A stretch of DNA of 63,421 bases, the filler included, from Folioceros fuciformis (lineage: Eukaryota): assembly GCA_049999805.1 (NCBI GenBank). It is 10 parts of 10 records of this genome, joined end to end, with 100 filler letters (N's around TTAATTAATTAA, not from the genome) between each part and the next. Parts side by side here need not be neighbours in the genome. Positions count along the whole stretch, not along the records: positions 13,680 to 39,730 come from JBNGIO010004825.1; 9 more parts are not named here. The stretch is one strand, 5' to 3'. The notes under the pieces were generated by a model. It worked only from the letters and a program-made list of their open reading frames with translations. It had not been told where the DNA came from and did no database searches. Below, in pieces: positions 1-63,421 of the stretch; the stretch's first letter is position 1; each line of letters starts with the position of its first letter. The position numbers were made by a program, and so were the translations under genes.

Positions 1-505
1 AGGGAGAAAGGAAGAAAGGGGGAAAAGGGATGGAGGCGGCCGCAACCCCTACCTCTAGCTCAAGCTAGGGCATGGTCTCCATGGCCGTTCATGCCAGCCA
101 AGCAATCAGCCAGCCTATCGTCAGACCCTGACCCCTGACACTAACATACCCAGGTACCCGTTCCTATGTTCAAACCATTATTATATTATTTTTATTATTT
201 TAATATCATTATTTAAACATTTAATATTATATATCTTTAATTAATATTAAACTAATCACCCAACTGTATGGCCTGGTACCGAACCTAAACCTTCCCAGCT
301 TTGGGACCAAACCTATACCCACTCTTATAACCAAACCAACTATTTCTTGGTCAATTAACTCAATTAGCACAAAGAAAAATAGGAAAAATGACCAGAAAAT
401 CAAGGAAAATTAGGGAAAATAAGTTGAAAAAGAAAACCAAACCATACCACTATTAACCCTTTTTCAACCAAAACAAACTACTACCCCAAACTTTGGAGGT
501 TCACA
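1..505 (-). mobile_element. LTR fragment (family A); reverse complement of 6804-7378
   Basis: Ends ...CTTTGGAGGTTCACA at 505, the reverse complement of TGTGAACCTCCAAAG at 6804. High identity over ~500 bp and a TG/CA terminus. Confidence 0.75.
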
Positions 506-1699
506 CTAGCTAATAATATCTGTTGTCATTACAACAAGGCTTGAAATCCCTTTGTAGTATCAACTTGATAGATTGCCCATGGTTTTTGTGCACAACTGCA
601 CACTACACCAATACTAGGCATGGACCATCTAATTTTCGGCACAAGCATGCCCACTAGCATTATTGAGGTGATACGGTTGGCTATCATGCCAAGTGTTCGT
701 GCCAATGACCATAAAAATAAGCTAGCTCCTTTCTCTTGGCTCAACATATAAACACACAACCCCAAAGAATATCTCATTGCATTGTTGGCTTAGGTCCTCT
801 TGTCATCCTTGGTCTCCACCTCACATTGCCATGACTCAACAAGTAGCCGGGCCTTGCAAACTGTCTTGGTTTCTTTGTGATGTTTCTTCTTGTTTTCATT
901 GTTTGAGTTTCTTCTAGTTTGCAGCTAGCATGACACATGGATCCACCTGATATCCAAAACCAAAAATCTAGGCTTGTGATGCTTGACAGGTGCTGATGAA
1001 GGCAGGGTGAAGGTCTAGCACGCTTGATGAGATATCACCACTATGATATAAGTGCCTTCATATGACATATGCATCAAGTCCTTCTTTCTCGTATCACCGC
1101 TATCTTTGAACTGCTAGCTAGCTTGTTACCATTTGTAAATCCTATCTTGTACAAATGATGACATTGTGTCAATCTGGATAGCATAATTGCTTGCCTAATT
1201 TCATTGTAAAAGACATGTCATGCCATGTCAGTCTCTTTGTTTAAATACACTTAGAATAACTAATGTGTTGTTGAGCACATATGCAAGTCCTTGAACAAGG
1301 TTGATGGCAAATCTTGAGTGTTGGCTCAATGATTTGTATGAACGGTAACATACACTTGGTAGGTATGTATGTCATAAAGCATCATTTACACTTGGCTGCC
1401 AACTAGTGGGCTAGGGCGTGGCTTCAATTTTCTATTATCTAATGTCGTGCACTGATGAAAATAACATGGTCTATGCTAAACGGTGGTATTCCACAAAGCC
1501 TATTTGGTACATTTCGGAAACAATGGTATCCAAATCAGTTATTCGTTTTTAATCCTGTTTCTCAAAAACTAGGCCCGCTTGATATATGTATTTTAAACTT
1601 GTTTTTTTTTTTTCTGAATTAAGTAGTAAGGACTTTGATGTGGCTGCTACCACCTGCCTATTCAAATAATGAATTTCTTGTCTTCCTTTAAAGATGAGC

Positions 1700-2560
1700 T
1701 AGTAGACCAACGCACTCACTCAAAAATAATAAAATATATGGTGATTTATTGACTCAATGATTTTTTGAAATACACTTAATGTGTTTGATATTTACCCACA
1801 GATGGACATCATTTCTAAAAACCACTATACACATTCACTCATTCCATAGTGCCCTTCCACACAAACACAAGTTTGCCTCTTAATCTATGACTACGTCCAC
1901 ATCCTTCAATCTGTGGTCTTTCATATCATCTGCGTGGGATACATTGGAAGCGTCTCCAAGTTTTCGTAGTTAACCATGTTTGTTACATCAATAACACAAG
2001 GAAACAGAAAGCTCGATATAGAAAAGACAACAGCAAGATACTCTTTTAGTTCGTGTGTGCCGGTCTACCGCCGCACTCTTGCAACCCAGGTGCGCTTGAA
2101 AATAAAGTTTTCGAGTCCGGGTGCATGCTGGTAGACCAACACACTCCTGCAGTTAAGTGAGTATATTAAGGCAGTTTTCTTGATTGAATATAAAGTTTTT
2201 GAGTCTAGGTGCACCAGCAGATCAGCGCATACTCCAGTTAAGTGAGTATGTTAAGACAGTTTTCTTGATAAAAATAATTTTTTTGAGTGCACCAATCTAC
2301 CATCGCGCTCGCACTCGGACTCAATTAAGTGAATATGTGAAGGAAGATTTCGAACAAGTTTTGCTTTCATAAACCAAGTTTTCTACCGGCGCACACCCAC
2401 CAATGCGCAGTCAGACCGGCAAACTTTGTAATGCAAAGTAGAGGGAGTGCGCCGGTCTACCGGTGCACACCCGCCATCTACCCAAATGATAAAGTGCGCC
2501 GGTCAACCAGCGTAGTTATAACGCAAGGAGGGAAGGAAGTGCGCTGGTCGACCGGCGCAC
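1700..2560. repeat. Degenerate array of a palindromic 22-bp motif plus ~85-bp tandem units
   Basis: Best copy GTGCGCTGGTCGACCGGCGCAC at 2539-2560, with variants near 2055, 2447 and 2494. Units containing AGTTAAGTGAGTAT recur about 3 times at ~2100-2350. Confidence 0.7.
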
Positions 2561-2596
2561 TTCCAATGCCCACATGAAACCTACTTTAAAACACAC

Positions 2597-3803
2597 TTAC
2601 ATACCTTGTTTCTTCTTATCAGACTCGGCTCTTATGTTCCTTTTCAGGTAGTCGCAAGTTGTACATAGCGAAAACCTATTGGTCTTCGGAATTTGCACTT
2701 TGTGGAAATGTGAAGCCCACAATTGATAGAAATAAGAGTAACACACACTATACTGTTCCGCTCGTTGCATTTGCCCCTTGTACTCCAAAAACATTTCGTC
2801 ATTTGTGTACGAGTCTGGAAGATGGTACACTTCAATGTTCGGCATGCGTTCTCCTAGTAGCAAAAATAATTGATCCATCCAAACACATGCGCCCATAGCA
2901 AGGTCTTGGGTGCGCTTCTCCGCACGGATAGAGCCCACCCACATAATGTTATCCAAAGCTCTTTTTTTCGCAGCCTCGTACCTGTTTGCACTGATACAGA
3001 AAACTCGTCTAAAGGCGTCCCGACAACAACGTCTCTTTGCAGATCGAATAAAAAAAGTCTCCGCTGTAGAGCGTCCATCTGTAGCACGATTGACATCGAA
3101 CAAGGTCTGCAAAACCATTTCTTGCTCTGTCTTGCACATGTTTAAAAATCGGTACCTCAAATCCCGAAAGCTTGGTTCACCTAAAGATCTAAGACACTGC
3201 TTTGCACAACATATCCTGCGGTAATCTGCAGAAACACGGATCTCAGAGCACTTTGCCTCAGGTATAGTCGAGATTTTTTTCACCCAACGTGTCGATGATC
3301 TCCAGGAGCTTCAATCAGAGATTAGGATGATGGTTTCAGATTGTATGATCTTCGCACCGTTGTGCAATCGTCTTGCTAGCTTCTGCGGACAACACATCCG
3401 CTCCTTCACTTTCAGCATGGAAGTGCTCCCCGCTTGATGTGCCTGGTACCCAGCTTCCACTCGCATGTACTTCCACATCCAGGTAAACAAGGTTAGTGTG
3501 CAAGATTGTGCCCTTCGCATTCCGCTTGATAGGTGTTGTTTTCCGGATCGCTGGCTTGAAAGGAGATTGTAAGCGCAATGGGCTTGTTGAAGTGTGGATG
3601 TCATCGAGAAGACTAAGGCGTACAAGCGACACTCGGAAGTCGATGTCGGTACCTTCTGAATCATTGACTACAAAGCATCATGACGCAAACAGAAAACTCT
3701 AACATAGACTTCCAACTAGAACACACGAATGCCCTTCGCGAACCAAATTCCTCGCCTACCTTGAGAGTTGAACTCCGCTGTTGTCATCACCACCATATTG
3801 CAT
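2597..3803 (-). mobile_element. Sola-like DNA transposase, N-terminal part (spliced, degraded)
   Basis: ORF 2597-3283 has CCxKxCL, CRDAFRRVFCIS, GERMP-x-YHLP and YSYFYQLW-x3-F-x2-V-x-IPKxxRFSxCxxC, a pattern I recall from Sola2/DUF7869-type transposases. It ends at an AG|GTATGTAAGT donor. Putative first exon 3803-3761 with GT..AG intron ~3760-3657. The catalytic DDD region is not found. Confidence 0.55.
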
Positions 3804-4183
3804 GAGGAAGAAGCCTGCCAATCCATGCCAATGTCTCAAGGATTGCTCGCAAATGACCTTCCTTACAAGATGCAAGCTAACATCACTCGGAGTTTGATTG
3901 AAGACAGGGTTACACTGGCATAATTAAGCCGCCACTTGAATATGAATGTTTGATCACGATAACAATAGCTGTTGTTGGTCTTCAACGGCGCCTACAATCG
4001 TTGTTGTGGCATAAATGCTGGAGACGTAGTTCAAACACCCTTGCTATTTCAGGAAACAGAAATTCAACTTCACATTTGACTTCAAATCTCATCGTTCAAT
4101 GCTTAAGACATCCTTCTCTCCTTCTGGATCAGACCAGGTGTTTTCGAGTTTCATCGTTCACAGGCTCTCTAGCACAATCGAAG

Positions 4184-4939
4184 ATGGCAGCTGGCCAGCG
4201 GAGCAACAAGCAATTGAATGCGGCCATTGACATGCAAGCATTGGAGGCACCACCAAGGTTGAAGAAACCACGACAAGGTGCGAAAGCTTCAGCTCGCGCT
4301 ACCTCTGGCCCATTCGTGGAAAGAGATAGCCATCAGCGACCAGCAATCACAATAGGGGATGTTACACCACAGCCACCAGCTGTTACACTGAGGAAAGACA
4401 ATTCCGCCGAGATCGTCCGTGCCTCGAACAGCAAAGCTAGCGAAGTTCATATTAACCATGTCCTTGTGAATGTGACTCAGGGTGGCAACACAGGTGGTAG
4501 CCAGAACCACAACATTCTAAATGTGTATAACTTTGTTGAGCGTTTGAAGCTAAAAAAGCTTGAAGACACGCTTGCTAAAAGATTCAAAACAAACAAAGAG
4601 TGGTTTTCAGTCACAGAAGAGGAGCCAGAAGACTGCAATTTGCCCTAGGTGCCGTTGGTGGTGTTGTGGGTTAACGGTTTCCAGGGCTTGCAGGACGATG
4701 AGGCAGGGAGGCTTAGATGGATTCTGTGTGCATATGTTAACGGCGTGGAAGAGGAAACCCATGTCAATTTCACATGCACGCGGCACCCACCAAGCCATAT
4801 CACCGATGACTACGATAGCCACAGCCTCATTGTAGTCAATGTCACGAAAGTTGTGCCACAGCACTGCGAACCGATGTGGCTAAAAACCGCTTTGAAAGAT
4901 TGCTTGAATGTGGAAGATGTTAGTATTTATTTAGTGTAA
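4184..4939 (+). pseudogene. Unknown ~250-aa ORF with one in-frame TAG (4646-4648), divergent from the Sola-like gene
   Basis: ORFs 3950-4648 and 4649-4939 are contiguous in one frame. First ATG at 4184 (MAAGQRSNKQ...). No recognised domain. Confidence 0.4.
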
Positions 4940-5203
4940 TGTCGGTTTATGTTTATAAACCCAGCGTTAGGTAACCCTAAAATTTCCATTACGTGTTTCC
5001 TGCAGGGAGGCAAACAATTCTGTCGAACTGTCTTGCGCTTGTGTTGCTGATTGCGTTCAGAAGAGTCGTGCGTTAGCATCAAGAATCGCAAGAGAGCACC
5101 AAAGGGTTTCAATCCAAGCAGAGTTCGGCCCCATCTCATCATGGCCAACGGAGAGGGTTGAGAGACCGGTGGAGATGCCGCGCATGCAGCCAGAGCTTTC
5201 AGA

Positions 5204-5327
5204 AACCTTAATCCTCCATTCTTCTTACGCGTAAGAAGAATGGAGGATTAAGGTTATGCTTGGATTACAAAGCACTCAACCAGATAACAGTCAAGAATTC
5301 CTATCCTTTGCCAAGGATGGATGACAT
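5204..5327. repeat. 52-bp perfect palindrome plus ~100-bp ectopic copy of the gypsy RT at 6349-6451
   Basis: AACCTTAATCCTCCATTCTTCTTACG|CGTAAGAAGAATGGAGGATTAAGGTT at 5204-5255. 5225-5324 matches 6349-6448. Confidence 0.9.
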
Positions 5328-5594
5328 ATGTCTTTTCTTAATGTAACGATGGGTTCTCGAAAAGGAGTTTGTTTTTCTTGTGCGGAGCCGGGACATTATG
5401 CGAATGAATGCTCGAATGCTCAACAAACTTTGAATGTTGTTCAAGACAACCCACAGCCCCTAAGACTCAGGATTACAGAAGTATCCGGATCTGACAATCC
5501 CAAGTGACGGGATTGGCCACATGTTGCACAGGCTACATGCGGTGAGTCTCAAGATGTTGAGGACAACATTATTCATAGCGCGGGTGGAGAGCTC

Positions 5595-6803
5595 ATGTAT
5601 ATAGAAGGATGTGTGAATCATGAAGAAGCAAAGATGTGGCTTGATCTAGCAGCAACACATAATTTCATTTCTCCTGGTAGAGCAAGTAAGCTTGGTTTGA
5701 CATGGGCTAGTACTTTAGAGCCATGTACAGTGAAACAAGCAAAAGGAAAGCTGCAGTTCTTAGGACAGCTACAAAAAGTCCCTTTGCAGATAGGCAATTG
5801 GACAGGAGAAGCAAGCTTCACAATTGTAGATATGGATGATCATAAAATCATCTTGGGCTTAGAATGGATGAAGGCCAATAAGGTCTGTGTAGACGTGGAC
5901 TCGCGCACCATACAGATCTTAAGAGATGAAAAGCACAAAGTGAGTTGTGCAATTCTTGAGCATCATCTTGGACACAAGATGGATGAAGTCATCTCTAAGA
6001 AAGAGCTCAAGCGTTGTGTTAAGAATGGAGAGGAATTCTATTTGTTGGTGTTGCAAGGACTAGAAGATGGTCTTGAGATGGAGTCTTAGAAGCAACTAAA
6101 GATTCCAAAGGAGATACAGGCTGTCTTAGGCGAGTTTAAAGACTTGATGCCTACTGAGTTACCTCCTTTACCTCAAAGGAGAGTTGTAGATCATAAAATT
6201 GATCTAAAGCCAGGAACTGTACCGCCTTGAAGAGCGCCATACAGATTGTCGCCAGATGAGCTTCAAGAGTAGAAGAGACAAATGTCTAACTTGTTAGCCA
6301 AGGGCTATGTTAGAGTCTCAAAATTCCCATTTGGTGGGCCAGTATTGTTTACGCGTAAGAAGAATGGAGGATTAAGGTTATGCTTGGATTACAAAGCACT
6401 CAACCAGATAACAGTCAAGAATTCCTATCCTTTGCCAAGGATGGATGATATGTTTGACAGGTTGAAAGGAGCTAAGTATTTTACCAGACTAGATTTGATG
6501 GCTGGTTATTATCAGATTCGCATCGCAGAAGGACATGAATACAAAACTACTTGTAGGACAAAGTATGGATCTTTTGAATTTCTAATCACGCCATTTGAAC
6601 TCACTAACGCACCAGCCACATTTCAGACTCTCATGAATACTATATTCAGAGATGTGTTGGATGAGTGTGTTGTGATCTACTTAGATGATATTTTGATATT
6701 CAGTTCTACCTTAGAGGAGCATGTCCAACAGTTGAGGAAAGTGTTGGAAACATTAAGGGCAAATTCTTTGTTCTTAGCTATAACAAAGTGTGACTTTGTT
6801 AAG
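5595..6803 (+). pseudogene. Ty3/gypsy pol fragment (aspartic protease + reverse transcriptase)
   Basis: Protease LDLAATHNF...[25 protein letters not shown]...NAPATFQ...VIYLDD. Stops at 6087-6089 and ~6270. Interrupted by an LTR at 6804. Confidence 0.9.
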
Positions 6804-7378
6804 TGTGAACCTCCAAAGTTTGGGGTAGTAGTTTGTTTTGGTTGAAAAAGGGTTAATAGTGGTATGGTTTGGTTTTCTTTTTCAACTTTTTTTCCCTAAT
6901 TTTCCTTGATTTTCTGGTCATTTTTCCTATTTTTCTTTGTGCTAATTAGGTTAATTGACTAGGAAATAGTTGGTTTGGTTATAAGAGTGGGTATAGGTTT
7001 GGTCCCAGACCTGGGAAGGTTTAGGTTCGGTACCAGGCCATAGGGTTGGGAAGGTTTGAGTCTAGGTCTGGTGATTAGTTTAATATTAATTAAAGTTATA
7101 TAATATTAAATGATTAAATAATATAATAAAATAATAAAATAATAAAATAAGGGTTTGAACATAGGAACAGGTATCTGGGTATGTCAGTGTCAGTGTCAGG
7201 GTCTGATGATAGGCTGGCTGATTGCTTGGCTGGCATGAACGGCCATGCCCTAGCTAGAGCTAGAGGCAGTGGTTGCGAGTGCCCCCATCCCCCCTCCCTC
7301 TCTCCCTTTCTCCCTTCCTCCTCCATTCCCTTCTTGCCCCCTCTTCTTCTTCTTCCCCTTTCCTCTCATCTCCCTTCC
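6804..7378 (+). mobile_element. LTR (family A) inserted into the gypsy RT; truncated by gap
   Basis: Starts TGTGAACC exactly where RT homology stops (KCDFVK|). Inverted copy at 1-505. Confidence 0.75.
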
Positions 7379-7478
7379 NNNNNNNNNNNNNNNNNNNNNN
7401 NNNNNNNNNNNNNNNNNNNNNNTTAATTAATTAANNNNNNNNNNNNNNNNNNNNNNNNNNNNNNNNNNNNNNNNNNNN
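7379..7478. other. Artificial assembly spacer (N44-TTAATTAATTAA-N44). The same spacer occurs at 13580-13679, 39731-39830, 44451-44550, 45955-46054, 52715-52814, 54426-54525, 56808-56907 and 59845-59944
   Basis: Identical 100-nt N blocks with a central six-frame-stop linker. Confidence 0.97.
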
Positions 7479-7985
7479 CGAGAATCCATGGCTGGGTGCC
7501 TACATATATAGGCAAAAACCCCCAGGAGTTCTCGATGAAGTGTCCACCCGTATCGATGGTGGGCACTTTATAATCCTACTTTCCTTGATTTATGATTTTT
7601 ATGTATTTTCTAATATCTTCTAATATAAATCTGCTATCTATATATGCGGCATAGCACCGCGCCTTTCATGCACAACCATGCATATAGGTTGCATGCGCCA
7701 TGACACATCACCTGCCACATGTCCACATACATCACATGTCATCCTTCATCTCCATATGCATGCATACATGACACACATGCATATATGGCATACATGTCAT
7801 GTGCAGGCCATCCATGGGCCATGTACATGACATCATCAAGCACTTCAGCATCAGGGCTTATGCCCGAGATGCTCCAGTCAGTATCTAGTCATTTCAGCAT
7901 TCAGGGCTTATGCCCAGGATGCTCTAGTCAGTATCCAGTCATAGAGTCTTAGGTGCTCTGTTTCCCATACAGCAACAGCATGACA
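7479..7985 (+). mobile_element. LTR (family C), distal part
   Basis: Near-identical to ~34684-35190. Ends ...CAGCATGACA. Confidence 0.85.
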
Positions 7986-10900
7986 CCTACTTGATCTATT
8001 GGTCGCCCACCGGCTCCTAGGTCGCTTGGCTGCTGCCCACAGCCGGCCTGTGCAAGCCAGCCGCTGTCTGGCCGATCAGCCAAGCCGAGGCGCCTGGCAC
8101 CCATCCAGATCCATCCTAGCCAGTCGCTAGGCGGCTGCCTGACTGCTTGCTGGCGGGCCAGGTCTGTCTGCCGCCGTTCCACGAGCCAGCTCGGCTAGCC
8201 CGACTAGCCGGCCTCGCAAATCAGCCAGCCGACCTACAGGCTGGCTACTCCTATGTGCTCCAGGTTGCCTGGCTCCAGTCGTGAGCAGCCACAGCCAGCC
8301 CTATCCACGCCGCCAAGGCTCGGCCCCGATCTGCTCCCGTCAGCCCGGCTAGACGGTCAGCCAGGTTTCCCAGATTCGCCAACAACCCGCCTGCTCATCG
8401 ACCAGCCAGCCGTACGCCCGATCTCTGCTAGTCCTCGGGCTATCTGCCTGGCTGCCTGGCAGCCGCCTGCCAACTGGCCTTGATCAGCCGCATGCACCCT
8501 GGCCTCGATCAGCCGTAGCCAGCCCGGCTAGGATCAACCCGAGGCCTGCTTGGCTTGGGTCCAGCGCCGCCCCTGGCTTGGGTGTGCCTGTGTTGCCAAC
8601 CTTCCTGCTAAACTCTGGATCCAGTCCCGTCTACCAGCATGCCGGGCGCCGGCTTGGCTTTGGGATCTGCCCCCAAGCACCCTACCGGGCCGCTTGCCAT
8701 ATAGGGCTGTCGAACTGGCTGCTTGCAGCCTGATCCGCTGGCTGGCCGCTGATGGCCGGCTCAGCCTCTACTGCTCGGCCCAAGTCCACCCCGGCCAGCT
8801 CCTGCAAGCCGGGCGGCTTGCCTGCTAGCAGCCCGACCTGGCCAGCCGCCATGGGCTGCACACCGGCCTCCCATCTTCAAGGATTTGGCCGGGTAGGCCC
8901 CCCCCCTCCCAGATCCTGCGTAGCCCCGCCCCCGCTGGCTTAGATCCATTGTCATGCCGCCTGTCTATACGGCCTCCTGGCTGGCTGGATCCGCCAGCTA
9001 TCAGCTGCCGCCAATCGCCTATCCAGCCAGGCCGACTGAAGCCATTGCCTGGATCTAGCTACCTACAGCGCAACGCCTTGCTGCATCCCCGCTTGGACGC
9101 CCGCAGTTGTTGATTTTACAGCCATTGGAGAGGTGCTGCCACCTAGCCTGTCCAGGACCTTATGCCATTGCCTGCGCCTGGCTGGTCTGCCTCTGCGGCC
9201 AGCCCACCGTCACCTGGCGATCAAGCCAGGTGCCTTCCTGCTGGAACCCACCTAGCCAGTCGCTAGCCGTTATGGTCTGCCTCCTGGATCTGATACTGCC
9301 GCAGCCTCGGAGCGGCTTGCCGACCAGGACCCGGTTGCTGCTGACCGCTTGCCAACCTCCAGATCCAGCCCCGGTCTTGACCAGCTTGGATCCGCCCAGC
9401 CAGGCCAGCCAGCCTGCCTGTCAGCTGGCTGCTCCTTTGCGCTCTAGGCTGCCTGGCACCAGTCGTGAGTAGCCACAGCCAGCCCGGACGCCGAGCTGGG
9501 CCGCCTGCCCTTCAACTGGCCTGCCACCGACATGCCCGGCCTCCTGCTCTCCTGAACCTGGCCAGAAGCTAGCCCAGCAGATCTGCCTGCAGCCTGCTTG
9601 TAGCTAGGCCAGGCTGGGCTGCGGCCAGGCTCCTCAGTAGCCAGCCGACCAACTCAGCTGCCCAGCTCGGCTCCAGCCCGCGCTCCAGCAGCCCGCCATC
9701 ACCAGTCGGTTCCAAGCCGGCCTGCCCTGTTCACTTGCAGCAGCTTGGCTTGCTTTAGATCGGCCAGCAAGGCCAGCGGATCCAGCGCTGCCTTGGCTGT
9801 CTAACCCACACCGAGCTGGATCAGCCCACGTCCTGTCTGGTGGCTTCTCGCCATGGCCCAGCTCTTTCCCCTATGGTGAGCACAGAAAACATGCTGCAGC
9901 TTTTCGCAAGAACCACGAAATCGACTGCACCACAGGCAGCCCCGCAGCTTCCACCGACCCACGCTGGCTGCCCAGATCTATCCCAGCACCATCTAACCGA
10001 TACCAGCCGATGGCGGCGCCTACCTGGAACCAGGATCCATCGTCGCCTCGGCCCGCTTGGTGCGGCCTGGTCCCCAGTTGCTGCCGATCCCCTGCTAGCT
10101 GCCCGTTCGCGGCCTACACCGACCTGGATCGGCCACCGACGGTGAGCTCCACAGTCGCCACAGCCTGGCCTGGTTGTCCCCTCCACAGTAGCCGCCGATT
10201 TGGCACCTGCTCTCAACTGTGACCAACCAAACTGCCCGGTCAGCCCGTCCTAGCCTGGCGTTGGCGGCCGAATCCGTTTGTCATCTAGCCCGCCAGCCAA
10301 CCCGGCCGGCCAGCCGCTCCTGGTCGTCGGCCTACTGGTCCAAATCTGGCTAGCCAGCCAACTCCCCAGCCTCCCCGGCCTATTCTGAGCTCCAACCTGG
10401 TCTATGGTCCAGCCCGGTTGGATCTACCAACTTGCAGGACCGCCTCCCATCAGCACGGTTGCTTACCTGGCCAGGCTACCCCCCAGCTTGCAGGCAGCCC
10501 GTAAGCCTGGCTGCCTGAGCTTGTATCCCACTAGCCCGACTGGCCGAGCAGCCAGGCCGAACTGGCTGTGCCGACCTGTTTGCAGCTCGCCAGGCCGACT
10601 GGTTGGGCAGCCCCCAACCAGCCATCCGCCTATCTAGCTCTAACCAACCCCCCCATCAGGCTGCTACTTGCTTGTGCTCCGCCGCCGTTGCCTCAGCAGC
10701 CGCCCTCCTAGCCTACACGACTGCCTGCTAGGCAACCTGTTCGATCCGGACAAGCCCCTGGCCTGGGTCTGGCCATGCGGCCTGCTAGCAGCCAGGTCGC
10801 CTACCTCGCTGCTGTCTACTCCTCCCTCGGCCAGCCCGCTACCTGGCCTTGCCCAGGCCAAGTTAGCCGACCAGTGTGGCTAGCCGAACAGCCGGTCCAT

Positions 10901-11320
10901 TACTCACCCAGCTACCCTCCAGCCTACTGACCCTGAGTCGACGCTCCCCCTACCTGGCCATCTGGCTGGCTAACTTTCCCCGAACCTGATGCTCCCACAA
11001 CCTTAGGCCCTCCTTGCGTGACCGCCTGCTCTCGGACCCTCGGTCCCAGGCACCGCTATCCCCGTCTCCCGCTTCCACCAGCATTGACCAGAGAGAGCCC
11101 TGCTCGCCTTCCACAGCGTCCTAGGGTTTACTATTCCTCCGTCACCTTACCCCGAGGAACCAGAGCCCACGTCCTATCTACCACACAACCTACCTACCCT
11201 ATCGACTCACCATCAATCTAGCTACTATTCTAACCTAATCTCCCAACCTTTCCTCTACAACACTCACTCACAAATCCAAAAAAAAAAAGAAAACCTATCA
11301 TTTCCCAGGGGTCTGTTCAG
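7986..11320. repeat. GC-rich, CCAGCC/GGCTGG-rich degenerate repeat (probable non-coding part of a retroelement)
   Basis: Dense CCAGCC/GCCTG words and internal duplications (e.g. ~8244-8300 vs ~9428-9485). No credible ORF. Confidence 0.5.
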
Positions 11321-11322
11321 CA

Positions 11323-12725
11323 TGTGGAGTCCACAGTGTGGACAAAGGTCGGGGGCGCAGCCCACCAGGTGAATGCGTGTAGACAAAGCTGAGGGACCTG
11401 CGAACTGCCCCATCCAGGCGGAAAGCCTAGTACAGGCGTGTTGCTAGCGGGTGGGAAGCCCAGTGATAGTTATGTTGGCAAAGATGGTGGATTGTCACTT
11501 CGAGTGCCAAGCTTACAAGGTGCCCACTCAGGGGCACTAGATGAGTAGCTCTGCTGGGTCATGGGCCTTGGCCAGCAGAATGGAGGGAAGGATCTGAAGA
11601 TAGTGGGGTCTTTGAAGGATTGTAGATGATCTAAGGGAAAGGAGAGGATCAGAGAGGGGAAGAGAGTGTCGAGAGGCACTCATGATTTTTGGTAGTTTTG
11701 AGAGGTTGATTATCTTTTATAAGAGCAACCAAGGGCACAAGTCGGGGTTAGGGTTAGATCAAAGTAAGGTCAGGTCAGAGTTAGGTTTAGGGTTTTGACG
11801 AGTGGAGGGTTCTGTCTGAGGCATGCTGACCTGGTCAGGCAGTGATAGGGGGTTCCTTTCCAAGGGAGTATAAGAGGCCAGGCTTGTCATTGAGGGAGGT
11901 TTTTTTTTGGTGAAGAGCTCCGTTGGCCCTATGTTGCAGGCTGCTAGGTTAGAGGGTTAATCCAGTGTGCAGATGCACCTCGGCCTTGATTCCCCATGCC
12001 ACTAGGGGAACGTGGCGGCTCCCAAAATTGCTGAGATCTGGGTGGCCAGATCCGCAAGGGCTAACCTCTCTTTCATGCTAGTTGGGTGGTTGGGGTACCT
12101 TGACGTCCCTAAGGGGTTTCCAAGGCGACGGACTGTAGGGCTGTGAGCCGAGGAGGCTATCCAGCGTGGGTCTACACATCCCTGCCTCAAGGACTACAAG
12201 TGAGGGGCTGTTGTGTTCCAAAGATCCAGGAGTGAGAAGTGAGGGTGAAGGGCTGAAGAGTTGAAGTGTTGGAGTAGAGACTTGAAGTGCTGGAGTAGAG
12301 ACTTGAGGTGCTAGAGTTTGGAGTGGTTGCGCTGAGGTGAGGAGCTTAGGTGCTGAAGTTCTCAATCAGCTATTGAGGTGGCTGGCACTTAGGGCTGAGA
12401 GTGGAGGTCGAGGCCAGGGCTAGGGCCTCCTCCTAGTTGCTGAGGCGGCTAAAACCCGGAGCTGGAAGTGGGAGGTGAAGATGATGCTGAGTCCTCATTC
12501 AACCAGGGTTGTGGTTGGTGTTGAAGATAAGGTTCTGGTCTTTTTGCAATAGGGTGGTTAGGTCTAGGAGCCGGCTGATAGATAGGATTAGATTTGGGAA
12601 TGTGGGCGAGATTGTGGGGGACCTTGACACTAGTTCACTTCCTTGGGAGCAAATCTTAGTACTACGACGATAATAAGGGGGAAGTGTGGCCCTTAGTGGT
12701 TCTTGGGTGCAAGTTCCACTTCACA
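11323..12725 (+). mobile_element. Complete LTR (family B, Athila/Tat-like)
   Basis: TGTGGAGT...ACTTCACA termini. Its 3' end is the reverse complement of the LTR starts at 52298 and 56254. No TSD seen. Confidence 0.7.
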
Positions 12726-13579
12726 CTAGTGTCAAGGAACACCTACAGCTATCTACTCACACGTCTACCTATCAGCCGGTCTATAGACCTGTCTACATGC
12801 ACACAACAAGGAGGCCAGAAGCCTAGCCTATCTCCAAATCAGCTCACACAACTCACACTCCAGATCTTCAGTCCTTCAGCTCTTCATGATTCCCACTTCA
12901 GTCCTCCCTTCTTCACTTCAGCTCACACAACTCACACTCCAGATCTCCAGTCCTTCAGCTCTTCATGATTCCCACTTCAGTCCTTCCTTCTTCAATTCAG
13001 CCCTTCAGCCTTCACTTCACCACACACTCCTGCACCTCAGCAACTCACTCTTCACTTCTATGCACTTCACTCCAACTCTTTCTCTCTTCGCTTCAGCTAT
13101 CCCCTGGAAGTTGGGACACAACGGCTTCACTCCTTGCAGCCTTCAAGCGTAGTGTGGATACTAAGACTGGATAGCCTTCCTGGCTCACGGTCCTATCACT
13201 TCACTTCAGCCAGCCTGCGAATCATTCAGCCCTTGTGGATCCGGCCACACGGATCTTGGCAGTCTTGGGATCCTCCACGTTCCCCTAGTGGCAAGGGAAA
13301 TCAGGACCTTGGCTCAGTCTCAACCGGCTTAGCGCCCTAAGCCAGGAGCTCTGCACACAAGGTCCAGGGAAATCGCACCGTAGACAGCCCCCTCTCAATG
13401 GCAGGTCTCCCCTCTTATCTGCCTACCCTCTATCTCTGTCTACTAGGGTTAACCTGAATCAATTACCCTACCTCCTCTCTCTGACCTAACCAAGTTCTGA
13501 CCTAAACCTGACCTAGGTATGACCTAACCTGGATCTGACCTAAACCTAACCCAAATCTAACCTAGACCTAACCTAAGTC
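12726..13579 (-). mobile_element. Related family-B LTR in opposite orientation, with a 79-bp tandem duplication
   Basis: 13228-13306 is a diverged reverse complement of ~11985-12062. Duplication at ~12840-12997. ACCTAA-type repeats near the gap. Confidence 0.65.
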
Positions 13580-13679
13580 NNNNNNNNNNNNNNNNNNNNN
13601 NNNNNNNNNNNNNNNNNNNNNNNTTAATTAATTAANNNNNNNNNNNNNNNNNNNNNNNNNNNNNNNNNNNNNNNNNNNN

Positions 13680-13886
13680 CTGTTGACGGGTCCCGGGTCT
13701 GCCTCTCTTAGGCAAACCTAGTCTCTTTTTGTAGCCTTGCTCTTGGCCATAGGTCAAGGACAAATTAAGGCTAGGATTGTTGCTCCCGGGCCGAAGGCCA
13801 AGGAGATCGCAGGCAGGCGGAAGCTTAGTGACCTAGCTTGGTAGACAGGCTAGGTAGGCATGCAGCTATGCGGCTGCTGCGCGACA
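13680..13886 (-). mobile_element. LTR (family C), proximal part, reverse orientation
   Basis: Reverse complement of 34352-34558. Ends GCGCGACA at 13886. Confidence 0.85.
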
Positions 13887-14546
13887 CTCGCTTGAGGCAA
13901 AAAGAAAGGTAGGAAATAAAGGCTATTTCTAATAAAAATTAATAAATATTTTTGCCAGATAAAAGCTACTTCTAACATAGAAGAATAGTCATGTGCATAA
14001 ACATAGGATATCCGTACAGAGAAACTGACACACAGCAATAATATCCTAGTCGGAGATTGGTCCAGATGCGCTTAGTAGTAATTCTAGTTCTTGACATAAA
14101 TAAGATAGTTGTCGTGTGACAATTGCACCGTAAACTCTATGATGAGCTGGCAGGCTGGTTCGAGATTTGGTGAATTGGTCATTCTGAGGTTCGGGGCTTA
14201 GCGCCACAATTCTTGCGCAACCCAGTCTAGATTTTTCGACTTGATGGAGCGGTCATTCAGGAACTGAATTAGTCGTGCATTATGGTACTGCAGGGGTAAT
14301 GCCTTCCTCTCCGCAATCAAGATGTGAGGAGGCTTCATGCACATGTACACTTTGTCATGTTGGATGAGTGCATGATGTCCAGCTGCGCGGTTACTGCGGC
14401 AACACGCAAGAGTGTTTTCGTCGGAAGTTGTTGGTGGCTGTGCAAGCAGAAGTAGATGTGAATGTTGTCTAAGTGAATTTGTGTGCTCAAAGGTGAAAAC
14501 CAGTCGTTCGCTTTCCTGATACCGCCCAGAAAAAAAAAAAGGCAAT

Positions 14547-17500
14547 ATGGAGAAAGAGGAGGACAAGCTCCTGACACGCCTTAGCGAGTTGGAGCTGTTT
14601 GAGAGCACTGCAGAAAACAATGTTCTTGTGGAAGAAGAGTACATGAAGCTCAAGGAAAAATGGTACTTGTCGTAGCTCCTCGATTGCTTTAATCTGGCAT
14701 CAGTTTGTGAGTGAAGGCGTTTCTGGATGGGTATTGTGTGACCTGTAGTACCATAACCGTTCTGGCACTGACAAGTTACTGTCTCCAGGTTCGCAAAGGC
14801 GTCTCCATTCTTACGTGATCTTCCAGAACACATTCATTGTTGGTGCAGGCATAAGAAACTGATGCAGCCTCTCTTAGAAGTCTATTCAAATTACAGAGAA
14901 GACTTGGACCCATCTTCTGCTCTCGTATATTTGTGGGCGAGAATTTCGAATGAGCTCAGGACATGCATGCTCTGTGTTCGATTGCATCATGAGGCTCAAA
15001 TGTATTTCAAGGAGGAATATGAAGAGGAGGTTGTACTCCCCATTCTGAACACGCTGAAGCTATTGGATGAAGGAAGGGTGGCCTCACACTTGAAAGATCT
15101 GACTGTTAGGCTCAAAACTGGTTCTATTGCTGAAAAAGATGACATAATAAAAGAGTTGACCTGTGTCATCTTTGAGGTTCGTCTTCGAGCACTTATTCAT
15201 AATTCTGAAAGCTGGTGCTGTTGCTTCATGTCGAAGTGCTGTCTGTGGCATGTGTCACCTTGTGTTATGCTCTTTGTTGCACCTCGTTTAGCGAGCGGCA
15301 TGTCCTGCAAAGCTAAAAGTTTCCTGACCTTCTCCTCTACAGGTCTTGATGTTTCCCTCTTTGCTGGATGATGCGGAAGTAAATGAGTCCTTCAAGCCCA
15401 TTTTTCAGCATATTTCACGAACGGGTCTGTCTTTGACTCCTGATCATCGCTATCCGGTAAGCCTTCTGATACTATCAGCTCTGTCTGGGTCTCTACAGGC
15501 GATGTAATGTCAAAGCTTAGAGCTTTTCGACATAGTGCAATCAAATATTTCCACTCTTGGCGCATTACATTCTGATCTGTCACGGTTGGTAGGGTCTATA
15601 TGCCCTTTTTTCGCATGCAGATCAAGGGGTCCGATCAATTGCCAACATTCTTGCAGCCCCTTTTGAAAAATTCAGGTTAACTCTTGGTTCAGTTTTTTCA
15701 TGTCTCAAGCTGTTGCTAATTTTCAGCTTCTCCTGCATTGCCCTCAAACGAGCTGTCTCCGTTGGCCATGGACTTGAAAGGTGATAAGGAACTTCATCTT
15801 GCTGCGTGATGATGGAGTATTTGACTCATTGACTGCTCATTTTGCTTTCAGGGATGCTGCTGATCTGGAGCCTATTCAACCAGTACTTCAAAAGTGGATG
15901 GATTGTCTAGAATCTTCTGTTCCAGACCAGCAAATGGAACCTCCTTCGCTGGATGCGTTGAAAGTCGTAGAAGGATCCTTAAGTGCACGTCGTAGGACTG
16001 TGGTGAAGCAAGACGCAATTTGGATAGGTCTACAAAAGCTGTAAGTCATCCCTGGTGATTGCAACCTCTCCTGCTTCAGTTTGCAGGTTGAACTGCTTGA
16101 ATATCACTGAACTGCTTTTAATTTGAAAGCCCGACTTGCATGCTTGTTTGTGATTGCAGCTTGGGCCTAATTGAACCCCCTGCGTTCAAGGAAGGAGTGG
16201 TCGAACGTTATCCAGGATTTGTCAGCATCGTTCTCAACCATGTCAGTGAAGCTACATCTGCAGTCCGGTATCCACTGGGCTGTTTATGTCTTCTTTTGAA
16301 AATTATAGGTATGTTTTCCTCTCCCTGTATCACAGGATTATGAACTGGAGTAGCTCACTATTAAGAAGCTTTCGAGTTTCTTCCGACCTCGGCCCCTGTA
16401 CTCTTTCAAGATGAACTTGTTGGTGCTTAATAGGAAGGAGAGTGCATATCATCTCCAAAGCGTCTCTCATCATGTCTCTGTGTGTGCAGGTTATAAATTA
16501 TGGTTGGGCTCCTCATTCCCAGTTGGTATCGTGCGGAACACTCTTCTTTCCCTGTGCTTTCATACCCGGGAAGAAAGTCTTCATACCAGCATTTTTGAGC
16601 TCTTTCAGCCCTTCTTGCAGGTGACACTTTTCTGGTAGATTCAGGGCCTGTCTGATTCATTGCTCGACGGTTCTCATAATTTGGTTGGATGATCTTCTGA
16701 CAAAACTGCCCCTTCATCAGTCACTCGAGGGTTTGCAGGATGGCGAATTTGAAAGACAACGCAGGAGGCTGCTTTATTTTTTATTACGGCAAGTCCCTGC
16801 TAGTAGAAACTTCAGCCAGCTTATCCGAAGGAAGGCATCACAGGTTGCAGTCTATCGGTTTTTTACGATGATCTCAGTCTTGTCTCCCCAGTTCTTGGTG
16901 TGGTTTTTGCAAAATGCAGTTCTGCTCACGTCCACATTTATCCTTTTTGGAAGACATGATATGTGTTGCATGTAACTGACCGACCCTTGCCAATTTATGG
17001 ATTCAGATCGCGTTTTCAGTAGTAGGACGTGGTTACATGCTGGAGCCACCTTCGCCTGCCCTAGATTGTGCTCATGTCTGGTAGGCCGCTTTAGCACCTT
17101 TGCTGTAAGTTTGATGAACTAGCAGTCATAGTCGACTTTTCTTCCTATCTACTGTCCCAGTGAAGCGTCAAAACCGTAGATGTTAGTTTTTGAGTTGCAC
17201 ACACACTTCTTGTCCATCCTGGGTCATGAGCAGGTGGGTCAGGTTTCCCTTGTCTGCATAGAGGTCCAATGCAGGTTCAGGGTACTAGTACTTAGCAAAG
17301 AGCTGGTGCTTCTTTTCTGCTACATAGATTCGCTTCTTGATTTGATGAGAAGGGCACCTTCTTCTGACCCTGTATGTCAATTCTTCAGGGGTCCATCCTT
17401 AGTGGCATCGCTGAAGAATGTCGCTCTGCACACCGCTCTACGACAACCAGCTATAGAGCTTATGCAAGCCATCATGGTGGCGGATGCAGCAGCCTTAGGG

Positions 17501-20500
17501 GAGTTGTCTGTAAAACATGATTCACTGAAGTCTGCTTGGGGCTATGTATTAGATGATTCTCGCTACGAAGATGACGAACTTGAACTTGCTCTTGATGCTT
17601 CAGAGTCCAATGATGGGAAGTGCTGGACATCTTTCCAAAAGATGAACTGCATGGTCAGAGAAAAAGCTGATAGCTGGTTTTGCCTTCCTCTTGTATGGAT
17701 GGAGGGCCTTCAATCCCTTGTGCCGGCAACTGTGCCTCCATCCTTTTCCAAAAGTGTTCTGTGGGCAGCATCTCGTATTTCTCTCAATCAGGATTCCACA
17801 GAGGTCCAAGGTGACCTGTTGGTGCTTCACAATGGGGTTGCCTTTTCTCAGGCTGTTGGAGCAGCCTTATACTGGTCTAGACCCACGGGATGTGATGATG
17901 GGGATGATGGGAAGCTCCCCCTGAATGCAGTAAGGGCCAGCGCACATCAGGAGGAACTCACACGAGCTCTGAAAAGGTACTGAAAACCTTGCTGCATGCT
18001 ATGTTGCTGAAAAATAGGTTTAAATCACTCTCTTTGCGGCATACACTTGTAGTGAGCGGTGGCAATTGAGGGGCAGCTGTTTACAAAAGTTAGTGTTTGT
18101 GAAGATGCGCAGGTATTTACTGTTCCAAATTACATGACGATATGTTTAAGCATTTGGCCTGGGAACCAAGAATAGCCGAGCCTATTATTCTTCTACTTCT
18201 GGACAGTGATTTGGTATGTGATATCATTCAGAATGTAGATGAAGGATCTCCAATTTATCAGCTGCTTACTATCTTTGGGGTTTTCTTATTGTCGGGACCA
18301 ATGTACAGACCTTGAGAAGTTTGGCGCGGGATATTCTGCGTCATTTGTCCAAAGAAAGTCACTTCAGGTCTGAGGAGTTGGGGATGCTGTGCAGCTCTGA
18401 CGTTGCAGTGGTTGCTTGCATCAGGGGTCTGTTACACGCAGCAAGAGTGGTATGCCGTGGAAACTATGGGCTGTTTTCTTATGAAAGTTTTCCAGCTTAA
18501 CACTGCTGAAGCTATGTGGGCAGGTCTTCGTAGCTGTAGGAAGGTATGCTGAAAGATCTCCTGATCTAGATATTTGATGTCTGGTGCAGTTGCTAGCGTG
18601 GCCCTTCCCAGAATGTTCTGCAGGTCTTCAAGTACTTTTCTTCCAGGTTGAAAAGCTGCTCAATTTGGACAAGAAGGTATCTCCTGTGGCATCAGAATGT
18701 GGGACACCAGTGAGTTCACAAGGCATCAAAATTTCCAGCGAGGCTGTTAATAGCAGGGCTCCACAAGGTGTTTCGGGTCCTACTTCAACACACAAAACGT
18801 TGAGGATGTTGAGTGAAAACGTGTCACAGATTGCGTGGCCTCTAGTTTACAAATGTGTAGTCACAGGCAAGGATCATGCCGTGGACACAGGTCAACAGGT
18901 AGAGAGACCTTTCATCCTGAACGTATAACTTTGATCAACCAGTGGCTGTACGAACGTGAAATTGATAATGGCGCACCCTCTTTTTCTGCAGGCAACTTTC
19001 ATTCGCGTGATGGATATCTTGCCTTTAGTCTGCAATTGCGCTCCAATTGGATTGAGGAGGCAGCTCTTTCTGCAAAATGACTCCACTGTGACTTCAAGGG
19101 GTGACCCTGACTGGTTTGGACAGTTTGCAAGCTGGCGTGATGTTTCAGCTCCATCAATCCACAGGCGCTGGAAGCATGCCCTGTGGACTTTCGTCAGTGG
19201 TTTCATGAATAGGGAATTACCTGTGTCAGATCAGATGCTTGAGACGGTTCAAGAGCTTCATGATGCTGGTCAGACATAGCTTGTGATTTTTCACTAGCTT
19301 TTCGTTCTTTGTTTGATGTGTTGCCTAACTGTAGTGTTTGGTCAGGCTCATGCTTTGACGACGACGACAAGCAGCGTTTGAGTGCCCTTCTTGCCACTGC
19401 TCCCGAGCTAAGTCGTGAGATACGTCTCTCAGCCCCAATTGCGGATGTTCAAGGACCAACATATCCTGACCTTCAAAGACAGAGCTGTAAGGAGCCATCA
19501 GACTTGGAAGATGATGGTGAATTATCAGACAAGAGGGGAAGCGGCCACAAGGACACTGAACGTTGCATACAGACGTATACTGCTGATTCAGATCTATCAG
19601 ATGATGATGTATTGTGTCTAGGTGGGACTGAAGCAGAAAATGGGGCTATACAACGTGGGATGTGTACCGCTACTCCTGACAATGATCACACTGCGCAGGG
19701 GATAGGGAGTGCTCCAGCACAGTCACTTAGTTTTAAGCGTCCATCTGTACGGAGGGCAGCCTCCAATGGACCCAGCCTCAAGAGGAATGGTACACTGGAC
19801 AGTTTTGTTCAGAGGCTCCCTGGCACTGCATGGACGTTTGCCAGTAACGAATCAGCAGGTGTACGCACCCCACTATTGTTAAACAGGCCTTCAGCCAGCT
19901 CCAAAACATCAAAACCAGGCATAAGTAAGGGCAGCAAGCTGTCTGCACTTCGTGCAGAACACCGGTCGGATAGAGAACAACGGGCGGCGATGGAGAGCAT
20001 TGTCCGCAGTCAAGTGAAGGAGAGAGTGCAAAATGATAGAGATGCAGAGCTCAAAAGCAATGTTTCTGGAGATCAGAAATCTCTTTCGACAGTGGAGAAT
20101 GTCGACCCATTTGACATAAAGCAGGTCAATCAAAAGTCAGACAGTGCAGTACTGGAGTACCTTGTTCGGGATGAAGATGTGGATCCGCTAGATACTGCGT
20201 TAGACAATGCCGGAAAGCAGCAAGCGAAAGTTGCTCTTGCATCTGTCGCCCTTCCGAGAAGGCGCACTGTTTGTATGGAAAGGGCGACTGAGTCATATAG
20301 GCCTGGTCATATCAAAGTTCCAGAGTCTCCTGTCAGACCTCCTCCACCGAAATTGGATGATTGGTACCGGCGCATTCTGTTACTTAACTACTTTTTCACT
20401 ATTGGGATAAGCACAGAGTGTGATGTGTCCGTTGATGATATGTCAGAAGCAATTGTAAAGCTACCCAACACTTTCAAGTCATCAGATCAGTATGTGGAGA

Positions 20501-23500
20501 CCTTTCGGCCTCTGCTGATGGAAGAGTTTAAAGCACAGCTGCAGCGAGCATATGAAGAGATGTCCATGACAGATGGAATGACTGCTGGCAGTCTTGTTTT
20601 GATGTCCCTAGAACGTGTCGATGATTTCCAGCGAGGCCAGTTCATAGCAGAGGCAGGCGCAGATGGTGCAGCAAGGGCGTGCTCGGAAAACGATTTGGTT
20701 TTACTGACTAAGAAGCCATTCACGGGTGACGAGCAGGGTGTTCATATACTTGCAAAGGTACGGAAGCATTTGTGGCATGGCTCTCAATGCTTTTGTCTTT
20801 GAAGGAGCTCAAGTGTTGGGGTTAAGGTTCTATCGCCTTAATAAGTATTAATATTGATTGCTTGGACAGGTTGACAAAAGGGAGAGAGATAAAGTGAACA
20901 AGGCTGCAATAACTTTGTTGTTGAGGCTCTACCTTAACCCAAAGAACTCTCGCCTTGCAAAGGCAAAAAGGCAATTGGTGGACCGCAGTAAGTGGTGTAT
21001 GACACGCTTGTTGAGCATTACACCACAGCTACGTGAGTTCCAAGCGCTTTCTGCAGTGGCCACTTCCCCGTTAATGCCAGTGATACTATGCCCATCACCT
21101 GATCTGTTGCGCTACGAGGGGTCAAGCCTGGGAGCCCAATCCGCTCACCTCCAGAATCTGCAAATTCTACCAGATCAGCTCCAGAGGAAATTAAGGTCAG
21201 AATATAATGAAAGTCAACTTGGTGCAGTTGCAGCGTCAGTTCGGAAGGCTTCAAGGACTGGCATGCATCACCTGGCTCTGGTACAGGGACCTCCAGGTAT
21301 GTTCATATTGTTTTGACCCCATATGATATATTTCTTACTGCAAATCGTGAAGGCTGCCTTAGTTCTAGGTGGGTTTTCAATAATTTAGCACCTCCCCATG
21401 TGAACATCTGGCAGCTGAAGGGCGCCAACTTATCTCCTTGGACATAAGCTCTTAACAGATTGCTCACTGAAAGCTGTTATGCTGGTAGGAACTGGCAAGA
21501 CCCGGACAATTGTGGCGATTGTCAGTGCATTGTTAGCACTGGGGAATAATGCTGAGCCTTCTGCCAACACGGAAGAGGCATCTCATTCACGAAACAAAGC
21601 TTCTCGACTTTCAAGTGAAGCAGCGTTGATCGCCAGGTCGTGGCAAGATGCCAGAGTGGCCAAGGATTTGATGCGGCAGGAGAAAAGTTCTGCTTCGCTG
21701 CGTAAGAAGCAGAGGGTCCTGGTCTGTGCACAATCCAATGCAGCAGTAGACGAGTTGGTGCTGAGATTCTGTAAACATGGACTCTATGGAGTAGATGGCC
21801 AAATCTTCAAGCCCGATCTAGTGCGGGTTGGTAATGCTAAAGGAGTCCATCCTGACTCGAACCATGTCTTCATTGACACTCTGGTTGATAAAAGACTCGG
21901 TGAAAGCAGTAAGGAAGACGAGGGTGAAACAGGGCAGGACCAGGCTGAAGTGCTGAAGTCCAGGTTTGAGAAGATTTGTGAGAGAATACAGGGGCTAGAG
22001 GCAGCAAAGTCAGAGTGCGAAGATACACCAGACAAGCTGGCAAATGCTGGTTCAGACTGTAGTGTGATGGAAGAGCAGTCAACAATGGAAGAGAAAGATG
22101 GGGGCCCTGATAATGATGCAAAGTGGCTACATGCTATCAAGAAACTAGGTAGGGAAGGAATTGATGGTATGTTGAAATCGCTGAAGAGGCAGAAACAGCA
22201 ATTGTATGTAGACCTGCGAGGGGCACAAAATAATAGGAATAGACTTTTTGAAGAGAATAAGTTGAAGAGAGAAGCTGTGCGGAGGGATATATTGAGGAAT
22301 GCAGAAATAGTGATAACGACGCTTAGTGGCTGCGGGGGAGATATCTACTCAACGTGCATGGAGTCATTCACTGGCATCAACAACTCAAAGCGACTTAATG
22401 ACTGCTTTTTCAATGCAGTTGTGATTGATGAAGCTGCGCAGGTTACTTTGTTCGACACATCAATTAGTTTCTCGTTTGTTCGTTTTCATGGCTGTGACTG
22501 AATGTGGGCGTTTCATACAGGCCCTGGAACCGGCAACTCTGATACCCTTGCAGCTTCTTGTACACCAGAAAGCAAGATGCATTATGGTAGGAGGTTTGAG
22601 GTGGTATGGATACATGTGCTTTGAGCTTGTGAAGTATTGCAACAGTCGATCTTGATTTAGTTCATACTTGTACCAGGTCGGGGACCCAAAGCAATTGCCT
22701 GCAACAGTTCTGTCGCAGACAGCCAGCAAGATGGCATTCGAGTGCAGTATGTTTGAGCGGCTGCAAAAGGCTGGCCACCCTGTCACCCTCCTTAGCATCC
22801 AAGTAAGTTTGCTGTAGGTTGTGACATATTTAATGATGAAAGGCCTCAACTAGGCGTGCGGGAGTGCAAGAGCGGTCGGTTTTTGTGTAATCAGTATGTG
22901 CTCCTACTGTTTCAGCTTACTCTGTTGTGCTTTAATTGCAGTACCGAATGCATCCAGAAATAAGGAAATTCCCTTCAGAACATTTTTACGAGAATCAGCT
23001 TATTGATGGGGAGACACTAACTGAAGAGAGCAGAACAGCAGCTTTCCACAAGGAGTGGTGCTTTAAACCCTACGTGTTTTTGGACGTGGTGGATGGACAG
23101 GCGAGAGCAAGGTCGGGGTCCGTGTCTCAGTCTCTTTCCAATGAAGCTGAGGCTGAGGCAGCAGTGGAGCTCGTTCGAGCATTAATTCAAAGGTAGCAAT
23201 TAATGGCGTATAAATTTCCGATGTAAGTAAGATTGTCTAGTGGGGGATGTTGCTAACGACCTGAATTCTGTAGGTATCCGTCGGAAAGTCTTTCAGGAAG
23301 GTTGGGAGTAATCACGCCCTACAAGCAGCAACTTGGTGTTCTACGTGACCGTTTTAAGAGGGCTTCGGGTCCCGTAGCGCTTCTGGATATTGAGTTTAAC
23401 ACAGTGGATGGATTCCAAGGTCGTGAGGTGGATATCGTGATCTTCTCAACAGTGCGTGCATCATCTGAAGCAAGTGGAAAGGGGGGAATCGGCTTTGTGG

Positions 23501-26075
23501 CTGATGTCCGGCGAATGAATGTTGCACTGACTCGTGCCCGGTTTTCACTTTGGATTGTTGGAAATGCAAGCACTCTCCAGGCAAATCCTTCGTGGGGCTC
23601 GTTGCTTGTGAACGCTAGAAGCAGAGGTGTGATATGGTCCGTACGAAGACCGTATACACCATTGTTTCTTGAATCTGGTCCACCCAACGGTAAGGAGAAA
23701 ATGAATATGGACTTCCACGAATCTACAGAGAGTGGCCTGCAGGTTGTCAAGTATACACAGAAGATGAACGTTCATTCACTGTATGAGCCCCAGAGCAGAA
23801 GGGCAGGATCTGATCAGGCCAGACCTGGTGGGGACCTTGGCAATGGTGGTGCACCGCACAAGCCCCAGAATAAAAGGGCAAGGTCTGATCAGTCAAGGCC
23901 GAGTGGGAACCTCAGCAATGGTGGTGCACTATCTGAGCCCCAGAACAAAAGAGTACGGTCTGATCAAGCCAGACCAAGTGGCGACGTTGGCAATGGTGGT
24001 GAAACAAAGCTGCCAGGTTTCGCATCTGAACCTAGGGTGACACAGGATGTGAGTGCGAAGCAGAATGGTGCTTCACCTGAAACTGAAGGGGCAAATGTGT
24101 CAGGTCTCAATGTTGTTGAGGGGCCTGAGGGAGGGCTGGGAGATTCGCTTCAGGGTAGAAAGGAAAGGCACGGCCACCAACAGAAATGCTCAAGCCTTTG
24201 TGACCCACAAGCGGGTAATCAGAGGGCCAGTCAGCCTGGTCAGAGACAGGGGAAAATTGCAAGGGATAATCAGCGAGAGGACGTGCGTGGCCAGAGACGT
24301 GTCGCTGGAAGTAGGTTCGACTCCCGCAAACAGGAAGGCCTGAACCACGACCGTCGTGACACAAAACCTGTGAGCAGCTCTTGTGAAAATGGAGGGAACG
24401 GGGAGGGGGGAAGCATTCATAGGCGTGTTGAAGAACCCAAGCTGGGAAGAGGCCAGCAGTGTCATGAGCGCAATCGACCCGCGGATAGGAGCTCTGGAGC
24501 TGCATCAAGGGAAGCAAACGAAAGGCAAGTTAAAAACAAGTGCAACTTCGAGGAGGCAGGAGATACTGACAGAGATAGACATGAGCACAGGATACGTGCT
24601 GAAGACCCTACGCCAGGCAGAAGTCGGTACGATTATGAGCACGAACTACGTGGTCCGGGCTCCCCTAGATTTGCGTCTGCAGAAAAGGGCGAAAGCCGAG
24701 ATAAGGGTGAGGGCAAAGTCAAGTTTGTGGGAGATGCTCATCAAGATAGACATAAGGACTCGAGGCGAGCTGAGGACCGAAAGTTTGGCAGAAGTCGGCA
24801 CCATCATGAGCTCGATCGATCTGTTCAGGTATCTGTAGAACGAGCTGAAAGGCATCCAAGCAGTGAGGTAGCTATAGAAAAGGATGAAAGACATCCAAAC
24901 AGAGGGTTGGCACGAGCACGAGATGACTGGCCAGACAAAGGGATTCAAGGTGAAACACGTAGAAGTAGGGAGGAGGAACAGGTCAGGACGGACAAGGGTC
25001 GGCAGCCAGGGGCTCACGAGGACGTCAGCGCGCATCACCACAGTGCAACGGCTTCTGGCAGGCGTTTGAACGAGGGCACGTTCCTGCACTCAAGACAGGA
25101 ATCAACACGGGGAGCAGTCGTAGCTGGGGTACAGGATCTGAAAGCGAGCAGACAACCAAGGAAAGACATCCCTAAGGGACCCAGCCCTGCAGGCTTAAGC
25201 AAAGGGCTGGACGATATTGCTTCTAGGAAACGACAGAGGCTAGAAGCTGAAGCAATCATGCGCAATGGCTTGCTTCCGTCATCAAGGTTGGCAGATGCCG
25301 ATCGTCTTCCAAAGTCTTCGATCAAAGAAGGTGAGTTATTCCCGCGGAGATCTGGGGTGATGTTTGGTGTCTTGGGGTGAAATACCTGCCACCCTTGACA
25401 ATGTTAGTGTCTGATTTGCCCACGAAGAGGTGTGGGTTAAAGATCGCATTCTTACGAGGGGCGAAATCTGGAGCATTGGTTTGTTTTGGAAGTGAGGTTT
25501 TCTTTGAGGGGGTTTTTACTGCTGTAGAAGTCCTTTTAATGGTTTTCAGGCCACACGTACTTGTGATCTTTCCTGTCTGAGGAAGTTTGCTCATGTGGGC
25601 CAATCTTGGATGGTGGTCATCAGGCCTGAAGGTAGATGGTTGTCGTCCTGGCTCACGTCAGTGTGTTGGTCCTTGTGTTGTTTGCTCTCGTCATTCTGTT
25701 GGTCTGTGTCCTGGCTCATGTCATTTTGCTGATCTGTGCTTAACAGGTAAGCGAGTTCAAGCAGATAGGAGCGCCGGGCGTCGACCCCCCAGCAACGATC
25801 CTGTTGTAATTGGTGGAAACAAGGTGCATCTCTGGTGGCTGATGAGAGAAGGAATGATTTTTTGAGCGAAGTACTTCTTCAGTGTTTGAACAGATTCGTT
25901 CAAGCACTCCTTTTTGATGTGTCAAGTTGCTGTTGGAGGAGAACAGGCGAAGGACGGCGCTGTGAAGGCCACCCCGGGGGGTACATCTGTGGATGACATT
26001 TTGGCGGGATTAGATTCGTTAAGCGCATCTCAAGTGAAGGGTAGCATGTATGGCGGACCGAAGGCTCGCGGGTAG
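14547..26075 (+). CDS. SEN1/senataxin-like Upf1-family SF1 RNA/DNA helicase (At1g16800-like), multi-exon
   Basis: ATG at 14547 (MEKEEDKLL...). N-terminal exons (LMQPLLEVYSNY...LWARISNELRTCMLCVRLHH) resemble At1g16800 as I recall it. Helicase motifs: LVQGPPG|TGKT (split by an intron), VLVCAQSNAAVDEL, VVIDEAAQ, VGDPKQLPATV, QYRMHPEI, GVITPY, NTVDGFQGRE, RRMNVALTRAR. Many short GT-AG introns. The 3' end is either the stop at 25380 or spliced exons to TAG 26073-26075 (uncertain). Confidence 0.9.
23782..24000 (+). repeat. 3 x 78-bp coding tandem repeat in the helicase C-terminal tail
   Basis: Encodes (E/K)PQxxRxxSDQxRPxGxxxNGG three times. Confidence 0.85.
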
Positions 26076-26940
26076 AGAAGGGGAAAGAGAAAAAAGGCGA
26101 TTTTCTTTACACTTGAGGAGCTGAGATAGTTTTAGCTGGAGGCAGTGTGGCCCCTATATTTGAAATATTCACCGAAAATATATGGAATATCGTGTAGGGT
26201 AGAGTCGAAACATTTTTTCGTTCTGTCCCGCGCTCGATCGCAGGATGAGGGACGAGCCATGTACAGATTTGAATTTAATGCTCGTTCGGTTTGGAAAAGG
26301 TCACCTGGGAATTTCAATGGGGGAACAAGGCAGTTGGGCATGTAGTTTGTACATACAGGATGTATGTACAGTTTACGTACAGGAAGGCCAATTTGGAGCT
26401 TCTGCCAACACCCATGCATCCTTGGGTGCCAACATATCAATGCATTAAATGACGTGACGACAAATTCGCATATCCGCCCTGCCTTTTCCCGGAAACGCTG
26501 TCGAGGTTTCTATGCTCAGTCCAGGGACTCGTGTGCCAACGGGGGGTCTGACGAATGAGCAGCACGTTCTCACGGTAAGATATGACAGATTTTTCCGTCT
26601 TCGATATCTCTCCGGATCTGTCCACTTGACTACACGTTTGGGAGGGAGAGGGCAGTGACTCAGAGCGCAGACATTTCGGAAGTAGAAGATGGGCTTTGAC
26701 GGTAAGGTGGTAAGTTATATGCACATCGCATAGACGATGAAGTGGGTGTACAAACAGGATGACTGGAACTTACAACAGATGGATGTGCGGCACATAGTAT
26801 GGTACATATTTCTTTTCCCTGATACCTTCTCCACTTCTGTGTTGTGAAGCGGCACAGAAATAATAATTTGAAGTACAAAGAAAGAGCAGCGGCAACGAAC
26901 ACGAGGACGACGGTGTGCTTGCAAATGGAGATGGTGATGA

Positions 26941-28548
26941 TCAGAGTGCTGCAGTAGGAAGGGTGACGTTTGCCACCTTGTTCCCTCGCTCGCCTTTGGC
27001 GTTCTCAGCGAACTTGAGGCTGGCTTCGTGCATCCCCTTCTCCCTCTCGGCCGCAGTGTATTCCGAGGAGTAGTAGGACTCCTCGGAAGCGGAAGCCCTG
27101 GCGGGAAAGAACATGCTGCCCCACTGCGGGAAGTGGACAACGACGATGAGCACGCAGCTGGCGATGATCATGATCCCCATATACTCGATCCCCTTCTCCG
27201 TGCTGTATGGGGCCTTGGTGAAGAAGATGAGCGTAGTGACGATGGAGCCAATGTTTCCTCCTGCCCCCGTCATCCCCGAAATGACTCCCAGAGACCTTCG
27301 GGATACGAAGGGGATAATCCCGAAAGTGGCCCCGCACGCGGCCTGGACGAAGAAGGAGAAGACGAGCATGACGAAAATGGATGCCGACAGAACCCCGAGC
27401 CTCCCGAGGGCGAGGCAGAAAATGCCGCCGGCGAGCTGGAGCAGGAAGAGGCACCAGAGGCGGCCCCGCATCCCGTATCGGGACGCAGACAGGTCGGAGA
27501 GCACGCCGCCCAGGGGCCGGGACACGATGTTGAATAGGCCGAATGTTGCCGCGATGAGGCCCGCCGTGTGCAGGTTTAGGTCGAACCTGTCGTAGTAGTA
27601 CTGCGCGATGACATTGTCCACGGTGAGCTCCACCCCGAAGCAGTAGCCGTAGGTGAGGGCGAACACCCAGGAGCGGTAGTTGGTGACGGCGTTCCAGATC
27701 ACCTTGCGAGACTTGTCGGCGGCTTTGGTGCCCCTCTTCTTGAGCGCGGCGTAATTGCCGTCGGGCAGGTCCTGGCCCAAGGTGAGGCAGACGAGGCCCA
27801 TAAAAATGTGGAAGAAGCCGGGGACGAAAAAGGAGAGCCTCCAGGCCGTGTAATCCTCGGCCCCCGCTCCCCTCATGATCTCATACACGAGCGGCATGAT
27901 GAGCTGCGTAGCGCCTCCTCCGAGGTTGCCCCATCCTGCTGCGGTACCGTTGGCCAGCCCCACAATCCGGCTGGTGAACATGGAGCTCATCCAGAACTGG
28001 CAGCTAACGAAGGTGGCGAGCGAGAAACCGATGCAGAAGCGCACCATGATGAAGCCCGTGACGGAGTTGACGCTGGCCATCCCGAACACGGCCGGGGCCG
28101 TAATCATGAGCAGGAAGGCGCTCCCGTAGCGAGGTCCAACCTTGTCGCACACGATCCCCATGAGGAGCCGGGAGAAGACGGAGCCTGACACGGACGCGAT
28201 GGCCGCGTTCCCGATATCGAACTTGTCCAGGTCCAGATTATCCCGGATGACAGGCATGAGCGGCGGGGCGGCGAAGGTGGAGGTGAAGCAGAGGAAGAAG
28301 GAGAACCAGGAAATATGAAAGGAGCGCATGTGCGGGGCTGCCAAGGACAGCAGCCGCAGCGTCTTGGCCTTGTGCTCCGAATCCACGGGAAGGGCGAAGT
28401 TGCTGCTCCCGTCGTGGTGGCCATCCTTCTCCTCCGCCCCCGCCACCATGATGGAGAACATCTGCTCCTTGCCCGTCACCCCGTGCAGGGAAGTCCCGGG
28501 CGCGCCCTTGCTGTCGTGTCCGATGTTAGACGAGTTCATTTCCGCCAT
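26941..28548 (-). CDS. NRT2: High-affinity nitrate transporter NRT2 (MFS/NNP family), intronless, 535 aa
   Basis: Single ORF with [37 protein letters not shown], the nitrate signature [28 protein letters not shown] and HFPQWGSMF. Confidence 0.97.
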
Positions 28549-30183
28549 TCCGCCGTGCCGCCACCTCCTCCTATCCTATTCCCTCCTCCTCTCCGCCTCC
28601 CTTGCCGCCCGCGCGATCCGCGGCCGCTGTCTTCTCCTGCGAGCTGCCTACCGCATTCCGCTCCCCCCGAATCGGGGCAAGCGGCAGCGGAAGCGAAAGG
28701 GGAAGGCTAGCCGTGCGGGCCCGAAACGCGCGCACTGTGATAAGTCGCGTCTCACGTCTCGCCCGCACTCTGATTGTGCGCTTGACACGATCTCCAGGGC
28801 CGACTCCAGTTCTTATAGTGGGCCTCCGCCGACCCGCCAGTATCGAGTCCCGCCTCGGCCCCCCCTGGCCGTGACGGGGTTCGAGGCGTCGCTTCCCGCT
28901 CGACCCAGGCTCGATGATTGCCGCCGCTTCCTACATTCCAATCGCTACCCGGTGTGCGCCGCGTCCCCGAACCAGGACCCGAACCCGGGCCTCCGCCGAA
29001 CCTGCTGCCTCCCGATACCATTTTTTTCTGGAGTTGCTCGCCGTCTCCTTTTCCTCAACACCTGCTACACCTTTACCGCAACGAAACAGCGTCACCTAAA
29101 TTCCGTCATGTGCTTGCATTGCATGCTCTTCCCTACACTGGCTGGCGCCAGCAGGGCCGGGCTGGGCTGCCCTTGGCTCGCCTTATCTGTCTTCCAAGCC
29201 CTACACGCACTCTCTCTCTTACTGCACGGTACCATGATTCTGCTGCCGTCGCTGGGTCCCCCACTTCCTCTCCTCTCTACAGGAGCGCCCAACACTGCTC
29301 TACGTCCACACAAATGAGATTCACCTGTACATCCACTATCCGAATCCGTACATTATATTATTACTGCTGCACATACATACCTTCCTTCACCTCCTTGGGA
29401 TCTAGATCCCCCTCAACTTTTGTAATACTTGGTGTTATCTTGGTCGTCCCTTCTCCATGTTATCAAGCAAGCCTCCAAGTTGGTTTGGAAGGGTCCATGA
29501 CTTGGGACTTGGCAAGCTGAAGTGTCACACAAGTACAATACAATGTCGTAATGCTGTGCCTTCAGAAGTCTTTCCTGCACGATGGCTCTTTTACAGCCAA
29601 TGGTGTATCCATCCATGGCTCTGAAGGGTGCTGTCTTTGTCTTGGGACTATTGGGGAGGAGTTTTCGAGTCATACAAACAGTATATTCCAAAACCTGAGC
29701 TGGCCAAATGGTAGATGTCTCCTCCATCCACCGTCCTTGATGCCCGGACCACTGGACCAGCGAGCGGCCCATGGTATGGGGCTCAACGTCTGCTCTTCTC
29801 CCCAGCGCAGGGCATACTGTATGTATAACAATGGTGTACGTGTACGTGTAGGTGCGGCGCGAAGAGCGGAATTCCTATTCGCGGCTCTTGGCGGCGGGAA
29901 GGGGCAAGAGGTGGTGCTGGAGGCTGCAGCGAGAGCGGGAGAGAGTTGCATGTGTTCCACGGTCCGAGCCGCAGGTTTGCACTATGTCGGCCTGCCGCGA
30001 CGGATGCCCCGCCCGGTCGCTCAGGAGGCAAGGGCAGGCGAGCGACGCCACCGAATTCTTCTCCTCCGACCTGCCTCCGGACCCTGACTCTCCACGGCAT
30101 TGCTTTGCGCGACTGAGGCATCCCGCGAAACCCCTTCCGCCCCTCACAGACCTCCGGTTCCGTTCCCCTCCCTCCCTGTTGCC
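28549..30183. promoter_or_regulatory. Shared divergent promoter region of NRT2 and nitrite reductase
   Basis: 1635 bp between the two outward-facing ATGs. TATAAG on the - strand at ~28811-28816, upstream of NRT2. Confidence 0.65.
29882..29906 (-). promoter_or_regulatory. Candidate nitrate-responsive element (NLP-binding NRE)
   Basis: The - strand reads TGCCCCTT-N9-AAGAGCCG, resembling the NIR NRE consensus tGACcCTT-N10-AAGagtcc. It lies ~280 bp upstream of the NiR ATG. Confidence 0.6.
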
Positions 30184-32501
30184 ATGAAGGCTGCAGCCGC
30201 GTCTGGTGCCTCCTGCTCCGGAGTTGCAACCGGATCGGAGCTCTTGCAACACACGGGGACCAGGTGCACCACCGTGCTGCGGCCGCTGCCGCTCAGGAGG
30301 CAGCAGCACTCACAATGCGCGTCGTGGCGGCCTAGGCAGTCGAGATCTCCCATCCAGGCGCAGGCGCAGTCGCAGTCGCAGTCGCAGTCGCAGTCCCAGT
30401 CCCAGTCCCAGTCGCAGCAATCCGCTGTCACAGTGGCAGCCCCGGTTCCCGTGGACTCCAAGCTCGTCCCCAAGGTGGAGGAGCAGGACGGCTTCTGGGT
30501 GCTGAAGCCCGAATTCCGCAATTCCGGGCTCAATCCTGCGGAAAAGGTGGGTGTTTTGGGTTCTCGGCGCTGGGCCGACTTGCAATGGGGGATTGTGGAA
30601 AGGAAGCATGGAAGGACGGAAGATTGGGAGCTCACGCTTGTTGTCCCGTGCCAGTGCAGATCAAGTTGACCAAAGACCCCATGAAGCTGTACGTGGAGAA
30701 GGAGATCGAGACGCTCGCGCACCGGGAGTTCCACGAACTGGACGCCACCAAGGACGGAAAGGATGACATCGACGTCCGACTGAAGTGGTTGGGCCTGTTT
30801 CACCGCAGGAAGCATCACTGTGAGTGTCACTTATCTCTTTCATTCAAGCAATTCCTTTCAATTCCGGAGGTGACGCGGGCTGACTCGACTTGATGGGGGC
30901 CCTGCAGATGGCAGATTCATGATGCGCCTAAAGCTCCCCAACGGAGTCACAACCAGTGAACAGACCCGCTACTTGGCATCCGTTATCGATAACTACGGGG
31001 TACACGGCTGTGCGGATATCACCACCAGGCAAAACTGGCAGATTCGAGGAGTTCTTCTCCAAGATGCTCCTTCCATCATCAAGGGACTGGAGAACGTGGG
31101 GTTGACCAGCCTGCAGAGTGGGATGGACAATGTGCGGAATGTCGTGGGGAGTCCTCTCGCTGGAATTGATCCCTACGAGATTGTGGACACCCGTCCCTAC
31201 AACAACTTGCTCAATGACTACGCCATTGCTTGCGGGAAGGGCAACCTGGCCATCACCAACTTGTGAGTGCAAGCATCCACTACTTGCTTCTACTTCAGCT
31301 CATTCTCTCGTTGGCTTTCTGCACTCCGGGTTCGGTTGTGAGTAACGGTTTCCGTTCTCCTGGTGCACAGGCCTCGGAAGTGGAATGTGTGTGTAGTGGG
31401 CACACATGACTTGTACGAGCATCCCCACATCAACGACCTTGCCTACATTCCTGCTGTCAAGGATGGCAGGTCCGGCTTCAACTTGCTGGTGGGAGGCTTC
31501 TTCAGCATCAAGAGGTGTGCGGAGGCCATCCCCTTGGACGCCTGGGTCCCGGAACAGGATGTCCTGCCCGTGTGCAAGGCCGTGCTGGAGACCTTCCGAG
31601 ACCTTGGCTTTCGAGGAAACCGTCAGAAATGCAGGATGATGTGGCTCATCGACGAGCTCGTAAGTACCCATGCTTCAATGTGTTGCCCTGACCCAGCAGG
31701 CCGAACCCACAGCAGTGCGTCTCCCTCCTGACCACCACGTTTAATTTGCATTGCCAATGGTCTGTTGCACAGGGCATTGAGCAATTCCGTTCAGAGGTAG
31801 AAAGGCGGATGCGACCAACCCCACTCCTGCAGAGAGCTGCCCTAACTGACCTCATCGACCCGACATGGCAGAGACGAGAGTACTTCGGAGTACACCCGCA
31901 GAAGCAAGAAGGGCTCCACTACGTGGGCCTGCACGTGCCTGTGGGACGCCTCCAAGCTGCGGACATGTTCGAACTGGCCGGGATAGCGGAGAACTACGGC
32001 ACAGGGGAGCTGCGCCTCACCGTGGAACAGAACGTCATCATCCCCAATGTCCCCACACCAAAGGTGGACCCCTTGCTAGCTGAGCCTTTGCTACAGACAC
32101 TGTCGCCCTCCCCGTCTCCTCTTTTGTCCACCCTGGTTGCTTGCACCGGAAGCCAGTTCTGCGGACAAGCCATCATCGAGACCAAGGCCAGAGCACTGCA
32201 GGTTTCCAGGCACCTGGAGGCCCGCATGGATCTCGCTAAGCCTGTCCGCATGCATTGGACAGGCTGCCCCAACAGTTGTGGCCAGGTGCAGCTGGCGGAC
32301 ATCGGATTCATGGGCTGCATGGCCAGAGACGAGAACAACAAACCCGTGGAAGGGGTCGATATCTTTCTGGGAGGCAGGATTGGTGCCGACTCACATCTCG
32401 GAGACAAAGTCTTGACCGCGGTGCCCTGCAAAGACGTGGTTCCTGTGGTGGAGGACCTGCTTATCAAACACTTCGGGGCCAAGCGAAAGACCCCTGCATA
32501 A
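30184..32501 (+). CDS. NIR1: Ferredoxin-nitrite reductase, plastid-targeted; exons 30184-30546, 30660-30819, 30908-31262, 31371-31659, 31773-32501
   Basis: Transit peptide, then LNPAEK|IK, RLKWLGLFHRRKHH|YGRFMMRLKLPNG, CADITTRQNWQIRG, NL|PRKWN. Siroheme/4Fe-4S cysteines in ACTGSQFCGQA and HWTGCPNSCGQ. Four GT-AG introns keep the frame. Confidence 0.96.
30355..30420 (+). repeat. (CAGTCG/CAGTCC)n hexanucleotide repeat encoding a QA/QS run in the NiR transit peptide
   Basis: Translates as QAQAQSQSQSQSQSQSQSQSQQ. Confidence 0.9.
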
Positions 32502-33869
32502 TTCGGTATACGTAATCCAGGAATCATATACATAATACTCTGGAAAATGCTACAAAACCCTAAACCATGGTTTTTGGTCTTTGGGGCAAATATTGTCATG
32601 ACTTGGAAAGGCTTTGGAATGTTACATCAGTGTCAACTTGTTATGCAGACAAAGCTCGTATTGATCGACATGCACGGGCGAACTAGAGCGTGTTGAGATA
32701 AGCTATTGCGCTTAGACCAAGTAGGGGCCCAATAAATGAAAAAAAAACCAACAATAATAAATAATTTATTGAAATAGTTATTTTGGAAGTTAACTTTATG
32801 GATAGTTGACGTGGATTGAGAGTGCTCACTCATGTGGTTTGCCTACGGTCTGTAAGAAATAGGTGAGCATTCTTTTGATAGTTCGCTTAGAAAGCTAAAA
32901 GGTCAATAGACGTTGGGCTCATCCCTTTGGCATTGACCAATCATGAAGCTTGTAGCGAATTGAAGAATTGAATTAAAGTTTTTGTATTGCAAATTGAAGA
33001 ATTGAATCCAAGTTTTTGTATTGCAAATTTGCATGAACATGTGTGAGTACGTCTAAGAAGGTTGCAAAGAAGTGATAGAAGATGAAGACAAAATGACATC
33101 ATGAAATGTGTCACTATCAAAAGAATGCTCGATTGTTGTTCCAAGAAGTGATACAAGGTGAAGTCAGAACGACATCACGAACTTCTCAATATTAAAAGAA
33201 TGCTCAATTGTTATTCCTTGGTGACAAGCTTGCACCAGAATATACATCGTTTTAAAGTTATGAATGTTCTACTACAATAGTGTGTTAGACTTGAGAGCTA
33301 AAGGTGTGTTTGGAATAGTGCATTGTGTTTAAGCGGCATCTTGGGAACGATATGTGGTTCATTAAGTACGGGGGATGTAGTACTAGGTTATGATGTTGCT
33401 TGGAGTCAAGTACAACAGACATAGGTGCTAATTTGTTAGGGATAACTTATGGGGAGGTGCCAGAAGCTTTGACACTTGCTCCTCAAGGGCTAGTAGAGAC
33501 AGTCGAAAAGATGAGGAAAGGAGCTTGTACTATTGTGTCGTCTAGATTAAAAGTTGTCACACAAAGGAGTTGAGATTAAGTCAACAAAGATGAGACGATG
33601 ACGTGCAGGATATAGAGTGCAAGGGTAAAGCAAGAACAGGGAGTGATACAAAGTGGTTGATTAAGGAAGTCTACTTGAGGGTTATAAAAGCTATGAAAGA
33701 TGTGAGGAGAGGTTTAAGGTGGAGAAATGGAATTTTAATTTTCTAGAAGAGAACAAGTGAAGAAGAGAGAGATGGGTAGGACTTGTGTATCGGGACAAGG
33801 AATTAAGGTGGTAGATTAGCAAAACAATAGAAAGGCACAAGCACAAGTTAAACCGGAAATTGAGTTTCT

Positions 33870-34351
33870 GAATAATAGCAAGCATGAATTTTTGGTTTCT
33901 AGATAATAGCAAGCATGAGTTTTTGGTTTCTAGATAATAGCAAGCATGAGTTTTTGGTAGATGGTTTTACACCGAGGAAGGTGTTCATTGATTCGAGAGC
34001 GCAACCTACTTTAATTCATTTTAATACAACATATAATCTGGGGTTGAAAAGAGCGGATGTGTAAAAGACAAAAAGGAAAATTAGAATGGTCAATGGGCGC
34101 TTGGAAAGCGTGACAGGGGGAGATAAAGGAAAAGTTGCAGTTATGTTTCAAACGTGGAACAGAGGAGGAGACAACCATTATAATGAAATGCTTAATTGTT
34201 AAGTTTGAGGACTTTGATGTCATCTTGGGGATGAAGGCTCTGTTTATGTTAGGAGAAGGCATAGGTTTGTGGATAGAGGAATTTTACTATTAGCTTGGTT
34301 GACAGTATGGGGATGGAATGAACATGGCAACAATCCTTCCCAATTTGCAGC
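33870..34351 (+). pseudogene. Highly decayed gypsy protease remnant with a 3 x 31-bp tandem repeat
   Basis: VFIDSRAQ (~33981) and DFDVILGMK (~34210). ATAATAGCAAGCATGAGTTTTTGGTTTCTAG x3 at ~33872-33958. Confidence 0.5.
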
Positions 34352-35190
34352 TGTCGCGCAGCAGCCGCATAGCTGCATGCCTACCTAGCCTGTTTACCAA
34401 GCTAGGTCACTAAGCTTCCGCCTGCCTGCGATCTCCTTGGCCTTCGGCCTAGGAGCAACAATCCTAGCCTTAATTTGTCCTTGACCTATGGCCAAGAGCA
34501 AGGCTACAAAAAGAGACTAGGTTTGCCTAAGAGAGGCAGACCCGGGACCCGTCAACAGGTGAAATCAAGCTGGAAAATTCTCCCAACCTGGCAATGCAAC
34601 GAACCACAAGAACCTCTAGGAGACAAAGACACAGCAGGGACGAAGTATGGCTGTCTATTGGAACAAGACAAACATCAACAATCCGAGAATCCATGGCTGG
34701 GTGCCTACATATATAGGCAAAAACCCCCATGAGTTCTCGATGAAGTGTCCACCCGTATCGATGGTGGGCACTTTATAATCCTACTTTCCTTGATTTATGA
34801 TTTTTATGTATTTTCTAATATCTTCTAATATAAATCTGCTATCTATATATGCGGCATAGCACCGCGCCTTTCATGCACAACCATGCATATAGGTTGCATG
34901 CGCCATGACACATCACCTGCCACATGTCCACATACATCACATGTCATCCTTCATCTCCATATGTATGCATACATGGCACACATGCATATATGGCATACAT
35001 ATCATGTGCAGGCCATCCATGGGCCATGTACATGACATCATCAAGCACTTCAGCATCAGGGCTTATGCCCGAGATGCTCCAGTCAGTATCTAGTCATTTC
35101 AGCATTCAGGGCTTATGCCCAGGATGCTCTAGTCAGTATCCAGTCATAGAGTCTTAGGTGCTCTGTTTCCCATACAGCAACAGCATGACA
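34352..35190 (+). mobile_element. Solo LTR (family C), 839 bp, with 4-bp TSD CAGC
   Basis: TGTCGCGC...GCATGACA termini. CAGC at 34348-34351 and 35191-35194. Both ends are confirmed by the copies at 13886 and 7985. Confidence 0.88.
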
Positions 35191-35763
35191 CAGCTGCGAC
35201 TTGGGAGGAAAGGATGCATATATGGTGAACATAGCGACTTCTCTAGATGGGCAAGATGAGGAAGATGAAGAGGATATGTTGTGGGTTATGCTACACATGC
35301 GTAAATTGTATGCTAAAGAGTGTAGTAACGTCAAGAGCTGGAAGAGGGTGGATGTAAGTGGAGTATTAGTTGAAATTTTTAGAGAGCTTGAGAAACGGCA
35401 TATTGAGTTTTAACTAGATGATACGATTTAGCCTTATACAAATTTAAAGGAGATAGTCTGTAAACTGGAACTTGTTTGTAATAAACTTGTGACTTTGAGT
35501 TCGTCTGTGTATGGGCTGTCTTGCTATGCCGCTAAACATTGTACTCATGCATGGTTCATTAGTTAATAATACTCACACCACATATGTAGAAAAGTGGAAT
35601 TGCAAAGTGAAAGCCCTAAAACGACGAATATAGCAAACGAAGACGAAAACACCAACCTTAAGAACCAAGGAAGATGAAACACCAACCCATACCCACACAC
35701 ACGAAGAACAAAAGAACTCTTGACACAGCAAATACGAATTCGAAACGATAAGAGAAAAAAGAT

Positions 35764-35813
35764 GGATATATATATATATATATACATGTAGAGACAAAGA
35801 GAGAGAGAGAGAG
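35764..35813. repeat. (TA)n and (GA)n microsatellites
   Basis: Read directly from the sequence. Confidence 0.85.
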
Positions 35814-36476
35814 CTGGAACTACAAAGCCTACAAGCCCCAAATGATCGAAAGAAGAAAACTAACCCCAATAAGCAAATGAATGTGAAAATACCAAGCTAA
35901 AGAACTAAAACAATGAACAAAAGAGGGTGAAATACCAAACCCATGGCCAAAAGAAGGCCGAGGACCAACGAGAACGATGAAACACTAATCCAACAAACAC
36001 GAAGAGAAAAAACCCTAGATAATACGAATTTAGAACCTCAAAGGAAATAGATGGACATAGAAAAAACCAAGACCCAAGAAACAACAAATACAAAGAATGA
36101 TAGTGACAAATGAAAGACACCAACCTTAATAATTATGAGAATGATGTCAACAAAGATGAAGATTGTAACCTTAAGATTTTTTTTCTTTACATTTGTGGGT
36201 TCAGTGTTTGGTCCTCCGAAGATTTGGGTTATAATTATATAAAATCTTGATAAAAAAACGTAGACGAAAGAGAAGAAATAGAGAGGGATTAGTAAAGAAG
36301 GAAACGAGGGAATGGGATTGTGACTGGGAGGGGTTGGGATAAAACCCACCCCGTCAACGAAAGGACAAACCTGTCTGACATTTGTTGGCTCACAATTGGT
36401 GGAAGACAACGTTCCTCCCCACTTGGAATTCACGATGCCACGATAAGGCAAGGAAAATTGGAAGTTGAGGGTGAAC

Positions 36477-39400
36477 ATGTGGTGCGTCCCGCCGCATGAA
36501 GGCCCAGCGTCCATGCGATACGACCCAACTTCCGATAAGGCAGGATGTTTTGCCATCCGCATTGGAGCACTGTCCGCACTACGGGTGCTTTGCTCGAGGC
36601 TCAATCCTGGTACGCAGGCGTCCGGCCACCGCCAGCCAAGGTTGCAATGCTTCTCAACTTCAGAGGGCGCTGCCTACAAGATGGCCGCAGTTTGGCAACC
36701 GGACTCCTTGTGGACCCAACAGATCGGTGGGTGTACAGGGATGCTACCAGGAGCTCCCTGTCACTTCGTCGTAGAGAGTCAAGCGCTGGACGACAACCCA
36801 GTCTCCAGGTGGAGCAGTGTGACGAAGCCAGCCCTTCCGTCAGAATGCGTGGCTGCGGCTGTGCAAGGATTTCACAGCGATGGTCGTCGCCAGGAGCAGG
36901 AGCTGTTGTGGCGAAATTTTTTTCTGAATCCTGCTGTTTGGTGGGACAACAGGCGACGCAAGAAGGGCTTTTATTCACCCGACTTTCGGCGTAAGGGATC
37001 CAACGAGGCTCTCTGGTTAAACAGCATATTGACGCCAGCTTGGGTGGATGAGCGACTCGTTGCTTGGGATTTGCAGATGGGTCACGGTGCGTCTCCTCTC
37101 AAGTGGAGCTCTGTCGATAAGTCTGACCCCGCCAGGCGTGCAGAATCTAAGAGCGGCGTTGTAACGCCTGCTACTGTACGCACTTTATGCCAGCAGGGGA
37201 AGCTGGATGAAGCGTTTGCAGCCCTGCAAACTTTGGCAGAGAGAGGGGACGGTGGTGTATCTAAGTCTCTGTTGTATACTGTCCTGAAACTGTGTGCAGT
37301 GAAAAAGAATGTGGCTGTAGGGGAACTAGTTCATAATCTGTGTGTGAAACTTGGGTACGAGGCAGATACGTACTTGGGTAACCATATCTTGCGCATGTAT
37401 GCATGTGGAGGGCGGCTGCAGGAAGCTATGGATGTGTTTACCAGGGTGGGAAAGCCGGATGCCTTCATGTGGGGTTCCATAATCTCCGCACATTGTAAAC
37501 ATGGGAGGCCTAACGAGGCGGTCAAATTATACCATGAGATGCGTAGTTCAGGTTTGAGGGCAGATGCTCACGTGTTTGTAGCTGCCCTTCAAGCTTGTGC
37601 ACTTGCCGCAGACTTGGAGTCTGGCAGAGATGTGCACTTCGATGTGTTGCGCAGTGGCATTCCTCCTGACTTGTTTGTTGGCAACAGCCTCGTGGACATG
37701 TACGCGAAATGTGGCGAACTGGAAGATGCACGGGGGGTTTTCGATAGCCTGGGCACAAAGGATGTGGTGACGTGGAATGCCCTTATCGCTGGGTATGCTC
37801 AACAAGGGTTCGCTCAGGATGCGCTTCTGTTGTACGAGAAGATGGTTCAGGAGGCCCTGGTTGTGGCTGACCATGTTACTTTCATTTGCCTTCTGAAGGC
37901 CTGTGCAAATAGTGGTGCGTTGCAGAGGGGCAAGGAGCTCCACTCAGAGATTGTGGAAAGAGGATTGCTAAAGAACAGTTTGGTCGCCAACTGCCTGGTT
38001 GGCATGTATGCAAAATGTGGCCAGCTGAGAGATGCACGCCTCGTTTTTGACACATTGGCTTCCAAGGACGTCGTGACATGGAATGCCCTCATGGCTGGGT
38101 ATGCGCAACAGGGGCTTGCCCAAGAGGCCCTTGTTTTGTACGGGCAGATGGAGCAGGAGGGGCGGATTGTGGCTGACCATGTTACTTTTGCTTCCCTTCT
38201 GAAGGCCTGTGCAAATGCTAGATGTTTGCAGAAGGGCAGGCAGCTACACTCTCAAATTGTGGCAAGAGGACTGGTAGATAACATAGTGATTGGCACCTGC
38301 CTAGTGGACATGTATGCAAAATGTGGCGAGCTGGAAGCTGCTCTTAGAGTTTTCGACTGCTTGGCCACAAAAAACGAGGTGACGTGGACGGCCCTCATAG
38401 CTGGCTATGCAAACTGTGGCAATATGGAAGGTGCACGCCAGGTTTTTGACACTTTAGCGACGAGGGATGTGGTGACATGGAATGCCTTGATTGCGGGGTA
38501 TGTACAGCAAGGGCTCGGTCAAGAAGCGCTGGCTCTTTATGAACGAATGGAGCAGGAGGGCCATAATGTGGCTAACCACGTGACTTTTGCTTGCCTCCTT
38601 AAGGCTTGTGCCAGCGCTGGTGCTGTACAAAAGGGCAAGCAGCTGCACTCACAGATTGTAGAAAGAGGGCTGCTAGACAAGAAACCTGTCGGTACCTGCC
38701 TGGTGGACATGTATGCAAAATGTGGTGAGCTGAAAGCGGCACGCCAGGTTTTTGACTGCCTTGCCACAAAGGACGTAGTGTCGTGGAACGCTCTGATTTC
38801 TGGGTGTGGCGTTTGTGATGAAGGTCGGGAGGCACTTGCTTGTTTTGAAGAGATGTTGGCCGCTGGTATTCAGCCTGACGTTGCTACTTTCACTTGCCTT
38901 TTAGTAGCATGTAGTCACGAGGGACTGGTGAGTGAGGGTCGCAAGCATTTCAATTCTATGGTCGAACAGCATGGGATGGAACCTGCTAGTGAGCATTACA
39001 TTTGCATGATTGATCTCCTCGGGCGTGCAGGCCATTTAGATGAGGCAGAGAACATGCTCTTATCGTTTGACGGCCAAAGTAATGTTGTGGGGTTGAGGTC
39101 TTTGCTCAGTGCCTGCAAAAAGCACGGGGATGTCGAGAGGGCGACTCGATGTTTTGAAAGCCTTGTTAGGCTGGAGCCTCAGCATGCAGCGGCATATGTG
39201 CTCATGGCCAATGCCTTTGCGGATGCAGGTAGGTGGACCGATGTAGAAAAGATTGAAAGACAGAGACTGGCAGCAGGGGCTAAGAAAAAGCATGCGGTGG
39301 CTGGCATCGAGGTGAACATGCAGGTCCATACGTTTCTGGTGGGAGAATACGACAACGATATTTCGCTCAAGGTAGACAGCTTAGATGAAAGTCGAAGGCA

Positions 39401-39689
39401 GGAGGTGGGTCACTTGCCACACACAAAGTTGGTGTTGAAGGCGGTATCTGAAAAGGAAAAGGAAGATCTGCTCTGTGGTCATGCCGAGAAGCTAGCTCTG
39501 GCGTATGGTCTCTTGAACACTCCAAGCGGCACACCTCTGATGGTGACAAAGAATCTACGAATGTGCAGTGACTGCCACAGTTCAACGGAGATCATGTCGA
39601 GGATTGAAAGGAGAGACATTGTTGTGAGGGATGGATACCGTGTGCATCGGTTCGCATCTGGTTTGTGCAGCTGTAAGGGTAGACCGTGA
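36477..39689 (+). CDS. PLS-class PPR protein with N-terminal PDF (OSB-like) motif and C-terminal E1-E2-DYW:KP (GRP) deaminase; candidate U-to-C organellar RNA editing factor; intronless
   Basis: Long intact ORF (first ATG 36477; alternatives 36513 and 36681). PDF motif at 36903-37058. 18 PPR motifs L-S-P-L-S-P-L-S-P-L-S-SS-P-L-S-P2-L2-S2, then E1/E2, KKKHAVAGIEV, HAEKLA, KNLRMCSDCH, and terminal CSCKGRP*. Confidence 0.93.
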   Translation: MWCVPPHEGPASMRYDPTSDKAGCFAIRIGALSALRVLCSRLNPGTQASGHRQPRLQCFSTSEGAAYKMAAVWQPDSLWTQQIGGCTGMLPGAPCHFVVESQALDDNPVSRWSSVTKPALPSECVAAAVQGFHSDGRRQEQELLWRNFFLNPAVWWDNRRRKKGFYSPDFRRKGSNEALWLNSILTPAWVDERLVAWDLQMGHGASPLKWSSVDKSDPARRAESKSGVVTPATVRTLCQQGKLDEAFAALQTLAERGDGGVSKSLLYTVLKLCAVKKNVAVGELVHNLCVKLGYEADTYLGNHILRMYACGGRLQEAMDVFTRVGKPDAFMWGSIISAHCKHGRPNEAVKLYHEMRSSGLRADAHVFVAALQACALAADLESGRDVHFDVLRSGIPPDLFVGNSLVDMYAKCGELEDARGVFDSLGTKDVVTWNALIAGYAQQGFAQDALLLYEKMVQEALVVADHVTFICLLKACANSGALQRGKELHSEIVERGLLKNSLVANCLVGMYAKCGQLRDARLVFDTLASKDVVTWNALMAGYAQQGLAQEALVLYGQMEQEGRIVADHVTFASLLKACANARCLQKGRQLHSQIVARGLVDNIVIGTCLVDMYAKCGELEAALRVFDCLATKNEVTWTALIAGYANCGNMEGARQVFDTLATRDVVTWNALIAGYVQQGLGQEALALYERMEQEGHNVANHVTFACLLKACASAGAVQKGKQLHSQIVERGLLDKKPVGTCLVDMYAKCGELKAARQVFDCLATKDVVSWNALISGCGVCDEGREALACFEEMLAAGIQPDVATFTCLLVACSHEGLVSEGRKHFNSMVEQHGMEPASEHYICMIDLLGRAGHLDEAENMLLSFDGQSNVVGLRSLLSACKKHGDVERATRCFESLVRLEPQHAAAYVLMANAFADAGRWTDVEKIERQRLAAGAKKKHAVAGIEVNMQVHTFLVGEYDNDISLKVDSLDESRRQEVGHLPHTKLVLKAVSEKEKEDLLCGHAEKLALAYGLLNTPSGTPLMVTKNLRMCSDCHSSTEIMSRIERRDIVVRDGYRVHRFASGLCSCKGRP

Positions 39690-39830
39690 CAACCAAGATC
39701 ACTTCTCCAGTATGCATCAGTCAAAGTTTGNNNNNNNNNNNNNNNNNNNNNNNNNNNNNNNNNNNNNNNNNNNNTTAATTAATTAANNNNNNNNNNNNNN
39801 NNNNNNNNNNNNNNNNNNNNNNNNNNNNNN

Positions 39831-40113
39831 GTTGACTTCATCAATCAGAGGAGGACATCTGTTGACTTCATCAATCAGAGGAGGACATCGGTTGACTTCA
39901 TCAATCAGAGGAGGACATCTGTTGACTTCATCAATCAGAGGAGGACATCTGTTGACTTCATCAATCAGAGGAGGACATCTGTTGACTTCATCAATCAAAG
40001 GAGGATATTTGTTGACTTCATCAATCAAAAGAGGACATCTGTTGATTTCATCAATCAAAGGAGGACATCTATTGATGAAGGGACATCTGTTGACTTCATC
40101 AATCAGAGGAGTT
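39831..40113. repeat. 30-bp minisatellite, ~9 copies (truncated by gap)
   Basis: GTTGACTTCATCAATCAGAGGAGGACATCT in tandem with no spacers, degenerating towards the right. Confidence 0.92.
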
Positions 40114-40121
40114 GATTGATA

Positions 40122-41930
40122 TTAAGTTGTGTTCTTAAGGTCCCGCCAATTAGTGGGTGAATATCTATTAATTTTTCCTGCATTATGTCTTTGAGGACGC
40201 TTGCCTCTTGTGTCAACGGGGTTGTCTTGTTGTGGAGTGTCCTCAATGTCCTCGTGAAGAGGATCTTCAACAGCTTGAGTATATGTAGGTTGAATGATGG
40301 AGTTAGGATCATTACTTAAATTCAAATACAATTTCCTATTTGCTTTTGGGGTCCTTGGTCGAGGGTGAGAGCCGGGCATCAAGTTGTGTGGCCGAGAGTC
40401 GCCCCGCGTGTCTATCTCAAATGCTTGGTCAAAAATACTCGTATCTGCCGGTTCATGATGGCCGTGAGGGCACGCTCTCGAGGATGTGCCGCCGTTGTGC
40501 AGATCTGGATGGCTAATTGGTTGATGGGTGTGTGCTCCTTGCCGTGTGTAGACGCGTGGGCCTGCTGCTAATGAATGCGTGCCTGTTGAGTGCCCTTCGT
40601 GCTGGAAATGTCGTTGGCTATCCTCATCTTGGAGCGCTTCGGGCCTGCTATTCCCCCTGTCAATCTGAGAGTTGAAGATGCTGGAGGCCGAGCACGCTTC
40701 TGCAAGTAAGGAGGAGTCGAGCTTGTTGTCCATAAAATCGCCAAAGAAGATTGATGGAGTTGCTACTGCAGGCTGAGGCAGAGGGTCAGGCTTTGGTGCA
40801 GGTGTGGTTGGTGGCACGGGCTGGGCGGGTGGCTGTGGTTGAGCCTGTTGGTGAGGAGCTAGGAGATTGGGTGGTTTGGACTCATCTTCGTCACTATCCT
40901 CAGGCTGTGCAGTGGTGTGGCTGGAGGATTCTCCCACTGCAGGGTTGTCCGGCATGTCCTCAAGGAATGTTACATCTCGGGAATAGGTCAGTTTGTGTGT
41001 CTATGGATGGATGAGTTTATAGCCTTTAATGGCGTCAGTGAATCCCACAAATAGGTATTTGCTGGCCCTATCGTCCAGCTTTGTTTGAACTGCTTTAGGT
41101 GTGTGTACGTAAACAGGTGAGCCGAAAACTCCGAGGGTAGAGAGATTTGGCATGTGCCCCATCCAAGCTTCATATGGAGTACCTTGAGGTAGTGCTGTAG
41201 TGAGGGTCCTATTGATAATATACACAGCGTGTCCCATGGCCTCTGGTCAGTAACTTTTGGAAAGCTGTGCGTGTATAAGCCTAGACAATCCACAATTTTG
41301 AGCTGTTCCGTTCATTCTCTCCGCCACTCCATTTTGATGGGAGGTGTGCGGAGTGGTTACTTGATAGTTGATCCCGTGTTCCCTGTAGAATTGTTGGAAT
41401 GGGCTAGAGCCATACTCGCTGCCTCCATCAGATTGTAAGCAAAGGATGGAGTCACCTGTTTGTTTTTCAGCCCATGTCTTGTAGCCTTTAAAGCATGTTA
41501 ATGCCTGGTTTTTTTGTTTGAGGAAATATATGATAGTGAATCTTGTTAGGTCATCTATGATGAGCATAAAGTACAGGTAGCCATGGAGGGACCTCCTTAA
41601 GGGTCCGCACAAGTCTTAATGGACTAATTGGAGCCGTTTGCTGGCTCTTGTTGCAGGGCCCTTTAGGAAAGGAGACCGCTGGCTCTTAGCTAGTTAGCAA
41701 GCTGAGCATATGCCAAAATCTTCAACTCGGGTGAGTGATATGTCATTAGCTGCTCTGGTCTTGAGCATGTTTCGCATCCGCTGCAGGTGCATGTGTCGCA
41801 ATCTAGCGTGCCATAAGAAGGTCTGATTTTGTGAGTGGTTGTTGGTGTCTGCAGCTAGGGATGATGGTGGTGTCCAGGGTATAGCTACATCTAGTTGGTA
41901 CAAGTTGAAACGTGATGACAAGCAGGCCAC
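40122..41930 (-). pseudogene. Ty1/copia integrase region (GAG-pre-integrase + rve core), frameshifted
   Basis: LWHARLRH...CSAC, YFMLIIDD, LQSDGGSEY, QNGVAERMN, TPYEAW...VFGS. Confidence 0.85.
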
Positions 41931-43731
41931 TCAAGTCATCCGCCAAGGAACCGAAGCTACCACGAAATAGGTAGCATGAACCCTACAAAACACTCACGGT
42001 TTTAGCGAATACCCAGCTGATACGAAATAATTAAACAGATACTAATTAAATAGATAAATGCTAGTATACAGGATATCCAGATAACTAAAAATTGTTATAC
42101 CAGTAGAATACCAAGAAGTAGGGTAGTTAGGCGGGCAGGCACAACCTTCTTGGCACTGCTCACACACATGTATTTGTAGCGAATCCGAACATGAAGAGAA
42201 CGTCCATTTTCCCAAAGCTGGAATCCAGAGCTGCCCTGTAACATCTTTGGTATCAGAGCCTATGAGCTAGCCACCCTTAGATCTAGGATCAAGGTCGGCA
42301 GCCAAGATCTAGAGGCCAAGTTCGGGAGCACCTAGAGGTGGTAGCAGCAGCTTCCCAGCAACCATCACCAGCGACAGAGAACGGACCAACCAGGAGGAGG
42401 GCAGAAACCAGGAGGAGTCTTGGAAATTTCTCCAAGAAAGGTAGCATGGACAATTGCGCCTTGACCCTAGCAGAGGAACCAGCAATCTCCAGCGCAAGCG
42501 AGGAAGAAGACCCATTCAAAGGAATTGGAGAGAGGATGTGCCGCCGCGCACAATAGCACCTCCGCGATTCCTCAGGAGGCCATCTCCCCCTCGTTCCACC
42601 ACCGGGGCCAGAAATCGCAGAAGTGCCGGCTCCCCAGGAGCGCCAGAGCCAAGAACACACTCGCCGCCTCCTGGCTCGAGAGGAGGTCGAGAATCGGTTG
42701 CAGAGGTTGGACCCCGAACCGGACGCTCCATGAATTCTTGCTGACTACGCCTCATAGTAGGTAAGCCGGCGACGTGGACGCCCGAGGAAGCACAGCACTC
42801 CAGCGGAATCACGCCACCCTCCTGCACAGAACACAATCGGTGAGCCAACCGGGAGTGAAGCAAATCGAACAGACACCTTGCGAAGAATGGAGGAAAGGAC
42901 AGCCAACGTCAAACATCCTGCGACGAATTGCGCTCATCCTTGTCTCGACAAGACCAACAACTGGCTAAGGTAGAGCGGGTTGTCGATCAGATCGAAGTCC
43001 AGGTGGGGGAGGGCCAAACCTGACTGGAGAGGCAGCTGGAGGGTGTGCTCCAGACGCTGGAGCAACCAACACCCCCAGGCGCTCACCAATTCCCACCCTC
43101 GGACGCTGAGGTGACCAAACCCGTACCATCGGTGGACGGGACACACCTCTCCACACTTGTGGATGGAAGACTATCAGGAGCAACCCGTCAAGACACGGGA
43201 AGGGAAGAAGAACGGAGGTACACCACCGTACCTTGTGCTGAGAGGGAATCCCACCTGGAGGATGGGGAGTTGAGGAAGAAACTCATCGTAGAACTCCAAC
43301 CTGGCGAGGAAGAGAACAAAGACATCAAAGCAATTGTGAGGCGTCTGTAGATGATGAGATATGAGCATTGGGAGCGCCAACAAGGTCGATCGAGTGGAGA
43401 AGCTCAAGGGGGAGAAGAATACCCGTTCAAACCGAAGCCACAGCTTGACAAGGAGTTACACCAGAAAATCAAGACCACAACGTTTGACGGAAGTGCCAAA
43501 GATGCTCAAAGTGTGCATGACTGGTTGGACAAACTCAACAAGTACCTTGTAGCCTCTGACAAAGACGATTTGCAAAAGATCCCGTTCTACGTGATGTCGC
43601 TTGAAGGATATGCCTACCATTGGTGGCGCTAGAGAGAAAAATAGGTGGACCTCGACATGGAACCGCCTGTGTACTCCTGGCCAGTCCTCAAGTAGCTCTT
43701 CTTGGAACAGTTCCTACCAGTACCACCTAAG
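41931..43731 (+). mobile_element. Ty3/gypsy 5' end: LTR ending ...TGTAACA (42243), tRNA-iMet PBS (42248-42259), decayed gag
   Basis: TGGTATCAGAGC follows the LTR end. Gag-like FDGS...VHDWL...LEGYAYHWW at 43351-43632. Confidence 0.7.
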
Positions 43732-44260
43732 TGATACCAGGTTATACCAGAATATGGCACCCTCGAGATTAAGGCTTACCTTATCGAGCGTTGCCCCGCC
43801 TAAAGGCTATATATGTAGCATCCTGTGCACCATAAGGAATGTACTGTGGAGTCCATCTTAGCTTGTGGTGCTATTTCAACATGGTATCAGAGCCAGAGAG
43901 AGCGTTGGCGGCCATGGTGGCTATGGCGGGGGTTTGAGGCTATGGCCGTAAGCGTGAAGGTGGCTGGCAATGCAAGCCATTGAGAGGCGCAGGAGGTGCA
44001 GCAGCGTAGGCAGCATAGGAAGCTGCAACAGGCGCCACAGGCACAAGAGCGCGTGAGAGGCGCGAGAGGGAGAGAGACTCAGGAGGAGCAGCAACTACTG
44101 GAGGCAACCAGGCCGTGGAAGCCACAGCAGGCCCAGGATTTGCGAGGAGGAAGGCCTGAACTTGGCAAACAATGTTCTGATTTTTTATTTTATTTTTGAA
44201 AGCTTGAGCAAAGGCTGTTTTTGCTTAATGAAGAGTCAGGTGCACATTCCTCACCACAGG
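43732..44260 (+). mobile_element. Ty1/copia 5' end: ~150-bp LTR (43732-43881), PBS (43882-43893) and leader
   Basis: TG...TCAACA followed by TGGTATCAGAGC. The leader is the reverse complement of ~51040-51347 (same family as the copia at 46544-51347). Confidence 0.75.
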
Positions 44261-46543
44261 GAGGAAATAATTGTGGTGGGTGGATTCTAAAAGACGAAGG
44301 GTAATACTTTTATTACATAATCTCTTGTGATTCTTCTTTCACTCGTACTCTCGGCATTGTGTCATAACGTATCATCGACTTACGCTTTGGTTTAAAATCC
44401 ACAATAGATGTCAAGCGCTTCTACCTCTGGGTCAGGGCTTCTTGGGTCTCNNNNNNNNNNNNNNNNNNNNNNNNNNNNNNNNNNNNNNNNNNNNTTAATT
44501 AATTAANNNNNNNNNNNNNNNNNNNNNNNNNNNNNNNNNNNNNNNNNNNNTTCAATATGGGATAATCTACACTATCCTAAGTTCACTAATAACTAGAACT
44601 AGTCTAGTATGAACCCAACTGGGATAACTAACACCACATGAGTTTAGCTCATATAGAGCTCGATAACTCAACACTCACCACAGCAAAGCCCTTTCTCTCT
44701 CTTTGAGTTTGCTTGGTCACAACAAGTAGGTCCCCGGCGTAGGTGTCTTGTCGCACAACTACTTCCTTATTCCCCGCTATGTAGGTAGATGTAGTTCCCT
44801 ACGTGGAGGTGAGCACCCTTCGTTGATGGGACACCTTAGGTAGGGACCCCTTTAAATACCCTCTTGTCGTAGGTATACTTCTATATGTAGTAACTGCCCT
44901 TAATAGATACCCTACATAGGTGTCCCCTTTTCTGTAGGTAGCTTGCCCTTCACAACTATATTTCTTATTTGGGTACTACCTCCCACAGAGATATCCTCCC
45001 TACGTGGGCATACCTCCCTATAGGTAGCCATCCCAAAGAAGGTAACTTCTTTATAATACTACCCCTTATTATCGCCACTCATCTAACCTACCAAACCAAG
45101 ACCAAACAAAACTGAAAATGTTATTAGCCGCTCCCTACCTACTGCGGGTATTTGCCAAAAACCCGCATTCCACAATAGGTCTAGACCTAGACCTTGATAA
45201 GGAGGCGGTGTGTGGTATGTCTTTCCACTCTACGCATCTCTTGGCTATCCTTTCCCATTTCGTTTGTGGCGAAGAGTCTTGTAAGGTTTTGTTAGAGCTT
45301 TTTTTCTATTTAGTTTTCTTGGTAGAGATTCTCTACCAAGGACTTGGTATCTTGAGGTTTTGAAGAGCACGATGTCTTCATTATAGTTTTGTATGATATT
45401 TTATGCACCAAAATGATAAATGTGTTTGCAATCTTGTGTTTTAACTTAGTTCTCTATTTCTATCATGAAGATGACCGCCGATTAGGTAAGAAACCCTCAG
45501 CCAATGTTGTTTAGAATAGGGCAGCAAATATATGTTTTAAATGCTAGGATAAATGAACTTAGCTTAGGTAGATATTTCGCAAACTAGCTTAGAAATAGCT
45601 ATATGTTTCTAGGCAAGTTGAGTTTGAACACATGTTGGGTATTTCCCAACTTGTTGTTGGTGTAACCTTGCTGCCCAACGTGGCAACGTGGGGAAACAAC
45701 AGAACTTAGGGTACGCTAGCAAGGCATCATGGAAGGAGCAGTGTTGATGCAAGGGCATGAAGCCAACTCAGCTGGACGTTGGATCATGAAGATGGCTGGC
45801 GTTAGGCAAAAGGGGCAGCCAGGGCAGAAGTCAATAGTTGTTGAAGTTGCACCGCGCAGCGTTGTAACTGGGGGAAGGCAGCTCAAACCATGTTTTTGTG
45901 TTCTTTCGAATTGGGAGCTAGGATGAAGAACGTTTTTAGTGCCTTTGATTCCAGNNNNNNNNNNNNNNNNNNNNNNNNNNNNNNNNNNNNNNNNNNNNTT
46001 AATTAATTAANNNNNNNNNNNNNNNNNNNNNNNNNNNNNNNNNNNNNNNNNNNNGGCATCGAAGTCACAGGTCAGGGCCATCGCCGGCAGTGGGAGCTCA
46101 GCGCGCGAAAGAAAATTGCGCAAGTGCAAATGAATCTCACGGCCGCCGAATCAGCCGCCTAAGGCAAGCCCTAATCCAAGTTTCTTTCTGTGCCCTAACT
46201 TGGCTGGATAATGCACGAAAAGTCGTTACTTCAGCATATTAGATAAAATGCAGCAGGAAATAATCTAGCTAAGTGGGAGTAAAAGGGATAGGAGGTAGGA
46301 TAAGTATTAATTAAAGAGCCAGCGTTATTTCCATAATTAAATAGGCTAAAATATAAACGAATCGACAGATATGAATCGCTGAGATTCATATCTTCACAAC
46401 GAAACGGCAACTGCCACAAGTCATGGGACACTCCCAACGGTCGTGTCCACCCGCACATCTTTTAAGTGGCACGCCAATCTATGAATCCTTTATGCAATCT
46501 ATCTGCCATCGATCCTAGTTCTAGACTCAGACTATTTGTAACA

Positions 46544-49500
46544 CTCAAAGTAGTTCACGAAAGTGTCAAAACTTATCTCTACCAAGCGACTTAGTAAAGA
46601 TATATGTTACCTGGTCTTTGGTCTTCACGTGCCAAAGATCCATCTTCTCAGATAATACCACTTTCTTGATGAAATGATAATTACTTCTATGTGCTTCAAA
46701 CGAGCATGAAACACAGGATTAGTAGCCAACCTCATGCTACTCATGTTGTCACAGTAGATTGTAACCTTGCTGTTCACTATATTTCCAAGATCATGTAGCA
46801 ACTTCTGCAACCAAGCTGCTTCATAGGCTGCCATTGCAGCTCCTCGATACTCTGCTTCTGTGCTTGACAAAGCAACTGTCGGTTGTTTCTTGCTTTGCCA
46901 GCTGATCATACTACTTCCCAAACAAAATGCATATCCACTGGTTGATCTTCTGTCATACGCACAACCAGCCCAATCAGCATTTGTATATCCTGTCAGTTCA
47001 AGATGCTTTCTACGCTCATAGAGCAATCCAAACTCAATAGTTCTTTTCACATATCTCATGATTCTTCTAACTGCATCCAAGTGCGGTTTCCTTGGGTTCT
47101 GCATGAATTGATTAATCAATCCCACTGCATAACTTAAGTTAGGACGTGTGATAGTCAAGTAGATCAAACTTCCGACCATCTGTCGATACATAGTCACATT
47201 TTCCAGCTCAGCTCCTACATCCATCTGCAGCTTGACATTTTGCTCCAATGGTGTATCCATCACTTTGCAATCTGCCATGCCATACTTTTGCAACATATCC
47301 TTAGCATATTGTTTTTGGAATAGCCAGATTCCTTGAGGTGTAGACACAACCTCAATTCCCAAGAAGTATCTGAGTTCACCAAGATCCTTCACCTTGAACT
47401 CTTTTTGCAGATTCTCCTTGACATTTGCAATACCATCTACATCATCTCCTGTGATGATCAGGTCGTCAACATAAACGACAAGACACACTTGTCCTACCTT
47501 GGTCTGTTTTACAAACAGACTGTGATCTGCATCTTCAATCACAAACCCTCGCTCCTTCAAATAGCTTGTGATACGAGCATTCCATGCTCTAGGTGCCTGT
47601 TTGAATCCATACAATGCCTTCTTCAGTTTGCATACGTACGTTGGAAACTTAGGATGAACATAGCCTTCAGGCTGTTCCACGTACACTTCCTCCTGCAACT
47701 CACCATTCAAGAAAGCATTCTTGACACCCATTTGCCATAACTTCCATCCTTTAGCTGCTGCTAATGCTATGACTATCCTTATAGTTGTCATCTTGGCTAC
47801 TGGACTTAAGTTTTCCTCATAATCAAGACCATATTGTTGTGCATATCCCTTTGCAACCAACCTGGCCTTGTAACGCTCCAGCAGCGTTCCATCTGACTTG
47901 AACTTCAGCTTGTACACCCACTTAGAATCAATAGGAACCTTGCCATCAAGCAATTGAACCAAATCCCACGTTCCGTTCTCAACTAATGCTGAGTATTCTT
48001 CATCCATGGCTTAATACCACTTATCATCTGTCACTGCCTCAGCAAACTTGGTTGGCTCCTTACAAGCTGTGACCCTTGTCATATACGCATAATGTTGCAC
48101 ATTATAGCTTGTATGGGTGTACTTATCAATGGGTTTCCTAACCCTCTCAGATCTCCTTGGTCTTGGTTCAGTTTGAACTTGCCTTGCATATTGTTCCTCT
48201 TTAGCACCTGGTGTTTCCACAGACGGAATGCCAAACTCATTGTCAATGCTCTCACTACTTGAGGATTCATATCCCTCATTTCCAATTTTGCTGCTTTCTA
48301 CTCTCCCCCTCACTGACATGTCCGGGTCAGTGGTCTTGGGTTTACCATTCCACAGTCTTCCAAACCATGGATTCACCATTGGTGATCCACCATTGGTCAC
48401 ATCCTCACTCTTTGTTGGAGTACTCTTAGTAGTACTCTCCCCTGTGGGTTCGTCCTAGGGTAGTGCAACTGAGTTGCTATACTAGGAGGCTAACTCATCA
48501 AATACCACATCCCTGCTTATTAGGATCTCATGTGTGGATGGCACATAACACTTATATGCCTTCCTATTTCGTGCATACCCTAGAAAAACACTCTTCACTG
48601 CTTTAGGATCCAACTTCCTACACTTATCATCAAGTACATGCACATATGCAATGTACCCAAACACTTTCAAGTACCTAATATCTGGCTTATAGCCATACAG
48701 TCTCTCAATTGGTGTAGCATCATGAATTCCTACAGTAGGAGTTCGATTTAGTACATAAACTGCACTCATCACTGCTTCTGCCCAATAATCATTAGGTAAG
48801 CACTTCTCATGCAGCATTGCCCTTGCTATTTCCATGACTACCTTGTTCTTCCTCTCTACAACACCATTCTGTTGTGGTGTGTATTTGCAAGTCAACAGTC
48901 TTCAAATACCATGATCTGCAAGATACCTGTCAAACTCATTTGAGACATATTCTCCCCCTCCATCTGATCTTAGACAAGAGATGGAGCAGCTGAATTCATT
49001 TTCAGCATGCTTTTTGAAGTCCTTGAAAGACTTGAACATTTCATCCTTATGCTTCAATATGTACAGCCACGTGTACTTGCTGAAATCATCAATGAAGGAG
49101 ACATAGTAGTGGGCTCCTCCAAACTATGCATTCTGTGAAGGATCCCATACATCAGAGTGTATCAATTGCAAAGGTCTCAAGCTGTTATGCACGTGTTGCA
49201 CAAATGAAAACCTTGACTGTTTTCTAAATTGACATGCAGAACACACAGGACCAAGATCAGCATACTTGAACTTGGGCAATCCTTCCACCATGCTTTTCTA
49301 TTGCATAGATTTCAGCTTCTCTATGTTCACATGCCCAATCCTCTTATGCCATATTTCAACATCACATATGGCACCTGCATCATTTGTAAGCATTGATTCA
49401 TTTAGCTCTAGAATGGATGCATCCAGAATGAACATTCATCCATTCCTACTACCCTTAGCAATCAGTTTGCGCCCTCTGTCATATTCTTCAATAAAGCATC

Positions 49501-51347
49501 CATCTTTATTGAATCGAACCTACAGATTTTGTTCAACCATCTGTCTAATAGACAACATGTTCTTCGTAATGGTTAGAACATGCAACACATCTTGCAGACT
49601 CTTCTGCTGACCATTCGGCATCCTAAGAGGAACAATTCCTCTGTACTTTATGTCATGTTGTGTGTCATCTCCTGTACACACATGACCATGGGGACCTGCA
49701 TCCATCTTATTAAAGCACTCGCCATGCGGAGTCATGTGGTTTGATGCTCCTGAATCAATGTACCATCTCTCATCATTCTGCCCATCTTGTTTAGAGAGAT
49801 GTTGCATGGCAAACAACCTATCCTGGTCATTTCCAGCATTATTAGAGGAGGCATAGTTCCCATGTTGCCTTCCTTTTCCTCTCATGTCTGCTTGTTGCTT
49901 ATAGCAGTCCTTAGCAATATGACCAACCTTTCCACAATAGTAACACTCCTTGTCTCTATTGGAATGGTCATGAGATTGAAAAGAACCATTTCTTCCTCTT
50001 GTGGCTCTACCTGCGCTCTAAAACATCCAGATCCTCTCTGGCCTTGAGCATTTCCTCCACGCCAATTGTCTTGCTGATTCTGCGTGTGCCAAGCATCACC
50101 CCATTCTCAGAATGAACCACGACCTATGTGGCCTCTCTCACGCTGGTTAGAAAACAAAACAATGTCTCTCCCTTGAGACATACCTGAACCTGTGTTCGGA
50201 CCAAGCTTAACTTCCTCATGCAGCAACAAAGCAACCAATTCATCCCAACTTGGGAACTCAACTCTCACAGAGATTGATGTGTCAAAGGACTTGTACTCCT
50301 TGCCAAGTTTGTTCAGAGTAACTGCAACCATGTCATCTTCCGTCACACTTGCATCGATTGTAGCAAGCTGATCAGCTATGGTCTTCACCTCTGTTGTATA
50401 CACGAGTATGAATGTGCTACCTCGTGACAAGTTGTTGAACTGCTGCTTCAATTGGATTTTCCTAGCATGTGTGACATTCCCATAGTTCCTCATGAGTATG
50501 TCCCATGCATCCTTCGGAGACTCACATCTCGTGATCTGTATGGCCATAGCATCTGAAATACTTAAGGAGATCTAGTGTAACACTTTACATGCTCTCTCAG
50601 TCCAATGCTTGTGAGCAGTCTTTTGCTCCTATGATGGAGTTCGATCCATCTCTAGTTCACTCTCATTACCTCTGCAGAGGTCCCAATAGCCTTTACGTAC
50701 CAAGAAGTTCTTCATCCTAAACTTCCACAAAGCAAAATTCTTGTTATCCAACTTCTCTCCCACAACCTGAGAGATATTGTCTGATCCCTGCACGTTAGCC
50801 ATGATTTAGGCTCCTTTACACACCAACACTTGTCCTGCACCTCAGTTCAGTTGCCTTCTCTTGCTTGCTGTGCCACCAAGTCCCTTGTGGACAGATTGTC
50901 AAAACACTTTCATGTGTCTTCCAATAGATTCATGCGTCTTCCAATAGATGTTTTTGACAATCTTGAGTGCAACTCCCTGCACTGCTGTAGAGCTCCAGCA
51001 CTCCACAAGCCTCAATCAGATCTCAACAATTCCTGAATGTGCAGTTGACTCTTCGCTAAGCAAAAACAGCCTTTGCTCAAGCTTTCAAAAAAAATAAAAA
51101 TAGAACATTGTTTGCCAAGTTCAGGCCTTCCTCCTCGCAAATCCTGGGCCTGCTGTGGCTTTCATGGCCTGGTTGCCTCTAGTAGTTGTTGCTCCTCCTG
51201 AGTCTTTCTCCCTCTCGTGCCTCTCGCGCGCTCTTGCGCCTGTGGCGCCTGTTGCGGCTTCCTACGCCGCCTACGCCGCTGCGCCTCCTGCACCTCTCAA
51301 TGGCTTGCATTGCCAGCCACCTTCACGCTCACGGCCATAGCCTCAAA
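46544..51347 (-). mobile_element. Near-complete Ty1/copia internal region (gag-PR-INT-RT-RNaseH) with stops/frameshifts
   Basis: Gag ATG at 50802 (...KLDNKNFALWKFRM), zinc knuckle, WYIDSGASNHMT, QQNGVVERKN, YKARLVAKG, YVDD, NADWAG, SSTEAEY, YCDN. Confidence 0.92.
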
Positions 51348-52297
51348 CCAAGATGCATCGTAGTTACATAAGTTCTAACAAATGCATCACCCTGAAGATG
51401 CAACCTTGCAGCCAAAATCTTCCCAACGAGTACTGGTTGGGCTCCTGTGTCCAGCAACACCACTCTGGGTGCATACCCATTAATTGTGACATGCCCACCA
51501 CGATTGTCAACAACTGCATTGCTGACAGGAGTCTGCAGTCGATTGGTGGACTGCACTTGCAGTTGGCTGTCAACTCCCTCAGCTAGCTATATAGTGTAAG
51601 GGCCATTGCAATGACTTGGTGCAATCTACCCATCTGTAGAGTGTGACTCCGCTGTTGGCAGCACCCATTGTGGAGTGTATGCTGCACCCATGCCAGGGTC
51701 AGCAGATGCAGCCGTGGCTTTTGCAGTTTGAAGAACTTCCTTCAGCCTGCTGGTCGTGATGCCCATGTCCTGCAGTGTGGAAATTGGCACTTGAGTTAGC
51801 TTGGCAGCCAGTTGTGTGACTATGGTGGCTTGAGGTAAGAGATACACATGCTCTGGCTAGGTGTTCTACTCGTGGCCAGCTGTTCAACACGTAGCGTTGG
51901 GTGATCCTGGCCTCGTACCAAAATTGCAAACCCCGGTGGCAACGGGGAAAAGGACTTTGGCATGGCAGCCTTGGCCCCTCGATTCTTGGTGACAGGCCCT
52001 AAGGCAGGTGTTGTTGTTCCCATGACAACTTGTAAATTCTGCGCCACCCATGTGGCTGGCAATTCAACCTCCATGCTGCTGTCACCAATTTTGTCAACCA
52101 TACATACTTGGTGTGCTGGGCCATAATCCTCATCCTCTTGTACCGGTACCAACTTCATCGCCTTAGCTGGTTTGGAAGAGCCGGTGATGCTGGACAGGTT
52201 GGCTGTCAAGACTCCAAGTTGAGCTGTCATGGCGGCCATGGAAGCCTCAAGGGAGCTGACCTTGTCAACAGTGGCGGCTGCCTTAGCCTTGGCCTTG
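51348..52297 (-). pseudogene. Ty3/gypsy gag-protease remnant
   Basis: VVLLDTGAQPV protease motif in ORF 51329-51556. Upstream ORF fragments. Confidence 0.6.
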
Positions 52298-52714
52298 TGT
52301 GGAGTGATTTCTTGCACACCCAAGAACCACCTAGGGGCCACACTTCCCCTTATTATCGTTGCAGTCTTATGATTCGCTCCCAAGGGAGTGAACTAATGTC
52401 AAGGTTACCTACATCTCCCTAATCTCACCTTATCTATCAGCATATACCAAGTGCTATAGCAATAGGTCAGAAGTCTCGGTCCTGTCTTTGTCTCCTACCA
52501 CAACACCAACCCCAGCCTCAACAAAATGAGAACTCCAGCATTGTCTTCAACCCTCATTTCCAGCTCCAAGTATCAATCACTTCAGTGCTAAGAGGAGGCT
52601 CCAGCCCCAAGTCTGGCCTCCAACTCTCAAAACCTAGTGCTAGCTACCTCCGCAGCTGAACGAGAACCTCAACTTCAGCTAGCTCCTCACTCCAGCTCCA
52701 ACACTTCATTCCAC
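52298..52714 (-). mobile_element. Family-B LTR fragment
   Basis: Begins TGTGGAGTGATTTCTTGCAC, like 56254. Confidence 0.75.
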
Positions 52715-52814
52715 NNNNNNNNNNNNNNNNNNNNNNNNNNNNNNNNNNNNNNNNNNNNTTAATTAATTAANNNNNNNNNNNNNNNNNNNNNNNNNNNNNN
52801 NNNNNNNNNNNNNN

Positions 52815-54425
52815 CAGAATTGGAAACGGGCGTCGTAAGTGCTGCAACCGTGAGCATGTTATGTCGTCAGGGGAAGCTTTCTGAGGCCGTTGGAGCCCTG
52901 GAATCTCTGGCGCAGTCAGACTCTGGCGTTTCTCAGTCTCTGTTTTACACAGTGTTAAAACTCTGTACAGCTAAGAAGGATTTGGTGGTGGGGCGACGAG
53001 TTCATGATCTCACTGTCAAACTTGGGTACGAGTCGAATGCATATTTGGGGAACCATATCCTGCGGATGTATGCATGTGGAGGTAGGCTAAAGGAGGCGAT
53101 GGATGTGTTCAACAGGGTAGGGAAACCGAATGTCTTCATGTGGTTTTCCATAATCTCTGCACATGCTAAGCACGGGAAGGCGAAGGAGGCCATACAACTG
53201 TACCATGAAATGCGTAGGTCAGAAGTGAAGGCGAATGGTTATGTCTTTGTAGCCGCCCTTCAAGCTTGTGCATTTGCTGCCGACTTAGAATCTGGCAGAA
53301 CAGTGCACCGCGAAGTGTTGCGCAGTGGCTTCCGTACTGATTTGTTTGTTAACAGCTGCTTGGTGGACATGTATGCAAAATGTGGCCGAATGAAAGATGC
53401 GCGCCAGGTTTTTGATAGCATGAACACGAAGGATGTGGTGACATGGACAGTCCTGATCGCTGGGTATGCACAGCAAGGGCTCGGGCAAGAGGCACTTGTT
53501 GTGTATGGACAAATGGAGGAGGCAGGCCTCGTTGTGGCTGACTATGTTACTTTTGCTTGCCTGCTGAAGGCGTGTGGAAGCACTGGTGCGTTGCAGAAGG
53601 GCAGGGAGCTTCACTCACAGATTGTGAAGAGAGGTCTCCTGGATGATGTACTGGTGGGCACCTGTCTGGTGGACATGTATGCAAAATGTGGTGAGGTGGA
53701 AGAAGCACGCCAAGTTTTTGACAGTATGAACACAAAGAATGTGGTTACATGGACAGCCCTGATTGCAGGGTATGCGCAGCAAGGACTCGGCCAACAGGCC
53801 CTTGTTGTGTATGGACAGATGGAGGAGGCAGGCGTCGTTTTGGCTGATGATGTTACTTTTGCTTGCATTCTGAAGGCGTGTGCAAACATTGGTGCCTTGC
53901 AGAAAGGCAGGGACCTTCACTCACAGATTGTCGACAGAGAACTGCTGGATAATATTGTCGTGGGAACCTGCCTGGTGGACATGTATGCGAAATGTGGTGA
54001 GGTCAAATATGCACGCCAGGTTTTTGACAGCATGGCCACTAAAGATGTGGTGACATGGAATGCCCTGATTGCAGGGTATTCCCAGCAAGGACTCGGCCAA
54101 GAGGCTCTTGTTGTGTATGGACAAATGGAGGATACAGGCCTCGTTTTGGCTGACACTGTTACTTTTGCTTGCCTTCTGAAGGCGTGTGGAAGCACTGGTG
54201 CCTTGCAGAAGGGCAGGGAGCTGCACTCAAAGATTGTCAACAGAGGTCTGCTGGATGATGTAGTAGTGGGCACCTGCCTAGTGGACATGTATGCAAAATG
54301 TGGTGAGGTGGAAGATGCACGCCAGGTTTTTGACAGCATGAACACAAAGAATGTGGTTACATGGACAGCCCTGATTGCTGGGTATGGTGCTTGTGATGAA
54401 GGTCGCAAGGCGCTAGCTTGTTTTG
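52815..54425 (+). CDS. PLS-class PPR protein, partial (gaps at both ends); paralog of 36477-39689
   Basis: Open frame across the whole piece. It aligns with the first PPR gene from ~37141, has 306-bp P-L-S repeat units, and ends in the P2 motif (GACDEGRKALACF). Confidence 0.88.
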
Positions 54426-54525
54426 NNNNNNNNNNNNNNNNNNNNNNNNNNNNNNNNNNNNNNNNNNNNTTAATTAATTAANNNNNNNNNNNNNNNNNNN
54501 NNNNNNNNNNNNNNNNNNNNNNNNN

Positions 54526-56807
54526 ACCCCCGTTGCTTGACCAGCAACTCTCCCCACCTGGTTGCTACGACCACCCGTGCCCATAGGATTTCGAAGAATG
54601 GAAGGATGGGTTGTCTTGGAATATTGCTGCCCTTGGGAAAACTCCTGAATTTGGTAGGAGTCCTCCTCTTCTTCCCCTTCACAGGCCAACAAATGCACCT
54701 TGGCCCCTTGACAATGGGTCTTGGTGTGGCCTTGCTCACCACAAATGGAGCAAAACAAGTTAGCCCTGCCACTAGTTGCAGGCCTCCTTCTCTCATTTTC
54801 CTTGACAACATGGAGGTGAAACTTCTCAAACTTGCTGATCATCTCCTCCATCTTGGACTCCTACTGCTCCACTTTCTTGGCTGCAACCTCAGCCTCTTTC
54901 TTGACCTGCTCCACCTCCCTCTTGGCACTAGCCACCTCTTGCTTGGCCTTGGCCAGATCCTTTGCCTTTCTTGCTTCCTTCTTCTGCCTAGCCACCTCTT
55001 GCTCCTTCTTCTTCAGTCTTTTCTTGACAACCTCGTCCTCCGAGGACTCCTCCTCTAGGCTGTCCCCTACTGAAGATGAAGAGGTCTCCGCTGCTGATTC
55101 TTCTGAAGAATCGCTCTCCTCGGAGGAATCTTCATCCGAGGAAGATGACTCCCTCTTCTTCTTCCCCTTCCTAGGCCTGTTCTTCTTCTTGTCCTTCTCC
55201 CTCACTCTCTCCTTCTCCTTCTTGGATCTCCCTTTGCCCCACGGATGAGACTCCTCATAATTGAGGGCTGCCCTTATAGCCCTGTCCACATCTTTTTCTG
55301 CGAACAATTTCACATGGCCCCCCATCCTCGATCCTAAGCCTCCAGCGAACCACCTAATGGCTGGTAAGTCTGAATGAGGTCCACAGCGATCTTGTAGGCT
55401 GTGGAACCTCTCCACATAGGCCTGTAAGGTCTCCTTCCTCCTCCTCAAGGCCTCCAGCTTGGACAGCATGTAGCCCTCTACGTCTATCCCCCTGAACTGC
55501 TCACAAAAGGCCCTCTTCAATACATCAAAAGTTGCTAGAAATGTGCCGGCCTTAAGGTACTCCCTCCTGTACCACTTGGCAGACCCTCCACGCAATACAC
55601 CATAGAACAATTGGATGCGTTGTGCATCCGCTGATTCCTGGTTAGCAAGGGTCAGCTGCTCAAACCTCTCCACAAATTCATCCGGGTCCTCATACCCCTT
55701 CTTCTCCCCATACAAGGGGTACAACTGCTTGGTGGACGTTGCAACAGCTGGGGCCGCCATGGGGCCTGCACTCACCACTGCAGTTGCGGATCCAGCAGCT
55801 CCAGCAACTAGAGTTGGGCTGATGTTGCTGAATCCTTTAGCCCCTGCACTCCTAATCACCTGCACCAGTCCAGGATGAAGACCAAGGAGCAGACTTGGAT
55901 TAGGTTGCCCTGGATTAGGCTTCCCCCCAATAGCTTAAACTTGAGGGTCTTGTTCCAACGTGATTGATTCCCCCAAGATCTGTTGGTTGCTTGCCCCTCT
56001 CCTCCTCTTCGCTAGTGTATGCCCTGGCTGTACCCTCCTTAGCTCCCTCTCCACTGCTCTTTGCTCACACTCCAATACTTGCTGCTGCCTCCTTGCTTGA
56101 GCTTGAGCTCCCCCTTCAAAGCTAGAGTTGAAATCTTCAACTCCTATGCGGGGCATCCATCAACCCTGCCACATTCCCTTGTACAGTCCCCTATCCAGGT
56201 CAGTCCTCTCCAAACCTTGACAGCAATGTCACTCCCCGGCAACGGCGCCAAAATGTGGAGTGATTTCTTGCACCCAAGAACCACCAAAGGACCACACATC
56301 CCCTTATTATCATTGCAGCACTATGATTCGCTCCCAAGGGAGTGAACTAGTGTCAAGGTTTTCTACAATCTTCCCACACTGCCCTAATCTAACCCTATCT
56401 ATCAGCCGGCTCCTAGCCCTAGCTTCACTACAGCAAAAAAAAATCAGAATCCTTAGCCTTGTCTTCAACGCCAACCATAGCTCCAGCTGAATGAGAACTC
56501 TAGCATCATCTTCAGCTCCCACCTACAACTCCAAGTATCCACCGCCTCAACAACTGAGAGGAGGTCCCAACCCTAGCCTTGGCCTCCACTCTCAGCCCTA
56601 AATGCTAGCCACCTCAGCACACCAACTCCACACTCCAGCACTTCAAATCTCTACTCCAGCACTTCAGCTTTTCAACCCTTCATCCCTTCACCCTCACGGT
56701 TCACTCCTAGATTTTGGAACACAATTGCCCCTCACTTGCAGTCCTTGAGGCAGGGATGTGCAGACCCAGGCTGCATAGCCTCCTTGGCTCACAGCCCTGC
56801 AATCCGT
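54526..56807 (-). mobile_element. Athila/Tat-like Ty3/gypsy 5' end: family-B LTR (56254-56807), PBS (56233-56250), gag with zinc knuckle
   Basis: The - strand PBS TGGCGCCGTTGCCGGGGA is next to the LTR. Gag 55865-54861 (EDPDEFVERFE...LRGGSAKWY) continues to CSICGEQGHTKTHC. Confidence 0.85.
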
Positions 56808-56907
56808 NNNNNNNNNNNNNNNNNNNNNNNNNNNNNNNNNNNNNNNNNNNNTTAATTAATTAANNNNNNNNNNNNNNNNNNNNNNNNNNNNNNNNNNNNN
56901 NNNNNNN

Positions 56908-58432
56908 GTACATACTAACAATGTATATATAACAAGCATTTATTTTCTCAACAGGATGATCAGACCGCCCAAGATCTTCTTCGACGAATGGATCATGCTA
57001 CAAGAAAGGTTGACAGTCGGAAGAGAAGCGCGTAGCGGGAGAGAGGTAAAGTCAGGGTTTCTAGATTTTGCAGCAGAGAGCGCTTGTGACAATTGGTAGC
57101 ACGCTGGATGTCACCGGAGTCATGCTGCAGGGGCGTCCGCAACAACCAAGAGAACCAGTCTTCAGGCACCCGCAACCAGAGTTCAGGAAGAATCACAGCT
57201 TCGAGGCAAGGGTGCACCGCTTCAGGTTTAAGATGTGCGACGCTTCAGACTGGGAAGGCCCACGAGACAGATTTCTTCAGGCCCGCTCAACTGCAGACAC
57301 CGCTTGAGATCTCGAGCGCATCGCTGGATTGGAAAGAACACAACTTCCACGATGGATCGCGGATCCCAGCCAGAATCATGCCTTGCCGAACGTCGCTTCA
57401 GGCCTGGCGATGCCGCGTGCCTGAGCTGAACGCTACGGTGCCGTTGGTGGCTCCCGAGATCTGGATTTCTCGCGATTGAAAACAAGCACCTGCAACAAAT
57501 CTGCGACTGTGGAAGACGCTCCGGAATAAGAGGTAAGATTCCGCACCAGTTCTGTCAAATCGCGCACTTCCTCAAGCAAGGTTGTTTGTATTCGCAAGAA
57601 AAGATCGATGGCCGCCAGAACTTCTTTGTGTCGAGCAAATTGCACCTCACCCTGGTGGGATAAGGCCGCCAACAATGCTGACTTTGTAGCTATCAATCTG
57701 TCGTCGAGCACTCTGTATGCTCCTACAATTTCAAGTAAGTCTGTTGAACCAGAACTGAGGGTATTCCTCAACTCGACTTTTGGTTGCCCTTCAACGCGAT
57801 TGGGTGATCGAGAGAAAGGTAAGTTGTATGAGATGTCATCCTGTCCAGCCCTGTTGTCTCGAGCATGTCTGGATGATCCCACATGTTGTCTGAAATTGTG
57901 ATGGCTACAGGGCGCGCCATTCGGATGCTCGATACGAGATCGTCTTCGTCGAGACATCTTTGACTGTCATCATCTGCTGCTCTGTTGCAAGCAGATTTGC
58001 ACAGCGGAATTTTTCGCTTTAATTATTGTCATACAAGTTGTGAATCGTAGCCCAGTATTGATGTTGTACCGCAGGGTGGGAGGAAGAATGGTGACATAAG
58101 GTCCAGGAGCCACTAGCTGTAACTAATGGATTTTGTGTCCTCATTTTTCCTTCGACCATGCATATACAGTACTAGACTAAGATTCTTGCAGACATAGATA
58201 AGATTCTTGCAGACATAGATAAGATTCAAGACCTTAAGAGCTCTGATACCATGTGAAACATTTGAGGATCTAACATACTCAAAGTTGTTCTCATGTTATT
58301 TTATTTATGAATAATAAAGTGCTTATATACAAAAAACTCTCCAAGAGTCATGACCTTTCATAATTAGCTATTAAACCACCTAACAGCTGCAACGTTTATA
58401 AGAAGCTAACCCTAACGGGGTTACTTCCAACA
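56908..58432 (-). mobile_element. Short-LTR element 5' end: 181-bp LTR (58252-58432), iMet PBS (58240-58251), internal non-gag-like ORF 57957-57433
   Basis: The - strand reads TGTTGG...TCACA then TGGTATCAGAGC. 21-bp tandem duplication at ~58178-58227. Inserted into a copia protease region. Confidence 0.6.
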
Positions 58433-59844
58433 CACGCACTACTCTGTTAGGTGTGGTCATATCCATTGCCACAACACCTTCCCCCTCACACATTTGGATT
58501 GAATTATCACCCAAATAGATCTTGGTAGCAGCAATGGACTTGAAAGATTGGAACCACTCACGCCTATTGGTCATGTGCTCCGTAGCTCCCGAATCAATGT
58601 ACCATTCTTCGACTTGCTTGGAGGGATGATGTGTGCACACAAAAGCTTCCTCATACTCTTCCACGAAGTTTCCTTGACTCTTTGTCTTCTCATCTCGATC
58701 TCTCTTGAAGCAATTCCTTGCAAAATGTCCAACCTTGCCACAGTAATTGCAAGTGAGATTAGATCTACGATTTCTCCCCGTGAATGAAGAGGCCTCCGTT
58801 TGTTTCACAAGGTTGGCTGATCCATCGCCAATCTTCTTGGTCACAAAGGCTGATTCTTCCGATGTCTTCCCCTTCTCCTTTCGTTTGGTCTCCTCATGGA
58901 GTAGTCTTCCCACAACAATCTCAAATGTAAGAGCACCTACTCTTGATTCTAAAGCTACAATCAAATTGTTATATGACTCCGGCAAGCTTGCAAGAAGAGT
59001 CATCACAAGGTCATCATCCGTCACAGGAGCTCCAATGACTGCCAATTGTTGGGAAAGACTCCTCACCTTGTCTACGTGCTCAATCACACTATCACTCTCA
59101 CCCATTTGAATGGAAAAGAATCTACGCCTTAAGAACAAGCGATTCACAAGGCTCTTGTTCTCATACAAAGCCTCTAATTTCAACCAAGCCTCTCTTGCTG
59201 ATTTGCAAGTGGTCACATGCATCAATTGTGCATCTTCTAAGTTGAAACAAATATTTGCAAAGGCCTTGCTTGCAAGCTCATCCCACTTGGGCTATCTCTC
59301 CACTTCATTTGGACGCTCCTCGGTCCCCGACACAATTCCCCAAAGGCCTTTTTCAGCCAACAACATTTGCATCTTGAACTTCCACAAGTTGAAGTTGTCA
59401 CCTCCAAACTTTGAGATAACTTGTAGAGTCACGGTCCCTTGGGTGTGTGGGCCCATAACCTGTTGAGATGTCACCCCCGCCATGCTCAAAGGAGGTTAAA
59501 ACAAGTTAGTTGAAGCAAGATGCAGAATCCCAAAACTAAGAGCACTATAACAAGGCTCTTAAACTCAAATAAAAAGGAGAATTACAAAAAACAACACAAT
59601 ACAAGTGAAGAGGGAGTTAGACTCCATATACTAAGTGGGTTCATCCCTTCTTTTATGGACCTATGGGTGGCACTCTCATTTCGTGCCTAATATGGGATAA
59701 ATGACCCCAACCAAACCCTACAATACTTCTTTTGCCCAACATAGCAAAGTCTAATAAGCTATATATATATATTAATCATAACCTTAATCACTCTTATCAC
59801 TAATTAGTACAAACTCAATAAGCTGGATTAGCACTAATTAATCT
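58433..59844 (-). mobile_element. Ty1/copia 5' end with half-tRNA-iMet PBS (59449-59460), LTR (59461-59844) and gag-protease
   Basis: The - strand reads ...CTCAACA|GGTTATGGGCCC. KFGGDNFNLWKFKM, LLASLPESY, CNYCGKVGHFARNC, WYIDSGATEHMT. In-frame stop near 59292. Confidence 0.85.
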
Positions 59845-59944
59845 NNNNNNNNNNNNNNNNNNNNNNNNNNNNNNNNNNNNNNNNNNNNTTAATTAATTAA
59901 NNNNNNNNNNNNNNNNNNNNNNNNNNNNNNNNNNNNNNNNNNNN

Positions 59945-60300
59945 GATGTATTGCTTCCTTGTCCAGCGAGTAGGTGGACGAATCGGCCCTACAAAGTCGA
60001 TCCCCCACTTCTTGAACGGAGCCAACGGCAGAATGTAGGTCAACGGCCACGTGGTTGTCAATGTGTATCTCCCTACCCTTTGACAAGCATCACACCTCCT
60101 TACAAACTCCCACACATCCCTCTGCATGGTAGCCCACCAAAACCCTGTATCCAAGATCTTCTTGATGGTAATGGGGACTGAATAGTGGCCTCCTGCCTCT
60201 TCCACATGCAAAGCTTTGGTCACCAAAGCACCTTCATTCACCTCCAAACAATGCCTCACCTTACCATCCGGACCTAGTTTGTACAAGACCCCTTGCCAGA
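59945..60300 (-). pseudogene. Ty3/gypsy integrase fragment
   Basis: HHCC zinc finger LH...GGH...CDAC, then PFKKWGIDFVGP. Confidence 0.85.
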
Positions 60301-60874
60301 CATTGGTCGTATGTTCATGAAGGCTTGGTGAAGGAGTGTTATACCAACCTACAACAATCGAAGGAGGAGTTGGAAGCCCTACCTGAATGAAACGCGAGGA
60401 CTAACCCTCGGTGTTGGACTGTCCGCAGCATCCGACAGGTGTACGGTAGGTCGGAAGAGGAGAGCGATGGTATTGGGATCCTGGATAAAACCATAGATGA
60501 GCGGAGGTCACCCAGCACCACCCTACCATCTGGGGCACTAGAATTGTTGTTGGGAGGGGAGCTAGCAAGAACCAAGAATGGGTGGAGGACTGAGAGGATC
60601 AAGGAGCTCAAATGGCGGTTGTTCACTAAGGTGGTTCTTGGATTAGTGAACTATCAACGCACCTCATATTTCAGCAATGCTTTCCTCCACTTCCTTTGGA
60701 GAGTGACTCAAGGAGCAAAGCCATACTGGGGGTTAATTATGTATGAGGCGTATACCTACCACAGGGAGAAGTTGCTCAAGCCAAACGGAAGGGAGGGGGA
60801 GAGTGCACGCCCCTGCTACCTCTTGACTTACTTGGTGCACTTATAGAAGACCAAAGGGTTGTTTAAAGCGGCAA

Positions 60875-63421
60875 TGTATATGGTGCAAAGATGCGGACTG
60901 ATTAAGTTCGGGGTCTTATATACACGTTACCGTATTTAGTTGAACCGTAATTAACTGTTTTATAGTTTGTAACTATGTGAACCGCTAATTCTCATAGCTA
61001 GACGAACCGTGCCCTAATCCCGTCGAGTCTCCGTTCCGTCAACGTGTCGCTATTGTCACAACACTCCCCCTCGGTGCGGATAAGGAGACTGCTAGGCTGG
61101 TCAGTCAGTCTTCGACATATGGCCTCTTTGGTGCGTGCGTGTCTTCAGCTGTTGTTGTGCTCACTGTCCGCGCCATGATGGCTGCTACAGCTAGCGAGTT
61201 GTGCTGTACGGGTTGCATGTGAACTCGTGGAGAAGCGCGATCCGTCTGCTGTGATGGTGCGCGAACCCTTTGAGAAGGGACGCGGGGCAGTCAGTTTTAC
61301 GGCTCCCTCAAAGGGGGCGGAGGCGGACGCGATTTTGAAGAGGTTTAAGGTTGCCGTGACGCAACCTTTGCTTGACGACTGAGCTGCTTGTGCTGTAACG
61401 GAGTCGTTGGAGTTGTAGCTCCCCCTTTGTCCGATTGCTGGATGCGTGTAGAATATATGTCTTTGCTAAGTAGTCCAATTCCCCTTCTGTGCTTGTCGAG
61501 CTGCTGCTTTGCCAGCCCCTTGGTTAGAAGATCCGCCGTGTTCTCTGTTGTGCTCACGTATATCAACTTCACGTGCTTGTTGGTTACCACCTGCCGGATG
61601 AAATGGTGTTGGATTTCAACGTGTTTTGTCCTTGCTTGGAGGAACGGGTTTAGTGTCATGGCAATGGCGGACTGGTTGTCACACTGCAACTCTGTTGGCT
61701 GTTCCTGGTCCTCTTGCAGATTATGCAGAAATTATCAAATCCAGAGTATTTCCTTCGCGGCCAGAGATGTGGCTGCGTACTCGGCCTCGGTTGATGACAA
61801 GCATACGGTCTGCATCTTTTTGCATGCCCAAGAAACAGCGGCGTTGCTTATGATCATGCAATATGCTGCTGTAGACTTGCGAGCATCGAGGTCACCTGCC
61901 CAGTCTGCATCTGAAAATGAGGTTAGTACGCACTTCTGAGCTTTAGGGAGACCCTAAAGCTCAGAAGTGACGAGTGCCAAGTGACTTTGTACTTGATGCC
62001 GAGTGACTTTGTCCCTTTGAGGTAACGTAAGATCCTCTTTACGCAGGTCCAGTGTGCTGCGCCGGGGTTCGACAGGTATCTGGACGCAACGTTGACAGCT
62101 TGTGCTATGTCGGGCCGAGTCCATATGGCCAAGTAGAGCAGACTACCCACTGCCTCGCTATAGGGTATGTTTTCCATCTCTTTAGCGTGCTCAATAGTTG
62201 TTGGGCTGTCGAGAGCTGACACTTTCTTGCCTGCTGCAGTGGGAGTTGGTACGGGTTTTGCATCCATCAAGTTGAATCTTGTGAGAAGTTGATCTACGTA
62301 GTGCTCCTGATGGATGAAGAAGGAGTGCTCGACTGGGTTTCTGTCGAATTGCACTCCGAGTGCGTACCGTAGTATCCCCATGTCGGCTACCTCATATTCT
62401 TTTGTGAGCAAGTCCTTCGCGTGCTGGATTATCTGCGGGTCGGTCCTGAAGATAAAATTGTCGTCCACATATAAGGTGATGATCACGTACTTATTGCTGT
62501 TGATTCTTAACATGTACACACTTGTGTCGGCTGTGAAGGGTGTAAACCCACACTTCTTGAGGTAAGAATCCACCGTTTCGTTCCAGACCTGTGCTGATTG
62601 TTTAAGGCTGTAGATTGACTTAAGTAGCTTGCAAACCTTTCGCTGATCCTGCACAAATCCAGGTGGCTGAAGCATATATATGTCTTCATGCAGTGTCCCA
62701 TACAGGAAAGCCGTTTTGATATCGAGCTTATGTTGTGCGGCAAATGCCAAGAGAACTCTGATGGATGTTGCCTTTACCACTGGGCTAAACAGCTTAGTTT
62801 CCTCATAGTCGAAACCTGGGATTTGGGTAAATCCCCGGGCTACGAGCCTGGCCTTATACCGTGACACACTTCCATCTGGTTTGAGCTTTCTCCGGAAAGT
62901 CCACTTACAAGAAATTGGCTTTCTGCCCTGTGGTAAGTCAGTAAGGATCCAGGTTTTATTTGAAAGAAGTGAGTCGTATTCAGATTGTACCGCTGCTTTC
63001 CATTTGGGTATGTTGAGAGCTTCCTCAATTGTTGCAGGTACTCCTTGCATTTCAATAGCTGATAAGGCTTGATGCATGGCGAGGTGTGCCTGATCGACTG
63101 GTGTCGGTGCATCTAAAGGTAGGGATGCACTGGGAGAGGAGATCCTACTGACCAATGTGTCTCCTGGAGTATAGGGTGGATCCGACCACTCGGTCCTGGG
63201 AGGTTTATGCCTGGAAGAGCGTCTTAAAGTCTGTACATCTGGTAAGTGAGGAGGTTCAGAACCTACAGGTTGATTAGAATTTACCTCTCGTACTGCTAAT
63301 GGAGGTAATGTGAGGGCCTCTTGATCTTGGAAGGAGGATGACTGATCGGAGGAGTAAGTATCGTCATCGTGTGTGCCCCCCTCAAGATCAAGAGGGGGAT
63401 AACCATGAAGACCAGGTTTGG
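60875..63421 (-). mobile_element. Ty1/copia 3' end: RT-RNaseH, PPT (61064-61072), 3' LTR (60875-61063)
   Basis: YKARLVARG, LDIKTAFL, YVDD, SDADWAGD, SSTEAEY, CDNQSA, RTKHVE. PPT GAGGGGGAG abuts the TGTTG...TACA LTR. Confidence 0.9.
61931..61969. repeat. Perfect 18-bp inverted repeat with 3-nt loop at the copia RT/RNaseH junction
   Basis: CACTTCTGAGCTTTAGGG-AGA-CCCTAAAGCTCAGAAGTG. Confidence 0.9.

Follow-up and report, generated by a model that had tools for sequence, protein, structure and literature searches.

The window analysed in this work (63,421 nucleotides, filler included, from the hornwort Folioceros fuciformis) contains what is apparently an intronless nuclear gene for an organelle RNA-editing factor, in which an OSB-type PDF motif stands ahead of the PLS-class PPR tract in one reading frame. 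The usual description of PLS-PPR editing factors comprises a presequence, PPR repeats and E/DYW. Our preferred reading, to which we give a probability of about 45%, is that the PDF domain would act in PLS editing factors as a built-in accessory module binding single-stranded nucleic acids without sequence specificity. As judged from homologous proteins, the fusion is neither unique to the window nor specific to DYW:KP proteins; PDF occurs on PLS-class PPR proteins from hornworts (the window), lycophytes and ferns irrespective of their C-terminus.

On the plus strand, an uninterrupted frame (36447-39689) extends from the stop codon at 36444-36446 to the one at 39687-39689. Translation of 36903-39689 places the motif peptide LLWRNFF...AWVDERL (36903-37058) in the same frame as the PPR tract and ends with CSCKGRP and the stop. 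The initial annotation had put a 52-aa motif ahead of the PPR repeats in a single frame, and exactly the peptide that it quoted was recovered; its numbering (aa 147-198) agrees with an ORF starting from TTG (36465-39689). The coding sequence is likely 36513-39689 (1058 aa), with alternative starts at 36477, 36681 and 36741. All four in-frame ATGs (36477, 36513, 36681, 36741) lie upstream of the PDF motif, and the first Met downstream of it is at 37077. The following features were assigned:

36447..39689, plus strand: whole frame, stop-to-stop ORF with the likely CDS 36513-39689
36513..36890, plus strand: N-terminal region without family match, presumed organelle presequence and spacer, ~126 aa from M36513
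36891..37070, plus strand: PDF domain with the 52-aa motif at 36903-37058 (homology searches, alignment A1, AlphaFold2)
37089..37130, plus strand: linker of low predicted order (AlphaFold pLDDT <50)
37131..39122, plus strand: PLS-class PPR tract, the putative sequence-specific RNA-binding part (Pfam PPR/PPR_1/PPR_2/PPR_3, PDB matches)
39123..39308, plus strand: E motif (PF20431, aa 887-948 of the frame from 36465, E 9.3e-13)
39408..39689, plus strand: DYW-type deaminase of the GRP (DYW:KP-like) kind, including the stop codon (PF14432, aa 982-1072, E 1.7e-34)

Zaegel et al. reportedly described in 2006 the PDF motif of the plant organellar ssDNA-binding proteins OSB1-4. The motif of the window has the same length (~50 aa) and the same conserved residues as the one in OSB1-4 (LW..F..P..W.D.R..K....PDF....LW....P.WV), including the signature Pro-Asp-Phe at residues 30-32 of the 60-aa segment, and is present in a single copy in the window according to a six-frame pattern scan. 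A phmmer search with 72 aa (36873-37088) against 1,835,955,588 representatives retrieved 567 proteins at E≤1e-3, of which 122 reached E≤1e-10 and 17 reached E≤1e-30. A profile search retrieved 1041 proteins at E≤1e-3 (8000 scored candidates), and, by our count, 25 of the 120 matches listed for it are named OSB1/2/3 or 'organellar single-stranded DNA binding protein'. In BLASTP, the motif is 48-53% identical to each of the four repeats of 'protein OSB1, mitochondrial isoform X2' of Eutrema salsugineum (E 5e-16 to 2e-14) and 38-40% identical to the repeats of a 440-aa Arabidopsis thaliana record. Furthermore, it holds all 14 invariant columns of an alignment of 14 PPR-linked motifs (A1), in which lycophytes, ferns and records without source name are represented besides the window. 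Word-index protein searches with the N-terminal region (against proteins of 590-1880 aa and of 171-546 aa) returned no match, a result of their insensitivity, since the exhaustive and profile searches gave hundreds of matches. The initial annotation was thus right about the homology (phmmer, profile search, BLASTP with OSB1 and the Arabidopsis repeats), and these comparisons show a genuine PDF motif of the OSB type.

In OSB proteins, this motif is C-terminal and occurs in one to five copies after an SSB-like OB-fold, whereas in the window one copy is located N-terminally to the PPR tract. Ten non-PPR matches were scanned for the SSB OB-fold PF00436: six were positive (three above the Pfam cut-off, three below) and four negative. 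Unlike OSB proteins, the window frame has no OB-fold (PF00436 is absent from the N-terminal 230 aa at E≤1); the encoded protein is therefore not an OSB, and the motif is what both have in common. Pfam search of the frame from 36465 revealed PPR (11 stretches), the E motif (aa 887-948) and DYW_deaminase (aa 982-1072), while neither Pfam (E≤1) nor NCBIfam gave any match within the N-terminal 230 aa. Domain surveys would overlook the PDF domain, since no Pfam model matched it.

For the PDF domain alone, AlphaFold2 predicts with high confidence (mean pLDDT 92.1, pTM 0.74) a fold in the order helix, three short strands, helix (elements H2-12, E17-19, E32-34 and H50-59). In the context of the segment starting at 36873, pLDDT drops below 50 at residues 73-86 with high-confidence flanks on both sides, and the helical PPR repeats begin at model residue 86. 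These models show the PDF domain as an accessory module that folds on its own and is connected to the PPR tract by a flexible linker. With the motif profile, no PDB sequence matched at E≤10, and Foldseek found no PDB structure at E≤0.001 that could back a binding mode as a solved analogue; for a query of 60 aa, such negatives carry little weight.

Among the matches listed, at least 44 cluster representatives from ferns and lycophytes combine PDF with PPR (13 of the 150 listed phmmer matches and 33 of the 120 listed profile-search matches, two being in both). Their sources are Selaginella, Diphasiastrum, Adiantum, Ceratopteris and Pteridium, besides two records without source name; no record named as hornwort was found among the matches whose sources were examined. 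Diphasiastrum complanatum has at least 30 PDF+PPR clusters among the matches listed, and PDF+PPR proteins of Diphasiastrum and Pteridium carry two to three tandem PDFs. Other examples are XP_024517303 (Selaginella), KAI5076972 (Adiantum) and KAH7415344 (Ceratopteris). In the proteomes of Selaginella, Diphasiastrum, Adiantum and Ceratopteris, these proteins are annotated as 'hypothetical' or as generic PPR proteins, and their presence there speaks against the fusion being rare. Since the Pteridium sequences are ORFs from transcriptome contigs, PDF and PPR are on one transcript contig in this fern. The N-terminal order is the same as in the window: in alignment A2, PDF, linker and a first PPR with 'LCxxGxL' are collinear between the window protein and 11 proteins from ferns and lycophytes, and the motif identity with the window reaches 61% in Adiantum P0072. 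However, the lycophyte and fern proteins end in the E motif or a canonical DYW, whereas the window protein ends in GRP. Indeed, 40 of the 44 representatives lack a DYW match, and the other four have the canonical PG-box/HSE/DYW (among the matches listed).

In a tree of 595 PDF instances (59 columns), the PPR-linked motifs cluster, with 13 changes compared with a shuffled mean of 79.7; such clustering is expected because of the near-copies in Diphasiastrum. The window motif has no robust placement in this tree, which fits one or several fusion events. A description of the fusion was not found in the literature searched, in agreement with the initial annotation, which knew of no functional one; mention in Gerke 2020, Gutmann 2020 or Zaegel 2006 is possible. 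In the available part of a 2026 survey of the OSB family, PDF outside OSB proteins is not mentioned.

The C-terminal part of the window protein has the features of an editing deaminase. In the PDB, its PPR part matches PLS9-PPR (5iww, E 3.4e-83) and a synthetic PPR-DYW protein (9kfx, E 1.1e-206). The PLS tract, the E motif, and HAE and CSDCH aligned at the HxE and CxxC zinc ligands place it in the PLS-class PPR-E-DYW proteins. Gerke (2020) and Gutmann (2020) are said to distinguish a GRP subgroup among the hornwort DYW:KP editing factors. Alignment with 9kfx, 7o4e and 7w86 showed HAE (not HSE), KNLRM with Met at the V95-equivalent, CSDCH, a four-residue gap in place of xHP and the C-terminal GRP, as well as Glu where PG types carry Lys (the K103-equivalent, a position set by the alignment with a possible error of one). 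In all these features, and in the PLS tract and E motif, the protein resembles the GRP hornwort DYW:KP editors. In contrast to DYW:KP, the place of the PG box is occupied by K-H-A rather than Lys-Pro (KKKHAVAGIEV vs KKEPGCSWIEV). Translation, Pfam and the deaminase alignment thus agree with the earlier assignment of the frame to a PLS-PPR-E-DYW protein of the GRP kind. The domain is therefore assigned as a GRP-type, DYW:KP-like deaminase, with U-to-C activity only putative. The available text of PMC9478123 names the GRP-type features, does not mention an N-terminal PDF domain in the GRP editors that it describes, and demonstrates U-to-C editing only for the designer proteins KP2, KP3 and KP6.

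The window protein pairs PDF with a GRP-type domain, and the initial annotation took PDF for a helper specific to DYW:KP proteins and a missing requirement for efficient U-to-C editing. This is very improbable. The counts given above do not support the link to DYW:KP: all four PDF+PPR+DYW proteins elsewhere are of the PG/HSE/DYW type, and 40 of 44 representatives have no DYW at all (among the matches listed). Selaginella moellendorffii has one PDF+PPR protein and, to our knowledge, no U-to-C editing, which also counts against such a helper. PDF+PPR proteins were found only in lycophytes, ferns and the window (among the matches listed). These are clades with DYW:KP as far as the available text of PMC9478123 goes, and this would favour the idea. 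In the same text, KP2 and KP3, consisting only of PPR and C-terminal domains, perform U-to-C editing in E. coli at ~26% and ~22%, respectively (PMC9478123); these rates are low enough to leave room for a helper, but PDF is evidently not required for U-to-C conversion.

The accessory-module reading can be put as follows. The gene product would consist, in this order, of a presequence, one OSB-type PDF, a flexible linker, the PLS PPR tract, the E motif and a GRP-type DYW:KP deaminase. A PPR tract lies on its RNA in parallel orientation, the N-terminus facing the RNA 5' end; a short-tethered N-terminal PDF would thus be positioned just 5' of the cis-element, where it could provide extra affinity and keep this stretch single-stranded during sequence recognition by the PPR tract and action of the deaminase ~4 nt downstream of that tract. 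Moss PPR56 and PPR65 work in E. coli without PDF. The same is reported for designer GRP and fern KP editors (PMC9478123), and the module would therefore not be essential to catalysis.

The ssDNA binding of the PDF motif is predicted from its OSB relatives. The PDF motif of AtOSB1 suffices for ssDNA binding (PMC6963530), and AtOSB1 and AtOSB2 prefer ssDNA to RNA and dsDNA (PMC4166229), as far as the available texts go. This preference argues against an RNA ligand and for a nucleoid tether, in which an OSB-like ssDNA preference would be kept and the editor anchored at transcription bubbles, R-loops or replication forks, with editing of nascent transcripts. The window motif retains all residues common to the OSB repeats, and the flexible linker is compatible with tethering. 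However, the 40 of 44 representatives without deaminase (among the matches listed) mean that any role must also suit trans-acting specificity factors, and the two to three tandem copies in Diphasiastrum fit higher affinity for any single strand, DNA or RNA alike; we regard the tether as possible but somewhat unlikely. Rather improbable is a purely protein-binding PDF that would oligomerise or recruit partners such as DYW donors, OSB proteins or further PPR proteins with a PDF. In favour of this, AtOSB2 forms a tetramer (PMC6963530), DYW is missing from most PDF+PPR proteins (among the matches listed), which would need a deaminase in trans, and the many conserved aromatics of the small fold probably form its core rather than its surface. 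Nevertheless, ssDNA binding is the sole PDF activity reported in the available texts (PMC6963530, PMC4166229).

The initial annotation had suggested that PDF could tether the editor to nucleoids and may replace MORF/ORRM-type helpers. By analogy only, a single-strand-binding PDF would resemble the MORF/RIP and ORRM proteins of seed-plant editosomes in its proposed role of assisting PLS PPR proteins without itself being sequence-specific. The latter are separate polypeptides with unrelated folds, whereas PDF is present in cis. We know of no MORF/RIP or ORRM proteins outside seed plants. Tentatively, and with rather low expectation, we suggest that PDF could be an unrecognised ancient accessory domain of PLS editors in the heavily editing hornworts, lycophytes and ferns, helping with single strands in cis as MORF/ORRM-type proteins do in trans in seed plants. 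If so, adding PDF to designer PPR editors would raise their efficiency or alter target access. In any case, dozens of PLS-PPR proteins in three seedless lineages carry a domain that folds separately and is related to ssDNA-binding proteins, and the range of the PDF motif is widened beyond OSB proteins. If PDF binds single strands, it could explain, in a way open to testing, how these lineages manage editing at hundreds to thousands of sites without MORF-type helpers. It would then also be a candidate for addition to programmable editors (C-to-U and U-to-C), of which those of the GRP type reach only ~22-26% in the available text of PMC9478123.

We predict that the PDF domain is part of the mature protein. 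It may be lost with a long presequence, as the motif begins 130 aa from M36513; some fern and lycophyte models begin 3-10 aa ahead of the motif, which we count against the accessory-module reading with respect to targeting. The motif could also be untranslated, or a decaying relic of domain shuffling. Its N-terminal position with several candidate starts, the function of editors without PDF (PMC9478123) and the fact that no sequencing run is on record as RNA are consistent with such a lack of any mature role. We consider this quite unlikely in view of the position of all four ATGs, the complete set of A1-invariant columns, the confident AlphaFold fold and the two to three copies kept in Diphasiastrum. 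Contigs from a second organism (run X2, RNA by guess only) are ~90% identical over the PDF motif (22 contigs at 36905), and the 12 differences listed there spare all 14 invariant positions, which also argues against decay. In another run (X1, likewise RNA by guess only), a 910-nt contig equals 36491-37400 with no differences and no gaps, joining the motif to the first PPRs. Contigs of X1 and X2 do not cover 35000-36421, which we do not take as evidence for a transcript start. The GC content is 0.39 before and 0.57 after ~36500, and drops to 0.37 beyond 39500.

The PDF-PPR gene lies in a frame that is open between the stop codons at 36444-36446 and 39687-39689. Translation of 36903-39689 (+) starts with the 52-aa PDF peptide and continues without a stop through PPR-like repeats to the terminal CSCKGRP. 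Pfam identifies 11 PPR stretches, an E motif and a DYW deaminase in this frame; the motif and the PPR-DYW body thus share one uninterrupted frame, as the initial annotation had stated.

36447-39689, plus strand: open frame of the PDF-PPR gene
36903-37058, plus strand: PDF motif
37089-37130 (residues 73-86 of the modelled 276-aa segment), plus strand: low-confidence linker, pLDDT <50
aa 887-948 of the frame from 36465, plus strand: E motif (Pfam)
aa 982-1072 of the frame from 36465, plus strand: DYW_deaminase (Pfam)

The first 230 aa of the frame have no family match in Pfam or NCBIfam. Matches to PDB chains confirm the protein body, among them a synthetic PPR-DYW protein (9kfx, E 1.1e-206) and PLS9-PPR (5iww, E 3.4e-83). 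GC content increases from 0.39 to 0.57 near 36500 and drops again past 39500. In-frame ATGs at 36477, 36513, 36681 and 36741 all precede the motif; the following Met is at 37077.

The 63,421-nt window has a single copy of the motif. With a 72-aa query (36873-37088), phmmer retrieved 567 of 1.84 billion representative proteins at E<=1e-3 (122 at E<=1e-10, 17 at E<=1e-30), most of them with 2-13 matched stretches. Furthermore, a profile of 14 PPR-linked PDF motifs (alignment A1) picked out 1041 of 8000 scored candidates at E<=1e-3, and 25 of the 120 matches listed (by our count) have a source name that includes either "organellar single-stranded DNA binding protein" or OSB1, OSB2 or OSB3. Each of four repeats of a Eutrema record named OSB1 is 48-53% identical to the window motif (BLASTP); the repeats of a 440-aa Arabidopsis record are 38-40% identical. 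The proposed identity as an OSB PDF motif is therefore borne out. This motif of 50 aa, named after Pro-Asp-Phe, is described as confined to green plants (PMC6963530, PMC4166229). Among ten scanned non-PPR matches, six have an SSB OB-fold (three above and three below the Pfam cut-off) and four have no match. As Pfam finds no OB-fold in the window frame, its product shares the PDF motif but is no OSB protein. PDF motifs are also present in a kinesin-domain gene model of Coptis chinensis (P0056, 1526 aa, three PDF stretches) and in a Kingdonia uniflora model (P0002, 1160 aa, 13 PDF stretches and a weak SSB match); here neighbouring genes may have been fused in annotation, or the expansions may be genuine.

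The fusion is not restricted to the window. PPR repeats are present in 13 of the 150 phmmer matches listed (Pfam positive in 8 of 10 proteins scanned, phmmer with the window PPR tract in 13 of 13) and PF01535 in 33 of the 120 A1-profile matches listed; with two common to both lists, this gives at least 44 distinct PDF+PPR cluster representatives. These are counts among the matches listed, which were ordered by total score and so favour multi-copy proteins. Diphasiastrum complanatum contributes 30 of the 33 profile matches and also P0107; the others come from the lycophyte Selaginella moellendorffii, from the ferns Adiantum capillus-veneris, Ceratopteris richardii and Pteridium aquilinum, and from two further records. 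The matches listed in either search include no PPR protein of a seed plant, moss or liverwort. In all these representatives, the motif precedes the PPR tract. It is single in Selaginella and most fern representatives and present in two or three copies in most Diphasiastrum ones; P0006 and the Pteridium representative P0168 have three, and P0173 has four matches (two partial, two at 635-734). In an alignment (A2) of the window N-terminus with 11 fern and lycophyte proteins, the order is collinear: PDF, variable linker and first PPR starting with LCxxGxL. In Pteridium, whose records derive from transcriptome contigs, PDF and PPR are on one transcript contig. In several models (e.g., P0136, P0093 and P0052 from Selaginella, Ceratopteris and Adiantum), the motif begins only 3-10 residues past the initial Met, too close for a presequence to fit; either these models are truncated or targeting differs. 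The PDF+PPR proteins are publicly available, annotated as hypothetical or generic PPR proteins.

The window DYW domain was aligned with PG-type domains (9kfx, 7o4e, 7w86) and four Diphasiastrum DYW domains. It has HAE where PG-type domains have HSE, KNLRM in place of KNLRV, Glu at the PG-type Lys position after CxDCH-x3, four residues missing at the xHP place and a GRP rather than DYW end. These are precisely the features listed for DYW:KP and its hornwort GRP subgroup in PMC9478123. The PG-box place (39270-39300) reads K-H-A instead of K-P, and the rest fits the GRP subgroup; from its sequence, we class the protein as GRP-type and DYW:KP-like, one defining feature (the K-P box) not being literally present. 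The initial annotation had tied the PDF motif to DYW:KP and proposed it as a possible missing requirement for U-to-C editing, i.e., as a KP-specific helper. The window protein is indeed the sole PDF and KP-like combination among the matches listed. However, 40 of the 44 representatives have no match to its DYW domain, and the other four (P0170, P0190, P0226 and P0228, all Diphasiastrum) have PG-type boxes (PGCSWIEV, RGCSWIEV or PGQSWIEV), HSE, CxDCH and a DYW end; no hornwort-named record is among the motif matches with source checked, and the closest motifs listed (61-63% identity) belong to a fern record and one further record. Moreover, the GRP-based designer editors KP2 and KP3, consisting of PPR and C-terminal domains only, are described as performing U-to-C editing in E. 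coli at ~26% and ~22%, and KP6 at ~50% (PMC9478123). The PDF motif is thus dispensable for the reaction, and a KP-specific role is a lesser alternative. For the PDF domain, the analysis thus establishes homology, the predicted fold, its place in the protein, its conservation in three lineages and its independence of deaminase type.

AlphaFold2 (A1 alignment) predicts a confident fold for the 60-aa PDF segment (mean pLDDT 92.1, pTM 0.74): helix 2-12, short strands 17-19 and 32-34, bridge 40-41 and helix 50-59. Neither a sequence search nor Foldseek (E<=0.001) found an analogue in the PDB. When 276 aa (36873-37700, A2 alignment) are modelled, the same fold is followed by the low-confidence stretch and then by regular PPR helices, so that in these models the PDF domain looks like a separate, flexibly tethered module. 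PPR tracts bind RNA with the protein N-terminus at the RNA 5' end. A tethered PDF domain would therefore occupy the 5' flank of the cis-element; it would bind single-stranded nucleic acid without sequence specificity and could raise affinity or hold the RNA open. According to reviews, the PDF motif of AtOSB1 suffices for ssDNA binding (PMC6963530), and AtOSB1/2 prefer ssDNA over dsDNA or RNA (PMC4166229). The main rival is that an OSB-like ssDNA preference is kept and anchors the editing factor at nucleoids for co-transcriptional editing. A protein-protein module is a lesser alternative to nucleic-acid binding.

A 910-nt contig of run X1 (RNA by guess) is identical to 36491-37400 with no differences and no gaps; it therefore joins the motif directly to the first PPRs, and it includes all the in-frame ATGs except 36477. 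In run X2, from a second organism (also RNA by guess), a 228-nt contig aligns to 36875-37097 with 22 differences, and position 36905 is covered by 22 contigs; in X1, another 3-4 contigs differ from the window at 37028 and 37033. These differing contigs point to paralogues carrying the motif. None of the runs listed is on record as RNA. That the motif plays no role in the mature protein is another lesser reading. At least 12 contig differences fall in the motif; the 12 listed alter none of the 14 invariant positions, which is a hint only. One of them changes Thr to Lys, which five A1 motifs, from ferns and further records, have at that place.

A full-text literature search found neither "PDF motif" with DYW nor "PDF domain" with PPR. 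DYW and OSB co-occur as whole words in an Arabidopsis localisation study, where OSB appears once, and "PDF motif" and pentatricopeptide co-occur in a review where PPR means RNA polymerases. A survey published in 2026, which covers 59 species and 182 OSB genes, mentions neither PPR nor hornworts in its main text (PMC13393729). No description of the fusion was found in the full texts searched. PDF+PPR is a real and conserved variant architecture of a known family, apparently undescribed so far.

Elsewhere in the window, paired 44-N runs separated by 12 bases occur at nine places; the one at 39731-39830 starts 42 bases past the stop codon of the PDF-PPR gene and interrupts its 3' flank. A second PPR frame (52820-54481 (+), 553 aa) matches PPR families only and has N runs on both sides; a pattern scan of the window found no PDF pattern near it. 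Three ORFs in 19309-25380 (+) match SEN1 beta-barrel, AAA_11 and AAA_12 and probably belong, as exons, to a single SEN1/UPF1-like helicase gene. An ORF for a Major Facilitator Superfamily transporter lies at 26941-28548 (-), and retrotransposon ORFs (two RVT_2 reverse transcriptase, one gag/Ty3-capsid-like) at 46625-48007 (-), 61923-63155 (-) and 54861-55865 (-).
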